From NCBI GenBank assembly GCA_036172245.1, contig JAYWIR010000035.1, positions 1,302,001-1,366,000 of the forward strand: a stretch of DNA of 64,000 nt, read 5' to 3'. The notes beneath the pieces were generated by a model, which was given only the letters and a program-made list of their open reading frames with translations, did no database searches and was not told the DNA's origin. Numbering within the stretch: the first letter of the stretch is position 1; each line of letters begins with the position of its first letter. Positions 1-64,000 of the stretch are shown here, one piece after another. A program made the translations under genes and the position numbers. This DNA comes from Raillietiella orientalis. Taxonomy: Eukaryota.

Positions 1-403
1 CCTCTGCCCCCGCTGGAACGTGCCTGCCCAACAGCACTGCCGGGTGACCTCCGTCTTTCCGATATCACTGCATTTCCCTTCAAAACCACTCCGACCGAGA
101 GGAAGAAAGGAAGGAAAACTCCCAAGCGTGGCATTTTTTTCATCCTCGGAAGCAGGGTCCAGAGCAGTTTCAGTTCAACTCAACAATTTTACCTCTACGT
201 GTTTCACATCGGAAACGACTTCTGGTTGCATCGGCGCTCCTCGTTGCAGCCAGGGAGTCTGCCAACGAGGGAAGTCCATCTCGAGCCCCGCGTTGGCAGC
301 GCCTGTAACGCGGTTGCCATTTACACGAGTCCCGTGTAACCAGGCAAACCCCAGAGACACCGAATTTATTTTGTGTAAATGCTGGAAATAATAAAATTTG
401 CGC

Positions 404-425
404 GTGTGTGTGTGTGTGTGTGTGT
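404..425. repeat. (GT)n microsatellite
   Basis: Read directly from the sequence. Confidence 0.9.
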
Positions 426-3400
426 TTTTCTTTCTGCGTCCCATAAATTTCTCTTTAGACACCATGAATAACAAGTAAAAAAGTATCATAAAAAAAACTG
501 CTATCGGTGCTTTTATTCTTCGATTGTTCCGCTGCCCACCATTTTGGTGTAAACCACTGATTATTTCGAAAAAGGTGATACACAAACCCCATGGCATTGA
601 AACAAAGTCAGGATCAAACAGTCGTGTTTGTATTGCTCAAGTTTCCTTGAGACAAAGATCCACCGGTGCCCGTGTGGTAGACGACGGAATTCACTTTCAA
701 GAAGAAAAAGTCAGATAAAAGTATCCAATTAGCAAACAGTAAAAGTTCGCAAGCTTTTAAAGGTCTTTTTTTTTCCCGATTTTTTTACTTATTTTTTTTT
801 TATTTTTTTTATATTTCCTTTGATTTTTTGTCAACGTAGCCCTCGTGGCTACTTGATGGGAACACCGTTGGAAGTGCAAAGATGCGCTTTTCTTTGTCCC
901 AATGTCGTTTAAACAGAAATGGCCATCAGCATCCGATTACTCCGCGATGTGTTAGGAATTCTGCAAGAAAGATGTGTACGCGTTCATCTTGTGAAGATCG
1001 TAGGTGTTAAACAACGCTTACTGAATCTTTGAGGTGGTCGCATCATGCAGAACATCACTCTGCAGCGTGTTAGAAACGTGTGCGGGCAAGCGCTTTGAAT
1101 TATGCATGAACACCGAAGCTCCCGGACGACACTCATTTAATCGTTAAGGTAAACACACCATCATGAAGTAATTTACTCTTATTTATTATGACCGAGCCAT
1201 GAAGTCGACCTGCGCCCGAGATCCACTTCGGGGATCTGGTCCGACCTCGCGTAGATCCATCCTTAAAGGGATAGCAGAGCGATGGACGTATCCCTGATCC
1301 GGTAAGTGTTCCACAGAGAAAGGAGAGGGAGAGTGGGGAAAAATCGAATGCAGAGGTTATTTACTTTGTTGCCTAAGATAGAAAGGACCCGTAGGAATCC
1401 ATTTCTGGACGACGTGCTTGTCGAAGAAGTGTGCTCTGACTCGGGATACGCGAATTTGAAAAAAGCCGTTCAGGAACAACACAGTTCTTGCACGAGGCAG
1501 ACCTCGTGCAAGAACAGTGTTCAGTGTCAGCTCGGCCGAATCAGCGCTTCTGAAGGTGTCCTTTGGGCACACCCGAGACGGATCAAGTGATTTGCTGTTT
1601 CAGAAACCACAATCATGTCTTCATGACAGCAGGACTGTTTGTCTTTTCTTTTTTTTTTTTTTTCGAGACGCAGACTTCGAAGGAGTACTGTTTGCAGCTT
1701 AACGAGGCACATTGGAGGCATCGTCAAATAGCATCTGTTTTTATCCTTTAACAAAAATAATAATAACCACAAAAGAAGGAATTTTTATTTTGTTGTTGTT
1801 GTGGTCTGGTGGTGAGCGACTCCACTTCAAGTTGCATCTGCATCTGTTAATCCAATCGAACGGAATCGCCAGTTTTTTTTTTTTTTTCTTTTTCCGTCGG
1901 AGTGTTTACCTTTTAATGCAGTCGGACAATTTCGTACGTTCAAGTTTCCGTTTTTAATTACGGTCGCAGCCTTTGTCGAGTTTGCAACGCGCCTGGCAAC
2001 GTATGCTTCTACACACGTTATTGCAGGATACGTACACAATTATTCCCATGTGACGGTAGAGAAAATCGTACAGCGAGCGCCTGCCCGTGAGCTATGTTTT
2101 AGTGCGTCAGAGAGAATCCGAGACACAAACGTTTTTCATTCACAGACTGCTCGACTCCTTCGGGACTAAGGATGGGTATCATACTTAGTTAATCGGCTTC
2201 CTGGCAACGGAGCCTCGTCCTTGCACGGTTGCTGCTGCTGGAGAGACCGCGGCAGCTCGATTGGATGCCTCCGTTATTGAGACAGCGCCGCTGCCGTCCT
2301 ATAAGCCCCTAAACTGGTACTGCAGCAGGATTCGGGTGTTTGCTATCTGATAGTTGTATCTGGGAAGAGGTGTGTGTTTGTGCACGGAATAAAACGGAGG
2401 AAAAGATGTTCCTCGGCGCCCACCTCTGTTCCATCTCAGTCCTAATCACGTGGCGACGCAGGACGTTATCTCGTGGTGCATTTCACTTTGATATCTCTTA
2501 ATCGCCAATTGCGGAGCCGGCACGAATTCTGCTTTCCCCGACGCACGGCTGCTTTTCTTTGTGAGTCTGATCCTTGGTGCATTGCGCGCCGAAATCACCA
2601 TCAACGCAAAAGTTGGTTCGTTTCTTCCTTGCAAGAACGCTTCCAGGGTCCCTATGATCAGAATCTCCGCACCATGCGGTGGGGTCTCTAGGCATCCTAG
2701 CACAGAGCAGAAAATTGGCCGATGTTTCTGAGAGATCTGCTTTTATTATTTCCTTGTTTGAAAACTGTCACCATGACAAAAAGGAGAAGAAGAGGAAGAA
2801 GAAAAAGAGGTGTTTGAAGCTGGCACTGGATCTCAAGTAGAAGCTGTGACACACACATCGAGGGAAGCAATGCTAAAAAAAAAAAAAAGCAGTGAAAATG
2901 AAAGGGAAGCTGAATTCGAGACTGGGGGGTGGGAAAAAAAATAATTGCGAAATGTCCTCGCAGCCCCTGGAATGAATGCTGCTGGGGTGGTCATGGATGC
3001 GCGGTGTGCTCTGAGCTCGTTGCATTCACTCCGCTCCGTGGTACAACGGCAAAGGCATTTTCGAGTGGTCACGAAGCTCGAGGGATTACTTCTTGCGACT
3101 CTTTCCAAGATCCTTATCGGATGCTGAAGAGATTTCTGCTCGAATGTCCGCTATCCTACATTAAATGAGCGGCTGTAATCGGAACACACACCAAAAAAAA
3201 ATCAAACACATGGCGTCTTTTTAACTCAGAATAACGCGCGAAACAGCACAACCGGGCCCGAGAAACACAAATCGCCCTGCATTCGAGACTATTCCCGTGT
3301 GTGCGTGCGTGTGTGTGTTTTTACATACCTGAATGATGTTAATAAATTCTTCGATTATTTAATGAACGTTTAATGGTGAAATGTAAACAACCGTTTCCGG

Positions 3401-5599
3401 TAGGAATCGCACTAAAAAGCTTCGGTTTCAAGGGCAAGTTAAAGATCGTATTAAGGATGTCTGTTTTCCCAAGATCTGCGTAATCATAGTGGTGGTTGAG
3501 GGAGTAGGGAGTCTTGGAAAAATTGTGATTCGATAGGCCGGGCCGCATCTGCGAATACATCCCACATACCAATAGCTTCCCTTCCATAAACTGCATAAAG
3601 CGCAGTTCTCTGAAAATTAAATAATTGCTGACGTAAGCATTTCAGGGGCTGACGTCACGGTCTTCAAGAGGGTTTGCAGAGAATCTGCAGCGTTTTGTTT
3701 TTTTTTTCCCCCTTCTTTTTTCTCCTTTTTTCGCGCGCGCGCGTGTGTATGTGTGTGTGTGTAAATTGCTTTTTGTACGCTTGCGTTTTCCGTTTCGGCA
3801 GATTCGTGTGAGACCAACGTCTCTCTCCACCGTCACACTTTCTCGTACACTCAGCAGCAGCAAGTGTAGCATAGGAAACGGATCTCGAGAAGTGCTTTTC
3901 ATTCATCAGGCGTCTATTGCCTTTCCATAAAGTGGGCAATTACATTCCAAAAAACGATTTTGAAATTGGATTTCCGCCGAGTGCGCGCGCAAGAAGGAAT
4001 TCTTTCCGCAAGGATAAAACGATGCCCTGCGTGGAAATGGGAAGCCATTTCGCTTCCCGGAGACTCCAGCACAGGAATGCCACCCCTTCGCTCTGGAGTG
4101 CTTTCCAGCCACCTTTGAACATTATTTTATTTAATTCATAGCGTGTTTGTTCCTTCCCACCAAGGAGCATTTGCATGTTTCGATTTGGGATTCGGAAACG
4201 GTTTGAGATGCTAACGGACGAGGAAGGCACAGACGATGAAGACGGCATTGCTTTTTTGCTCTCTTTTCGGAGAAATTCTTCGGTATTTACTGTTTTCCGA
4301 AGACGCAAACAAACTCCACGAGCGCGGGAATCGAATTTTTTTGGAAAAAAAAAATTAAATAAAATAAAAATAAAATAAAAAAAATAAAAGAGCATATCTT
4401 CAGAAATTCAATACACAACAATAGACAAACAATTTTTGATTATGCAAAAATGAAAAAGATCAATAAATTGTTTTGCACCTCCATTTTTCAAAGAGAGTTT
4501 GCCATTAAAGTCGCAGGAGCGAAGCAGTGATGGAACCCACGGCATAAAACTGTTAGTATACATCATGGAAATATTTTTTCCCATCTTCAAGCTAAAGACA
4601 AGCAGTTCTTCTGGAAAATCGGGGATTCCATTTACATAGAAAGAAACGAAGGCATACACTCGATGAAATTGTCATGAAAATCGTTACCGTGCAACAGCTC
4701 TCGGTTCGGATCGCAACGTGTTAGAATCAAATTTGACTTGATGCAGGGGAACAGTTAATTTCTCGTGGTCGCAGGCTGCAGGGAGCATCGGGAACAACTC
4801 GTGCTCGAACTTTTCCCAACGGGACGTGCCGAGCCAAGGAAAGCAGGGAGCAAGGGCGCAAGCGCGAACCGGGCCCCGGGACCTAATCAAGCGGCAAGCC
4901 GCTCATCAGGAAGGAGAAACGTGCCCCTGGTAGCAATGCACCGGGGCGCGTGCCACCGAGAGGACACTTCCGGATGGTCAACGACCAGAAAGCACCTGAA
5001 GAAGATCGGGGGAAAGCGTTCCTTGGAGAGAAGCTGCCGTGAGGACATGCCTCCGAGGAACGGAACCTCGGGGGTTTTCACTGCACGTGGCTGCCGTTCT
5101 GCTTTGCCAGGCCTCGAGGAGGAACCGGAAAGCGCACAGGTCTTCACGTGGTCGGTGGCCACTTCCATACTCCGAAGACAGTGGGCTGCAACTCCCTGTC
5201 CTGAGGTAGGATCGGAATTGCTTTTGTCCCCTGCGTGGCTTCAAGCGATCGTTATTCCCCGAATCCCTTTGAGTGAGGGTCGGGGCTCTGCATCCTCGTG
5301 GTTCTCAGCAAATCAGGTGTTACTTGGTGCTCCAGGTGCGGAATCGAAGTGGGAGAAGAGCAGCCGACGTGTCGTGGTCCGTGTCCACGTAGCACGCATT
5401 CTTTGGCTGTTCCGGACGTAGGCAGAACTCTCACTCCTTTGGAATGAAGGACGATGAAGGCGGTCCATTCAGATGATTTCGTTGCAGTCGTCATGAAATT
5501 TTGCGATTGGCCTGTCCATGGTGAATGAAAGTTCCCCATCCAAACACTCCCGCTACTGTCTTAGGTGCGTGAGAGGAGATAGACCTGAATAAGAGTTGC

Positions 5600-7150
5600 A
5601 TAAATCAAGTGGCAGATGCGGAGAAGACTTCTCCTTGGCTGTCCTCCTGCTCACTATATGAATCAGGATGAGAGGATGAGATGGGGGAAGGGGACCCACA
5701 GGTGTCGTTTGCTGCCAAAATTTATTGCAGAATTCCTGGATGACTCTAGGGGTGCTGAAAAGAGACGACGTAACTGTGGTTTCACAACACCTCCGCATTG
5801 TTTTCTTTTCCTTCTATTGCTTCTTAAGCACTGTACCACTCCCCATGGACTGGATTCCCGTCCAGCTGCCTTTCTCTCAGCTGAACATCGATTTTCGGTC
5901 TCAAATGAAATGCCGAGTACCAAACCCCTATATCCCAGTTCCATGATCTTCGCGGCTTCGCGGATTCTAAGGGGAATTTCCAGCTTCCGAACCTCGGTTA
6001 TATTGCAGAAGCAAAAGCAAACGATTGGATGGGAGCATCTTGGCACGGAACGAAAAGATGCTCCATGACCAAGCTCTCATACTGTCGAAATGAGGCTGAT
6101 GCAGGACGCCGCATGTAATCCTTGACGCAGATTCCCAATTCGTCCATCATTTCCCCGTTCTTCTCTTTGATGGCGTTTATCCATCTTGCAAGAGATCGGT
6201 TCATCATTTCGATGTGAGGCAGCAGCAGGATTTCTTGCTGTCTTTGTTCGATAGTGTCGTTCTCTTTCTTTTTCCTTATAACCACTGTAGCAAGATCTTG
6301 TTTTTCCAAGTCGGAGGCTATTTCTTGCCGAACAGGAGCGTCGAGATTTCCCTATCAGGCCTCTGCCTCACTCGGAAGTCGACACCAATCAAAGCACAAA
6401 AGATTTCTGGCAGTGAGCATCAGGAAGCATTGTATTGACCAGACGATCTGATCGTTGTCGCAGTGCGAAGCACCGTCGCAAAACGTTGGACAATCTGAAC
6501 GGTGGCGCATGCTGCCCTTTGGGAACCGCTTGGGTTGGAAGAGCGGTGAAAAATACGCAGTCCAAAGGCAAGATGCAGTTCTGCGCAAGATGAACAGAAG
6601 GGAGCTGAACGGGCAATTTCGTTCAACATCACGCCTTATGATAAATGGTCTACTGGTAGGCAAGTTCAGCTGAATATAAGTCGAACCGTCACTGTGAAGG
6701 TCAGCTTGACAAAGTCCAGAGCAACTCTTTATCCTTTCAGGATGCTCAATAATAACTTGAGAAACGTTGCTGAACGCATTTCCAAAATCCACAAAGACCA
6801 ACCCCAGATCTTTAGAACGACGCCTTGTATCATCGAGTCGGGTCTGCAGGACGAAATTCTGGTCTATCACTTCATCAAATGGAAGGAACCCTTTCTGTTA
6901 GGAGGAACGGTTTTGTGTCCTAAGAACGTGTTTGTGCCGGCAACATGCTCTCCATTGGTGGTTGACTCTTTATCATTGCTCTCTTCCGATTGGAGACGAA
7001 ATTTTAAAAGCTGCGTATCCGGCAGAAGACCACCTGTGTTCTTCTGCATGGCTGAAAGCATCGGCATGGTTTCTGTTCACGAAGGACGCCGAAACGGATC
7101 AGTAGAAGCTTCTGTCTTCGCAAAAAGATGAGATCCGAGGATGGATGGTT
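5600..7150 (-). mobile_element. Decayed non-LTR retrotransposon reverse transcriptase (R2/RLE-like); ends approximate
   Basis: Ordered degenerate RT motifs: NRKGS (~RQKGF); NFVLQTRLDDTRRRSKDLGLVFVDFGNAFSNVS (~DxxKAFDSVSH); RDVERNCPFSSLLFIL (~GVxQGDPLSPLLF); TFCDG (~FADD). Stops and frameshifts present. Confidence 0.65.
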
Positions 7151-8276
7151 TCAGAGCATTTAGCCGGGAACTTTCCTTCAGACGCTCGTGCTGATGTGAG
7201 TCTTCAGCTCACCAATACGCTGGTGATCGACTTATAAAAGATGAAGGGCTCAAACAGAAGGGCTTCTGAGATTCGTTCGTCAGAAGAGCAAGGTGAACTG
7301 AAGTTAAGCAGGGGACACTTCAGGCGCGGAAACACTCCGGAAATTCCGGAAGCATTCCGGAAACACCGCAAGATGTAGTTCCGCTCACAAAAAGTTCTGC
7401 TATTCGATCGTCAGATCCGCAGTGCTGATTCACCCGGGAACGGATTCCGGTCAGCGCACTGTCCAAGATTTTGGCCAAGCTTGGCACCGGATGGAGCCAA
7501 GGCTGGGGCTGTGGGCTGCTGAACTTTCTAAAGGCACGCAAACCTTCCGTCGCTACCTTGCGCATCTGTGATTCACTCGGAAAGACTTGGGGCTCGTTTC
7601 GAACGAGGTCATTCTTTCTTCTCTTTCGAAAATACAAACTGTTGCCGTCTAAAAGCACATTGCCATCTAGAAAGCTGCTAGATCCTTTGTGATCCTGGAT
7701 GAGAAGGAAGCGTTGCAAAATGGGTCGCTTCGAGCATTCGCCCATCATCTTCCGCGGCTGGTGCCACTCTCTACTGTATTCGACTCGTTCTGCCCCCCCG
7801 GTGGAGCGCAAAGTCGAAATTCCGAAAGAACCTTCCATGAAAATGAATTAAGGATGCACTGCAGGATCATCGGGACTGCATCCAGCTGCAATGTTTCTTC
7901 TTCTCCCGAGACCTCAGTGATTCTGATGTTTCTTTGCCGAGTGGGCTGGATCCAGAGGGACTGCCGTCGCTCTTCTCTTGAGATGCACCACTGGAGACGG
8001 CTGCTTTTGGATGGATGAAGCCGAAGACCACCAGGGAATGCGATGGAGTCCGCTGCACCACTCTGGACACCAGAAGCTGGCTGCTTTTCCACTTGCGAGG
8101 ACACGACTCTCCTCATCTTCCTGCTTTCCCGGTCCCACTCTCCCCTACTCTTCCTAAGAAAATATGAAGCTGCTTCGTCCCAGCTTGTGCTCTTCTTGCT
8201 GCGGGACGTAGTCATTCAACCCTGAGGGGATATTCGATCGGAAAGATGGAACTCTTGTGGAGGTTTTCGAAAGGAC

Positions 8277-8282
8277 TTTATT
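8277..8282 (-). terminator. Putative nvd polyadenylation signal AATAAA
   Basis: AATAAA on the minus strand about 275 nt after the nvd stop codon. Confidence 0.4.
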
Positions 8283-8556
8283 TAAATCAAAATTCAAAGC
8301 TGTAGGCTGCCCGATTCCGAAAAATCGCGCTTCCGGATCCCAGCGCTTCGGGGCTTCCGGATTCGCGGTTCCGCATCTCGCGTTTTCTCCCGATGTCCGC
8401 CCCTTGTGCTGAGATCCAGGGTGACGATCCAGGAATCGGCCGCGGAGTGTCGGTGGAAAAAGCACTTTAGGAAGCAGAAGAATTAGCACCCACACGCCCG
8501 CACAAAAGGATGCGTTGGAAACTCTTGGGGAATTCTGCGATTTCCGGGAACGATAG

Positions 8557-8718
8557 CTACCAATCGATATCGTAGTAGAGAGATTCGATTGTAGGTGAGT
8601 TGGGGGAGTAAAACTGGTTGTACCATCTCCTGTGGTTCAAAATTTGCTTGTCTTCCTTGACTAGAGTTGGCTTCAGAGGTATTATCTTGTTATTCCATAT
8701 GTCGATGTCCCTTTCCAG
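8557..8718 (-). CDS. nvd: nvd terminal exon 7 (LERDIDIWNNK...YDIDW*)
   Basis: Acceptor TTTTCAG after a 62-nt intron; conserved Nvd C-terminus ending in DW; TAG stop. Confidence 0.93.
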   Translation of the reverse strand: MERDIDIWNNKIIPLKPTLVKEDKQILNHRRWYNQFYSPNSPTIESLYYDIDW

Positions 8719-11700
8719 CTGAAAATTGGCAAGGCAGCGGAAGGGTAGACTGTTGGCGTTTCCTCCAACGTTTCCTTTACCATGATCAGCTCTCCCAGAA
8801 AGACGAGTTTGCTGTAAAGGGCCATCACTCCCATTGGTGAGTACATGTGCTGCCTGATGCTCTGAAGGTTGGGCTCCAGTGGAGTGACGTTTTGGACGAG
8901 TACGCATTTTCCCCAGCTGCTCTCAAAATTCAGATGCACGATTCCTGGACCAATCTAAAAAATTAGCATAAAAAATTTTAAAAAAAAGGCATCCAGAGAC
9001 TGCAGCAAATTAAATGCACCCTTATTTTTATTTTATTTTTTTGTGGATGGCATTCAGCATCTCTTTGTTTCTCTTTTTCTTCCTTTCTTTTCTTTTTCTT
9101 TTATAGATTTCACTCACCAAAAAAAAAACACTAAGGAGTTTTTTTTCTTCTTCTTCAAGAGAGAAGAATATTGCGCATTCCGACTGCACCATCAACAACA
9201 ACAAAGCAGTACCTTGAGGATATTGTTCCCAAAGTCAACTTTATGATGCACGTTTGAATAGTAGATAATCTTATAATAAATCAGAAATAAATAAGATGAA
9301 GAAAAGGACTCCAATAAATCAAATACAGGATGCACCATTGCTAGCCTTGTAATTAAGGGAACAGTAATCTTCAAAGATGAGTTTACACCGGCCGTGCCTA
9401 CGCGGATGTTGGATACTCACCGAAACTAGAAGATTCAAAGCAAATTCAAAGCGAATCGCAAGAGTCTGGAACCTCAGATGAGGATCAAGGTCACAAGCAC
9501 ACGATTCTTTTAGCACGAAGGAGGTACGCGCTCTTTCGCGTGCAGCATGCGGATGCGGCTGCAGTTGAGTATCCGCAGAGCCTTCCGAATCGAGAAACGG
9601 TAAAACGAGAGTGTTCTTTCGAAAGATGCGACCCGTCGTTCTGTTTTCTTCACCACTGTTCGGATCCCTCCTCCCCCCCCTCTCTCTCTCTCCTCGATGT
9701 TTCTGATCTGTTATTGCGGTAACCGATATAAAAAAGAAAAAAAATGGAAAAAATCGGCGTCTGCTGTACCTGAACTCCTTTCACCTTCAGATTCAGTATG
9801 GACATGATGTTGGAGCATTCCAGCTTGTGAGTCAGGGACACATAGGAGAGATGCTTCTCCTCGTCAGAGCCTGGTCTCCATTCTGGATCGATCCATTTGT
9901 GCTTGAGGCTACTGGTGAGGATGGAGTTCGACCCTCCAAAGAGGAACGAGGAGTGGACGGCAGGAAAGTGACTGATGTCGCTTCCATTTTCTGGAATGTC
10001 CTGGTCACATTCGTTTATAGCCCTTTCTTTCCTTTTGCAATTCCCCCCCCCCCTCCTCCCCTAGGCACACCTGAATGTGGCACTGAACGGCATGGTTTGA
10101 GAATCCTCGAAGGGACCAGCCCTCGTCGTGGATGCCTTTGATCTTTTCCGGGAACCAATAAGGCTCGATCTCGTCCACATGGTGCCACACGTAGAGGAAG
10201 CCGTTGCCCTCCCAGCAGGGCCATATCCTCACGCGGACCGCCTTCGGGACTGGCAAAACAAAACACACATAGTGAAAAACAAAAGATCCGGGACCGAGTC
10301 CACGTTGGCACTCCTTTGACCGAAGAGGGATCGAAGCAGCTGTCTCCCGTGATCCACAATTCATTGCCGTGTAGGAGTCTTCAGAACGCGAGCTCCCCGA
10401 GATAAGCAAGTCCTCCTTGAGCCGAGCGCGAGGCTGCCCGTCCACGTGAGAACGAGGTCTTGGAAGAAGCGGGCAACAAGGGAAGGGGACAAGGTGCAGG
10501 AACACCCTCTCCTTCCCGTTGACAGAGGAGTACCGTTCACGGTGAGAGAACCGGTGACGGAATCCCTGGAGGTCGCAGGTCGCGGCGATGAGGTGCTCAC
10601 GAAAACCAGGATCCCTCGTGCGAGAGCAGGATACGTGAAAGAGAGAGAGGATATCTGTGCCCGCCAACGTCTGGCGCAGCTGGAACGTGCACTGTGGGCG
10701 TGCTCCTGATTACCAGCTAACCACCGTTGGCCGAGATCCGATTAGATGACAGGATGCTGAAAACTGTGGAGGAGGAAATGCATGCACGGCGGCTGGACAA
10801 ATCCCCGCGCAGCCCGGTCTCTGGATCCCGCCATGCCGAGTCAGGAAAAACAAGGATGTCCCGTGCGCTCCTCCATCGGTGTTCTTTACTGCGCGCTCTC
10901 GCATGTGTGTGAGGTGGCAGTTTGTGGACTTTGGCACGGAGTCTTTCGTTTCCGCGACGCGGTGTCTCTCTGTCGCACCCCGAGGCCCCGGCGGTCACGT
11001 CGGAGCCCTTGCATCCTCCAAGGAGGAGGGGTGAGTTCCTACTCCTTCATCCCGCCCACCACGGGAATTCAAACAGGGACCCAGCAGCTTGCAGCGAGAA
11101 GATGGTAATCCCTTCGATTCGAGCGCATCCAACCAGTTTCCCAGGGAGGACGAATTGTTACCCGGAGTTGGCCCCTTCGCTTCCGCCGAGGACTCCCCCC
11201 TTCATCCTCCAGGATGTAACATCAGTAGAAAAACGCGAAGTTGCTTTCTCTACTCTCCAAAAGTCTCGCGGAAATCGCGGAACAAATTCCACGCGTGCTC
11301 CGAGAGAAAAACAAAATAAAAAATGTCCGCCAAAGCAGGTCAGAGGTCACGCATTTGCGGAAGCAAATGCATGACCTCTGGACGCGACCCCCACGCGCCA
11401 CTGAATGCCTCGAAATCTGAGTACCTGAAGTGCTGTATGGTATTTCCTTGCAGCTCCCGTCGACTCCTTGGAAGCACCACTCGTGAAAGGGGCACACGAT
11501 GCAGTCATCTTTTACTTTGCCTCCGATCCCCATATGGGCCCCAATGTGAGGGCAGAACGCATCCATGATGAAGGCGTTCCCGGAGAACCCACGAAAGACC
11601 ACGAAAGCATTTCCTGGAAGGGAAGAGACGCGTCAGAAGTCTGGAAAGCACCAAAGCGCTAAAAGCGAAAATTCCGGGGCGCTGCGGTCGTTCTTTTGCT

Positions 11701-14700
11701 TCCGGAGCGTCGGTCTTCCCACGAGTCCAAGCCCTCAGGTCTTCTCCCCCACCCTCCGCCGAGGCGAACCATCCCGGGTTTCGCCCTTTGGGTTGCCTCG
11801 CGACGAACGAGCGCGCAGCTCCCCCCCCCCCCCTAAACTCGCCGTGTGCTCTGCTTCCATCTTGGATCGCCCATGGGGAGGGAGCTGGTGCTTTTCCCCC
11901 GCGTTCGCCCGAGGCGAAGGAAGCCGGGCATCTCCCCTTCCCCCTCGAGAAGGTAGGGCGGCGCGAGGAATCCCCACCCTCCGCGCGCGCTTCCGAACCG
12001 CTCCCCCCCCCGTACTTCTGCATCCCTCCCGCGAACAAGCGGGCGTAGGCTCGCGGGGCACCTAGTGACCAGCGGCACCGCCGAGCCTTCCTTCCCCAGC
12101 GAATGGCATCTCACCCACCCTGCCCGCCCCCTCTTAGAGAAGGAGGAAACTAATGATAATAATAATAACAATAACAATAAAAACTTGTGAGCGGCCACCT
12201 CGCCGAGGATAGAGCCACATTCCTGAGCGATGCCATTTTATTTTTCCCTCAGGAAGCCATGGGCGTTTCGTGGTCTTCCAGCGGGGGAAGGCGGCGCAGG
12301 TGCAAGCCCCGAGCTCTCCGACAGCGATGCCTGGAGATTCCTTTCTGGAGTGACCTTCAAGCAAATGAGATCGGTCCAGTGGGTGGAAACGCGTTCTCCA
12401 AGCGTAATGATCTCTATCCAAGGGAGGAGGTGGCTGTGGAACAAACAAGAGGAAAGCCACCTCGGCGATTCGCACGCTCCCGGCCGTCGTCGTCCGGAGC
12501 GAGGCGCGCTGGCGCCGCGGAACCAAAGAAAAAAGTCCGGGGTGCTAATTGCGAAGCGGATCCCGAGACGAGGCGCATCCTCGGCGCTCACGAATCCCTC
12601 CTGCGCGCGTGCGCCGAGCGCGTGCGCCCGCGCGCTTGTTTTACGACGTTTTCGCGCCGCAGCCCTCCTCCGATCGGAAGAGCGGCGGCGCTGCTCCCAC
12701 GAGCGACGGAGGTGGCGCGCGCATCGTCCTGCCTCTTCCGCGCGCGCGCGAGCGTGCCGTGCTGCCTCGGGAGACCTGAGGCAGCAGCAAGGAGGAGACC
12801 CCCAAGGGCAGAGGCCCCTTCCTTCCGATGAGACCGGGAGCGTCTTCCTGAACCCAGGGAATACGGATGCCGGCCACTTCCTGCCACGCCTCACCCCGTG
12901 CTCTGCAAAGAACGTTGGGCGAAGAGCCGTCTTTCGCGGGGAAAGTCCAGAACGTCCGCCTCTTCGACCCGCCGAGGTGGCTTCCTTCCAGAGATGCATT
13001 TCCAGGCGGGAAGACGAAGTGTCCACTCCCGCATCTGATTTTCGAATGTTACCCTTTGCGTGACCATTCTCCGGGGCACCTACGAAGGGGAAAGAAAGTT
13101 TTCCCAGCACCCGCTGGAAACGCCCGGGTGCGTGTCTCCTCCCGCTGGCTTTTCAGAGCTGACCTGTTTCCCAGCGCATCGTGGACCGAGATGGAGGACG
13201 TGGTAGGCCTTGCGACGATAGCCCATGCGTCTCCAAAAAAAAAAAAAACGAATTGGGAGCGTCCCCACCGCCCCATTCCAATCCCTGGTGAGCGACCGAG
13301 CCCGGTTTACGGGCACCGCATGGCGTGCGCATTTCTGAAGTCCAAGCCGGAGGGCATCCATGGTCGCCTTCGTCCCCTCTTGAAAATCTTTACGCGATCA
13401 AGAGCTCCATGGCGGCGGCAGAAATGGCTCGCGTGGAGGTCATCTTTTAGCGAACACCGGGTGTTTGGAAAGCACTTCAGCGATATGATGAGGCACCCTC
13501 CTCTCGATCAGGGCGGAACGCAGGGAAATGGACCGACCCTCGAGGTTTTGTCGGGCAGCAAAAGATACCCCTTGGGTCAATCGTAATGAGTCTTTGCGCT
13601 GACTCTTTGCTGCTCTAATGAGCGCTCGAATGAGTGCTGTGCGGGAGTCCTCGTCGGGAAGGAGTACAAAGGGTCTTACTGAATCCTGAATCCCAGTGCC
13701 CTTCGAAGACCCGAATGAGATCCGCAGTCGCGTACGCCCCGGTTCTGGAGCGATGACATCCCTTGGTATTGTGATGGGAAGGGGGGAGGAGGGGAGGAAG
13801 AGACAGTCGATATCAGAGATCCTTGCTTTGCGAAGGTCGGTCGCGATGCGGGAAGAGGGACGAGTCGGCGCCTTCTGCCAAAGAATTTTCCAGACCGTTC
13901 TTGAAAGATGGCCCCTCCCTCTTGCCGCCTCTTTCCTTCCACTTTTGGGTTTTTGGCTTCTTTCGCACGCGTCTTTTGACCTGCCCCAATTCGTGCTTTC
14001 CCGGCAGCGCCATGGAGTTTCGTCCCCGTTGCCTAGCGAAGGGGAAAATCTTAGCACGATCCAGAAACAGCACGAGACCTGCTCTTGTCGCAGGGACTTA
14101 ATCGTGCTGGTTGGAATCGATCGTATGCTGCGGTGCACCCTGCGAATATGTCAAAGAGGATCTCCCAAAATGAAACTCTGTCTGAGGGATGCTGAGAGCG
14201 CGAGCTTGCAGAGCCAACGAGCACGTGTGAGGTCGCGGAAGTTCGGAAAGCGTCCGAGAGGTTTGACGTACGTCAGAAGCAGGCGGGATAGAAAGTAAGG
14301 AAGGAAGAATAAAATGGAAGACATGCGCGCCGCAAAGTGGGATGGCGACAATCAGATTCGTCGTCACTTTGCGGAACTCTTGCGTTTCAGAGGAAAGGAG
14401 AGCGGTGCCAATTCCTTTGATTGCAAAAAGCATGCCCACACAAAAGTGGGGAGGGAGGGAGGGGGGTAGGATTTGACCTTTTTGTCTCCCCCATATCCTC
14501 TTCTTGTCTTCTTCTGCACCAGCGGAGGGCACGTTTCCCTCCTCTGGTGCCATGGAAACCGCGCTGCAAACCTCGTGCCTGAGTTTTCCTCTTCTCTCGT
14601 AGCCGCAGGGTATTCCAAGCTGCATAGGGCGTGCTGGAGCGTCCAGAGATGCCTGCAGGAGATCCAGCCCACGTATAGGAAAAGAACGCAGGCGGTACTC

Positions 14701-16002
14701 CTCTCAACATGGGCGCGCGCGCGCCACTGCTGCTGCTATTGAAGCCACCATCGCTCTGTGCCTTTCCCTCTTCCCATCCGGAAGGCGAACCCGAGCCGGC
14801 TTTGGGTCGGGTCGCAGCTGAAGCAGGAGTGGGGAGCAGCCACCACCCGTCGTCAACGCTCGTTTATGGCGGGAAGCGCGGGCTCGCCGAAACCGACGAC
14901 TTTCCCCGGCAACGCATGTTGTCACCGCAACGATCGGACGGCGGTAAAGACAAAGCGAAACGTGCGCGCGCGATGCGCGGCCTCCTGAATCGAGCATCCA
15001 AAAAAGAAAAAAAGTCAAAAAAAAAAAAAAAAAAAAAAAAAAAACACTCAAAATAAAAATAAGAAGAAAATCTCGCCGAGGAGCGCCCGTCTCTACTGCA
15101 GCTGCTACACCGTTCACTTGTTCAGCAGCGTAATGAACCATTTGCTGCTCAGCGTGGAGGAAGAGAGGAAACCGGTTCTTTCAGGCAGACCCGATGGGTT
15201 CCCAATGTCTTTTTCCAACCCACCCACCACGATCCGCGTGGAGACCGACCAAAACGGTCACCTCGTGCCGCTCAATGAAGCAACGAAAGCGAAGACGAGA
15301 TGGTTTTCCAGGCATCCGTGCACGCGATGGAAAGTGGCATTCGAGAAGGGGGGGGGGAGGGGGGCTGGAAGGAAAACCGTACTCTCCGGCCAACGTGCCT
15401 CGGGAACGAGCGTGATCGGCAGAGTATCCGGGCCACGTGACTCGGCAACGCACTCCCGTGGCTGAGGAAGATCGCGCGTGCAGGCGTTTCTCGGGTGCGG
15501 AGGAAAATAATCCGAGGCGAAAGCCACCTGCCGCCCGCGAACTCTCGAGTAACTGAGATGAACATGACCATACCCAGGGCATCCACTGGGCGAACAGCTC
15601 CCACCGGGACCTCCGTCGACGGCAGCAGCGCGAACCATCCATTAGGATAGACGGGTCGACTCTTCCCTTGCTTTCTGTGTTGGTGTCTCCGTCCCGAAAC
15701 CGCCGCCGCTTTCGTGCCTGCCATCTTGAAAAGGGAAAACGAATAACAATGGTGACGTCAACGCCGGGTGAAATCAAAACGAAAATGAAAAAAACCGGAA
15801 AAAGGGAAAAAATAAAATAAAATGAAATGAGGCAAAAAAAATAAATCGAAACGAAACACGGGCGGCACGCCGCGATGCAAATTTTCTTTTTTCTTTTTTT
15901 TCGGAAACTGGCAAAATTCCTTACGGAGGTTCTTTGCAGCGGCACACGAATGCACAGGCACACCAAGAGCGCGATGATCGCAGGCAGGAGCCATAAAGCC
16001 AT
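8557..16002 (-). CDS. nvd: Neverland/DAF-36-type Rieske cholesterol 7-desaturase; complement(join(8557..8718,8781..8954,9770..10000,10071..10249,11425..11613,15574..15724,15925..16002)), 387 aa
   Basis: Seven exons total 1164 nt and stay in frame with GT-AG junctions. Motifs: N-terminal hydrophobic anchor, PVYPNGWF, Rieske C-x-H-x17-C-x2-H (CPHIGAH...CPFH), mononuclear iron motif E-x3-D-x2-H-x4-H (ENGSDISHFPAVH), C-terminal ERDIDIWNNK and RRWYNQFYSPNS, all typical of Nvd. Confidence 0.95.
8781..8954 (-). CDS. nvd: nvd exon 6 (IGPGIVHLNFESSWG...VTPLEP...LIM)
   Basis: Acceptor CTAATTTTTTAG; Nvd IGPG and VTPxEP motifs; donor ATG|GTAAAG. Confidence 0.93.
9770..10000 (-). CDS. nvd: nvd exon 5, non-heme iron motif (DIPENGSDISHFPAVH...)
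   Basis: Translated by hand, since the ORF track shows only its tail. 231 nt open; acceptor GACCAG; donor CAG|GTACAG. Confidence 0.93.
10071..10249 (-). CDS. nvd: nvd exon 4 (VPKAVRVRIW...NGFLYVWHH...CHIQ)
   Basis: Acceptor TTTTGCCAG; Nvd-like NGFLYVWHH and CHIQ; donor CAG|GTGTGC, phase 0. Confidence 0.92.
11425..11613 (-). CDS. nvd: nvd exon 3, Rieske [2Fe-2S] domain
   Basis: Acceptor CTTCCCTTCCAG; DAFCPHIGAHMGIGGKVKDDCIVCPFHEW; donor CAG|GTACTC, phase 1. Confidence 0.95.
15574..15724 (-). CDS. nvd: nvd exon 2 (...RPVYPNGWFALLPSTEVPVGAVRPVDALG)
   Basis: Acceptor TTTTCCCTTTTCAAG; Nvd PxYPNGWF motif; donor G|GTATGG, phase 1. Confidence 0.9.
15753..15760. promoter_or_regulatory. Palindromic CRE (TGACGTCA) in nvd intron 1
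   Basis: Exact consensus match; function untested. Confidence 0.3.
15925..16002 (-). CDS. nvd: nvd exon 1 (MALWLLPAIIALLVCLCIRVPLQRTS, membrane anchor)
   Basis: First ATG after in-frame TAG TAG; hydrophobic segment; donor GTAAGG at 15924, phase 0, matching exon 2. Confidence 0.75.
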
Positions 16003-17299
16003 GCTCAGACGACGACAGGGCTACTAAGAGCGGAGAATACCACGAACATGCTGGCAACAGGTGCACGCACCACACACGCGGCGATCCTGCCTTTGACTAG
16101 CGGATACTACGTGCTGGTCCAGTGGCTTCGGCTGCGAGGAAAGAAAGATGTATGGAATGGAAGGGAAGTCGAGGGTTGCCGGATGTAAGCGGTGGCCGCT
16201 CAGCGGGCAGCGCTGGCGGAGTGCGCGGCGCGCGCGCGTGCGCGGGAGCGTGTCGAGGGGCAACCGTTTCCGCATCTCGGACGAACGGGGGCGCCGAGGC
16301 TCTGCCACGCCCCACCCCCCGAGAGGCTCCGTTTTTGCGGGAGCGACGCCGGATGATGAAACCGGGACGGGAGAAGGGGGCGAAGCTGAGGGAGGGAGCC
16401 GGGAGAGGGAAAAGCGAAGGGAAAACGAAGCGGGGACATCCTGCGGGTGGCCCGCCGGCGGCGCGCACTCGATCGCCAGCCCCGTCCTCTCATCCCCCCC
16501 CCCACACTTTCCTCGGCTCCTCTCATGAGACGTTCGCGATCTTTGCACCGAGACGGAAAAGGCCGCGCCCCTCCCTCCCTGCCTCCGGACGCTCGCGGGC
16601 AGGGAAAACCACGTGGAGCGTCGCATCGGGAGCGAAGGGAAGGAGCGCGCGTTCGTCCGGGAAAGTCCCGCCTCTCTCCTGCTCCCCTTCCCTATCGAAA
16701 CCGGAGAGCTTCTACGGGCTTCCCGAAGGAGGAGCCTGCCTTCCCAAAGCGCTCACATGCTCACCCCTCGGATTGAGCGTCTTCTCCAATGAGGTTGGCA
16801 AGTTGGCGGCGCCCCTTCAGCGGACCGGAGAGAGGCGATGGACGGGATGTGGAGTTCCCGGAAACGCGGCCTTCTCGATAGGCCACGTTTCGGCCTCCTT
16901 GGCCGCTCACCCCTTTGCGGCCTTGATTTCTCCGCGAGCCTTCTCATCCCTTTTCCTCCCCGGAGTCCCGGCTGATCCCCCGCGCTGCGTCCGGGAACGC
17001 TCGCGCACAGCGGAAGGGGAACCAAAAAGAGGGGTGGTGGAGCAGGAAAGCAGAGAAAGCCCCGTTTCACACTGAGAGCAGCAGCGGGAGAAGGAAGGGA
17101 TGGACCGGAGGTCGCGACCCCATCTTTCCATCCCCATCTTCGTTTCTTGAAAGCGGGGAGCACAGGACCACAGAAGCAGGAAAAAGAGGCGCCGCAGGTG
17201 GCAGCGGGCGAAGGCGGTGATGGTGGCCTTCGCGGTGGGAGCGCTGGTGGCAGCCTTGCTATCGACGGCGCGCCGCCCGGCGGTGGCGGTGAAGGCGCC

Positions 17300-18200
17300 G
17301 GCGTTGCCGCCAACGCGTCAACGCCAGGGCGAAAGCGGCCGCGACAGAGGTGACCTGGGCACCGTTGGCTCGGTCCGAGGGATGCTGAGCGCGTTCGCTG
17401 GAGCCAACAAGCACGTGTGAGGTTGCAGAAGTGTCCGGGGCCAGTGGACGCGATAGTGGCGATGACCGTTGGGCGCGAGGCGACGATGCTCATGGCAAGA
17501 TGGCCATGTAGGCATCGGCGGCAGCCCCCGGGGGCGAGTGCTGTGTGCGCGCCCGCATCGTTGTCAGCTCTCCGGTTTTCCTGGAGCGCCGGGATGAACC
17601 CGGAAATGGAGGAAAATGATCCGGACAAAGTCCGCTCACAATCCCGCGGATGTGCGTGGATCACCGAGTCCCGACGGCGCCAGGGTGCGCCAGGAGCGGG
17701 GATGCCAGGCACTCGCGCGTTCTCTCCCTTCTTCTCGTCGCGATACGATCCGTCCGTGTATTCAAGGAAGCGGGGGAGGTTCGTGTGGAGGAGGAGGTGA
17801 TGTGACCAAAGGGTGGGCGACATGACCGGCGAGAGAGGGTGGGGGGGAGGGAGAGGAGGGACCGTCGAACTGATGGAGAAAGTGCATTTGTAGGTGGATG
17901 CCGGAGCAGAGTTGGAGGGCAAGAGGGGGGATGAAGCCGGATAGAAGAGGCTGCTTGACAGGTCCCGAGGAGATAAACATGCATTGAGGAGGAGGGGGAG
18001 GGGAACAGAAGGGAGAAGAAGAGAGGACGGGATACCCACCTGTTTCCGTCGCTGCGGTGAGGGAACCAGATGGTTCGCCTGGAACCGATGCAGTCGGCGC
18101 GCCGCACTCACGGGACCGTCCTTGGGTCGGTGTTTTCGGTGTGCGTTCAAGGCCGGGTCTCCTCCTTCCAGCCCGCCGCCTAGCGCCGCCGCGTTCCCGT
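17300..18200 (-). mobile_element. Possible decayed RNase H-bearing LINE (I-group-like) fragment; ends approximate
   Basis: FLEYTDGS resembles the RNase H YTDGS motif. It is preceded by SGSLTAATETGGYPVL, resembling the post-RT SLxAExGxxPL motif. Confidence 0.3.
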
Positions 18201-19702
18201 GTCCTCACGGGACGGGCGATGCGATGCCTCCAGGCGGAGGAGTGGGAAAGGACTCCCCTTTCCTCGACGCCACCGTGCGTCCCCCTGCGAGTGTTTGAAG
18301 GAAGCGAAAGCCTTGCTGCCGCCGCCCCCGGAGGTTCCCCCCACCTCGGCCGGAGCGACGGCGCGCTTCCTCCGTCCGAGTCTCGTCACCTCCAACGAGG
18401 GAATCGCCAGCTCTTCCCAAGCCCTTCCGTTTTGCCGTGCTGCAAGGAGACCGGTTCTCCTGCCTCGGGGAAAAAACTGTTGCTCAGAATATGCCGCTCG
18501 TTGGAGCGGCAGCCCCTCCTCCGCACGCGCACAGTGGGGTGGGCGCGCGTCCCCCAACCGCCTCCTTCAAGCGTCTCGCGTGATTTCCTGCCTCTCCGCC
18601 ATGGCGATCGGGGGGGGAGGGGGGGAGCAGTTTGAAAAACCCTGCGGTGCGATTCTCCGCTCAGCCGGGACAAGAGACGAAAGGGGACGGAGCGAACTGT
18701 CCGTTTCCCGCCCGCCCTCCAGGGCGAACCATCAGCGGCGGATTCCTCGGGACCTGGCAGCCGGAAGCCGGCGGGAGGCAGCAGAACCCCACGCTACCCG
18801 GAGCCGATTTGCCGGTTGAGGTGCACTCCGACGGGCAGCGCCACGGAGCACGCTCCGTTTCGATCGCATCCGCCTCCTGACCAATGTCAGGAGGCCTTCC
18901 GAACCGTCCGATGGATCACCCGGAGGTCGTCGCCGGACCCATGGCAACCCACGAGCGAGAGAAGAACCTGCAGGCGCTGCCAGTCTCCTGGGATGATCCC
19001 CGGCTGCTCGAGAGTCGTGTCTCCTTTCAATCAATGAGAGCGTGGGTCTCATTGATTCGTGTGCGGATTTCGCCCGCATTTGGATTTCATTTCATTGTTT
19101 TCTTGTTCTTGTCTCTTCCACCCCCCCTTCTTGCAACAATGCTCTGCAGCAGCTTTTCAGAGCATTGTTGGCAACAATGCTGGTCGGGATCATGTGATCG
19201 GAAACGGAGCTGCGGCTCGCGTTGGTTGCTCAGCAACCGGATTCCTCCGCATGCCACCTGGAGAAATGCAGTTTCGGGGCGCGCGCGGCTGAGTCCGCGC
19301 GCACACGCGGCTGCCGCCGCCCTCTCGAACGCGTGCAAGGAACCGGACGAACGCGTGTTCGCTGCGGGACGCCCCGTCCGGTTGCCTCGTCCGCGCATCG
19401 TTCCGGCAACCGTTCTTCGAGCCTCCATCACGGCTCGCAGTGACGAAAAGTGACTGGGATCTTCCCTCTGTTCAGCCGCGCGCGTCCCCTGACAACGACC
19501 CGCTGGTCGCGCGTCTTTGGGAGCGAAGAGCCTCGCTCGTTTCGACGGCGAGGAGAAGGGGAAAAGTCTAGCAGGGAGGGAGCAAGATGGAGACGTTTCT
19601 GCGGAAACCACGTCTCCGGGATTCCCGTGCCCCGAGCGGCGGCGCTGTTTCACAATCCTCCTCTTCAAACATCCGCTCTGAGAGGAACGAGGGAAGAATT
19701 TG

Positions 19703-19733
19703 CCTCCTCCTCCTCCTCCTCCTCCTCCTCCTC
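19703..19733. repeat. (CCT)n microsatellite
   Basis: About 10 units, read directly. Confidence 0.9.
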
Positions 19734-20106
19734 TTAGCTCAGAAGATCTGCTGGTGGGTCTTTCCCGTTCCCTTCGCCCAGACATCGAATCGAGCGGCCA
19801 CGGGGAAGACGCCTGCTTCCCGAGGGCTGCGGGCAGCCAGAGATTCCTGGCCGACTGGGACGGCTAGGGGGGCGAGGGGAAGACGAAAAAAGACACTGAC
19901 GCACGCGCACACGCAAGCAAAAAAAAATGCGGAGGGACCAACGGGGAGAAAGAAAGGTGTGCGCGTTTCCTACGCTGGAGATGCGCGTGCTCTCGCACGC
20001 GGAGCTGCTCGTTTTCCGCGTTTCGAAAGAGAGAGAGAGGGGGAAAGAAGAAAACGCGCGCACGTACGCACGCACGCACGCACGCACGCGGAGACAGCAG
20101 CAGAAG

Positions 20107-20107
20107 C

Positions 20108-20145
<38 letters not shown>
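20107..20145. repeat. (CAA)13 microsatellite
   Basis: Read directly; preceded by a (GCAC)n run near 20067-20088. Confidence 0.9.
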
Positions 20146-20146
<1 letters not shown>

Positions 20147-20279
20147 AGCACAAAAAGAGTGTGGGGGATTGGTTTAGGATACGCGGGAGAGAATGAGGGA
20201 AAGGAAAAGTCGAAAATGAAAAATGAAAATCGCGGCGCGTACGCGCGTACGGCCGAAGCGAAAATGGATCTCTCGGATT

Positions 20280-20299
20280 GCGCGCGCGCGCGCGCGCGC
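20280..20299. repeat. (GC)10 alternating tract
   Basis: Read directly from the sequence. Confidence 0.9.
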
Positions 20300-20746
20300 C
20301 CCACTCTGCCACCGAAACTTCTTACGTGTGTGTGTCTGTTGTGTGTTTTTGAATGTTTGCTCCGGTCTTCCTTTTCTTTCCCTTTTCTCAATCCCGAAAA
20401 TCCCGAGCCCTCTTCTGGATTCGTGCGAAAAAAAAAAAAATAAAGATGCAGGCGAAGGCAAAAAAAAAAAACAAAAATCGCGCGCGCAGTCCGGCCGCCA
20501 GGCGAGGACGAACGAGCGAGGAGCGTGCGCGCTTGCGCAGGCGCCGCGCGCGCCCCGTGTTCCTCTGGTGGCGGGCGGCGGTGGCGGGGAGAGGAGGAGG
20601 AGGGGGGAGGGAGGAGGAGGGGGAGGGAGGTCCGCGCGCGCGACGACGAATCGCTCGGGGAGACGTCGATCGGCCGAATATCGGCCATCTTCGTACTCTC
20701 GATTTTCTTTAAAACATCTCTTGCTGCCTTGTCGATCTGGAGTTGC

Positions 20747-20780
20747 TGACGTAACCACCTCGATCCTAATATAGGGCGGG
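20747..20780 (+). promoter_or_regulatory. Candidate CYP307 proximal promoter: CRE-like TGACGTAA, TATA-like TAATATAG and GC box GGGCGG
   Basis: Motifs lie 52-85 nt upstream of the ATG; sequence match only. Confidence 0.35.
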
Positions 20781-20831
20781 CGATCGGCTGCCGTCGACAC
20801 AACACTCGGTGACCGATACTCGGTGCCTAAG

Positions 20832-21222
20832 ATGGAGCTGACGCTAACACCGCTGACCTACCTGCTGCTGACTGTCGTTTTCGTTCTTCTGGTGTTCACG
20901 AGTTCGGCGCAGACGGTCCCATACCTGGTCGGCTCGAAGGGGAAATGTCTTTCCCGGCGCCGGCGGCCGCCCGGCCCGTGGTCCATGCCTCTTCTGGGGA
21001 ACCTGCTATCCCTGGGCAAATACGAGACTCTTTCGGAAGCCTTCGCCGACCTGAGGAGCAAGTACGGAGACGTGTTCTCCCTGCAGCTGGGCAGCCAGAG
21101 GTGTGTCGTCGTGAGCAGCTTCCCCGTCATGAAGGAGGTGCTCATCAAACGCGGCGTCAGCTTCAGCGGAAGGCCCAACTTCCTGCGCTACCACCGGCTA
21201 TTCGGTGGCGACCGGGATAACT
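20832..21222 (+). CDS. CYP307: CYP307 exon 1
   Basis: ATG at 20832; transmembrane anchor; PPGPWSMPLLGNL; ends GGDRDN with donor T|GTGAGT. Confidence 0.92.
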
Positions 21223-23614
21223 GTGAGTTCCTCCTTAATTCCCTGTCGTTGCTATTGTTGCTCTTGTGACTGGATGTTCCGTGCGGGTGAGCGCGTGCAT
21301 TCTGCTGCTCCTTCCCTCTGTGGGGGAAGAAAAAGTCCCTACCGATCCCGCCTCCTCCCGTGCCCGGATTTTTTTCCCTTTGCTGTTTTCCCTGTTTGTT
21401 TTCTTTCTTTCTTTGTTGTTTGCGTGCTTTATGCGTACGCATGCGTTCCTCCCGTTCTGCGCCAGAGGGCAGGGGAGATGTGTCTTCCTGAGCACGCGGA
21501 GTCCCGGTTTTCCTTTTTTGTCCCCGGTTCCTCCCCCAGAGGGGGGAGAAGGTGGGAGGATGGGTGGGGAGAATCGGAGGGAGGAGACGAGCCCGTCCCG
21601 TTATTCCGTCCGTTCCCCTCCTTCCTGAGGGAGCTACCCTCCGTCACATGCGACCGGCAGGACCTCGACCGCCGCTACGACGACGACTGCGACGTCTTAG
21701 GGGCGGCCAAACTCCTTCCCTCCCCCCCCCCTCCTCTTTTTTTTTCTTGTTCCTCCCCACTCCTCTTTTTTCTTTTTTTTCTTGTTCCTCCCCCCCTCCT
21801 CTTTTTTTCTCTTGTTCCTCCCCCCTCCATTTTTGCCGGTCTGTCCTCGGGAACCGGCGTGGGCGCAACCGCAGTTTCCGCAGCGGCCCGAACGCTCGCA
21901 GAAGCAGCAGCGCGCCGCTTTGCTCCCTGCCCGGCGGGATGCCGCGCCGCCGACTCCCGATCTTCTCGCACGCGCGCTGAAATGGAGAGTGCGCGCGAGC
22001 GCGTGGATTTTCCTTTCCCGGGTCTCCGGAGCGTCCGATGCTCACCTTCATCCAACCGAGCAGCCTGGGTATCCTTGAACTTGAAGATTCACCGTTAGCC
22101 GCTCACTTTCTCTGCCGCTTCCGCGATGTGACGTCATCGCTGTGGGGCAGTAGGACAAGAGTATCCGCTCTTTCGCTTCCTACATTTCTCACGTGATTTT
22201 TTTTTCTTTTTGTGGCCCCCCAGCTCTCGCCCTGTGCGACTGGTCGGACCTGCAGAAGACTAGGAGGAGCATCGCCCACAGCTTCATGTTCCCGCGCCCG
22301 TCCAGCCAGAAAGGCGACCTCCTGGAAGAATCCATCAGCCGGGAACTGGACCACATGATGGAGGCCTTGCGCTCCCGCGCGGACGAGTGCCTGAAGCCCA
22401 AATTCCTCCTGCTGCGGACCTGCGCCAACATCTTCTGCCAGTACCTCTGCTCCCAGAGGTTTGACTCCGAGGACGAGCAGTTCCAGAAGATGGTCCGGGA
22501 ATTCGACTTCATCTTCTACGACATCAACAAGGGATATGCCTTCGACTTCCTTCCCTGGATCTCCTGCTTCTACTCCGGCCACTTCGCGAAGCTGGAGGGC
22601 TGGAGCAAGAGCATCCGGAAATTCATCCGGGACCGCATCATCTCCGTGCACTGCCAGGAGGCGAAGGACTCCCAGAGGCCCACGGACATGGTTGACGCCC
22701 TCATCACGCACGTCAAGGAGGAGGGCAATGACGTGGGCTGGGAGATTGCTCTCTTCGAGCTGGAAGACCTGCTAGGGGGCAGCTCGGCGGTGGGCAACTT
22801 CTGGATGCAGGCGCTGGTAAAGATATCCTCGCTCCCGGATGTCCTGCAGAACATCCAGAAGGAGATATCCGAGGTCACGGGCAACGAGAGACCCGTCTGC
22901 CTCGAGGACCGGCCTCGCATGCCCTACACCGAAGCGACCATCATGGAGTCTCTGCGCACGATCTCTTCGCCCATCGTCCCTCACGTCGCCGTGGAGGACA
23001 CACAACTCACAGGTGAGCGCCATCCAGAACCCTCATTCCACTCCCCCTTTCCCCACGCTTCCGAACCGGGAGCTGCAGCTCTCCCTGCCTGAAGCGGTGG
23101 ACTCTCGGAGAGAATCCCAGAGATCACGACTTCTGCGACCGCAGAGGGGAAGGGGTGGGGGCCTCGCGGGCAGCTCCTGGTGCCTCTCCGCTTCCTTTTT
23201 CCTTTTCCCCCTCCCCCGCTCCGAGTGTACTGCCGGCCCCCGCACGAGACACACGAAGGAGCTCTGCTTCCCTTTCCAGATTTCCACATTCCCTCGGGAA
23301 CCATGGTCTTCCTGGACAACCACGATCTCAACAACAACCCTCGATTCTGGAAGGACCCCCATGAGTTCGACCCCAGCCGCTTCGTCAAGCTCGGGAAGCT
23401 CTCGAAGCCCGAGTACTTCATACCATTCAGCACGGGAAAGAGGGCGTGCATGGGCCACCGCCTGGTCAGCACGGTCACCTTCCTGGGGCTGGCGAGGATA
23501 CTACAGGAGTTTTCCCCGGAGCTGCCCGGTGGGGTGTCCTCGGAGGACCTGCCGAAGGGATGCCTCGCCCTGCCCTTCGACACGTTCTCCATGGTCTTCT
23601 CCCCGCGCCAGTGA
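20832..23614 (+). CDS. CYP307: Cytochrome P450 CYP307 family (spook/spookier-like, CYP2 clan); join(20832..21222,22224..23012,23280..23614), 504 aa
   Basis: 1515 nt in frame with two phase-1 GT-AG introns. ER anchor plus PPGP hinge; CYP307 hallmark FGGDRDNSLALCDWS spanning intron 1; I-helix LEDLLGGSSAVGN; ExxR (ESLR); PERF-like PSRF; heme motif FSTGKRACMG. Confidence 0.95.
21722..21828. repeat. Imperfect polypyrimidine tandem repeat, about 3 copies of CTCCTC(T)nCTTGTTCCTCCCC, in CYP307 intron 1
   Basis: CTTGTTCCTCCCC occurs three times with variable T-run spacers. Confidence 0.75.
22129..22136. promoter_or_regulatory. Palindromic CRE (TGACGTCA) in CYP307 intron 1
   Basis: Exact consensus match; function untested. 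Confidence 0.3.
22224..23012 (+). CDS. CYP307: CYP307 exon 2
   Basis: Acceptor polypyrimidine tract plus CCCCAG; SLALCDWS through the I- and K-helices; donor CAG|GTGAGC. Confidence 0.95.
23280..23614 (+). CDS. CYP307: CYP307 exon 3 (heme-binding)
   Basis: Acceptor CCCTTTCCAG; FDPSRF; PFSTGKRACMG; TGA stop. Confidence 0.95.
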
Positions 23615-23775
23615 GAGCGCCTCGGGACCGCCGCCGTCCCTCGCCTCTCCCCTCTGAAGCGCCGACCGGCACCGACACCTCTCCTCTCGACCTGTACCAA
23701 AAACTTCCACTCCAGGGGAAGGTCACAGTACAAAAAAGCTTTGTGATGTCTTGTTGCAAATTTTACTTAAACGTT

Positions 23776-23781
23776 ATTAAA
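23776..23781 (+). terminator. Putative CYP307 polyadenylation signal ATTAAA
   Basis: ATTAAA in a short AT-rich patch about 160 nt after the stop, within otherwise GC-rich sequence. Confidence 0.5.
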
Positions 23782-26700
23782 GTCTAATTTTATACACTCC
23801 CTCGGTTCCGGGAGGAGGGGATGGGAAGAAGGGCACGGGAGGGGAGTACTCGCGGACTAGCCCCTCTGCATCCTCAGGAGACGCGAGAGACCTCGCGCCG
23901 CGGAGCGGGGATCCCTTGATCACCCCTAAGGAACGCTCCGAAAGTAACAGCAGAAGGGGGTGGAGGGGGAGAGGCTGCTATTCCTGGGAGCAACCTGAAG
24001 AAGGAGGAAGGGAAAAGTAGGAGGGGGGGGAAGGGAATGGGGAGAGTTCGCCTCCTGGAGGAAGAGGAATGGAGCGCGTGTGGAGGAAGAAGGAAGGGAA
24101 GCTGCTACAGCGGCGGTGGCCTCCTGCGCCAGGGAAAACGCCCAAGAGGCGCTGTTTCGTCTCTAGGAGGCAACGACATCTCCTAGCATGGTAGTGTGCC
24201 CCCTCCTTCCCCTCCTCCTCTTTCCCTGAGACTCCTTCGTGCCAAAACCTGCCCGCTGGAGGGGGCTGCGGGAGGAGGAGTGCCGAGGAAGGCTGCGGCC
24301 CTCGAGGTTCCAGGTCTTCGCATCCCCCTCGCCCGAGGGAGAGGCGGACCTTCTTCTTTCCTGCCTCTCCTCCCCCCCCCTCCCCGCACGCTCCTTCCCG
24401 GGGAGCGGGGCGCGCGCGTTGCTCCGTCGCTTCGGATCGCCACTGGACGCCAGGCCAGTCCCTGAGGGAACGCGGAGATGCCGGGAGACTTCCGAAGACC
24501 CTCCAGGCGGCGAACTCTTGCAGGATGGGTTTATTGTGTTTGCGGAGTCGCCCACGTAGCTAGGCAACAGCGGCAGACACCCTTGGAAACCCGACATGTC
24601 CTGAGCATCCCCCCGACGCGCTCCCGAGGCGACGCCTCGGGACGGGCGCAGCGGGGAGAGGTTTGGCGCCGAGCCGACCTCGACCTCCCGCAGACACGGG
24701 CAGCAGCAGCGCCGCCAACTCCGTTTCCTGGGAGCGGAGAACTCTCCAGGGTGAGCCGTTTCAATGGCGTCTGTGCGTGCTCCGACTGGGAGGCGGCGGG
24801 CCGAGTGTTTCCCGGAAGGCCCCCAGGACCCACCGCGCGCGGGTCCTGGAGGATGGACGGGGCGAGGAGAAAGGAATTAGCGTTCCTTATCACGCGAAGA
24901 GCAGCAGCCGGCTATCGACGGGAGAGTGCGGGAGGAGATCCGTGCGATCCTGAGAAAGAACACGAACCCTCCCCTTCCCCTTCCGCTCCGCTCTCTCGCA
25001 AAGTCTGTTCTCCAGGTAGACGGGCCTGGGATGACTGAACCCCAGGACCCATCCCCGATAGCGGTCCCCGATTCTTCCTCCCTCGGGACAGCGTGCCTGG
25101 ATCGCGAGAGGCTGGAGGGACGGTGAGGGTGGGATCCGTGAGGAGGGGGAGGTTCCTGCCGGGGTATCCCCCCTTGAGAGCTCCGTCCGGGTTCGCCTCC
25201 ACCCGAAAGGAGTGGAGGAAACGGGTGCTCGCCGGCTCCACATGCGGCCTGGCAGCCTCCTTGTCGCTTTTCCCTGAGCCATCCTGTCCGAACACCGCCC
25301 GGGGCTGTCGGGTGGCGGGCGATAAAACAGGTCGTTGGGGTGCTGCACCGCCGGCAGCGCCGAGATGTGGTCATCTTCGGGGTGCTGTTCCCCATCGCCC
25401 GGGGGGAGGGGGGGAAAGGACCTCTTCTGCGCTTTTATCGAACGGTGCCGCCGCCCGTGGAACACCCGAAGTTCCACCTCCCTGCTGCCTCCCTTCCCCC
25501 GATCCCCAGGGGTGGGAGACGGAAGCGGGGCCCTCGCGCCGCCCTTTCGAAGGTGCCTACCGGAGGCGGCGGTGACAACCCGGCCGTGCCGGTCGGGGTG
25601 CGCCCTGACTGGCCTTTAACGGGCAGGAACGGACGTCCACGCGGCCAGGCCGTTCTCCAGAGGACACGCCGGTGATGGCGGAGGGGCGCGCGGCGGGCGA
25701 TCCAGAAGCCCCGACAGGCGAGCCGGGGAGAATGGCCACCACTTGGCGGCGCTCCCGCTCCTCGGAGACGGGACTGCCCGCTCACCTGCCCGTTTCGTGG
25801 AGTCGTTCCGTAGCTCTCAGCGCACGCGCCGTCCGCACGGCGACGGCGGCGACTCCTGGGCAGCAGGAAGGAAGGACCTGCGCGCCGGCTCGGAGGAGAA
25901 CCCGGATGCCGGGTCTCTGGAGGCGCTCCTCCGGTCCCAAGCCTCCGCCCAGTAGTCGCCCTGCTCCCATGAAGGGGTGCGCCTTTCGCACCCCGCTCCG
26001 GGTGGCGAAAGGCTTGCGCACCCGGTCACCTCACGAAAGGAGCGGCGTACGGACCCCAGTGGGGTGTGGAGACAGAGCGGTGAGTCGGCGACCCTCAAGC
26101 AAAATCGATGGACGTCCGCTATTTTGTTCTGGGATAAGGCTGGGTCGGGTTCGAATCCCGAGGCGCAATGGCTGGCGGCTAAAGAGACATGGAATCGTTA
26201 TGATCGGTGACTGTTATGATTGTTATGGTTGTCATGGTTTCCAGCGGCATCTTTGGGGCCCCACGGAACCTCAGCAGACCTTGAAATCTCTAATTGGCGC
26301 TTCCACGTGAGCACGACACGTCCCTAGCGTGACGGGGCGTTGAGGACCCACGCCGGTGAACACCTGCGCGTGGACACGCTCCGCGGTGTTTCGAAGAGAA
26401 CTGGCGAGCAGCGGTCCGTCGGGTGAAAACGCCTTTGGCGCGTTTCGCCCTCCGGGCGCGCCGCCGATCGGCGCGGCTCCTCGTGGGGAAGGGGAGGAGG
26501 GGAAAGCTGCCGCGCGTCCGCCTCCGCCCTGTTCCTCTCGGGGTGCCGAAACCAAGACACTGTGGTCCCGCGTCACGCCGGGAGGGGGTGGAAGAGACGA
26601 GAGGGCGGTGCGGGTTCCTGGAAGAAAAATTCCCTCCCCCTCACCTTCCTATTCCTCCGGAGGGGAGCGCGAGAGAGAGAATGAGAAACGCGCGGATCCT

Positions 26701-29700
26701 GGATTCCGCCAGGTTCGCACGTTCCGGGGGACTCTCTCGTGCAAGAAAACACAAGCCTGTTGACATCCCGGTGGCGACCTTAGAATAGAGGTCACGCTAC
26801 GGCGAAGCCAATCGCTGAATACGAGGCCAGAATTACGACAGCAGCCCGCGCCGGCAAGGCACGCGCATCCTCAACCCATGGCGGAGGAGCGGGAAGGACT
26901 GGACGGGCGACGGGAGCCTCGGAATCGGTTTCGGGACGAGGTCCCGTCCTCATCCCGCGAAGACAGCTGGAATTTCGCAGGGATGGCAGCGACGGCAATT
27001 CGCCGGGGAAGGAGAGGTAGGGATCGTCGCGGAGGCTGCTGCTGACGTCACCACTGCATGTCCCATGGCACTCTCTCGTCTTCCAGCGAGGCTGGCATGC
27101 CGGAGCTTCAAGGAAAAGCCACCCCCTCCCCGACACCCGGCAGGCGGACCCTTTCATCCCCCAGCTCGCGGGATGCACCGGATGGTTGCGACGCTCGCTA
27201 GGCTGCCGGGCAGCGAGTCAAGGCTCCGGGAAGAGGCGCAGACGGGTGGAACCCGAGTGAGGAAGAAAAGTGGCGAAGATCGTGGAGGATGCGCCCTCGA
27301 GAGCGTGCACGCCAGTACGGGGAAGCGCGGAGACGAGGAGGAACCGACCAGAACTGACTCTGCGCACGCGCGGAGGTGCAGGCGAGGAGCGCCGGCGCGT
27401 AGCTGCTTCCCGCTTGGCCCCCCGGCTTCCGGACGGGCCTTCCGCCGCCACCACCGTGTCGCTAGCGTGGCCGCTGGGGAAACGCGCCTATGGGAGCGTT
27501 CGGAGAAGACGGGGAGAGGGAGGAGGAGGAAGAAGAGGGTACGCGCTGCTCGAGCCTTGCGCCACGGCACCTGGCTGGAGAACCAACGAGCTTTGTTTTC
27601 CTGATGGCACGAATGCCTTGGAAGGAAAAAATAGGTCGTGAATTCGAGGTGAGGTCTCACTTGTTTACAGAGAGGCAGCTTTTGTTGCGGAGAAGAAACG
27701 ACAAGAGTAAGAGGAGAGAGATGCTGCGAGCGAGCAGCAAGTGCTACTCGTAAACACGAATAATTCATGCGCATGAAAGTTGGCAAATAAAGAAGGAAGA
27801 AGAAGAAGAAAAAAAATCCCAAAGAGAGAAACGGAAAAGAGAAAAGAAGAAAGCGCGCTCGATTGAGGGGACCCCCCCCTCCCCCTTCGTCTACTTAAGG
27901 GGAACTTCCAGAACGCTCCGAGCGACGCTCTCGGGCCGCGGCGGAACCAGGCGGCCTCTCGGGGACGGACGGCGGAGTCGGTCGGAAGAGGCAACCCGAC
28001 GACCGTTCTTTGTGCCGGCGGTCGCGCGCGCGTTCCGCGAGCTTCCTGGCCGCTCCTCTTCCCCCGCCACGAGTGCACAGCAGAGAGAAGCCGGTGAGCG
28101 TCCTGGTCGCGTATGCAAATCCAGGAAGAGAGGAAAAAGTAACCCCGAGAGCCCAGGTGACCTTCCATACTCTCGTGAGGAGGAGAAGGAGGAGGAGGAT
28201 ACGAAACGCTGGCACGCGCCGCTGCCCCGTGACCCGGGGTCAACCTCCCCGCGGACCGCCGCCGGTTCTCGGCCCTCTTCATCCACCTGTCCAGGACGCT
28301 ACAGAGAAAGAGAGGACGAGGCTGCAGCTGCAACTCCGACGGCGCCCTCTTCACAGCGAGCTGCTCCCCTTCGTCGAAGCTGCTGCTACTGCTGCTCCTC
28401 AAGCTGGAAGTGAGACGTCGTCGAACGCCGCTCGACCTCGCATCCCGAGGTCACGACGGACATTTCTCTCTCGAATCCAGGGTGCGACTATCCGGTTGCA
28501 CCCATGTCCAGGAGGGGCTCCACCCCTGCGAGTTTGTATTCCTTCCCAGAGCAGTTGCCACTCTGGATCTCCCTCATTCTCCTCGCTGAACATCGGAGCT
28601 TCCGCGATCCCGGAGCTGCCTGAGTTTCCTGTCGGAGGCTGCGCTCGCCGTTCGCGCGCTTTCGGTTACGTGGCTAACGCGACCTGGAGGAGCTCACGCG
28701 AACGACGGGTCAAGCGAAAGATCAGCACCTGCCGGCTTCTCAGCGAAACTGGCGATTTTTCCCGGGACGCGGAGCGGGACGGGACAGCACCCGCGCGGGA
28801 TCTCGAAGACCCGATCGACTGGCGTCCCGAGTCGGCAACCACCCGCCCGTCTGCCCTCAGCTCGCTGAGACGGAGCGGAAGGCGGGGCGCCGTCGCCAGT
28901 CTGCCGGGGCGCAACCCGCTGCTGCTGCAACTCCTCCCAGCCAGGGGATCCCCATTCCGAAGTCTCCTTTCGAAAAAGACTCTCTCCCGAGGCGCTCTAT
29001 TCGGGGCAGTCAGGAGGAGCAGCCAGCCTTTCGCCATCTCCCGGCACCGCCCTGGACTTGCCGCTCAAGGCGAGCTGAAAAGCCCTCACTCTGGGTTAGG
29101 GTCGCATTCTTCCCACCATCATCTCTGGAACCCTCCCGTCGCAGTGGACCGCCGAGGGCACGGGCAAGAGATCTCTACCTGACCATCCCGGCACCAGGGC
29201 GTGGGTTCGCGCCCGGTCGATAAAAGCTGGAGGCTCGCGGCTACGGCGGCTGCGCTGCCGCCCCTCCCAAAAGGAAAAAAACAGTCTGTTCCTACTCAGG
29301 TCCGCCCCCTGGGTCGCCCTTCTTCGCCTAGTCGCACCATGGGCGCCGACACCGCTCCAGTCCCAGGGTATCTTCTTGAAGTCCATGGTCGCAGCTTCCC
29401 CCCCACCCTCGAGGTTCGCTTTCGCCGTGCTGGCAACGACGGCATCTCGCGGGTGGGGTTGGGTGGGGGGGGGATCTCAGGCGGAAGCGTCCCTCGCGCG
29501 TGCGTGCGAGGTGCGGCTCCGGCACCGCACTGCCCTTGGATCGCTCCCGCGGTCAGCTTCAGAATCAGGACCCAGCGGTCAGGATCTTTCCCGATGGAGA
29601 GACGGAAGCGTTCCTCTCGCCCTTCCGGTGTGGATCAGTAGGGAATTCGTTTTGGCCACGGCTGAGACCGCGAGTCATGTCGCCCGGTGCTCTCGGAGGG

Positions 29701-32700
29701 GGAAGGACGGTGGTGGGGCACGGGGGGATCGCAGGGGATCCTCTCGGTGGCCTGCGACCATCGAGAAGGCCGTCCCGTCCGCGACCCTCTGCTCTCACGT
29801 TTCCGCCGGAGCATCGCAGATGTCGCACGCAGAAGATTCTTTTTTTCCTTGGTTCCCGACCCGGCGACGGCCATCGCCAAATATTTACCGGCCCTTCCCG
29901 GACCGACAGCAAATTGGATGATGATGCCTCCTCGTGTTTTTTGGTTTTGTTTTGCTTTGCTTTTCCGTTCTCTCTCTCTCTCTCGGATCGAAGTCGTTAA
30001 TGACACTTTGTAATGAGAGGAGGAATTTCGCGCTGCTCTGGTGAGCGGCGCAAAGCAATCAATCTGTGATGAGATTTTCGAATCGGAGATTCAGAGCTCT
30101 GTTTGCGAGCAGATCTCTCCCTCCCTCCTTCTCTTTCTCCTTCCCTCCCCTCCCCCCCCCATCCCTCTCTTCTTCCTCCGTTCCTGCTTTGTTTTCTGTC
30201 TGTCATCTTCTCACGGTTTTCTTTCTTTCTTCCTTTCCTATTTTCCATTCCACTTTGCTTAAGTAAATGGAGTTTCCGAATGACATCACTTTCGCTGACG
30301 GGATCACCTGATGCTCGCCGGAGGTTTCTGCAACGTGCAGCAGCAGCAGCAGCGGCGCCGCTGGTCCGTCGTTTTCGACCCGACGCTTCTGTCAAACGGG
30401 AACGAGAGATTAATTGGTCCAATTTTCGGAAGAATCACAAACAACGGCTGGATAGCTTTCCCCCCTCCCCCCTCACACGCACGCACCCGACACATTTTAT
30501 ATTCTTTCCATAAGGGAATGAAATCTCCCGCGGACGAGACAGTTCCATCCTCCAGGCAGGCTTGGTTAGCCGAATACCGTGCTCGGGAAGGCGGAGGAGG
30601 CGAGAGCAGAGTGTTGGCGCCATTTCGAATGGCGCGGTTATGAGCGTTTCGTCCGCCTAGTCAAACTGGCGACGAGGTTGTCAAGTTTTAATTGACCTGC
30701 CGACCTCGTAGCCACGGAAGCAATCTTCTTTGCTCAGAGCTTGGACCTAAATGTGGAATCGCAGATCCAGATGCAGCTCGACTGAGTCAGCGTGCTGCCA
30801 CCTTTGTGCAAAAATTCCTAACAGTCTTTGCAGAATTCCGCGTTTGCGCCTGCGTCTTCATCGACGGCTTCTGGTTTTGCCCAAAACTGCGGAAAACCGG
30901 CGAGGAAATCTCCTCGTGGAAAGCATCTCCCTCGAGAAGAGGAATGAGGAAAAAACAAAAAATGTGGAAAAGGTGGAAAAATCACCCGCAAGACAAACAT
31001 TGGGAAAAACATTAAGAAAAAGCAAGAATTGCAACAAAGGGATCGGCATCAAACATCGGGGAAGATTTGGGTGAGCGTGAAATCATCACTGAATGTCATG
31101 ATCACCAGGTGATTCAAATGCGCCTTGTGTAAAGAGAGAGAGAGAAAGAAAGAAAAGAAAAGCAGAAAGTTCTTGTAGATCCTATGATTCTCCTCCTTTG
31201 ATAAAGAGCGAAAATTGTCGATCGTCTCTTGTTGTGAGCGTGGCTTCCATGCATACGGTGAACGGCAGTCCTCAGTCTGCAAATTTATCGAAAGACGAAA
31301 CGGATCAGCAGAATTTCCCCCTCCCTCTGCGCCTGGATGAGGCACTCCTGGCAACCCTGCTGTTTCCGCAAGTCGTTGCTGAAGTGTGGATCCATGAGCA
31401 GCGTCGACGTGAATTCCCAGAGTTGACCTGCTGTGTCATGGGCGAGAGCACCCTTGGAGAGTAAGGGGGTTCGCTTTCGATTTCGATTCCGCTGTGTATT
31501 TTCTGGTTCCGAGGCATTTTATCAAGAGGCGGCAACATCATCCTTCTCTCATCCTCCTTCCCTGGAGAAAAACTTCCAAACACCCATCGGCTGCATTGCT
31601 TGCACAGAAGAAAGTTGGTCCGGCATCCAAATCCAGAGTCCAGAAGGTGTGAGTGACAACTTGAGGAAATTTGCAATCTGACTAAGCTGATTATACGTAA
31701 CGTGTTTCAACCCTTCCAACACTGGAGGGACGGCTTCCCGTGCCAGATGTGAGATGCACCGCAAAAAAGATGAGTCACGCGTGTCTCATCCATTTGTCTT
31801 TAGGCGACGTGTTTTGCTCTGGCGATTTCAAGAACAGAGGGCATTTTGGGGAGTTTTTAAACTCACGATATTCTTTGCTTCGAGACATGTCTTCCTCTGA
31901 GACACTTCATTATACATTCTAAGATGTTATCGTAGTATCTTTTGGATTCTTATCATCGCTCTTGAAATTCCTCCTTGGGTCCAGCTTCTGACCCAAATAA
32001 AGAGGATTTCTTTCAGTGCAATGCTGAAAATGGAAGCGACAGAACAAAGCACACCTTCAAAAACAAAAAGCAAATGACCTACAGGGAGGACCCAGCAACT
32101 TCTCTGTTGCTGTGCTGAATATGGAGCAATTCCTGAAATTTTTTTCAGAGAAACAGTAAGGAGGTTAGTTGAAGAGGAAAACAAAATGCGCACCGATCTG
32201 AATATCGGGTTGGGTATTCTTTCACCACCGCCTCATTCATTTCTGACGCATATGCGGAGGGCTCCTGTAGGAATTTTCGAATCACTTCCCGGTGCATAGC
32301 GAGCTCGAATACGGGTCCGATGGTGGAAAAAGCTTTCCAACTATCCGATGTCTTTCAGGGAACAGAAACCAGAGTTAAAGACCACATGGTTGAGGGGTCT
32401 TGAGTTCCCAATCGAACATTTCCACACCGCCTTGAGGATATAAGAATCATGGAAAGGGCACGTGCATACACTCGAGAAAGAGGGTGGTCCTCCATTCCAA
32501 AGGCTTTTCATGGTTTCAGAATCATATCGCACGCATTCAGAATCCCTGTTTTCTCTGTTCGTTACCAAGGAACAGCATCCGGAGTCTCTGACATCCTTCG
32601 CGTGGAAGAATCCAGGTTGCATCCAAGCGAACGGAGCATAGTAGAATATCGTGGCAAGCTGTCCCCTTCCATACCACCGATAGAATGTTTCTGAGATATT

Positions 32701-35699
32701 TGAGATAGTGAATTTTGTTCCATACGAACGACAGTTTCAATCGGCATGTGGTGACATCCTTTCCAACTCTTCCTTTCGTTACTGCTAAACGAACGGTCAA
32801 ACAAACAAATCGTGAACTTGTGTCTCTGAACGCATCTTCACCTTTCCATTTCTTTCCAGTCTTCCACTAGTCTGGTCTGGCGCCTCCTCATTCCAGACGA
32901 AAAGCATCGGGCATTTTCCTGGGGTGAATGGAGTACAAGAAGACAATTTTTTTTTTTTTTGTCTAATTTCATAATAACCCTTCCGTTCGTCCTGTAGCTG
33001 CAAGAGGCAGCTCGATTCCCATTTGCCAAGAATGAACTCAACGTTAAAGTCCTCCCTCATATGAGAAAATGAGAAATATTGTGAGAACGTGGAACTGAAT
33101 CTCCTTGTATTCCGAGCACGTGAACTCCTTCAGTTTTAACTGTCGTGCTAAAAGAGCCGATTGGTTCACTCGTGAGGTTCAAAATGTGCACGCGTTCGGA
33201 CTAAAGCTGCACACATTTCCTGTAGCATGCTGAAGATTGAATTGCCTTCACTTGAGCCTCTCATCTTCCTTCTGTAAAGAGATCAGACTCTGGGGAGTCC
33301 GAGCGAAGTAGCAGTAGCAGATTTCTCCTCTTCAAAGTGCTTAGGTTAAAATGACACAAACTGCTAGATTTAATTATCCTGCACAATAAATATCCTGTGC
33401 CAAAACTGAATCTCACTGGAGGGAATAGCGCCCCTCCCCAGCTGACATTTTGGAAACAACATTCTTCTGTATGCACAATCATGATGTATACATCTATGCG
33501 AGCTGCAGAAGTTAGTTGAGCACATGTCGCGCTACTGAATAATCCATTTTATTTTTATTTCCTGCTTTTGCTTTCCTTTTTTGATCCATGGCAAAGCATT
33601 CCTAATCTCGGAAGGACAAGTCCGATATTAGGATCACATCCTTGTAAACAGTTTTGCTTTTAGTGCTCTTATTGGTAACAGTTTTTTTTTTTTTCTTCAA
33701 ATTTTCCTTCCTTACTTTGCCAAATTCATAAAAGAGGCATCCTTACTATGACTCATGCTGCAAAAAGAGAAACAGCAAGGAGCCTGCACTATTACGCTTT
33801 GTGGTAGCATCTCTTGGATCAACTGGTGAGCACAGTGGTCCATTCCTGCTGGGGTATGATTCACATGCATTCCCAATCGAAACGTGCCATCAAAAAGTTG
33901 ATATGGAAAAATATGAGAATCACAAGTTATAAGTGTATTCACGAGCGTACAGTTCTCCAAAGACGATTATCTCGTAAGGCACAAATTTTTACTTCTAGTA
34001 AATTACGTTGCCATGGATCAAACACAAGCAGTCACAGTGATCAGAGCGTGGCGGTCCTTAGGAGAATCGTGAAGATTCGAACGGATTTAAAATGTTTCCG
34101 TTGTTTCGGATTTAAAAGGTTCTAGTTGTTTTGAAAATCCATTTTTTTTTTTTTTTACTAACAGCCATTTACTTGATTATGCTCATTGATATCCGATAAA
34201 AGAGCATTAGAAGCAGAACTGGAGTTCATCCAATCCAATCATCTATCGACTCCAATCGTTTCAGGGGAGCAAAGGTTGGAATTCCTTTGTGACGATCTGG
34301 TTCTCTTGGTAACAGAACTTTTGTCGATCAGATTCTCTGTTCTGTGCATTTGTAAGAGGTTTGACGATCGCGGACAGAGATTTGAAAATCTCGTCAAATC
34401 ACTTGCTAAATGCGTCTCAAAGAGCAATTCCTTTGGAGCAATCGATACAGGAAAGAAGGTGTGCGGTGTAACAAGAAACACATGATCTTCACCACACATA
34501 TTCCGGTGCTTCTGCGATAACCTCTGTGACGACCTGGCAAAGCAATTTGTGATTGCTTTGTGAACCCTCCTCAACTTCTGTCATTGCATCCTGGCTTACT
34601 ACTCAGTTCATAATCCCACATTGCTCGGTTGTCCAAGAAAAACAAATCAAGGCCTGAAGAGAAACCATCAGGGATCAATTATCCACTCACTGCTTTTAGA
34701 TTTCACTCTAAAAAACACGGAACTGAACAATGGGCACCTCTAATGCACGATCGGAAACCTCGTCTGCAGTCTGTGCATCTCCGATGCATCTTCCGAGGCA
34801 ACTCCCTCTTTGATGCATGTTGTTGTGTATCCTTCCTTCTTTCACGGATTGGATTCTGTTGCTGCTTCTGCTTTGAGATTCCGGATGCTGCTTTCATCTC
34901 TTTGCGTTACTGGAGGGTGCATTTCATTCGGTTCTCCAAACCAAAAATAATTTATGCTGACACAGAATCTGAGGAACGTCAAAGAGCACCATCTTAACAC
35001 AAAACGCTTCAGAGGCTTGGCAACCATGAAGGAATTCTATTTAACAGAAAATGTTTTGATCTCCCAAACATCTCAAGCATCCACAGGAAGAACGAGTAGC
35101 AAAAAATTCGTTAAGGCACGTGTCGCTCGAAGTCAGATGGAAAAGCACCCAAGGATGCTGCTAGCATCGGCTAGAATTTATTCACAATTGTTTCATTTAC
35201 ATTCGTCCTCTGCAACCAATCCGGCATCTTCGCCTTCTCCCCCTGTCGAGACTGCAGTTCATGAGGGTAGCTTTATCCCGGCCCGTGGCCAATCTCATAC
35301 TCCCGGTACGTGTCGCGGGAACGTTGCACGTTCGAGAGCACCATCTCCTTCTCCGGATATGCCCCGCCCTCCGCCCAGGGATCCTGAGCTCTCTCGCTGT
35401 GTCGTCGTTCGCCGGATCCCGCAAACCCGGAGAGGAACGATCGCTCAGCACCTGCGCAGGCTCCCCTTGGGCGGTGAAACGGGCGAGGCAGTCCTCGGCG
35501 TCTTGGCCTCTCTCTCTTCGCGCCGTCTTGTGCCTTCCAGAGACATGAATGATTGTTTACAGAGGCAAGCAGAGCCCAGTGTTATCGCCCTACTGTTGTC
35601 TCCTGATAATGGAACCTTCCTGCCGCCGGAAGGCTCTCCGAAAAATGTGAATGCATGTACACGACACGAGCGAGCCGTGGACTCCGACCGCAGGCCACG

Positions 35700-37900
35700 A
35701 ACTGGAGCACAAATCCAGACAAGAATCCTCGTGCGAAGGCCAAGCTGAGGGGATGAAAAGAGCATCGCGATCGACTGATTGTTCACTGGCTGACGGAGAC
35801 GTTTCTCTTCTCCAGCTTCCCTTATTGCTATTATTAAGCGTGCTCATCATGCACAAGAGAAAAGGAAACGCTGAGATGGGTCCCCGAACCATCACGTTGA
35901 CAGGACTGGCAGCTCGCTGTTGCGACGCAGAGCGCTGGGTCGTAAGCGATGGTTTCTTTTCTGTTCTCGAACCAAGGGAGGGTCTCTGCTTCCTTCCGTG
36001 GTAGAAGGCGACGTCTGCACGAGTCGCCAGAGCCTCTTTCAGGTTGCATTCACCATCTCTCCCGTGCTGTCCTCCAAGGAGCGGGTCTTTCCGTCGGCCG
36101 CTTCTTGGGGCTTTTGACGGTGGCCAGGCCTGCCTTCCCCGAAACCGCACAAACAGAATGAGGTGCCGTGCCTCATGGGAGCCCTTTTCTTGGCGTGGCC
36201 CTAGTGGAACCTACTTGCCTCCTTCACGAAGTCAAGAAAGGATGAACATCCCGAAAAGTCATATCTTGCCTAGGAGAATGACGTCCGACCCCTTTCACCA
36301 CCTGCTGCCTTGCTCCTTCACATGAACAGCTATAGATATATGCATTTTTTTTCTTCCCTTCTTGGAGGACGCCTCTTCCCTTTCTCCATCGAGGTGGATC
36401 ACACCGTCAAGTCGAGCTGGCTTCTCGCTATCTCATCTGGAGTCCTCCGGACTCTAGGACATCCCGGAGGACCTAACGTCTGGCTCTGTATGATTATACC
36501 TGACTGCTTCCGTGTTTCCAATATGTCCCGGATTCCTTTTCGAATTCTGGCTTTTCCGGTTCCCCGACCTACCATGCAGTATTCCTCCCCTCGAGCTTGG
36601 GGGAAAGCCCCAAGCCCTGGCTTCTTCTTCCATTCCGGGATTTCCTATGGGGCTCCATCAGGTCTCTGCGTCCGCCATTCCTGGCTGCTGGTGGTAAGCA
36701 GACCTCTGCCGAGCTGTCCTCGAAGCCAGCGCGTCATCATTTTGTTGCGAACGACCAGCCATTTGCATTTTTTTCCGAGAAGAAAACTTTGCATCATGGT
36801 CATTCCAAATGCCCTTGAGAACGAGGTGGGGCAGAATTCCTTGTTTCCATGCATCCGAGCCACCACAGTGCTTTAGAAGATTCGTGCTTTAGAGGTGCTC
36901 TTTTTTTGCAGAGCAGCCCAAATTCCACCCTCGATGATGATCTGGATGTCTTGAAACAACGCGGCTGAGCCGTGGCTGCAGTCTTTGCGGCATTCATGCA
37001 TTCTTAACTCCAAGGTCACTGCTGATGCATCTTTGTGCTTAAGAGAAGGTGATACCAAGCATCCTCGCAAAGGGAACGAGCTCGAGTTATGCACAGAAAG
37101 CACCAATGCGAAAAAGACATTCCGAAGGAGAGTGAAACTCGCACCAGCCTTCAAGGATGAGTGTTGGGGGGGGGGGGGGAGGATGGGTTTCCAAAACCCG
37201 GTCCCCAAATCAGCTTATCTTCCGCGCAAACAAGCCATTTATGCCATTCGCGAACAAGCGTTGCACTGTGGAAGGTGCGCTGGTTCCATTAAAAAGGGTA
37301 CCTGAAGGTCAGTGGTTTGAGAATCCGACTGGCGTGAAGGTCAGTTGGATTTGCAAATCGTCAGAGAAAAGATGGGAAGTCATCTTTTCCTGTGATGGAT
37401 TTCTCAAACGAATGTCGCTCCTAGGGCCCCCTACTCGGGTTCGAGTCTCCCCAGGTGCGGAACACTGGAACCGGCGAAACGGCTCCATGGGATCCGAACG
37501 CAACTCCCAGAGTGGAGCCTAAAATCCAGGATGCCAGTTACAAGAACCGCTTCGAACGAGGGTTGCCGGCGGCTCCCATTTGAAACCTGCTCTCGGGCGT
37601 GGACCGCCAAGACATGCAACCCACCCGGCCCTATTCCAAATGGCGCGAAAGTTCGGTGTCAACATACATTTCAACGGAAAAGAAGGAGACGTCTCAGACA
37701 GGTGGGTCTCTTGGGAAGGAAGATGTCTCGCACCCACGACGAATCTGCAACTGCCTGGGAAACCGGGCAAGGATTCAAAGAGTTCGCTTCTCAGCGGCGA
37801 ACCAGATCTCCCCGTCCCTTCAAGCAGAACTGCTATTCCCACTCTTAAATCCAGACGCAGATGCGAATACCAGAAAGAGATGCCGAATCCTTCGTTGAGA
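35700..37900 (-). mobile_element. Decayed L1/Tx1-like LINE (endonuclease-RT remnants); ends approximate
   Basis: In the expected order on the minus strand: GIAVLL (~GVAIL); KHKDASAVTLEL (~SDHSAVxLxL); GPISAFPFLLCM (~QGCPISPFLFLLCM). Confidence 0.4.
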
Positions 37901-39249
37901 TCCTAGGAGGCAGGAGCTCTGGAAGCCGAACATCCGTTCCCAAGCGTTCAAGAGCTGGGGGGACGACGTGCGCCTTGGACCTGGAGAAGGCCAGAGTTTT
38001 CAGAGCGCCAATGGCGCGCAAGGGATCCTTGAGAGGAGGATCCGCTCTTGGTGGCCAACTTTTTCTCCCTCCTGATGAACCACTGCACAGCGGTCGCTCG
38101 GTGGCTGCCGGGGGAGCACCTTCTGGTGACCTGGAGACGCCGAAGTCTTTCCCGATCGGTAGGAAACCTAAGGGTATGCGGAAGCGCCCGGTTTATCGTT
38201 ACAATCGGCCGCATGGGAATGCTGTGTGTTCCGACCCGATGCAAGAATGCACCGCTGCAAAGGAGACACCACTGCGCGTTGGCTATGCAACCACGGCGCT
38301 TCTAAAGCTGTCCTTGAGGGCGGAATTCCCCGTGGACATCTCGAAATACCGTGATCGATGCTTCCGCTCTTCCTCTGCCGCTATCCCGCCTAGGAGACGT
38401 CACTACGGCCCGAGTGAGAAGGGTCCCCAAGGAATGTGATGCTAAGTGTAGCGAAAAGTCTCCTTCCTGCCTACTCCCTCTTCCCTCTTTGCGGTTGCCA
38501 GGGGTACAGCCGTCACTGCCTCCTCCTACAGCGCCTTACTGCCGAGATGAAGAAACTGCGCCCAGGATATCGGCCTTTCCTGGCACATCACCGCTCCACT
38601 GGTGGCTCAGCGTAGTCGCGGACTCCTTCGGGAGCCTTCACAGAGGAGGTGAGCGGGGATGCTGCCTAGCGTTGGGTCCGGTGAGAAATACCCAGAGAGA
38701 CGGAGGGAGAGTATGGCCGCGTAAGTCCTCCCCGTACTCTCCAACCGATCCTTGCACGATAAGAGTGACGATCTCCCTTGCTGCTGGAGTCCGGCGAGAC
38801 CATCTTGCTGCAGCGCAGAGACGGTCAAAAGGAAAGGGTCTCACCTTCCGCGTCCGGCACAGAGCCTCTTGAGGCACGAACCGCTGCCCCCGTGCTGCAG
38901 ATGCACTAGGCTCGAGGTGGAAGACGACTGCTGCAGCTGCAGAAAGTCCATCTGAGACGAAGAAACCTCGCGAGGGGTCCTTGGGCTCCCCGGAAGGACA
39001 CCGTAGTCCGGCAGCTGATGCCTCCGATCCGCCCCTGACGCGTGTTGGGGGAGCTCGTTCTCACGTCCTTGGTCGCGGCTCCTGTCTCAAAGAATGACCC
39101 CGGCGCAAGGAAGAGCACTGTCGTCTATTGTCTGGCAAAAGTCGTTTCGTGGAGGCAACGGGAAAACCACCATTTCCTCTCGGTGGAAGCTTAACGGATG
39201 GTCGACTCGCGATCTGGCCGTCCGCGTGGGCGTGTCTTCGGAGTGACCT

Positions 39250-42000
39250 CGCTACCCTTCACTCGAGGGAGAACAAGGGCGATCACAGAGCACGAGGAGA
39301 GACAATGGCGGGAAATCTAACCGCCGGCGAGTGGCCATACCCCTCTTGCGAAGGCGCGCTGCGCCAGCTACTATGTAGCGCGGAGCGTCTCCGAAAGTGC
39401 GGAGTGGCGGCAGGGGAGTCTTTTCAGGTTTTCCCTTCTTTCCTCTCTGTCTCTCTCTTCCAAGGGCGCAATATCTTCACAGACCTCTGTTCCTCCCCCC
39501 CTCCTTTTCTTCCTTCCTTTTGCAGGGGTCTCCTTTCCTTTCTTTCGTCCATGGAGCCAAGCGGCCCAAATTTCCATGTTGGGGAAGAGGCCATTTCTCA
39601 GGGGACCCATATGTCGCAAGGATGTGGTGGCGATTAGGGAGACGGACCGAGAAGGGATGGGGGAAGGGGTAGGGGGACAGGGAGGCAGACGAGTCCCTCT
39701 TGCCGCAGCGCGGGATGGAGGACCTCAAAGACTCAGCCCTTCCTCCTTCCAGACGATTCCTTCGCACACTGCGCGATCAAGCGTACGTCCACCTCCATCC
39801 GGAATGACCTGACCCGGAGGAGCTACCACGCACCCCTCTTCGACGGCGGTGCGCTTCCCAGCTTAACCTCCTCCTCCTCGGACGTCGCGGCCCTCTTGCC
39901 TTCCAGGCGACTGGAGACGACCACCTTTCTTCTTTTCTTGGAGTCGTGCTCCATGAGGTCCAACAGCGGAACTCAGCGGCGCTGAGATGAAAGAGCCAAA
40001 TCCCTCTCCAGTGATTCCTGAGCGTCCACCTCGGTCGGGTTCTCAAGCAAACCCTCAGAGCATGCATTTCCGCTTTTTCGGCCAGATCCTCCGGGCTGCC
40101 TCCTCACATCCCGCCAACGGAACCGGGGCCGGCGATCGGCTCGTCTCCGTGGTAGCGAGGCCGAGGAGGCGCTCGCAACGAGGGGGAGGGAGCCGTTGGG
40201 AAGCATGCCCTTGGGCTGCAGTGCGGAACGAGAGAATTGGAAGGGGGAGGAGGCGATAGTTTTGTCCAGTCTTCATTTCCGATAGCCTGCAGGGGCGGAT
40301 GACCCCCTGGGAAAGAGAAGGGGAACAATGGAGGCGGAAGGAAACGATAGAACCGTAAGAGAGGGAAGTCAGAGGATGTCCCTCTGCAGTCGAGGGCCGC
40401 CATTCCCACCAGTCCTGACACCAGTCGGAAGTCTCCTGAGCGTCCTCCGAGAAAAAGGGAAGAAAGCGATCTCGTGCCTTGCCGGCCGCCTCAGGGCGTC
40501 CTCGAGGGGGTGGAGGAGGGAGAGCAGGAGGCGCTTCTTCCGGAAAGGGCAGATCTAGAGTCTCCGGCAACAGAGCCTTCCCGGTGGGCTTCCGAGCGAC
40601 ACTCGGCGGCGGCGGCAGGTCCGGTCCAGGCCTCTGGGCAGAGAGGATCTCCAGAGCTCTCCACCCGACCCCTCCCTCCCTCTCTACTCCGAGGCTGTGC
40701 TCTGCGAACGGGCCTTCTCTTCCTGGTGCTTCCCTTCGTCCTCTCCTTGGCGGCAAGCGGCTCTGGCCGCTACCCCTGGCCCTCGCAGAGGAATGAAAGA
40801 AGGAAGGGGAGAACTGCCTCTCCCTCTTCCTCGCAGGAGAGAACTGGACGGCCAGGGCGGGAATTCATGGATCACCCCCGGATGCATCTCCGGGACAACC
40901 GCGTCCTGACTAGACCGAAGAGATTGAAAAGGGCTCGGCTGACTTGCTCTTCCCGGAGGGATGAACGAATGGGGCAGCTCTCGGGATAGACTAGGATGTA
41001 GTCTCCGCGAGCTGCACCCCTGGGATATCGGAAGTCCCTTGTTCGAAGGGTTCACCCCATCCCAGCGGAGAAACAGGGAAAGAATAGGAGACAGAGGATT
41101 CCTCTCCTGCCTTGAACCCGCTCGCATCTCCGTCGACCAAGCGCGAGGGGTGTTCTCTCGGCTCACCCCGCGCCCCCCCTGGAGAGCGGGGAGGGTAGGC
41201 AGGAACCCTCCTGGTCGGTCCCTGCCTCCGCAACTCCCACGGTCCGCGACAGCGGTGCGAGAGGGCTCACACGCACGTCGTTCCTGGTACCGGCTCCCCT
41301 CCGGGATGGGTCTGCGAAGTAGACGGGCCGCTGTTGGGGGTCGGCAGGGAGAGTCGAAAACCCTGAGGGTCTTCTAAGCTCACTGTGTGGCGTGCGCGCA
41401 ATCAGAGATCGAGACAGGGGAGCACAAAGGGCGATCTCGGGTTCGCTTTATCTACCCGGGTAGTCGTGGAAACCGGGTCGCCTAACTCGGGATCGTGGAG
41501 GTTCCCACTGTCACAGGGCAGCGCACTATGCGTAGAGACCTGGCGGTCAAGGCAACCCTCGCCCTCGAGGCACCTCGCCGCTGCTCCCCTCCGCTGCAGG
41601 CAGGGCCGCAAAGAGAAAAGGATGCCCTCGGGTGCTTGAGGGCCCTCTCCTCCCTTCTTTCCGCTCTCCTCTCCGGAAGACGAGTCTCCAGAGAGGATTC
41701 TGGGGGCGTCCTGGGGCGCGCGCGAGACGGCGAGGAACAGCGCGCCCACCATCCTTTGGGAGAGGGGATGGAAAAGGGGGAGAAACTGCGCCTCCTGCCC
41801 TCAGTGAAGTCCCGTGCTCGCTTCTCCCGATCCGGCCGGCGATCCCTCTCCCAGATGACGAGGGAGGAGGGTCGGATCTCTAGCCGGATCCTACGCTCCC
41901 AGCGACCGGATGTTGCCTCCTCTGCCCCTGTCTTCCCTTCCCCATCCCTTTCCCTCCTCGAGTGAACAGGAAGGTGCCTGGAAGATGAGCCGCCGTTTCC
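39250..42000 (-). mobile_element. Possible second, GC-rich, decayed L1/Tx1-like LINE; ends approximate
   Basis: Weak motifs: ISQGCSSRRL (~RQGCPLSPLL) near 41.0 kb; PCRHSALSETLRA...VW (~CxxCxxxETLxHxxxC..VW) near 39.4 kb. Confidence 0.25.
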
Positions 42001-43297
42001 AGGAAGCAGCAACGGATGTGCCGGAAGCGCTCCAGAGGTCAATGTCTCCGTCGCCTGACCTTCTCCTCCTTCCCCATCCCTCTTCCCTCCCTAGATCAGC
42101 GCGCTTTCGGCCCGTGCAGGGGTGCTCGAGTACATCCCGAGGAAATTTCCGGTGTTCCAGTGGTCCTGGATGCTGCGTCCGCTCTTCATCCGGCGACCTC
42201 GGAGCTCGGCCGCGCGCGCCCGAGGTACCGTGAGACCGGGGTACGCGCCCGTGGGACGTGATGGAACGCGGGCGAGAGGGACGGCGGCGACGACGTCCGT
42301 GTGACCTTCGAACGTGCGCGCGCGCACCACGGGCACGCCCGCTGCTGGCGGCGTTTCCAGGTCAACGGCGAAACGTCCTCCTTCACTCCCCCCCCATTTG
42401 TCCCTTTGGGCGGGGAGAGGGGAAGAGGACGGGAGCAGTGCGCGGAGAAGAATCCTTCCCGGAGGGCTCATTGACTTTCACGGGGAACAGGAAGGCGAGG
42501 GCGCAGCGGCGGCGGCAGTGATGGGGGAGAGGGTCCGAAGTCGCTCCGCTCTCCTGTGCCCTCAGGGAAAAATTCGGGTCTCCCTCTCATTGTACGAGAA
42601 GCCCGGGGAGGCTGACACGGCTCCCGAGCTCCTTCCTTCCCCTCTTCCTCCGCCGTCCCTACGGACCCGAGCAGGAGCGAGCAGCAGAGGCAAGGTCGTC
42701 TCCCGCGACCTTGAACTCCGGCACACCGACGGAGGGCTTCCTCGCCCTACTCCGAGATCCCCTTCCGGTCCCTCGTGCGTGCTCCCGGGAGGGGAGGCGC
42801 ACCTCCAACCGCTCACTCCGAGCTCAGAGAGTCCCCTCCGCAGCTGCTGTAGATAATTCCAAGCGCCGCTTGCCCCTGGCGGGGAGGCTCAAGACCGTCT
42901 CCCCACCCTCCCCATGGGATCCTCTGGAAGAGAAAGGAAGGTGCATGCCTACCTCTTTGTCCCCTTCCTTTCCCCTTTCTTGCACCCGGAAGGGTGGAGG
43001 TCGTCGGATCCGGGAAGTAGCTTCTCCTCCTGCTGCAGCTGCCGGATCCCCCTTGGGGAGGAGGAGGAGGAGGGTGGAAAGTTGCTGTCAGCCAGCTACC
43101 TTTCCGCTCTCGCCCGGAGCGGCCGGGCATCCCCTCGCGTCGGAAGCGCTCGCGCTGCACGCGCGGGCGGACGGGAGGAGGGACGGACGGGGTGAGCACC
43201 TTCCGACCGCCATGGAGTCGACCTTCGCCGGACACCGGCAGGCGCTTCCGACGTCTGCGCGAGACGCCGGCGGAAGCCGCCCGGACCCGCTGCCCTC

Positions 43298-43323
43298 CGG
43301 CGGCGGCGGCGGCGGCGGCGGCT
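43298..43323. repeat. (GGC)n microsatellite
   Basis: Read directly from the sequence. Confidence 0.85.
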
Positions 43324-46300
43324 GCCGCCCAGGCGAATCCGCCCGCCGCCTCCTAGCGAGCAAGGTGGGCAGGCAGGGGGGAGAGCGGGGCGGGTGACCC
43401 GGAGGATACGTCTGGTACCGCAGCAGCCTCCCTCCCCTTGGGGCAAGCGGGAAGAAAACAAACTATCTCAGGTGGGCAGGAGCCTTCTCCGCATCCCGGA
43501 GGACCCTGCACCCGCGCGAGCGACCGCTCTTGAGGGATGTCTGTCCCTTCCCTTCCGAACAGCTCCCGCCACTTTGAAACTCTCTGACTACGGGGCGTGC
43601 TCCAGAAGCGGTGGCAGAGTTGTCTCTCCATCTTCCTTCTTGGACTCAGATTTTTCCTTGTTCTCATCCTCCTTCAACCGCTGAGCGCCCCGAGGCTCCG
43701 ATCCTCTGTCGCTCTCTCAGCAACAGCAACAAAAAAAATGCAGGTCTCCGCCGCTGTGCAGCGCTCTTAAAGGAAAACGGAGGTGGGGGGAAGGGGAGAG
43801 CGTGCGGAGACAAACCCCAACCTCGTCCACGCAGCCATATTTGAGCACATGGAGTGATCTGGGAGCAGGAGCTGCTGGCAGGAAGATGCGGAGCAGCCGT
43901 GAGCTTGGAAGCGGCTGCCCTTGAAGCGCTCTCCCGTGGTCTCGCGAGGGAGGGACGGCGCGGTCTCAGGGGAAGCGTCCGCCTCCAGGTAGAGGACAGC
44001 GGGACGGGAGGAGAAGGGAGGTGGGGTAAGCGCCAGGAATCTCTGGCTGCAGCGCGGAAGAGCTCGGCACACGAGACGACGCTGCTGCCGTGGGAAGCCG
44101 ACGACGACGGCGCGCTCCTCCCATCCTCCCCTTCCTTTGCAAGTCCTCTTCCCGAAAGCGTCCGGGACACTGCGCCTCTACCTCCGAGCGTCTCTGAATC
44201 CGTCTCTGACACCTTCCTCACCCCCTGCCCCGCGCCCATCGTGGTCCTCTATTCATTCCTCCTGCTCCTCCTTTCTCTTCCTTCTTCCTACACAGCTGCC
44301 GCACTTCGTGGCCACCAGCGGCCTCTCTCTGAAGAGCAAGAGAGCGGAGCTCTGGCACCCTCTCGTTGCCTCCGAAATTTCGGAGCGCGCAGCTGCCTTC
44401 AAAGACCCTCCTAGCCCTGCGAAGCTCGACCTCTGTTTTCCCGGAATCGGAGGCACTGGCGTTCCGCGCGACCAAGGAAGGAGCGGTTCTCGATGTGAGG
44501 AGGGAGGGGGGGATGCGGCCTTTCCGGAAGTCTCCGCTGCTGCCCTGGCGGGGCAGCTTTTCCCGGGGGGAAGGGGGTGGTGTCACCCGCCGCTTCCAGA
44601 CAAGGCGGAGAGCCCTGCCCTCGTTCTCCCGGCTGCTCCCTCGAAGACCGGAAGCCTACCGCCGCCGCTCGGAAGCAGACCGGAAGCGCCTCGAGAACCG
44701 CCGAGGGCGGCATCCGATCCCCAGCTCTTCCGTTCGCTCCGGAAGGAAGGCGGAAAAAGGGAGGAGGAACGGGAGGGCGTTGTCCCCCTCCGGCCGCGGG
44801 CGAAACGACCTGCAGGGTCTCCTTGCCCGGTGCAGGCGGCGAGTCGGGACAGCAGCCCTCTCAGAGTCCCTGCTGTCGCACAGACGAGGCATGGGGTGGG
44901 CTCCTACCGAGGGTTGGGCCGCCCCGAGAGCGGGGCGGACGCGAAGGGGGGAAGTGAACAGGGGCGTGGTGGGTGGGAACCAGGTGGAGGGGCGAACTCG
45001 CGCGCCCCAGCATCTCCCGCGACTCCTGGCGAATCCGAGGCCAGCAGCCTCCCCCAGCCCAAAGACGCTCACGAGGACGTCCCACGAGCCACCTTCCCCC
45101 CGATGCCACGTCCCCCTCCTGTCCTTCACCCCCCTTTCCCCCACCCCACCACCCTTCTTCCTTCTTCTTTCCGCGTGTGTTCTGCTTCGTTGTCGTTGCC
45201 GTTGTTGTTTGCTTTGTTTTGTCGATCGGTTCCTCGAAAGCACGACGGCGCACGAAACGTCCGGCCGGTTTGCCATGGCGACGGCGAGAGGCTCACAGGG
45301 AGTTCCCGTCCAGCGATTTCGAACCGTGTTCTCGGAAAGATCAAAAGCGCGTCCAGCCTCGCCAGCACTGTCCTCAGCAAGATGATGATAAGGAGCTGAG
45401 TCCCTCAAAGTGGGGGAGAAAATTGCAAATGAATTAAGGATCGGTCACGAAGCGCATGTGGCTGTTTTTATCTCCTTGGCAATTTATAGCCAATTACGGT
45501 CCAGAGTCCTCAGTTTCCTCGGCTCATAAGAAGCTTTCCTATTTTAATAGCACTCGCATCGTAGAAAAGGTCTGCTAATGCCACTTGAAGGAATAATGGC
45601 GTGAGAATCGAAGGAGATGCACAGTTCTCGAAGAAGCTTGCGTCTCCGAGACGGACCGTTACCTAGCAACACCCGAGGATCGCGACGCTTGAGAAAATCC
45701 TTGCCGTCGGCTCCCGACGCCGAGAGATGAGGGACCCGCCGATGCGGCCTCTCCCGACGAAAGGGAGAGGCCGTCGTTTCCGCGGGCCGCGGACGGTGTT
45801 CCACAACGAAGATCCGCTGGATCTCGCTGAGGCGGTCGTCAAGGAAGCGCGGACAGACGGAAGCGGGGAGAAGGGGGGTGCAGGACTTGCCTTGCACCCT
45901 TGACGGTCCTGGAAGCAACGGAACATCCGGATGCTAGCAGGGGCATCCCAACCGCCCCAGTGCGTGCGTGTATGAGCGGGGAGAGGCGCGCGTCTCACAG
46001 CTCGCCTCCTCCGCCCTGCTCGGCTAACGCTGCAGCTCCCCTAGCAGCTCGCCCGCTCGAGAGTGGCGCACCCCTTCTGTGCGCCGAAAGGCAGGAGTTC
46101 CCAGTCGGAACTCGGCGCCAGCACTGCACACGTTCGCCGCTACCGCTGCAAGAAACGCTCCCGGTGCAACGAGCCACCACGAGGCTGCTGCTGCTGCTTC
46201 TCGTCATGCCAAGCATCCAGCTGGTGCTGAGCCGGTCCTGCGAGCTAGCGGGGATGCCCGGGATCCTTCTCAAGAGCATTCCGTCGGGGATCCGCGCGCA

Positions 46301-49300
46301 AGGAGCGACGGACCCGCTGCCGCGCAGACGCTCCCCTCACCGAGGTTTCCATTTCCAACGCCAGAAAGGTTCCATGCGGGGGATCGAGGGTTTCGAGCCT
46401 GTCGGATGTCACGCAAGCATCATATGTGCTCCCGCCGCCTAGCGACAGGGTCAACAACGGGCGGATCGGCTCTCAGAGTCCTGGATGGCTGCTTGCTGGC
46501 CGGAGAAGTTGGCGGTCGTGAAGAGGACGGGGAAGGGAGGGGAGAGCAGAAATGCTCTTTGAGAATTCGCCTTCCAGGGAACCCTGAAGTCCTTCGCCGC
46601 GATCCCGATGTTCCTCCTCCTTCCTCCGGACGGGAAAAAGACTAACCGGAATGCCTCGCCGATTTAGTCACGCAGTCCCGACCTGTGGCCGTTGCCGCTG
46701 TGGAAACACGGAGCTTTTTTTGAAAAAAACAAAAAAAGCAAAAACAAACAAAATACACAAAGTTGAGTTCTTATTCTTCGAGTTTATGTGCACGCGCATG
46801 TGTACATGCAGATGCACCATCTGTTCCCTTTTGAAGCCAGCACTTCGAATCCACAAAGTGCTGCAGTGATCCTGCGCACGAACAGGGTATCAACTGGAAT
46901 CTTCTCAGGGACACTTCGCTGGCGATTTGCAAGTGAAGAACGGTCCCTAATTTCGAGCGGCACGTGCTGCATCCCGTCACGAAAGCTTCCCTCCTGCCCG
47001 ATAAAAAAAAAGCGAGAAGACAAGTCTGAGTGGTCCACTACGTCTCGTGAGCCGCTGCATCTTTTTCCAGAGCTTTCAGCACCCTTTGCTGATTTTCTCC
47101 AGCTGAAATTGACGGTCGTTATTGCTGGAGCGGATGGGAAAAAAACTTTCCCTGCTCTCTGGTCGTCAAGGTGATGTGAGGCGTTACCGTCCAAGGCTTC
47201 CGATCTCCACCCACGATGGGAGGGAGAATCAGGACCGTTCATCTTGCTAGCAAGTAGAATGCAGTCGCCTAGTCGCAGGGAAAGCTGGTCGCGATCAGCT
47301 GAGACAAAGCACGTGGAGGTGCTATCGGGAAATCGCCCGGAGGCGCATGAGACCGGAAGGCGAGACGAGGTTCTCTTCAGGACCTCGAGACAAACCTGCT
47401 AAGAGAAGGGGGCGTTTTCCGCTTTCTCATCCAGAGGGTCACTTCTGCTACCCCTCACACGAGGGGATGATCCGGAATCTCTCCATATGCTGGAAATCGA
47501 AGAACGGCCGAGACTATACCGCGGTTTCCACGGTGACCCTTGTGCGCGCTAGAAGGCCGAGCACCCATCCTAGGTTTCGCCCGTCGACTCGAAGTTTCCC
47601 GTTTCAAGGAGCCCGCGATAACCTGAGATGGAGGTTCTATGTTTACGGAGTCTGAGAAGATGCGCGACGGCTCAGAGAAGCGGAACGAAGCCGTCGAGGA
47701 ACGTCCAAGGCTTTGGAGCGCTCGTCTCTTCCCGCGGAAGACCCTCTGCTTAAGAGGAAACGAGAGGAGCATCGCGGACCGAATCCCGATTGTTCTCATC
47801 TTATCAAGTTCTTAGTTGCTGAAATTTTGGAGCTGAGCCTCCCAGATTTTCATCTTTGTTCTGCAACAGCTGCAAGTAGCGCACCCGTTTGCATTTTCCA
47901 CTTGCTAAGCTTCTCGTCCACTCTGCTAAAAACGAGCGTGGCGCCCCGCGTTGCATCCTCCAGAGCCATCTCCTCCGATTGGCAGGGAGGTGACGCAAGA
48001 TAACCGGAGAGATCCCCCCCCCCCCCTTCCCTCTTCGCGTGAATCTCCTAACGGAAGACGTTGGCTTCCGCCCTGCCCATCCCTATGCAATCATTCGGTT
48101 CAGAAGATGCCCCCTAGCGGCGCTGAGAATAAACGGAACTGGGATGTTGCTAAAGGGGTTATCCGCAACAGCAGACCCCCCTTCCCCCCCATGCACGAGA
48201 AATCTCCCCGCCCTCACTCCAATTGCTGTCAGCAGCTGGTGGGAATTTTATATAGGCTCCTCATCCAAGATTAGAATCTCCGACGGTGAATGCATAAGAA
48301 AATGGCTCGTGTCTTTGGGGATTTCCTTCCGCTTTCCACGCACATTAACCGAATTTACAGCTTCAGATGAGATAAAAAGTTATCTTTCGAAAGAATAGCC
48401 AGATTGGCTCGGAGATACAGATCGAAGATAATTCCTCGTGCAATTTCCCCCTTGTAGCATCAGGAAACTTCAGCGCTCTGAGCAAGTTTGAAATTCCACC
48501 TCGCGACGAATCTTGCGGAAGTTCATCTCGAACGGCAGAGCAAAAAAAAAAAAGCCCGAAACAGATGGGTCTCCTCTTTCAGATGAGGTCTTCCATCCCG
48601 GGCACGGATTCGCTCCTCCTGGGACGCGGTTCCGCATTGACTTCAGGAAACTCAACTTTTTTTTTTTTTTTTCCTCCTCGAATCTGGAAACTTCGGCGCC
48701 CTGCACCCTCTCAGTCTTGCGCCCATAAACCAGTAAGCTTACTGGTGGCATGAGACCCTGAGTCAAATGTTTCAACACCTTCCAGAGAGTAAGCGCCTGT
48801 TTGCCACTCCGAAGTCACTGAATTCTGTCCCTACGGGAAGTCTTGGATTCTGTTTGGGTTTGATCTGGGATCGCTTCGCAACGTCGAAGTGATGCTTTGC
48901 CTTTCGTCCTTCAGCCTTGTTTGGTTTTTGACTGTTGACTCATTTGGCTGGAACTTGCGGCCTGCCGCTTTTCCTTTCACCTCCATTATGAAACAGTTTC
49001 AGAGAAGATCAAATGATAGAGAAACGTCCTCATCATCGTCAACATTCATGAAATCAATGGATCCCAGTTAATAATTGCCTTGCGACACGTTCATCCTGGA
49101 AACTGATCGTTTCCCTAGACTTTTTAAGGTTCCAGCTAAAGTCCAGAAAAACTTCTCATGACTGCAGGCATGAGGAGTGTCCTTCTTGCACAGCTTCTTT
49201 AGCGCATTCCTCCATCCACAAATCGCTCAGCTCAGCAAAGCTTTTCCTATCCATTTCTTGCTGTATTTTTCCCATCCAACAGTAACTCACCTGTGGATGA

Positions 49301-52300
49301 GTCATTCCTTGGTTCGACCAAGGAATTCTGGAAAGAAAACAACGAAGACGACGACGAAAATCTGCTCATTTCCTTTTCTTCTTTCTCCATTGACCTCCGT
49401 TTCCAGCCATACATTTCGGTTTCCCTTGTGTCTCCGTCTTGCATGAACTCAGGGAGTATTGAGTCCGTCAAGATAGCACAAATCCATCGATTATCTCAGG
49501 CAACGATACGGCCCGATCTCTCGAGCTGTTTGCACCCGTTTCGGGTGTTTTTCGAAATTGGCTCGTAGATACGGAACCACTCCCTCCTGTTCCCAATTCA
49601 TTAAGATGCGTGAACGGAACGGAACGTGCGCTTCCTGCTTTCGTACTGCCAGGAGACTGGTGCCTCCGAAGGAAATTCCAAGTCCGCACTGTCATGCAAA
49701 TGAACCAGGAATCCGGACGCGTCGAGGCAGAAGAAAATTCTCTCTGTGACGACACGGTTCGTGGAAGGACCCGCTTCGTCTCGGAAACTTTGACACTTTC
49801 GCCTCCTCTACGTGCCATTCCACATCTTTCGATCCAGGAGGAAAACTACCTGTTTACTTGCACTGGAACGACCGCGATTGTACGCACGCGCATGTGAGGG
49901 GCCACCCTTCTGGGCCTGCTTCCCTTCGCTGTTCCTTAATTTCTGTTCCTGTCCTCATAATGGCTGGCATCGGTAATTTCAGGTTAAGTAAGAATGAACA
50001 CTCCTCAAAGCAAAACACACACATGCACAGAGGCTGTACTCCGAGGAGGAGGAGGTTATTGTAGTGTTTGCTACGCCAAAACAAAAACTCATTCCTCAGA
50101 AATCTCTGTAATGATCCTTTAGAGTTTTCCATCACCATTTAGCAGGCGTCCGCAAGGTTTCACTTGATAAAAGGAATTTCTCGAAAGAGCAGCCGTTAGA
50201 TGACATCCAGACGAAGATCCATACGAATCCGCTGAGCAGAAAAAAGCAAGAAAACAGTTGGAACACCCTCATTCGTGCTTCTTTCTCTGTCTCTCCCTTT
50301 GACACTCGATAACCTTTGTGTCTCTGGTAATCGGCATTTGGATTTTCGTTCCTTTCGTATTTCAAGCAATTAGGGTTCTTGTGACCTCAAGTTCAGGTGG
50401 GAACCGCTCGTCTTGGTGCATTTCTCAGGCGAAGAACAAGGGTGATCCGTCTTGCATGACAAAGAGTGAGTCGGGCAGAAGCAGCGTGATGCTTAGATTC
50501 ATTGAGCAACCAAGTTTTCAGCGGAGGAACCCGAAGACAGGCGACTGTGGCTGCTGAGAGTGGCGTAACTGCGCAGCGACATCAGGGCACGCGCCGCGCA
50601 TGTACATTGGGAGCAAAGAGAGTTTCCGAAAAACAGAAGGCTGTCCTGAGAGCGACAAAATCACAAGCGGAGAGAATGCCCTTCTTCGTCTTCTTCCTCT
50701 TCGACAGCCAAAGTCATTGAACGAAAGCGAAAGAAGGACTGCCGCGGAGTGCCAAACGGCAATGCATCCCCGCTCCTGCGCGCTATCCATGTTGAGTTGG
50801 AAGTTTAGCGAATTCTTTTCTCATGCTCAGAAATTCGTGGGGGCGGGGTATGGACCGCGTAGGGAGGAATCTTTAGAGATGCACGCTTGATCTTGGTTCC
50901 ATCATGGAGGAAAGAGCTCCCTTTGGCTCTTTTTCCAGCAGACAAGAGAAGAAAGAAAACTTGAAAGTTTGTCACCAGTTAGTTGCTCCCTATATCCACT
51001 TATTTTCAGCAACTGATCACCACGATCAGGGTGGATCTTTGTAGTTCGAGCATGCTGCGTAGTTCCTCAAATGTTTCTCTTTCGGAGGAATTTAGTTTGT
51101 CCGTTGCTTTCAGTTCAATGGGCAAATCTTTCCAAACTCCTCCCCAAGGGGATTCCAAGAGATGCCTACCTTTTGGACGTCTTCCTCCAGAGAAAAGCAA
51201 TCATTAACAAGCCGATTCCGCGTTTGTAGAATGCGTAGAAGATCCAGTTTCCCCGTCAACTGCCAGCTCTCCCTTTTTCGAGGTCCCATTAGCGACGTTC
51301 CAGATCCTCCCACGGATAGAGCAGAGCCATTCCAATGGATGTACTCCTTGGAATAGTTGGTGGCTGCAATTCCTCGGCGCACGAACCATCCAATCTTCAG
51401 CAAAGCGAATTGATGCTTCTGTTCAAGAGCACTTGAAGTCACCTGAAGCTGTGGACTAGAACGGTTGGTCGACGGAACACGAAATGGCAACTCGACACCA
51501 TGGGAGACCTTGAATTACGATTTCTCAGATGTCTAGGAAGCAAGCAAGAGAGCTCCGCTGAGGCATGGATCCGATCTGCAAACTGGTGATGAGTTTTGTT
51601 TCTTTGCGATTTGAAGTTAGGCGGAGGCACTTACTGAAGACGAGGAGAAGTTTTGTCCTATTCATGATTCGTAAATTAATATTTAAGGATGCAACCAATA
51701 TGAAAGTGCATTGGAATCTTAGTGTCCAAGCGCAAGGGGATCGTTGAAAACTTCAAAACGTTCAAAACTTCCATAGCGACACGTGGTAGCTTATGAAATT
51801 CTTCCTCTTCTTCTGAGAAGCATTCTCTTCCTTCGCTAGAAAGCAGTCAAATTGAGTGGCCTGATGCGTTTCCTTTCGTCACACGTTGAGGATTAGGAAA
51901 TGGATTCAAAGGCTTACGCAAACAGTATCTATGAAATTCCTCTTCACCTCTCAATTAATGCTCAAAGACAGGTGAAACAGGGAAGCATATCGACCGAGAT
52001 TCGCTCGTATAAGAGCTTCATTTCGAAATCGAATTCCTTCAGTTTCAGCACCTCAGTGTACGAATCGAGATACGAGATAACCCCTCCCTCATTGCTAAAG
52101 CGTTGTAGTATCCGTTAACATTCCCTGTATGCACCGCAACTCGCTTTACAGACATCAGAGAGGTAATCCCTGACCCACACTTGTGCCATGAATTACTTCT
52201 AAGGACATACGAGTTTCTTTAGGCTTGCATTTTAGGTTGCTACGGAGGATGTGAATTTCATCCCTTACGTAACTCACGAGATGAAATTAGTGGGAAGTTC

Positions 52301-55300
52301 AGGCGTCGCGGACCGAATTCCGAGTACATGGGGATCAAGAGTTTGGACTTGGGACTTCCGTGCTCTCGTGGCTTGGTGGAGCTAGTGCTTCCTGGGATGA
52401 CGGCGTTGCTTCTCGGCGACCTTGAGCCACCTCACTTGTTACCCTGATCTCACATGTCCACGAGAAGAATCTGGAGTCGTGCATATTTCTGAGACATGCC
52501 AAAGGCAGTGAAACCACACTGACTGTCGTCTTCTTAGTAAACAAGAAGCGGCTGCTTGATGGGGTTTCACTCGAGCCAGCGAACAGTAGCCCACTCTGAC
52601 TTTTCAGTAACGTTGATTCCTCACAGAACAAGTGTAGATTTCCACTTCATCAAATGTACACTCAATGGCGACCTACATGTCCAAATTACGTGCACTTTCC
52701 CCGAATCGTTGGAGCCTTTCATGGAAACAGAAGTTGCTCTTGATGCAAGTATGGCAAAGCTTGTTGTCCTGCGGACGGTGCACTGTGGTTGTGGAAACGA
52801 TGTGGTTCAGCTAAGATGCGCGGGCTAACCTACGCATTCCCATAGTACGTTCTCAAAGCAGGGGAAATTATTGACACCTTCAAGGTTCATGAATTTCTTC
52901 TTCTTCCTTTCATTGATCCCATGTAACAAAAGCTATTGTGGTGCATGTTATCAGCATGTATATGCGCTCCAGCGTCATCTGAACGAGAACAGAAGAGAAA
53001 ATATAATAATTAGCAAGTGTGTATTTATCCTTTGGAGATCCTTATATTATCTTCAGACTCAGATGCCAATGGCTAGAGAGATGCTTTCCCATGAAAGAAG
53101 TTTCGTGGAGCAGGTGATGAAGCAGCTTTGTAAAATGAGCATGGATCTTGAGGGCGAACGCAAAGGGGTCTCAAGGGATGCTGAACGTATTACTCGAGAG
53201 GCTACATCCAGCGAAGCTCCTGCTCTTCGACCTGCTTGCGCCGAAACCAACCACCTGTTCAAAAATGTTTCGGAAAATCCACAATACACTTTTGCATGTG
53301 GACGCTTTTGGTGCTTCGAAACAGAAGCAGCACCACCTACCATTCGAGATCCCATTCCAGACGGCGTCCAGAATCTTTGTTTGGAGATGAGCTGCGTCCT
53401 CAAAGAGGACCGTTTGAGTTTTTGCCGAACTTCCAATAAGAGACTGACCAGGTTTTTACAAGATGAAGAAGCATAGAAGATAAGAAGAATGAATTTGAGA
53501 AGAAGGACACACTTATTAGACGGATAGATGCAGATGCCGACTTGGACGCACAGGATCACACGGATGACCATACGTTTCCATTTATCATTACAGCAGTGGC
53601 TTATCTGCAAGAGAGGAACAACGAATCTGGAAACATTCTTCGTTTAAAAATATCGCCGAGGAAAATTCTTAAACATGCGAGGATGCTCTCTCTCAAATTC
53701 TCTCTCTTCTCTCTCATTCTCTCACCAGTCTGGATAGATCTTGAGTAAGCAAACATCCAAAAAAGACCATAGCGGGATGGTTGAAAGCCCTAACGATGCA
53801 AATGGACCTTTTATTATCACGTGGTCATATCAGTACAAAAGGATCAACACCTGATCCAAGTGAATGAGCTTATAAATATAAGGACACAGGCGATCTTTGG
53901 CTTTATGGCTGAAGGAAAAATGGTCTATTGATTTAGTAAGCATGAAAAACATATTCGAACAGGAAAATTCTAAACTATTTTTTTCCGTGCAGCAGCCGTT
54001 CTGCTGCACAGGTGTATCAGCTGCCCTAGTGATAATAGTACTAATGATGCATTCCGGCGTAGTTGGTGGTAATTGCGAATCAAATATCAAATCTGTTAAG
54101 GTTCAGGTATCACTGATAGGTGATTTCCTCCAACGCACACTAGCCACAGAGCACGGGTCCTCCATTCTCCGGGACACCAATCCAGATTGCATAAAACTGA
54201 TCCAGATCGCCAAGGGCCAAGGGTTTGCTCAGTGGGAGGAAACACCTCTATCTCCGGAGGGAGGAAAAGGCGCCCGGAAAGGGAAAAGTGGACGAAAATA
54301 TATTTAACCGCTTCCACTCTTTCCGATTCTCGTAGCCGTTGATTTTCTTTGGTATCCGCTCTCTTAATTTGGCCATCACGGGCACAAGTCCCAAAGTTGA
54401 GCCACCATGTTTAAAACGGGGCCAAAGAAACACAAAACTAAAAGGGAGGATGAGAGATACTTCCGCTTTCTCTAAACCATCTTATGGCAGGGACAACTCA
54501 TACCTTGTATGTGTGTGTGTGTTTTCGCAAGTTGCCATATCCATAGCAGACGTTTCGTAGGCACGAACAGGCAAGAAAGTGAGAAAGGGGACATTTCATG
54601 ATTCTCCGTACAAGAAAAAGAAAAAAAAACAAAGCAGCGGGACGGCGGTCCCTACGGAGCAGATGGGATCGAAGGCGCGGAACCTGAGTTCCGAACGTGT
54701 GATGATGAGAACGGCGGCGTCCGAACGCTGCCAGCGATCCCAGAGCCCGGCTTCGGAGTCCTCCGTAGAAGCAAAATGGAACAGGAACCAGGGCTGACCT
54801 ACGTTCCTCCTGCAAGGCGACTTCGAACCAGAAGAGAGATGTGGCAGGTCCTTTTCCCCACACGAAAAGCCAGAGCGCCTCTGCCGCACTTCCGCATCTC
54901 TTGAACACCGACTCATGGCCAGTGGAAGGTCCTCTCAGCTCGCACCCAGTTTCAGAATGCTTTGCAGCACTCGCGTTCCCTGAAATCGCGGGAACTGGGC
55001 TTTAGACACACTCTTCATGTCACCTTGAGACGACCTCCCGGTTCATGGGAAGCGGAAGCTATCTCGGAAAGGTTTGGTCGAAGCTTGCAGAAGTCAGCGT
55101 CCGCGAATGCTTTTCTACCGGGACCTTCACAAGCGCAATGAACCTCTTGAGATACCGGCAGCGGGATGTAGATCTCAGGCACCCCATTGTGAAGAAGCTT
55201 CTTGAGCCAGAAGGAATCGAAAGTGACTGCAAAAGCGAGGAAACCTTTAAAAGCTTCCGGGGACACATTCTGAATCCACAGAACCTTTTCGGTGGGCACA

Positions 55301-55949
55301 CGAGGGGATGATGAGATCTTGATTTATCTTTGCAGCTTTTCACTTCCTTTCAGCTTCTCTCCCTCGTTTCTGTAAATCCTCAGGGATCGTTGCTTTACCC
55401 GTACAGGAACATCAGACTCTCCGGTGTCCCTGTGCTACATTGGCATTGTGTTGATGATGCGAGGTATCAGAGTAGCGAAGCGTCGCATGATCCATATGTT
55501 CCTGTATTCGTGGTCATGCCAGTTACTACTGCGCATTCTAATAATCTTCACCGCTTTTGAGCTCGTGAATGTGAGCGCGACTGCACATGAAAATCGAATT
55601 AAATCGTCCTCTTTTGAAACGCATTACTGACTTATTCACTCCCTCTGACCCAACCTAAAGAATCCTTCCATCATTCGATTTTCCAATTCTTCAAAGCCAA
55701 AGACAACCTTCCTTTGAAATCACCCAAAGGTAACCGTCAAAAGATATTCAAGACAAAGCTCCGCGTTTTCCACTATTCGCTTCTCCTCTTCATTCCTCTC
55801 CAGATGCTCTTTTCACTGCTTTCCATCTCCGATTCACCTCACTTTACGGGCAACTGTGGTAGTTGACTTGAGGTTTCGTTTGGCATTGTCAGAAAGGAAA
55901 AGGAATTAAAGCATCAAGACGTTGCCACGCAAACGTCCCGGAGAGGCGT

Positions 55950-57120
55950 ACGAACATCTGTGCCTTCATAATTGGAACCCTGGGATCCTGGGACCCGAAG
56001 AATGATGGAGCCTTTCGAGAGTGAAGTGCTCCAAGGCTGTATGACTATGCGCGGGCAAGATGAGGGAACTTTTGGTAGTCTCCTGCATCCGATGCATCCG
56101 GAACATCTACTATACTCACCGATCGAGGCGTCTTCCAGACGGCGCTTATGTTCCCGTGGAACACAGGGTAGGAGAGGGTTCTCATAAGCAGCAGGTAGAA
56201 GTCTTCGAGCAGCAGCAGAAGCAAGTTCTTAGGGGTAAACCTGGTAATGTTGTTCATACAAGCCGGAGACAAGGAAGAGGCAGTTTTGGAATCGTGCAGT
56301 TTGCACGATCCCAATCATCGCTGTTAGTATGAGTAGGCCAGTGACACCTCGCCGAAACGCACTGTAGACCTATGGTGGGCAGGAAGAACCTGCCCACCGT
56401 TGTCGCAGCGCTGCCCTCCCTGAGGGAACACATGGGCGGCAGCATTCCGGCAAGATGGAAGGTATCTATCTATAGAGATCTTCGGCAAGGAAAAACGACT
56501 GCGTGAGTGGACGACGGCCCACAGATGCTGCGACTCCGAGTGCCCCACCTCGAGGACTTCTGAACTGGGATGGGCTGCTGGATATTCCGGTGGAACTCCC
56601 CAGTGCTCTTGGACACCAGCACCCTCCCTTTAAAGTGTCAGGAGTCTGCGTTGATGCTGCTGCACAGGCATCTCTTGTGCTACGCCCGCAGGAACCACTG
56701 GACACGAAGGGGAGGGGGGGACCCGAACTGTGTCAAGTGCTGGGAACACGAATCCCTCCTCCCTCACCTGCTTGTGGATTGTGTTGCCCTGCGGTCCCTC
56801 TGAGAACGCTTTGCCGCGACCCTGGGGGACCCCGGCAGCAACTCCATGGACGCTCTAAAACTCCTCCTCCTACGCGACTCCCTTCGGTCAGCAGCCTCGC
56901 TAGCAGCTCTCTTCTGTCTGCGCAGGATTGTAACTGCCTGGAGTGATGCAAAAGGAGGACGAAGCTGCAGCGATGTCATCCACTTTGCCGTCCGATTCAT
57001 GAGGATGGAAACAAGATGGCTCCACCTGGAACATATGCAGGGTGAACTTGTCAGCATCCTCGAAAGGATGCAGAGGACCGCTTCCTGTAGAAGGTGATTC
57101 CCTCCTGCACCCTTGCAAGT
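55950..57120 (+). mobile_element. 3' remnant of an L1/Tx1-like non-LTR retrotransposon; ends approximate
   Basis: RRQGRGSFGI (~xxxGGLGI), then the CCHC knuckle PNCVKCWEHESLLPHLLVDC (zf-RVT-like). Interrupted by stops. Confidence 0.55.
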
Positions 57121-60100
57121 ATATTTATTTACTTTTTTTTTTATTTTTGTTTCTTTTTCTTTTTTGCCCCATCTCCTCTGCTGCCGTGGTGGACCACACC
57201 GGTCTGCGTATCGGTTACCCGGCAGATTCCCTTTGGAATGGGCGTGGATGCACCACCGATCCTACCACAAAAATTATGGATATTCATTTCTACAGCAAAT
57301 AAACGCCTCGGCGTACCCGGTTGACAACTCTGGACCTACGTTACTTATGCGACTGTGACCGCACGCATCAGAGAGTGCGCATCTCCACAGTGGTGAAGTT
57401 CTGGCTTGTTCTCTGACAAGTGTACATCCGGAACATCAAGTGCCAAGGATCCGAGCAGTTTCTCAGTGGACATGCGATCACGTAGACGATCCGCAAGCAG
57501 AAGAGTGCACGATGGTCTACGTCTACGCGTCTTTAAGTGCGTCTACACGCGTGTGCACGCACGTAAAAACAGAGGTAGAAATACCTGAACGAGGGTGAGG
57601 ATGCTTGTGACTCGCGTGCACACATCTAAAACATTTGCGTGCGTTGCGTGAGGATGAAGAGAGCGCGCAGACTGCTATTTCCGACCCTTTCCCGCACGCC
57701 TGGATTTTCCCGCGATGTCAGACCTTGACCGTCGGCCGGTCTTTTTGCTTCCTGCTTCCCATGCTCGTGTCATTGAGTAAACACGCTTTTGGTAAAATGT
57801 CAAAGTCATGGGATCGTTTAAAACGCGAGGCCGTTGGAGAATCGAAGGGAACGGTTGAGTGCTTCATGCCTTCGTCCTTTCCGTATGACTTGGTCTTTCC
57901 AAGACCACGGATGACCGCTACTTCACTTGGGGATTTCGCATCTTTTCGAATCGCTCCGTTCTCTTTATAACCATCGAAGTAAAAAGGATTCCACAAAAAA
58001 GAGTTCCTTGCTTCCACTTGGTTCTCTTTTCACCTTGCATTCACTAAGAGTTCTATTGATAACTCGAAAATAACGATAGTAAAAATTCTTCCTCCGAGAG
58101 TTGCTTCTGCTGTGGGGAAATTCTTCTGGATTTCCAGCGAGCGATTAAGGAATTTTTTTTATTCTCCCTAGAGAATTAAAAATTCGAGAGCCTTCCTCTT
58201 TCATCGTCTTTAATGTTCTCTATAAGTTACCCATTGAGCAGTGAAACCATCAAAAAAAATCAGCACAGCTTCCACCTTCAGATACATTTTCGTTTCATGC
58301 AGAGGATCCCAGCAACAATTTTTACAAGCATTGATCGGACTTCCCACAAACATCTGTATGTTTCTTCTGCGCTGATCCCGCGGTTCATACCATCCAAACT
58401 AATTTCACTGATCCCTTTCGCCGGTAGAAAGGAGTGTTTCCGACCTACACTTATTCGGTATCTCAGAAGCGTTGAGAGTTGATGGCATGAGTTCCTTTCC
58501 ACAAAAGAGTCCTCTGGAATATGTTCAACAACAACAAGCTTTGGGTTTTGTGTCTTTTACAATTCATTATGCATTTATGATTACCCCCTCCCTCCCCCTT
58601 CACATCGCTTTCTGCCTGTTTCAGAGCATCCCACGAGATCACTAGAAGCTTAGATAAAATGAAGCGACAACAAAATGGCGATTTAGGTACATTCAAGTCT
58701 TCAAACAGATTCTTTCAAATGCATTCAAGCAGAAGGCATGTTCAAGACGATAAGCCTCCGCTATTCCAGATCAGAATGCAACCGGTTTCCTCCGACACTT
58801 CTCTGGCCATGCTGTATGGGGAGTCTGCAGATTTCGTCTGATGAGCTGAGCAGTTCACCGGTTCATTTTTTCTGATCCACAACTTACTACAGAACTCCAA
58901 ATTGATTACTAATGGGAATAAAAAGATATCTGTAAGAAAAATGTTTTGGAAATCGTAAGTACATGGAGTGCTGGACCATGGTCTCATTTCATCTTTTTTT
59001 TCCGAAAGATGGCGTTGAGAGGAGGATAAGCATGAAGATTTCGGGTGTTTTTTTTTTGGTGAAGTTTTCGAGTTTGAAACAGCAAAGCGTGGAGGCACGT
59101 GAAAAGAGGAACATGAGTCCACGAACGATCCCAGTTCAAGAACAACAGCCGGGGATCAGATCGAACAGTGATTTCTGAAGTGGTAGCCATGGGAAAGAAA
59201 AGATGCGAATCCTCAAGGAATAAGAGCTTGGGAAAAGAAAGCGCTTTCGGAGATGATCTCGAGCATCATGTGGTTAAGGAAGTCACAGCAAAAGAGATGT
59301 GAGGAACGAACCGCAGAAGTGTCTTGCCTTGCTCCTCATTGCTAACGATTGGAAAAAACAAAATAACAGTGGTATTCTTGAGAATCTTCAGTGACTCGGG
59401 AAGCAATCAGACAATTTGCGAGAGAATTCATAATTACGGAATACGAAGGTCAAGCCGAGAACGAACAAGAAGACATTTTTCCGATTCATTGGGATACGAG
59501 TACCAAATCGTCGAGGCAAACGACTTCAAAGGCAGCATGAGATCATTAAGAGGAGGCAGGGAATTATACATATCGAAGTGAATTCGGAGCACAGCTTCTT
59601 AAAATAGGATGGAAACTGTGAACACGCTCTCGAAGTCCGAACCGCTTACTAATTTCAAGAGATACACGCTCGGAGTGCTTGTAATGGCACGAGGAACACT
59701 CCCCACTACCTTTTTCTGAGCAAAGTGTGCAGATTAAAAGTCATTTTCCGTCAGAAGCAGGGTTTTCATATTCTCCTGCATAGCCATGGAGCTTTTTTCA
59801 GTCTGGACTTCCTTTCCGACAGATTTCTTCCCCACCTGATTTATTTCAAGCAGCTTTTCCGATCAAGACTGGTTCATGGCTTACATACACGACCGAGATG
59901 GTTCCGCAATCGTGGAACGAACCAAATCTTTGAGGGTTTTCCTCTCAGCCGTGGAGCGTTCTCATGCAACTTTGCTCTTCATTTCTGCCTTTTTTTTTTT
60001 TTTTTTTTCTTCGACGTTTCTGGAGTCCCGATGAGAGCTTTTGAGTCTTGATGAGTTTGTTTCGATTGTGATACTGTTCCCAGTATTTCACGATTTGTTT

Positions 60101-60639
60101 GCTACTCTATTAAGCATGGAGATTGAAAGTTTATTTTTAAATATTTACCTTTTTTTTTTTTTTTTTTAGGAAGGGGGGGGGGAATTACTCATAAACTTTA
60201 TGATGGTATGAGACTTCATGCTCTTCAAGGATGCTCAGTACACATGCACTTGGGAAATGGATGAGGCTCTTCAGGAACAAGACTTGAGCGAAGAAGGCCT
60301 ATTGGGTCAAAGTAGTGTGCGAAAAGAAACTTCAACTTTCAGGTCGCATGAAGAGAACTTCAGCGTTCTTGGATTCCAAATTTCGACAACTGGAAAGCGG
60401 CGATGAGTTAATTCGAGACAGTCACTATCAACTGTAAATGCACTGTGGAAGATGATGTTTTCCATCCGGCGGAAAACGCTCTATCGCTTCCCGGCCTTTT
60501 CCGCCCGGAGATTCAAAGTGGAATTTTCCCTTGCAGCCCAATTCCAGCCTAGCGGACGTCCCCTCTCGGTTCGTGTTCGTGACAGGTTTGGATTCTGGCT
60601 CCGCTCCGACTGAACTGTCATGAAGAAATGGTGCCATTG

Positions 60640-61400
60640 ACAGTGGAAAGACATCACCGGTACGTGCAGCTTCTAGCTGGCGTGTGTTTCTATGCCGTAG
60701 CGTTTACTACTCACCATGGAGCTGCTGACCTGTCGAGAAACGTCCCAACGGCGATGCGCGCACTTCGCTGTGGATTCACTTCAGGAGGATCATTTTCACT
60801 CCAATACGTTCACTCCAGAAAACGGAACATTCCCATGGGTGCTTCGCTTTCCATTTGGCGCGTGGTCAACGCGACGCAGTTTTGCAGATCTGCGACATGT
60901 ATCAGTTGCCCGAAATTTTCAAAGAGACTGGTTTATCCTTCCCATCAAGGAACGTCTTTACGAGTTCTTGTTTTTGTTTTCCATTCTCGGTCAGCATCCA
61001 TATGTAACGGGTTCCGGGGTGCAGGACCAGATGCTCCTCATGCTCACTCTCGACCACTTCCCAGCGTGGGTCATTGCCATCTTTGGTCCTGATTCAAGTC
61101 CACAAATGGATCATTAGGACAGTGATTCCAAATTCGTCTTTCACAGGCTCTTCTTCGTGTACTGCATCTATTTTGCGCCGGCTAGACACCCTCGTCTTAC
61201 TTTCTGTGGGAGCGACTCGTGCAAGTGCAAATACGGTGTCCTGCCGGCTCACCGCTCACGAGACGGATTCCTTAAAGAACTGCTCCCGTGCTTTAGTAGA
61301 GCCAGGCTGCTACTGCACTTTGACATCCAAATGCCAGTGACTATTCTTCACACGGTTCCGTTGGATGCATTTCGATGAGCATCGATCTTCGCTTGCATGC
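60640..61400 (+). pseudogene. Possible decayed SLC5 sodium:solute symporter fragment; ends approximate
   Basis: Across frameshifts: VVNATQFCR..CISC (~GVNQAQVQRYLSC); QDQMLLMLTLDHFP (~DQLLPYFVMD); NTVSCRL (~STVSSGL). Confidence 0.3.
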
Positions 61401-64000
61401 AGCACGAGTTCATGCATCCTTGTTGTGGCACATCCACGTCATATTCTCAGAATCTCGAAATGGGCGCAGAATACGTCACAGTGATTCGAACTCTCTCGTG
61501 CCGATTCCAGAGGCAGCTGGTAACCTCTTGCTGAATTGCACTCATATTTGCCAGAGTATCCCGTCACAGTTCACGATTCCAAGTCAGCCTTGTCTGATGT
61601 GGACCATGGCTCCAGTTCTACAGATTAACGAGCACCAGTTCTCCTCTGTCGCACTGAAGTCGGGTTGCTGTCCGTCAGCTTGCTACCAACGGATTCTTCT
61701 GCTTCCTCTTCACAACTTTAGGTGCAGAGAGTTCCCCGCTGCATTTAGGAGAGACTTTTTGGCAGATGTGCTCTTTTTCTGGAACAAGAATTTTTCTTCG
61801 TCATCTCACGATTCGCCGATACTTTTATTCTACTTCTGGAACAACGGCTTGTCCGGAAAACACGTTTTTGCATCTGGGCTCTAAGGGAATCTTGGAACGA
61901 GGATTTCTTCCCATCGATTTCCTTCAACTGGTCAGATTACATTCCTCTTGAGTAAATCCACCACCAATCTTCATCCAAGATATCAGGATGAAGTTTTGAT
62001 TTTTTTTTTTTTTTTTTACTTTTTTAGTAAGCTATATGTACCATGAAGTATTCGATCAATAACAAATGGGCTTGGTGTTTAATCAGTCAGCCCCAATGGA
62101 ACATCATTAGTTTGTTTGTACATTACAAAATCAGTAGGAAAACACCTTCGTGTACCCTGATCACTTCCTTTGGGTTCCTTCCAAGAGAATCGAATTCCAT
62201 GTTGCCAGTCGACGAGAAAGCCGGTGACAGCTTTCGAGAATATTCTGATAATTTTTTTGTGTTTTTGAGAAGGGGGGGAGGATGATGTGTGAAACCTCAC
62301 ACATCCACGATTTGCGAAAATTTCGTCTCAGGAATTTCATGCGGATCGTACTATGAAGCCGTTAAGTGAGCAAAGTTTAAGGGAAAGCCACGACTGTTTT
62401 CTTTAAAGGATTTCGAAAACACAGGTGGTGGCCAAGTGAGAAAAACTTCCTTTCTGGAATTGTGGAATTTCAGCGTTTTGTGGCCAACTTTCGCCCCATC
62501 AAACGAGTTCCGATGGTCAAAGTGTTTCTGAGATATTTCTAATCGATCAACATCCATCCTCTGAGAGCAGAGAATATATTAGTAGATAAAAGGAAAAAAA
62601 ATTTGAATGACCTTGAGGCGTCTTGTATCAGTGAAACTGGTGAACGAAATTAATCGTTTGTTTAAAAAGAACGAGAAGCAGCATCAACCACTGAGCAGAG
62701 CAATTTATCAAGTATTGGCAGATTCAATTTGAACTGAGCTTCAAATTAGTCCATTAAGCAAAAAAATAAGATGCAAGTGAGAGCTTTTCGTTATTTACAC
62801 GATGGAGCTTCTCTCCTTAACTGGTCCAAATGAGGAAGGTGACTGCACTTCAGCCAGTGAATCATTGCAATGTTAAAATAATTTCTCTTTGCCGCTAGGG
62901 AAAAACACAAGCGCCTTCAGGATGTTGTTATTTATCTCCGCTTGAACTTCAATAACCTGGCGTCTATTTATGCATTTCCGGATCTAACTGTTATTGGGAT
63001 TGTTAATACTGGCGCTTTCGTAATATACTGGATGCCTGCCTTTAATGGCGGGACCCCAGAATGGACAAGAGAACTGATAACTGCAATACCCGAATTGAAA
63101 TTCAATCGATCCGACAGCTGCTGCAGGAACAGAGCTCGGAACGTATCCTAGATAAGGCATTCCCAGGATCGGTTCGGAGAACGCAATCTATTCCGGGAAG
63201 TTTTGCAAATGTGTTTTGGAATCAGAATGGTATGACCTTCAGAACCCTCTCATCATGGTCCAGACAGCCCACCAAAAGACGGACCTCCCACTCTTGTTTG
63301 GGTACAGTTCTTTGGAACGTCTTTTTCCCCCCTCCTCCTCCTTTCTTTAAGATACATCGAAGAAGCTTACATCTCCGAGGACCATTTCAGGCTGAAGATG
63401 TCTTAGAAAAGAAAACAAAGCGGAGGCACACTGAATGTTTAAAGATCGAGTTCTCGAGTGAATGTTGGATGCTGCTAAACAAAATCTTAAGGCTGAGCAG
63501 TAAAACCGTATGAAGCAAGATGAGTTATCTGTGAAAAGAACCGAAAGCAGGAAAGAGTGGTTACCAAGGGAGGATTCCACACGTAACCTAGCGAAACTGA
63601 CGTTTTTAGTACGTCGCTACTAATGAATTGACATATCTCTTAGTATGGTACCATTTACGACCACGGCTCCTTCCCAGCCTCCATAATGAAGACGGGCCTC
63701 CGGTGGGGCAGAGCGAAGAGCGCGTTCAGCAGTCCCTGCAGACGAGTTTCAGGAAGTTGCATCTCGAGCGTGAGATCAGCCCTCAGGAAGAGAACTCGTG
63801 AGAGCTTTCTCCGAAGCTACAAGAAAGCATTCCGGCAGAACTCCGATGAGAAGAGAATGCGGTCCAGGTCGCGAGGGGCCCTCCATGATGTTCCAGAAAG
63901 GCGGAAATGCAACTCCTTCAAAATCGCATGCATGGGGTTGATGGGACGGAAGACGTCGAGAAAGTTCCAGATTTTTCGCTGGTAGCGGGTTCTGTCGGCG

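What the first reader, a model, noticed from the sequence alone, without database searches (positions are those of the whole stretch)
8557..23614. Head-to-head neverland + CYP307 (spook) pair: a two-gene ecdysteroid biosynthesis unit
Seen: two intact, structurally unrelated oxygenases (a Rieske enzyme and a P450) are divergently transcribed, with start codons about 4.8 kb apart and no recognisable gene between them. Established: Nvd converts cholesterol to 7-dehydrocholesterol, and CYP307 is required in the following Black Box stage of ecdysone synthesis. Inference: this is a small animal biosynthetic gene cluster kept together by shared cis-regulation. I recall nvd-CYP307 linkage being noted in some arthropods, so the pairing itself may not be new. 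A shared bidirectional control region in this lineage would be the untested part.
Basis: partly seen in the sequence, partly recalled or inferred. Interest (0 to 1): 0.85.

Follow-up and report, generated by a model that had tools for sequence, protein, structure and literature searches.

The report
Neighbouring neverland and spook moulting genes
Two intact genes for early steps in making the arthropod moulting hormone sit back to back in this crustacean-like genome, a neighbourhood already reported in 2008, so the window adds an example but no proof that the genes share a control switch.

Summary
The window holds an intact 7-exon neverland gene (minus strand, 387 aa) and an intact 3-exon CYP307A-type (spook) P450 gene (plus strand, 504 aa). 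They diverge, with 4,829 nt between the start codons and no recognisable gene or RNA between them. The pairing is not new: Rewitz & Gilbert 2008 (PMC2276477) reported spo next to nvd in Daphnia and Anopheles and within 60 kb in three Drosophila species. My proxy survey extends this: same contig or chromosome in 23 of 26 species, accession numbers within three of each other in 11 of 26. Orientation and spacing in those species could not be read. Shared cis-regulation is plausible but not shown: no RNA run was listed, and of 16 motif scans of the spacer only GAGA repeats were enriched. In Drosophila each gene has its own proximal element, plus one shared factor. Two untested leads remain: a full CRE in the first coding intron of both genes, and splice-like signals for a possible untranslated nvd leader exon near the CYP307 start. 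Verdict: new member of a known arrangement; modest interest.

The parts
15925..16002 (-). neverland coding exon 1 (start codon, hydrophobic membrane anchor)
   Evidence: in-frame stop 18 nt upstream of the ATG; least certain exon, weak homology
15574..15724 (-). neverland exon 2 (basic linker, PVYPNGWF motif)
11425..11613 (-). neverland exon 3 (Rieske [2Fe-2S] ligands C-x-H...C-x2-H)
   Evidence: Pfam PF00355 E 1.4e-14; alignment
10071..10249 (-). neverland exon 4
   Evidence: matched by 8 of 8 foreign Nvd queries
9770..10000 (-). neverland exon 5 (non-heme iron motif E-x3-D-x2-H-x4-H)
8781..8954 (-). neverland exon 6
8557..8718 (-). neverland exon 7 (ERD motif, stop codon); AATAAA at 8282
   Evidence: Pfam PF19298 E 1.6e-10
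16003..20831 (.). 4,829-nt spacer between the start codons, 63% GC; holds both 5' regions; no recognised gene; candidate shared control region (function untested)
20832..21222 (+). CYP307 exon 1 (membrane anchor, proline hinge)
22224..23012 (+). CYP307 exon 2 (SLALCDW, I-helix LEDLLGGSSAVGN, ExxR)
23280..23614 (+). CYP307 exon 3 (heme motif FSTGKRACMG, stop codon); ATTAAA at 23776
15753..15760 (.). palindromic CRE-like 8-mer in the first coding intron of nvd (lead only)
22129..22136 (.). palindromic CRE-like 8-mer in the first coding intron of CYP307 (lead only)
16003..16131 (-). possible spliced 5' leader of nvd: strong acceptor-like site before 16131, with a 14-codon upstream ORF from 16049 (untested)

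Best explanation
This is a crustacean-type copy of the ancient nvd-CYP307A gene neighbourhood. Neverland is a membrane-anchored Rieske oxygenase that removes two hydrogens from cholesterol to give 7-dehydrocholesterol. CYP307 is a microsomal P450 that carries out one oxidation in the following Black Box stage of ecdysteroid synthesis; its exact substrate is unknown. Shown here: both genes are intact, carry their cofactor motifs, are orthologue-like and diverge across 4.8 kb. Established elsewhere: the two enzyme roles and the linkage. Inferred: the pair has stayed together because the two genes share a regulatory neighbourhood (enhancers or an open chromatin domain active in the steroid-making tissue), while each keeps its own core promoter. 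I put about 0.95 on gene identity and inherited linkage, and about 0.55 on a shared regulatory neighbourhood being what maintains it.
For: Identity: 118 of 1,496 candidate proteins passed E 1e-20 for CYP exon 2, and every one named to family was CYP307/spook; best 256 bits against 86 bits for the best solved P450. The spliced protein is 43-52% identical to the 40 best CYP307 hits. It has the two phase-1 introns at positions matched by exon breaks in genomic CYP307 loci L003, L005, L015, L021 and L029; a two-intron gene is proposed as ancestral in PMC2276477 (section 6). Nvd is 37-44% identical to 36 of 36 Nvd/DAF-36 proteins with all Rieske and non-heme iron ligands kept. Regulation: in Drosophila Mld is needed for both nvd and spok and their elements are nearly identical 15-mers (PMC5788525); in blue crab Y-organ both rise about twofold at induced premoult (PMC8415587).
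Against: No expression or chromatin data for this organism. In the spacer 1 of 16 motifs was enriched (GAGA, p 0.004 uncorrected); FTZ-F1-like sites 2 observed against 0.54 expected, p 0.086; the Drosophila Sean/Ouib core is absent from the window. In blue crab Disembodied also doubles, spook is about 14 times more abundant than nvd, and nvd falls after early premoult while spook does not, so co-induction needs no linkage and the profiles are not identical. The linkage is not universal: different scaffolds in a millipede and in Hyalella (the Hyalella nvd scaffold is only 27 kb); 0 of 32 metagenome CYP307 loci carry nvd, though only 5 hold 5.5 kb or more upstream and those 5 look mite-like, springtail-like or CYP307B-like; beetles have lost nvd (PMC13449613) yet keep CYP307. 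Accession adjacency is a proxy and gives neither orientation nor distance.
Confidence: 0.55

Rival explanations
1. True bidirectional promoter: nvd starts with an untranslated exon a few hundred bases from the CYP307 start (donor-like site at 20326 on the minus strand, acceptor-like site at 16131), so one short promoter fires both genes and most of the 'spacer' is an nvd 5' UTR intron.
For: The acceptor-like site before 16131 scores as high as the best true acceptors (top 5 of 262 AG sites on that strand) and a donor-like GTAAGA lies about 500 nt upstream of the CYP307 ATG. Nvd in Daphnia, Palaemon, Macrobrachium and Schistocerca has several RefSeq accessions for one protein, which usually means alternative untranslated exons (inference). 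Both first coding introns carry a full CRE-like 8-mer, 2 of only 4 in the window.
Against: Seven donor-like sites on that strand of the spacer are about what chance gives, and equally strong acceptor-like sites occur on both strands of the spacer. The CRE coincidence (p 0.0006 for these two introns) was found after the fact; 24 8-mers are shared by the two introns and another equally rare one (4 window copies) is among them. No CRE was seen in the first introns of the few related loci that include them. In Drosophila the genes can be up to 60 kb apart with separate proximal elements.
Confidence: 0.2
2. Inherited neighbourhood without present function: the genes became neighbours in an early pancrustacean or arthropod and have stayed so in many lineages through slow local rearrangement, each with fully independent control.
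For: Linkage is broken or stretched in several lineages; no clear shared motif; co-induction also holds for other Halloween genes; phm-CYP18A1 is a second conserved Halloween pair of enzymes with different roles.
Against: PMC2276477 notes little other microsynteny around Halloween genes between insects and crustaceans, yet this pair persists in decapods, amphipods, cladocerans, mayflies and locusts. In this window the two genes are 4.8 kb apart while no other gene was recognised in the 49 kb outside them.
Confidence: 0.22
3. Artefact or misidentification: a mis-join in the spacer, a hidden gene between the two, or a P450 outside CYP307.
For: No reads could be laid on the spacer; it holds microsatellites; the trees lack non-CYP307 outgroups; the window Nvd is on a long branch.
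Against: The same pair is adjacent in many species; no N in the window; no Pfam, Rfam or tRNA hit in the spacer; CYP307-specific motifs and intron positions are present.
Confidence: 0.03

Closest known systems
nvd-spo(k) microsynteny of Daphnia pulex, Anopheles gambiae and Drosophila spp. (Rewitz & Gilbert 2008, PMC2276477)
   Same: The same two genes as neighbours; a two-intron CYP307A-type gene as in Daphnia; the paper already points out that they act in succeeding steps (passages and section 6 read).
   Different: A different lineage (no protein closer than about 52%). The text gives no orientation (it is in Fig. 2B, which I could not see) and, in the passages read, tests no shared control.
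Drosophila melanogaster nvd and spok under Seance, Ouija board and Molting defective (Uryu et al. 2018, PMC5788525)
   Same: The two genes are co-regulated as a pair: Mld acts on both and the two 15-bp elements are nearly identical (passages and Discussion part 1 read).
   Different: Each gene has its own proximal element and its own factor, with no cross-reactivity; the factors are found only in Drosophilidae; the 9-nt core of those elements is absent from this window.
Malacostracan CYP307 (spook) and Neverland, e.g. Penaeus, Macrobrachium, Trinorchestia
   Same: Serine at the I-helix position where 44 of 56 homologues have histidine (10 of 10 malacostracans have serine); neighbouring accession numbers for the two genes.
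   Different: The window P450 is outside the malacostracan clade; it sits beside it and a barnacle with only 81% SH-aLRT. The window Nvd is shorter at the N-terminus and on a long, unplaced branch.
Bacterial 3-ketosteroid 9-alpha-hydroxylase KshA (PDB 2zyl, 4qdc)
   Same: Closest solved relative of a Nvd homologue (searched with the amphipod Nvd P0119); shared Rieske plus KshA_C domains.
   Different: Soluble bacterial hydroxylase of steroid breakdown; Nvd is a membrane-anchored C7 desaturase (established knowledge).

Membership tests
Neverland/DAF-36 cholesterol 7-desaturase | Rieske [2Fe-2S] motif C-x-H-x16-17-C-x2-H | tested here: met
   Pfam PF00355; four ligands aligned with 36 homologues
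Neverland/DAF-36 cholesterol 7-desaturase | Non-heme Fe(II) motif E/D-x3-D-x2-H-x4-H and C-terminal KshA-like domain with ERD | tested here: met
Neverland/DAF-36 cholesterol 7-desaturase | N-terminal membrane anchor before the Rieske domain | tested here: inconclusive
   Exon 1 encodes a hydrophobic stretch, but the N-terminus is shorter than in 36 of 36 homologues and has no RNA support; no topology predictor was run
Neverland/DAF-36 cholesterol 7-desaturase | Full-length similarity to named Nvd proteins | tested here: met
   37-44% identity, E 2e-88 or better, to 36 of 36; position inside the family unresolved
Neverland/DAF-36 cholesterol 7-desaturase | Converts cholesterol to 7-dehydrocholesterol | not testable with these tools
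   Needs an enzyme assay
CYP307 family | More than 40% identity to named members (P450 nomenclature rule, recalled) | tested here: met
   43-52% to the 40 best hits; all family-named hits CYP307; other P450s far lower
CYP307 family | Family motifs: SLA(L/F)CDW, I-helix LED..GG.SA without the usual threonine, ExxR, heme cysteine | tested here: met
   alignment of 57 rows
CYP307 family | Two conserved phase-1 introns | tested here: met
   same breaks in genomic loci; PMC2276477 section 6
CYP307 family | Monophyly against CYP306, CYP18 and other CYP2-clan outgroups | not tested
   No outgroup sequences were in hand; the tree holds CYP307 only
CYP307A (spook/spookier type) rather than CYP307B (spookiest) | A-type motifs (SLALCDW, FSTGKR) and exclusion from the B clade | tested here: met
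   Motifs; outside a 16-row clade with SH-aLRT 100 that I label B from its motifs (quick tree, no bootstrap). Identity is below the 55% subfamily rule, so the subfamily name is provisional
CYP307 family | Required for a Black Box step of ecdysteroid synthesis | not testable with these tools
   Needs knockdown and precursor rescue
Conserved nvd-CYP307 microsyntenic pair | nvd and CYP307A adjacent with no gene between | tested here: met
Conserved nvd-CYP307 microsyntenic pair | Same orientation as in other species | not testable with these tools
   No arthropod locus with both genes was obtained; Fig. 2B of PMC2276477 not visible
Bidirectional promoter pair | Divergent transcription starts within about 1 kb (definition recalled) | tested here: inconclusive
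   Start codons are 4.8 kb apart; transcription starts unknown; a leader exon is possible
Bidirectional promoter pair | One element drives both genes; co-expression | not testable with these tools
   No RNA run listed
Biosynthetic gene cluster (plant/fungal sense: three or more unrelated pathway genes, recalled) | Three or more non-homologous pathway genes together | tested here: not met
   Only two genes recognised in 64 kb; the introns of the two genes were not scanned against Pfam

The most novel reading that the evidence does not exclude
Across Pancrustacea nvd and CYP307A are held head-to-head by one shared switch. In this genome nvd begins with an untranslated exon within a few hundred bases of the CYP307 start, and paired CRE sites in the first introns tie both genes to cyclic-nucleotide moulting signals. 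The spacer would then be a single, deeply conserved gate on the entry to ecdysteroid synthesis and a compact place to find the unknown non-drosophilid regulators of both genes.
Probability: 0.2. Interest if true: 0.6.

Novelty: new member of a known kind. Interest (0 to 1): 0.22.

Why it matters
The pair itself is textbook-adjacent: known enzymes in a neighbourhood published in 2008. Its value is practical. The factors that switch on nvd and spook outside fruit flies are unknown (stated as open in PMC5788525). A clean 4.8-kb divergent spacer in a gene-poor stretch is a good substrate for a dual-reporter test. The proxy survey also suggests that the linkage is far more widespread in crustaceans and hemimetabolous insects than the three groups named in 2008, which would make a proper orientation survey worthwhile. 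If one element drives both genes, it would be a rare animal case of pathway genes held together by regulation.

Tried and rejected
No own genome is held, so copy number and other Halloween loci could not be checked. Sequencing-run search over 15400-23800 listed none; this is no evidence on expression, and no reads were laid. Dermauw et al. 2020 (PMID 33169702), which I recall as a broad arthropod P450 survey that may discuss this linkage, is not held; I did not see it. Metagenome scan for CYP307 loci: 32 loci, 0 with nvd (the same queries found the window's nvd exons); 27 of 32 hold under 3.4 kb before the match and are uninformative. The careful CYP tree did not finish twice; only the quick tree is used. 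Lineage could not be fixed: the P450 leans to crustaceans (81%), the Nvd long branch falls near arachnids at the midpoint root, which I treat as unreliable. The 50%-representative search gave unnamed hits and was not used further. Hidden gene in the spacer: rejected as far as Pfam, Rfam and ARAGORN can see. EcRE, DRE, POU octamer, HR3 and strict TATA motifs: none in the spacer (consensus patterns recalled). Paper searches for a study of orientation or a shared promoter showed none in their listings; most listed papers were seen as listings only, subscription papers are missing, and no supplements or figures were read, so a published orientation survey may exist. PMC11675983, PMC3851169, PMC6170570, PMC13449613, PMC8863297 and bioRxiv 2025.04.14.648839 (passages only) contain no 'synten' match in their main text. 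No complex or structure prediction was run: binding between the two enzymes is not claimed.
Full report
1. Observation. I rebuilt both genes from the sequence. Neverland lies on the minus strand in seven coding exons from 16002 to 8557 and gives 387 aa. The P450 lies on the plus strand in three exons from 20832 to 23614 and gives 504 aa. Neither has an internal stop or frameshift, and all eight introns are GT-AG. The start codons are separated by 4,829 nt (16003-20831). Pfam finds the Rieske and KshA_C domains in nvd exons 3 and 7 and the P450 domain in all three CYP exons; 5 of the 9 exons scanned hit a family. In the spacer, 93 stop-to-stop frames of 30 aa or more gave one Pfam hit, the CYP exon 1 frame. 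Rfam and ARAGORN find nothing in the window. Outside the pair, 475 frames (55 aa or more for 1-8556 and 44001-64000; 75 aa or more for 23615-44000; four frames overlapping the CYP coding sequence and a few duplicates left out) gave no Pfam hit. The introns of the two genes were not scanned. So the pair is real and sits in a stretch with no other recognised gene. Small exons could be missed.

2. The P450 is CYP307, spook type. With exon 2 as query, 118 of 1,496 candidates passed E 1e-20, and every hit named to family is CYP307 or spook. The best score is 256 bits, against 86 bits for the best solved P450. The spliced protein is 43-52% identical to the 40 best hits. It has the family's SLALCDW motif, an I-helix without the usual threonine, ExxR and the heme cysteine. 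Its motifs are those of the A type, and a quick tree of 57 CYP307 rows leaves it outside the 16-row clade that I label CYP307B from motifs (SH-aLRT 100). The careful tree did not finish and there is no non-CYP307 outgroup. Both introns are phase 1, after residues 130 and 393, and genomic CYP307 loci break at the same places. PMC2276477 (section 6 read) proposes a two-intron gene as ancestral.

3. The Rieske protein is Neverland. It is 37-44% identical to all 36 Nvd/DAF-36 proteins compared and keeps the four Rieske ligands, the non-heme iron motif and the ERD motif. It is divergent: the longest branch in the tree, unplaced. Its N-terminus is short (49 aa before PVYPNGWF against 68-176). An in-frame stop lies 18 nt upstream of the ATG, so either the protein is short or an upstream exon is spliced in.

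4. Lineage. No database protein is closer than about 52%. The P450 has serine at an I-helix position shared with 10 of 10 malacostracans, where 44 of 56 homologues have histidine, and it groups weakly with a barnacle and the malacostracans (81%). Unchecked scan notes on other pieces of this genome also call it crustacean-like. I treat it as a non-insect pancrustacean without close sequenced relatives; this is an inference.

5. The linkage is known and widespread. Rewitz & Gilbert 2008 (PMC2276477, passages) state that spo is adjacent to nvd in Daphnia and Anopheles gambiae and that nvd is within 60 kb of spok in three Drosophila species. They note that the two act in succeeding steps. Orientation is shown only in their Fig. 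2B, which I could not see. To extend this I took every species with an assembly record present in both of my hit lists or their 90% clusters; Diaphanosoma had no contig record and was dropped. That leaves 26 species. Accession numbers are within three of each other in 11 of 26: Trinorchestia longiramus, Penaeus monodon, P. chinensis, Palaemon carinicauda, Macrobrachium nipponense, M. rosenbergii, Daphnia pulex (UniProt ids), D. magna, D. sinensis, Cloeon dipterum and Schistocerca gregaria. Periplaneta and D. carinata are within 15. Ten more share a chromosome or scaffold with uninformative or unchecked numbers, and Cherax lacks a contig record for nvd. Hyalella (27-kb nvd scaffold) and the millipede Chamberlinius have them on different scaffolds. 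This is a proxy: it shows neighbourhood, not orientation or distance, many species are close kin, and no chelicerate pair could be tested. Against universality, 0 of 32 metagenome CYP307 loci carry nvd. Only 5 of them hold 5.5 kb or more upstream, and these look mite-like, springtail-like or B-type. Beetles have lost nvd (PMC13449613, passages) but keep CYP307.

6. How it most likely works. Established: Nvd converts cholesterol to 7-dehydrocholesterol, and Spook/Spookier acts with Shroud and possibly others in the poorly known steps to 5-beta-ketodiol (PMC5788525); the substrate of CYP307 is listed as unknown (PMC8863297). Shown here: both genes are intact and divergent. Inferred: the pair persists because the genes share a regulatory neighbourhood. 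In Drosophila, Mld is needed for both genes and their response elements are near-identical, but each has its own proximal element and factor, without cross-reactivity, and these factors exist only in Drosophilidae. In blue crab Y-organ both genes double at induced premoult, but so does Disembodied; spook is about 14 times more abundant, and nvd falls after early premoult (PMC8415587, passages). Co-regulation is therefore likely, but it does not require one promoter.

7. What the spacer shows. It is 63% GC within a GC-rich zone at 10-30 kb and holds (CCT)n, (ACGC)n and (CAA)n repeats. Of 16 recalled motifs tested against 500 dinucleotide shuffles, only GAGA repeats were enriched (6 against 1.4, p 0.004 uncorrected). 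FTZ-F1-like sites at 16926 and 18147 give p 0.086. No EcRE, DRE or strict TATA box was found. The Drosophila Sean/Ouib core is absent. Two leads came up. First, the palindromic CRE 8-mer occurs four times in the window, once in the first coding intron of each gene (15753, 22129), and a CRE variant lies at 20747 upstream of the CYP start. Uniform placement gives p 0.0006 for those two introns, but the regions were picked after seeing the sites, and another 8-mer as rare is also shared. Second, an acceptor-like site before 16131 scores with the best true acceptors, and a donor-like site lies at 20326 on the nvd strand. An untranslated nvd leader could thus start close to the CYP307 promoter. Such sites are not above chance in number. 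Neither lead is evidence without RNA, and no run was listed.

8. Novelty. The genes, their roles and their neighbourhood are known. Nine paper searches listed no study of orientation or of a shared promoter; the library lacks most subscription papers, among them Dermauw et al. 2020, and I read no figures or supplements. Two genes do not meet the usual definition of a biosynthetic gene cluster. Verdict: new member of a known kind, interest 0.22. The bold reading, one shared bidirectional switch conserved across Pancrustacea, has probability about 0.2 and would merit about 0.6.

Noticed in passing
window 14176-14242 and 17369-17432: A 67-nt element, 81% identical, occurs in nvd intron 2 and in the spacer in the same orientation; probably a short dispersed repeat.
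   Followed up: partly
window 16049-16005 (minus strand): A 14-codon upstream ORF, out of frame with nvd, ends two bases before the nvd start codon. It could be a regulatory uORF, chance, or a sign that the 5' model is incomplete.
   Followed up: partly
window 38000-47000: A second GC-rich zone (56-66%) with long open frames but no Pfam, Rfam or tRNA hit; unexplained.
   Followed up: partly
window 10000-30000: The gene pair lies in a GC-rich zone (54-68% against 42-49% in the flanks); third-codon GC is 0.86 in CYP307 and 0.66 in nvd.
   Followed up: no
window 15875 (nvd intron 1): A POU octamer-like site lies in the 200-nt first intron of nvd, 120 nt from the CRE-like site; 6 such sites in the window. 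The POU factor Vvl is named as needed for Drosophila nvd expression.
   Followed up: no
window CYP307 exon 2, I-helix: Serine in place of the histidine of the CYP307 GGHSA motif, shared with all 10 malacostracans and one caddisfly among 56 homologues; might mark a substrate or lineage difference.
   Followed up: partly
L016, L020 (metagenome loci): Apparently intronless, mite-like CYP307 genes with 10 kb of flank on each side and no nvd.
   Followed up: no
window 1478-1521: A 44-nt imperfect palindrome, 86% self-complementary.
   Followed up: no
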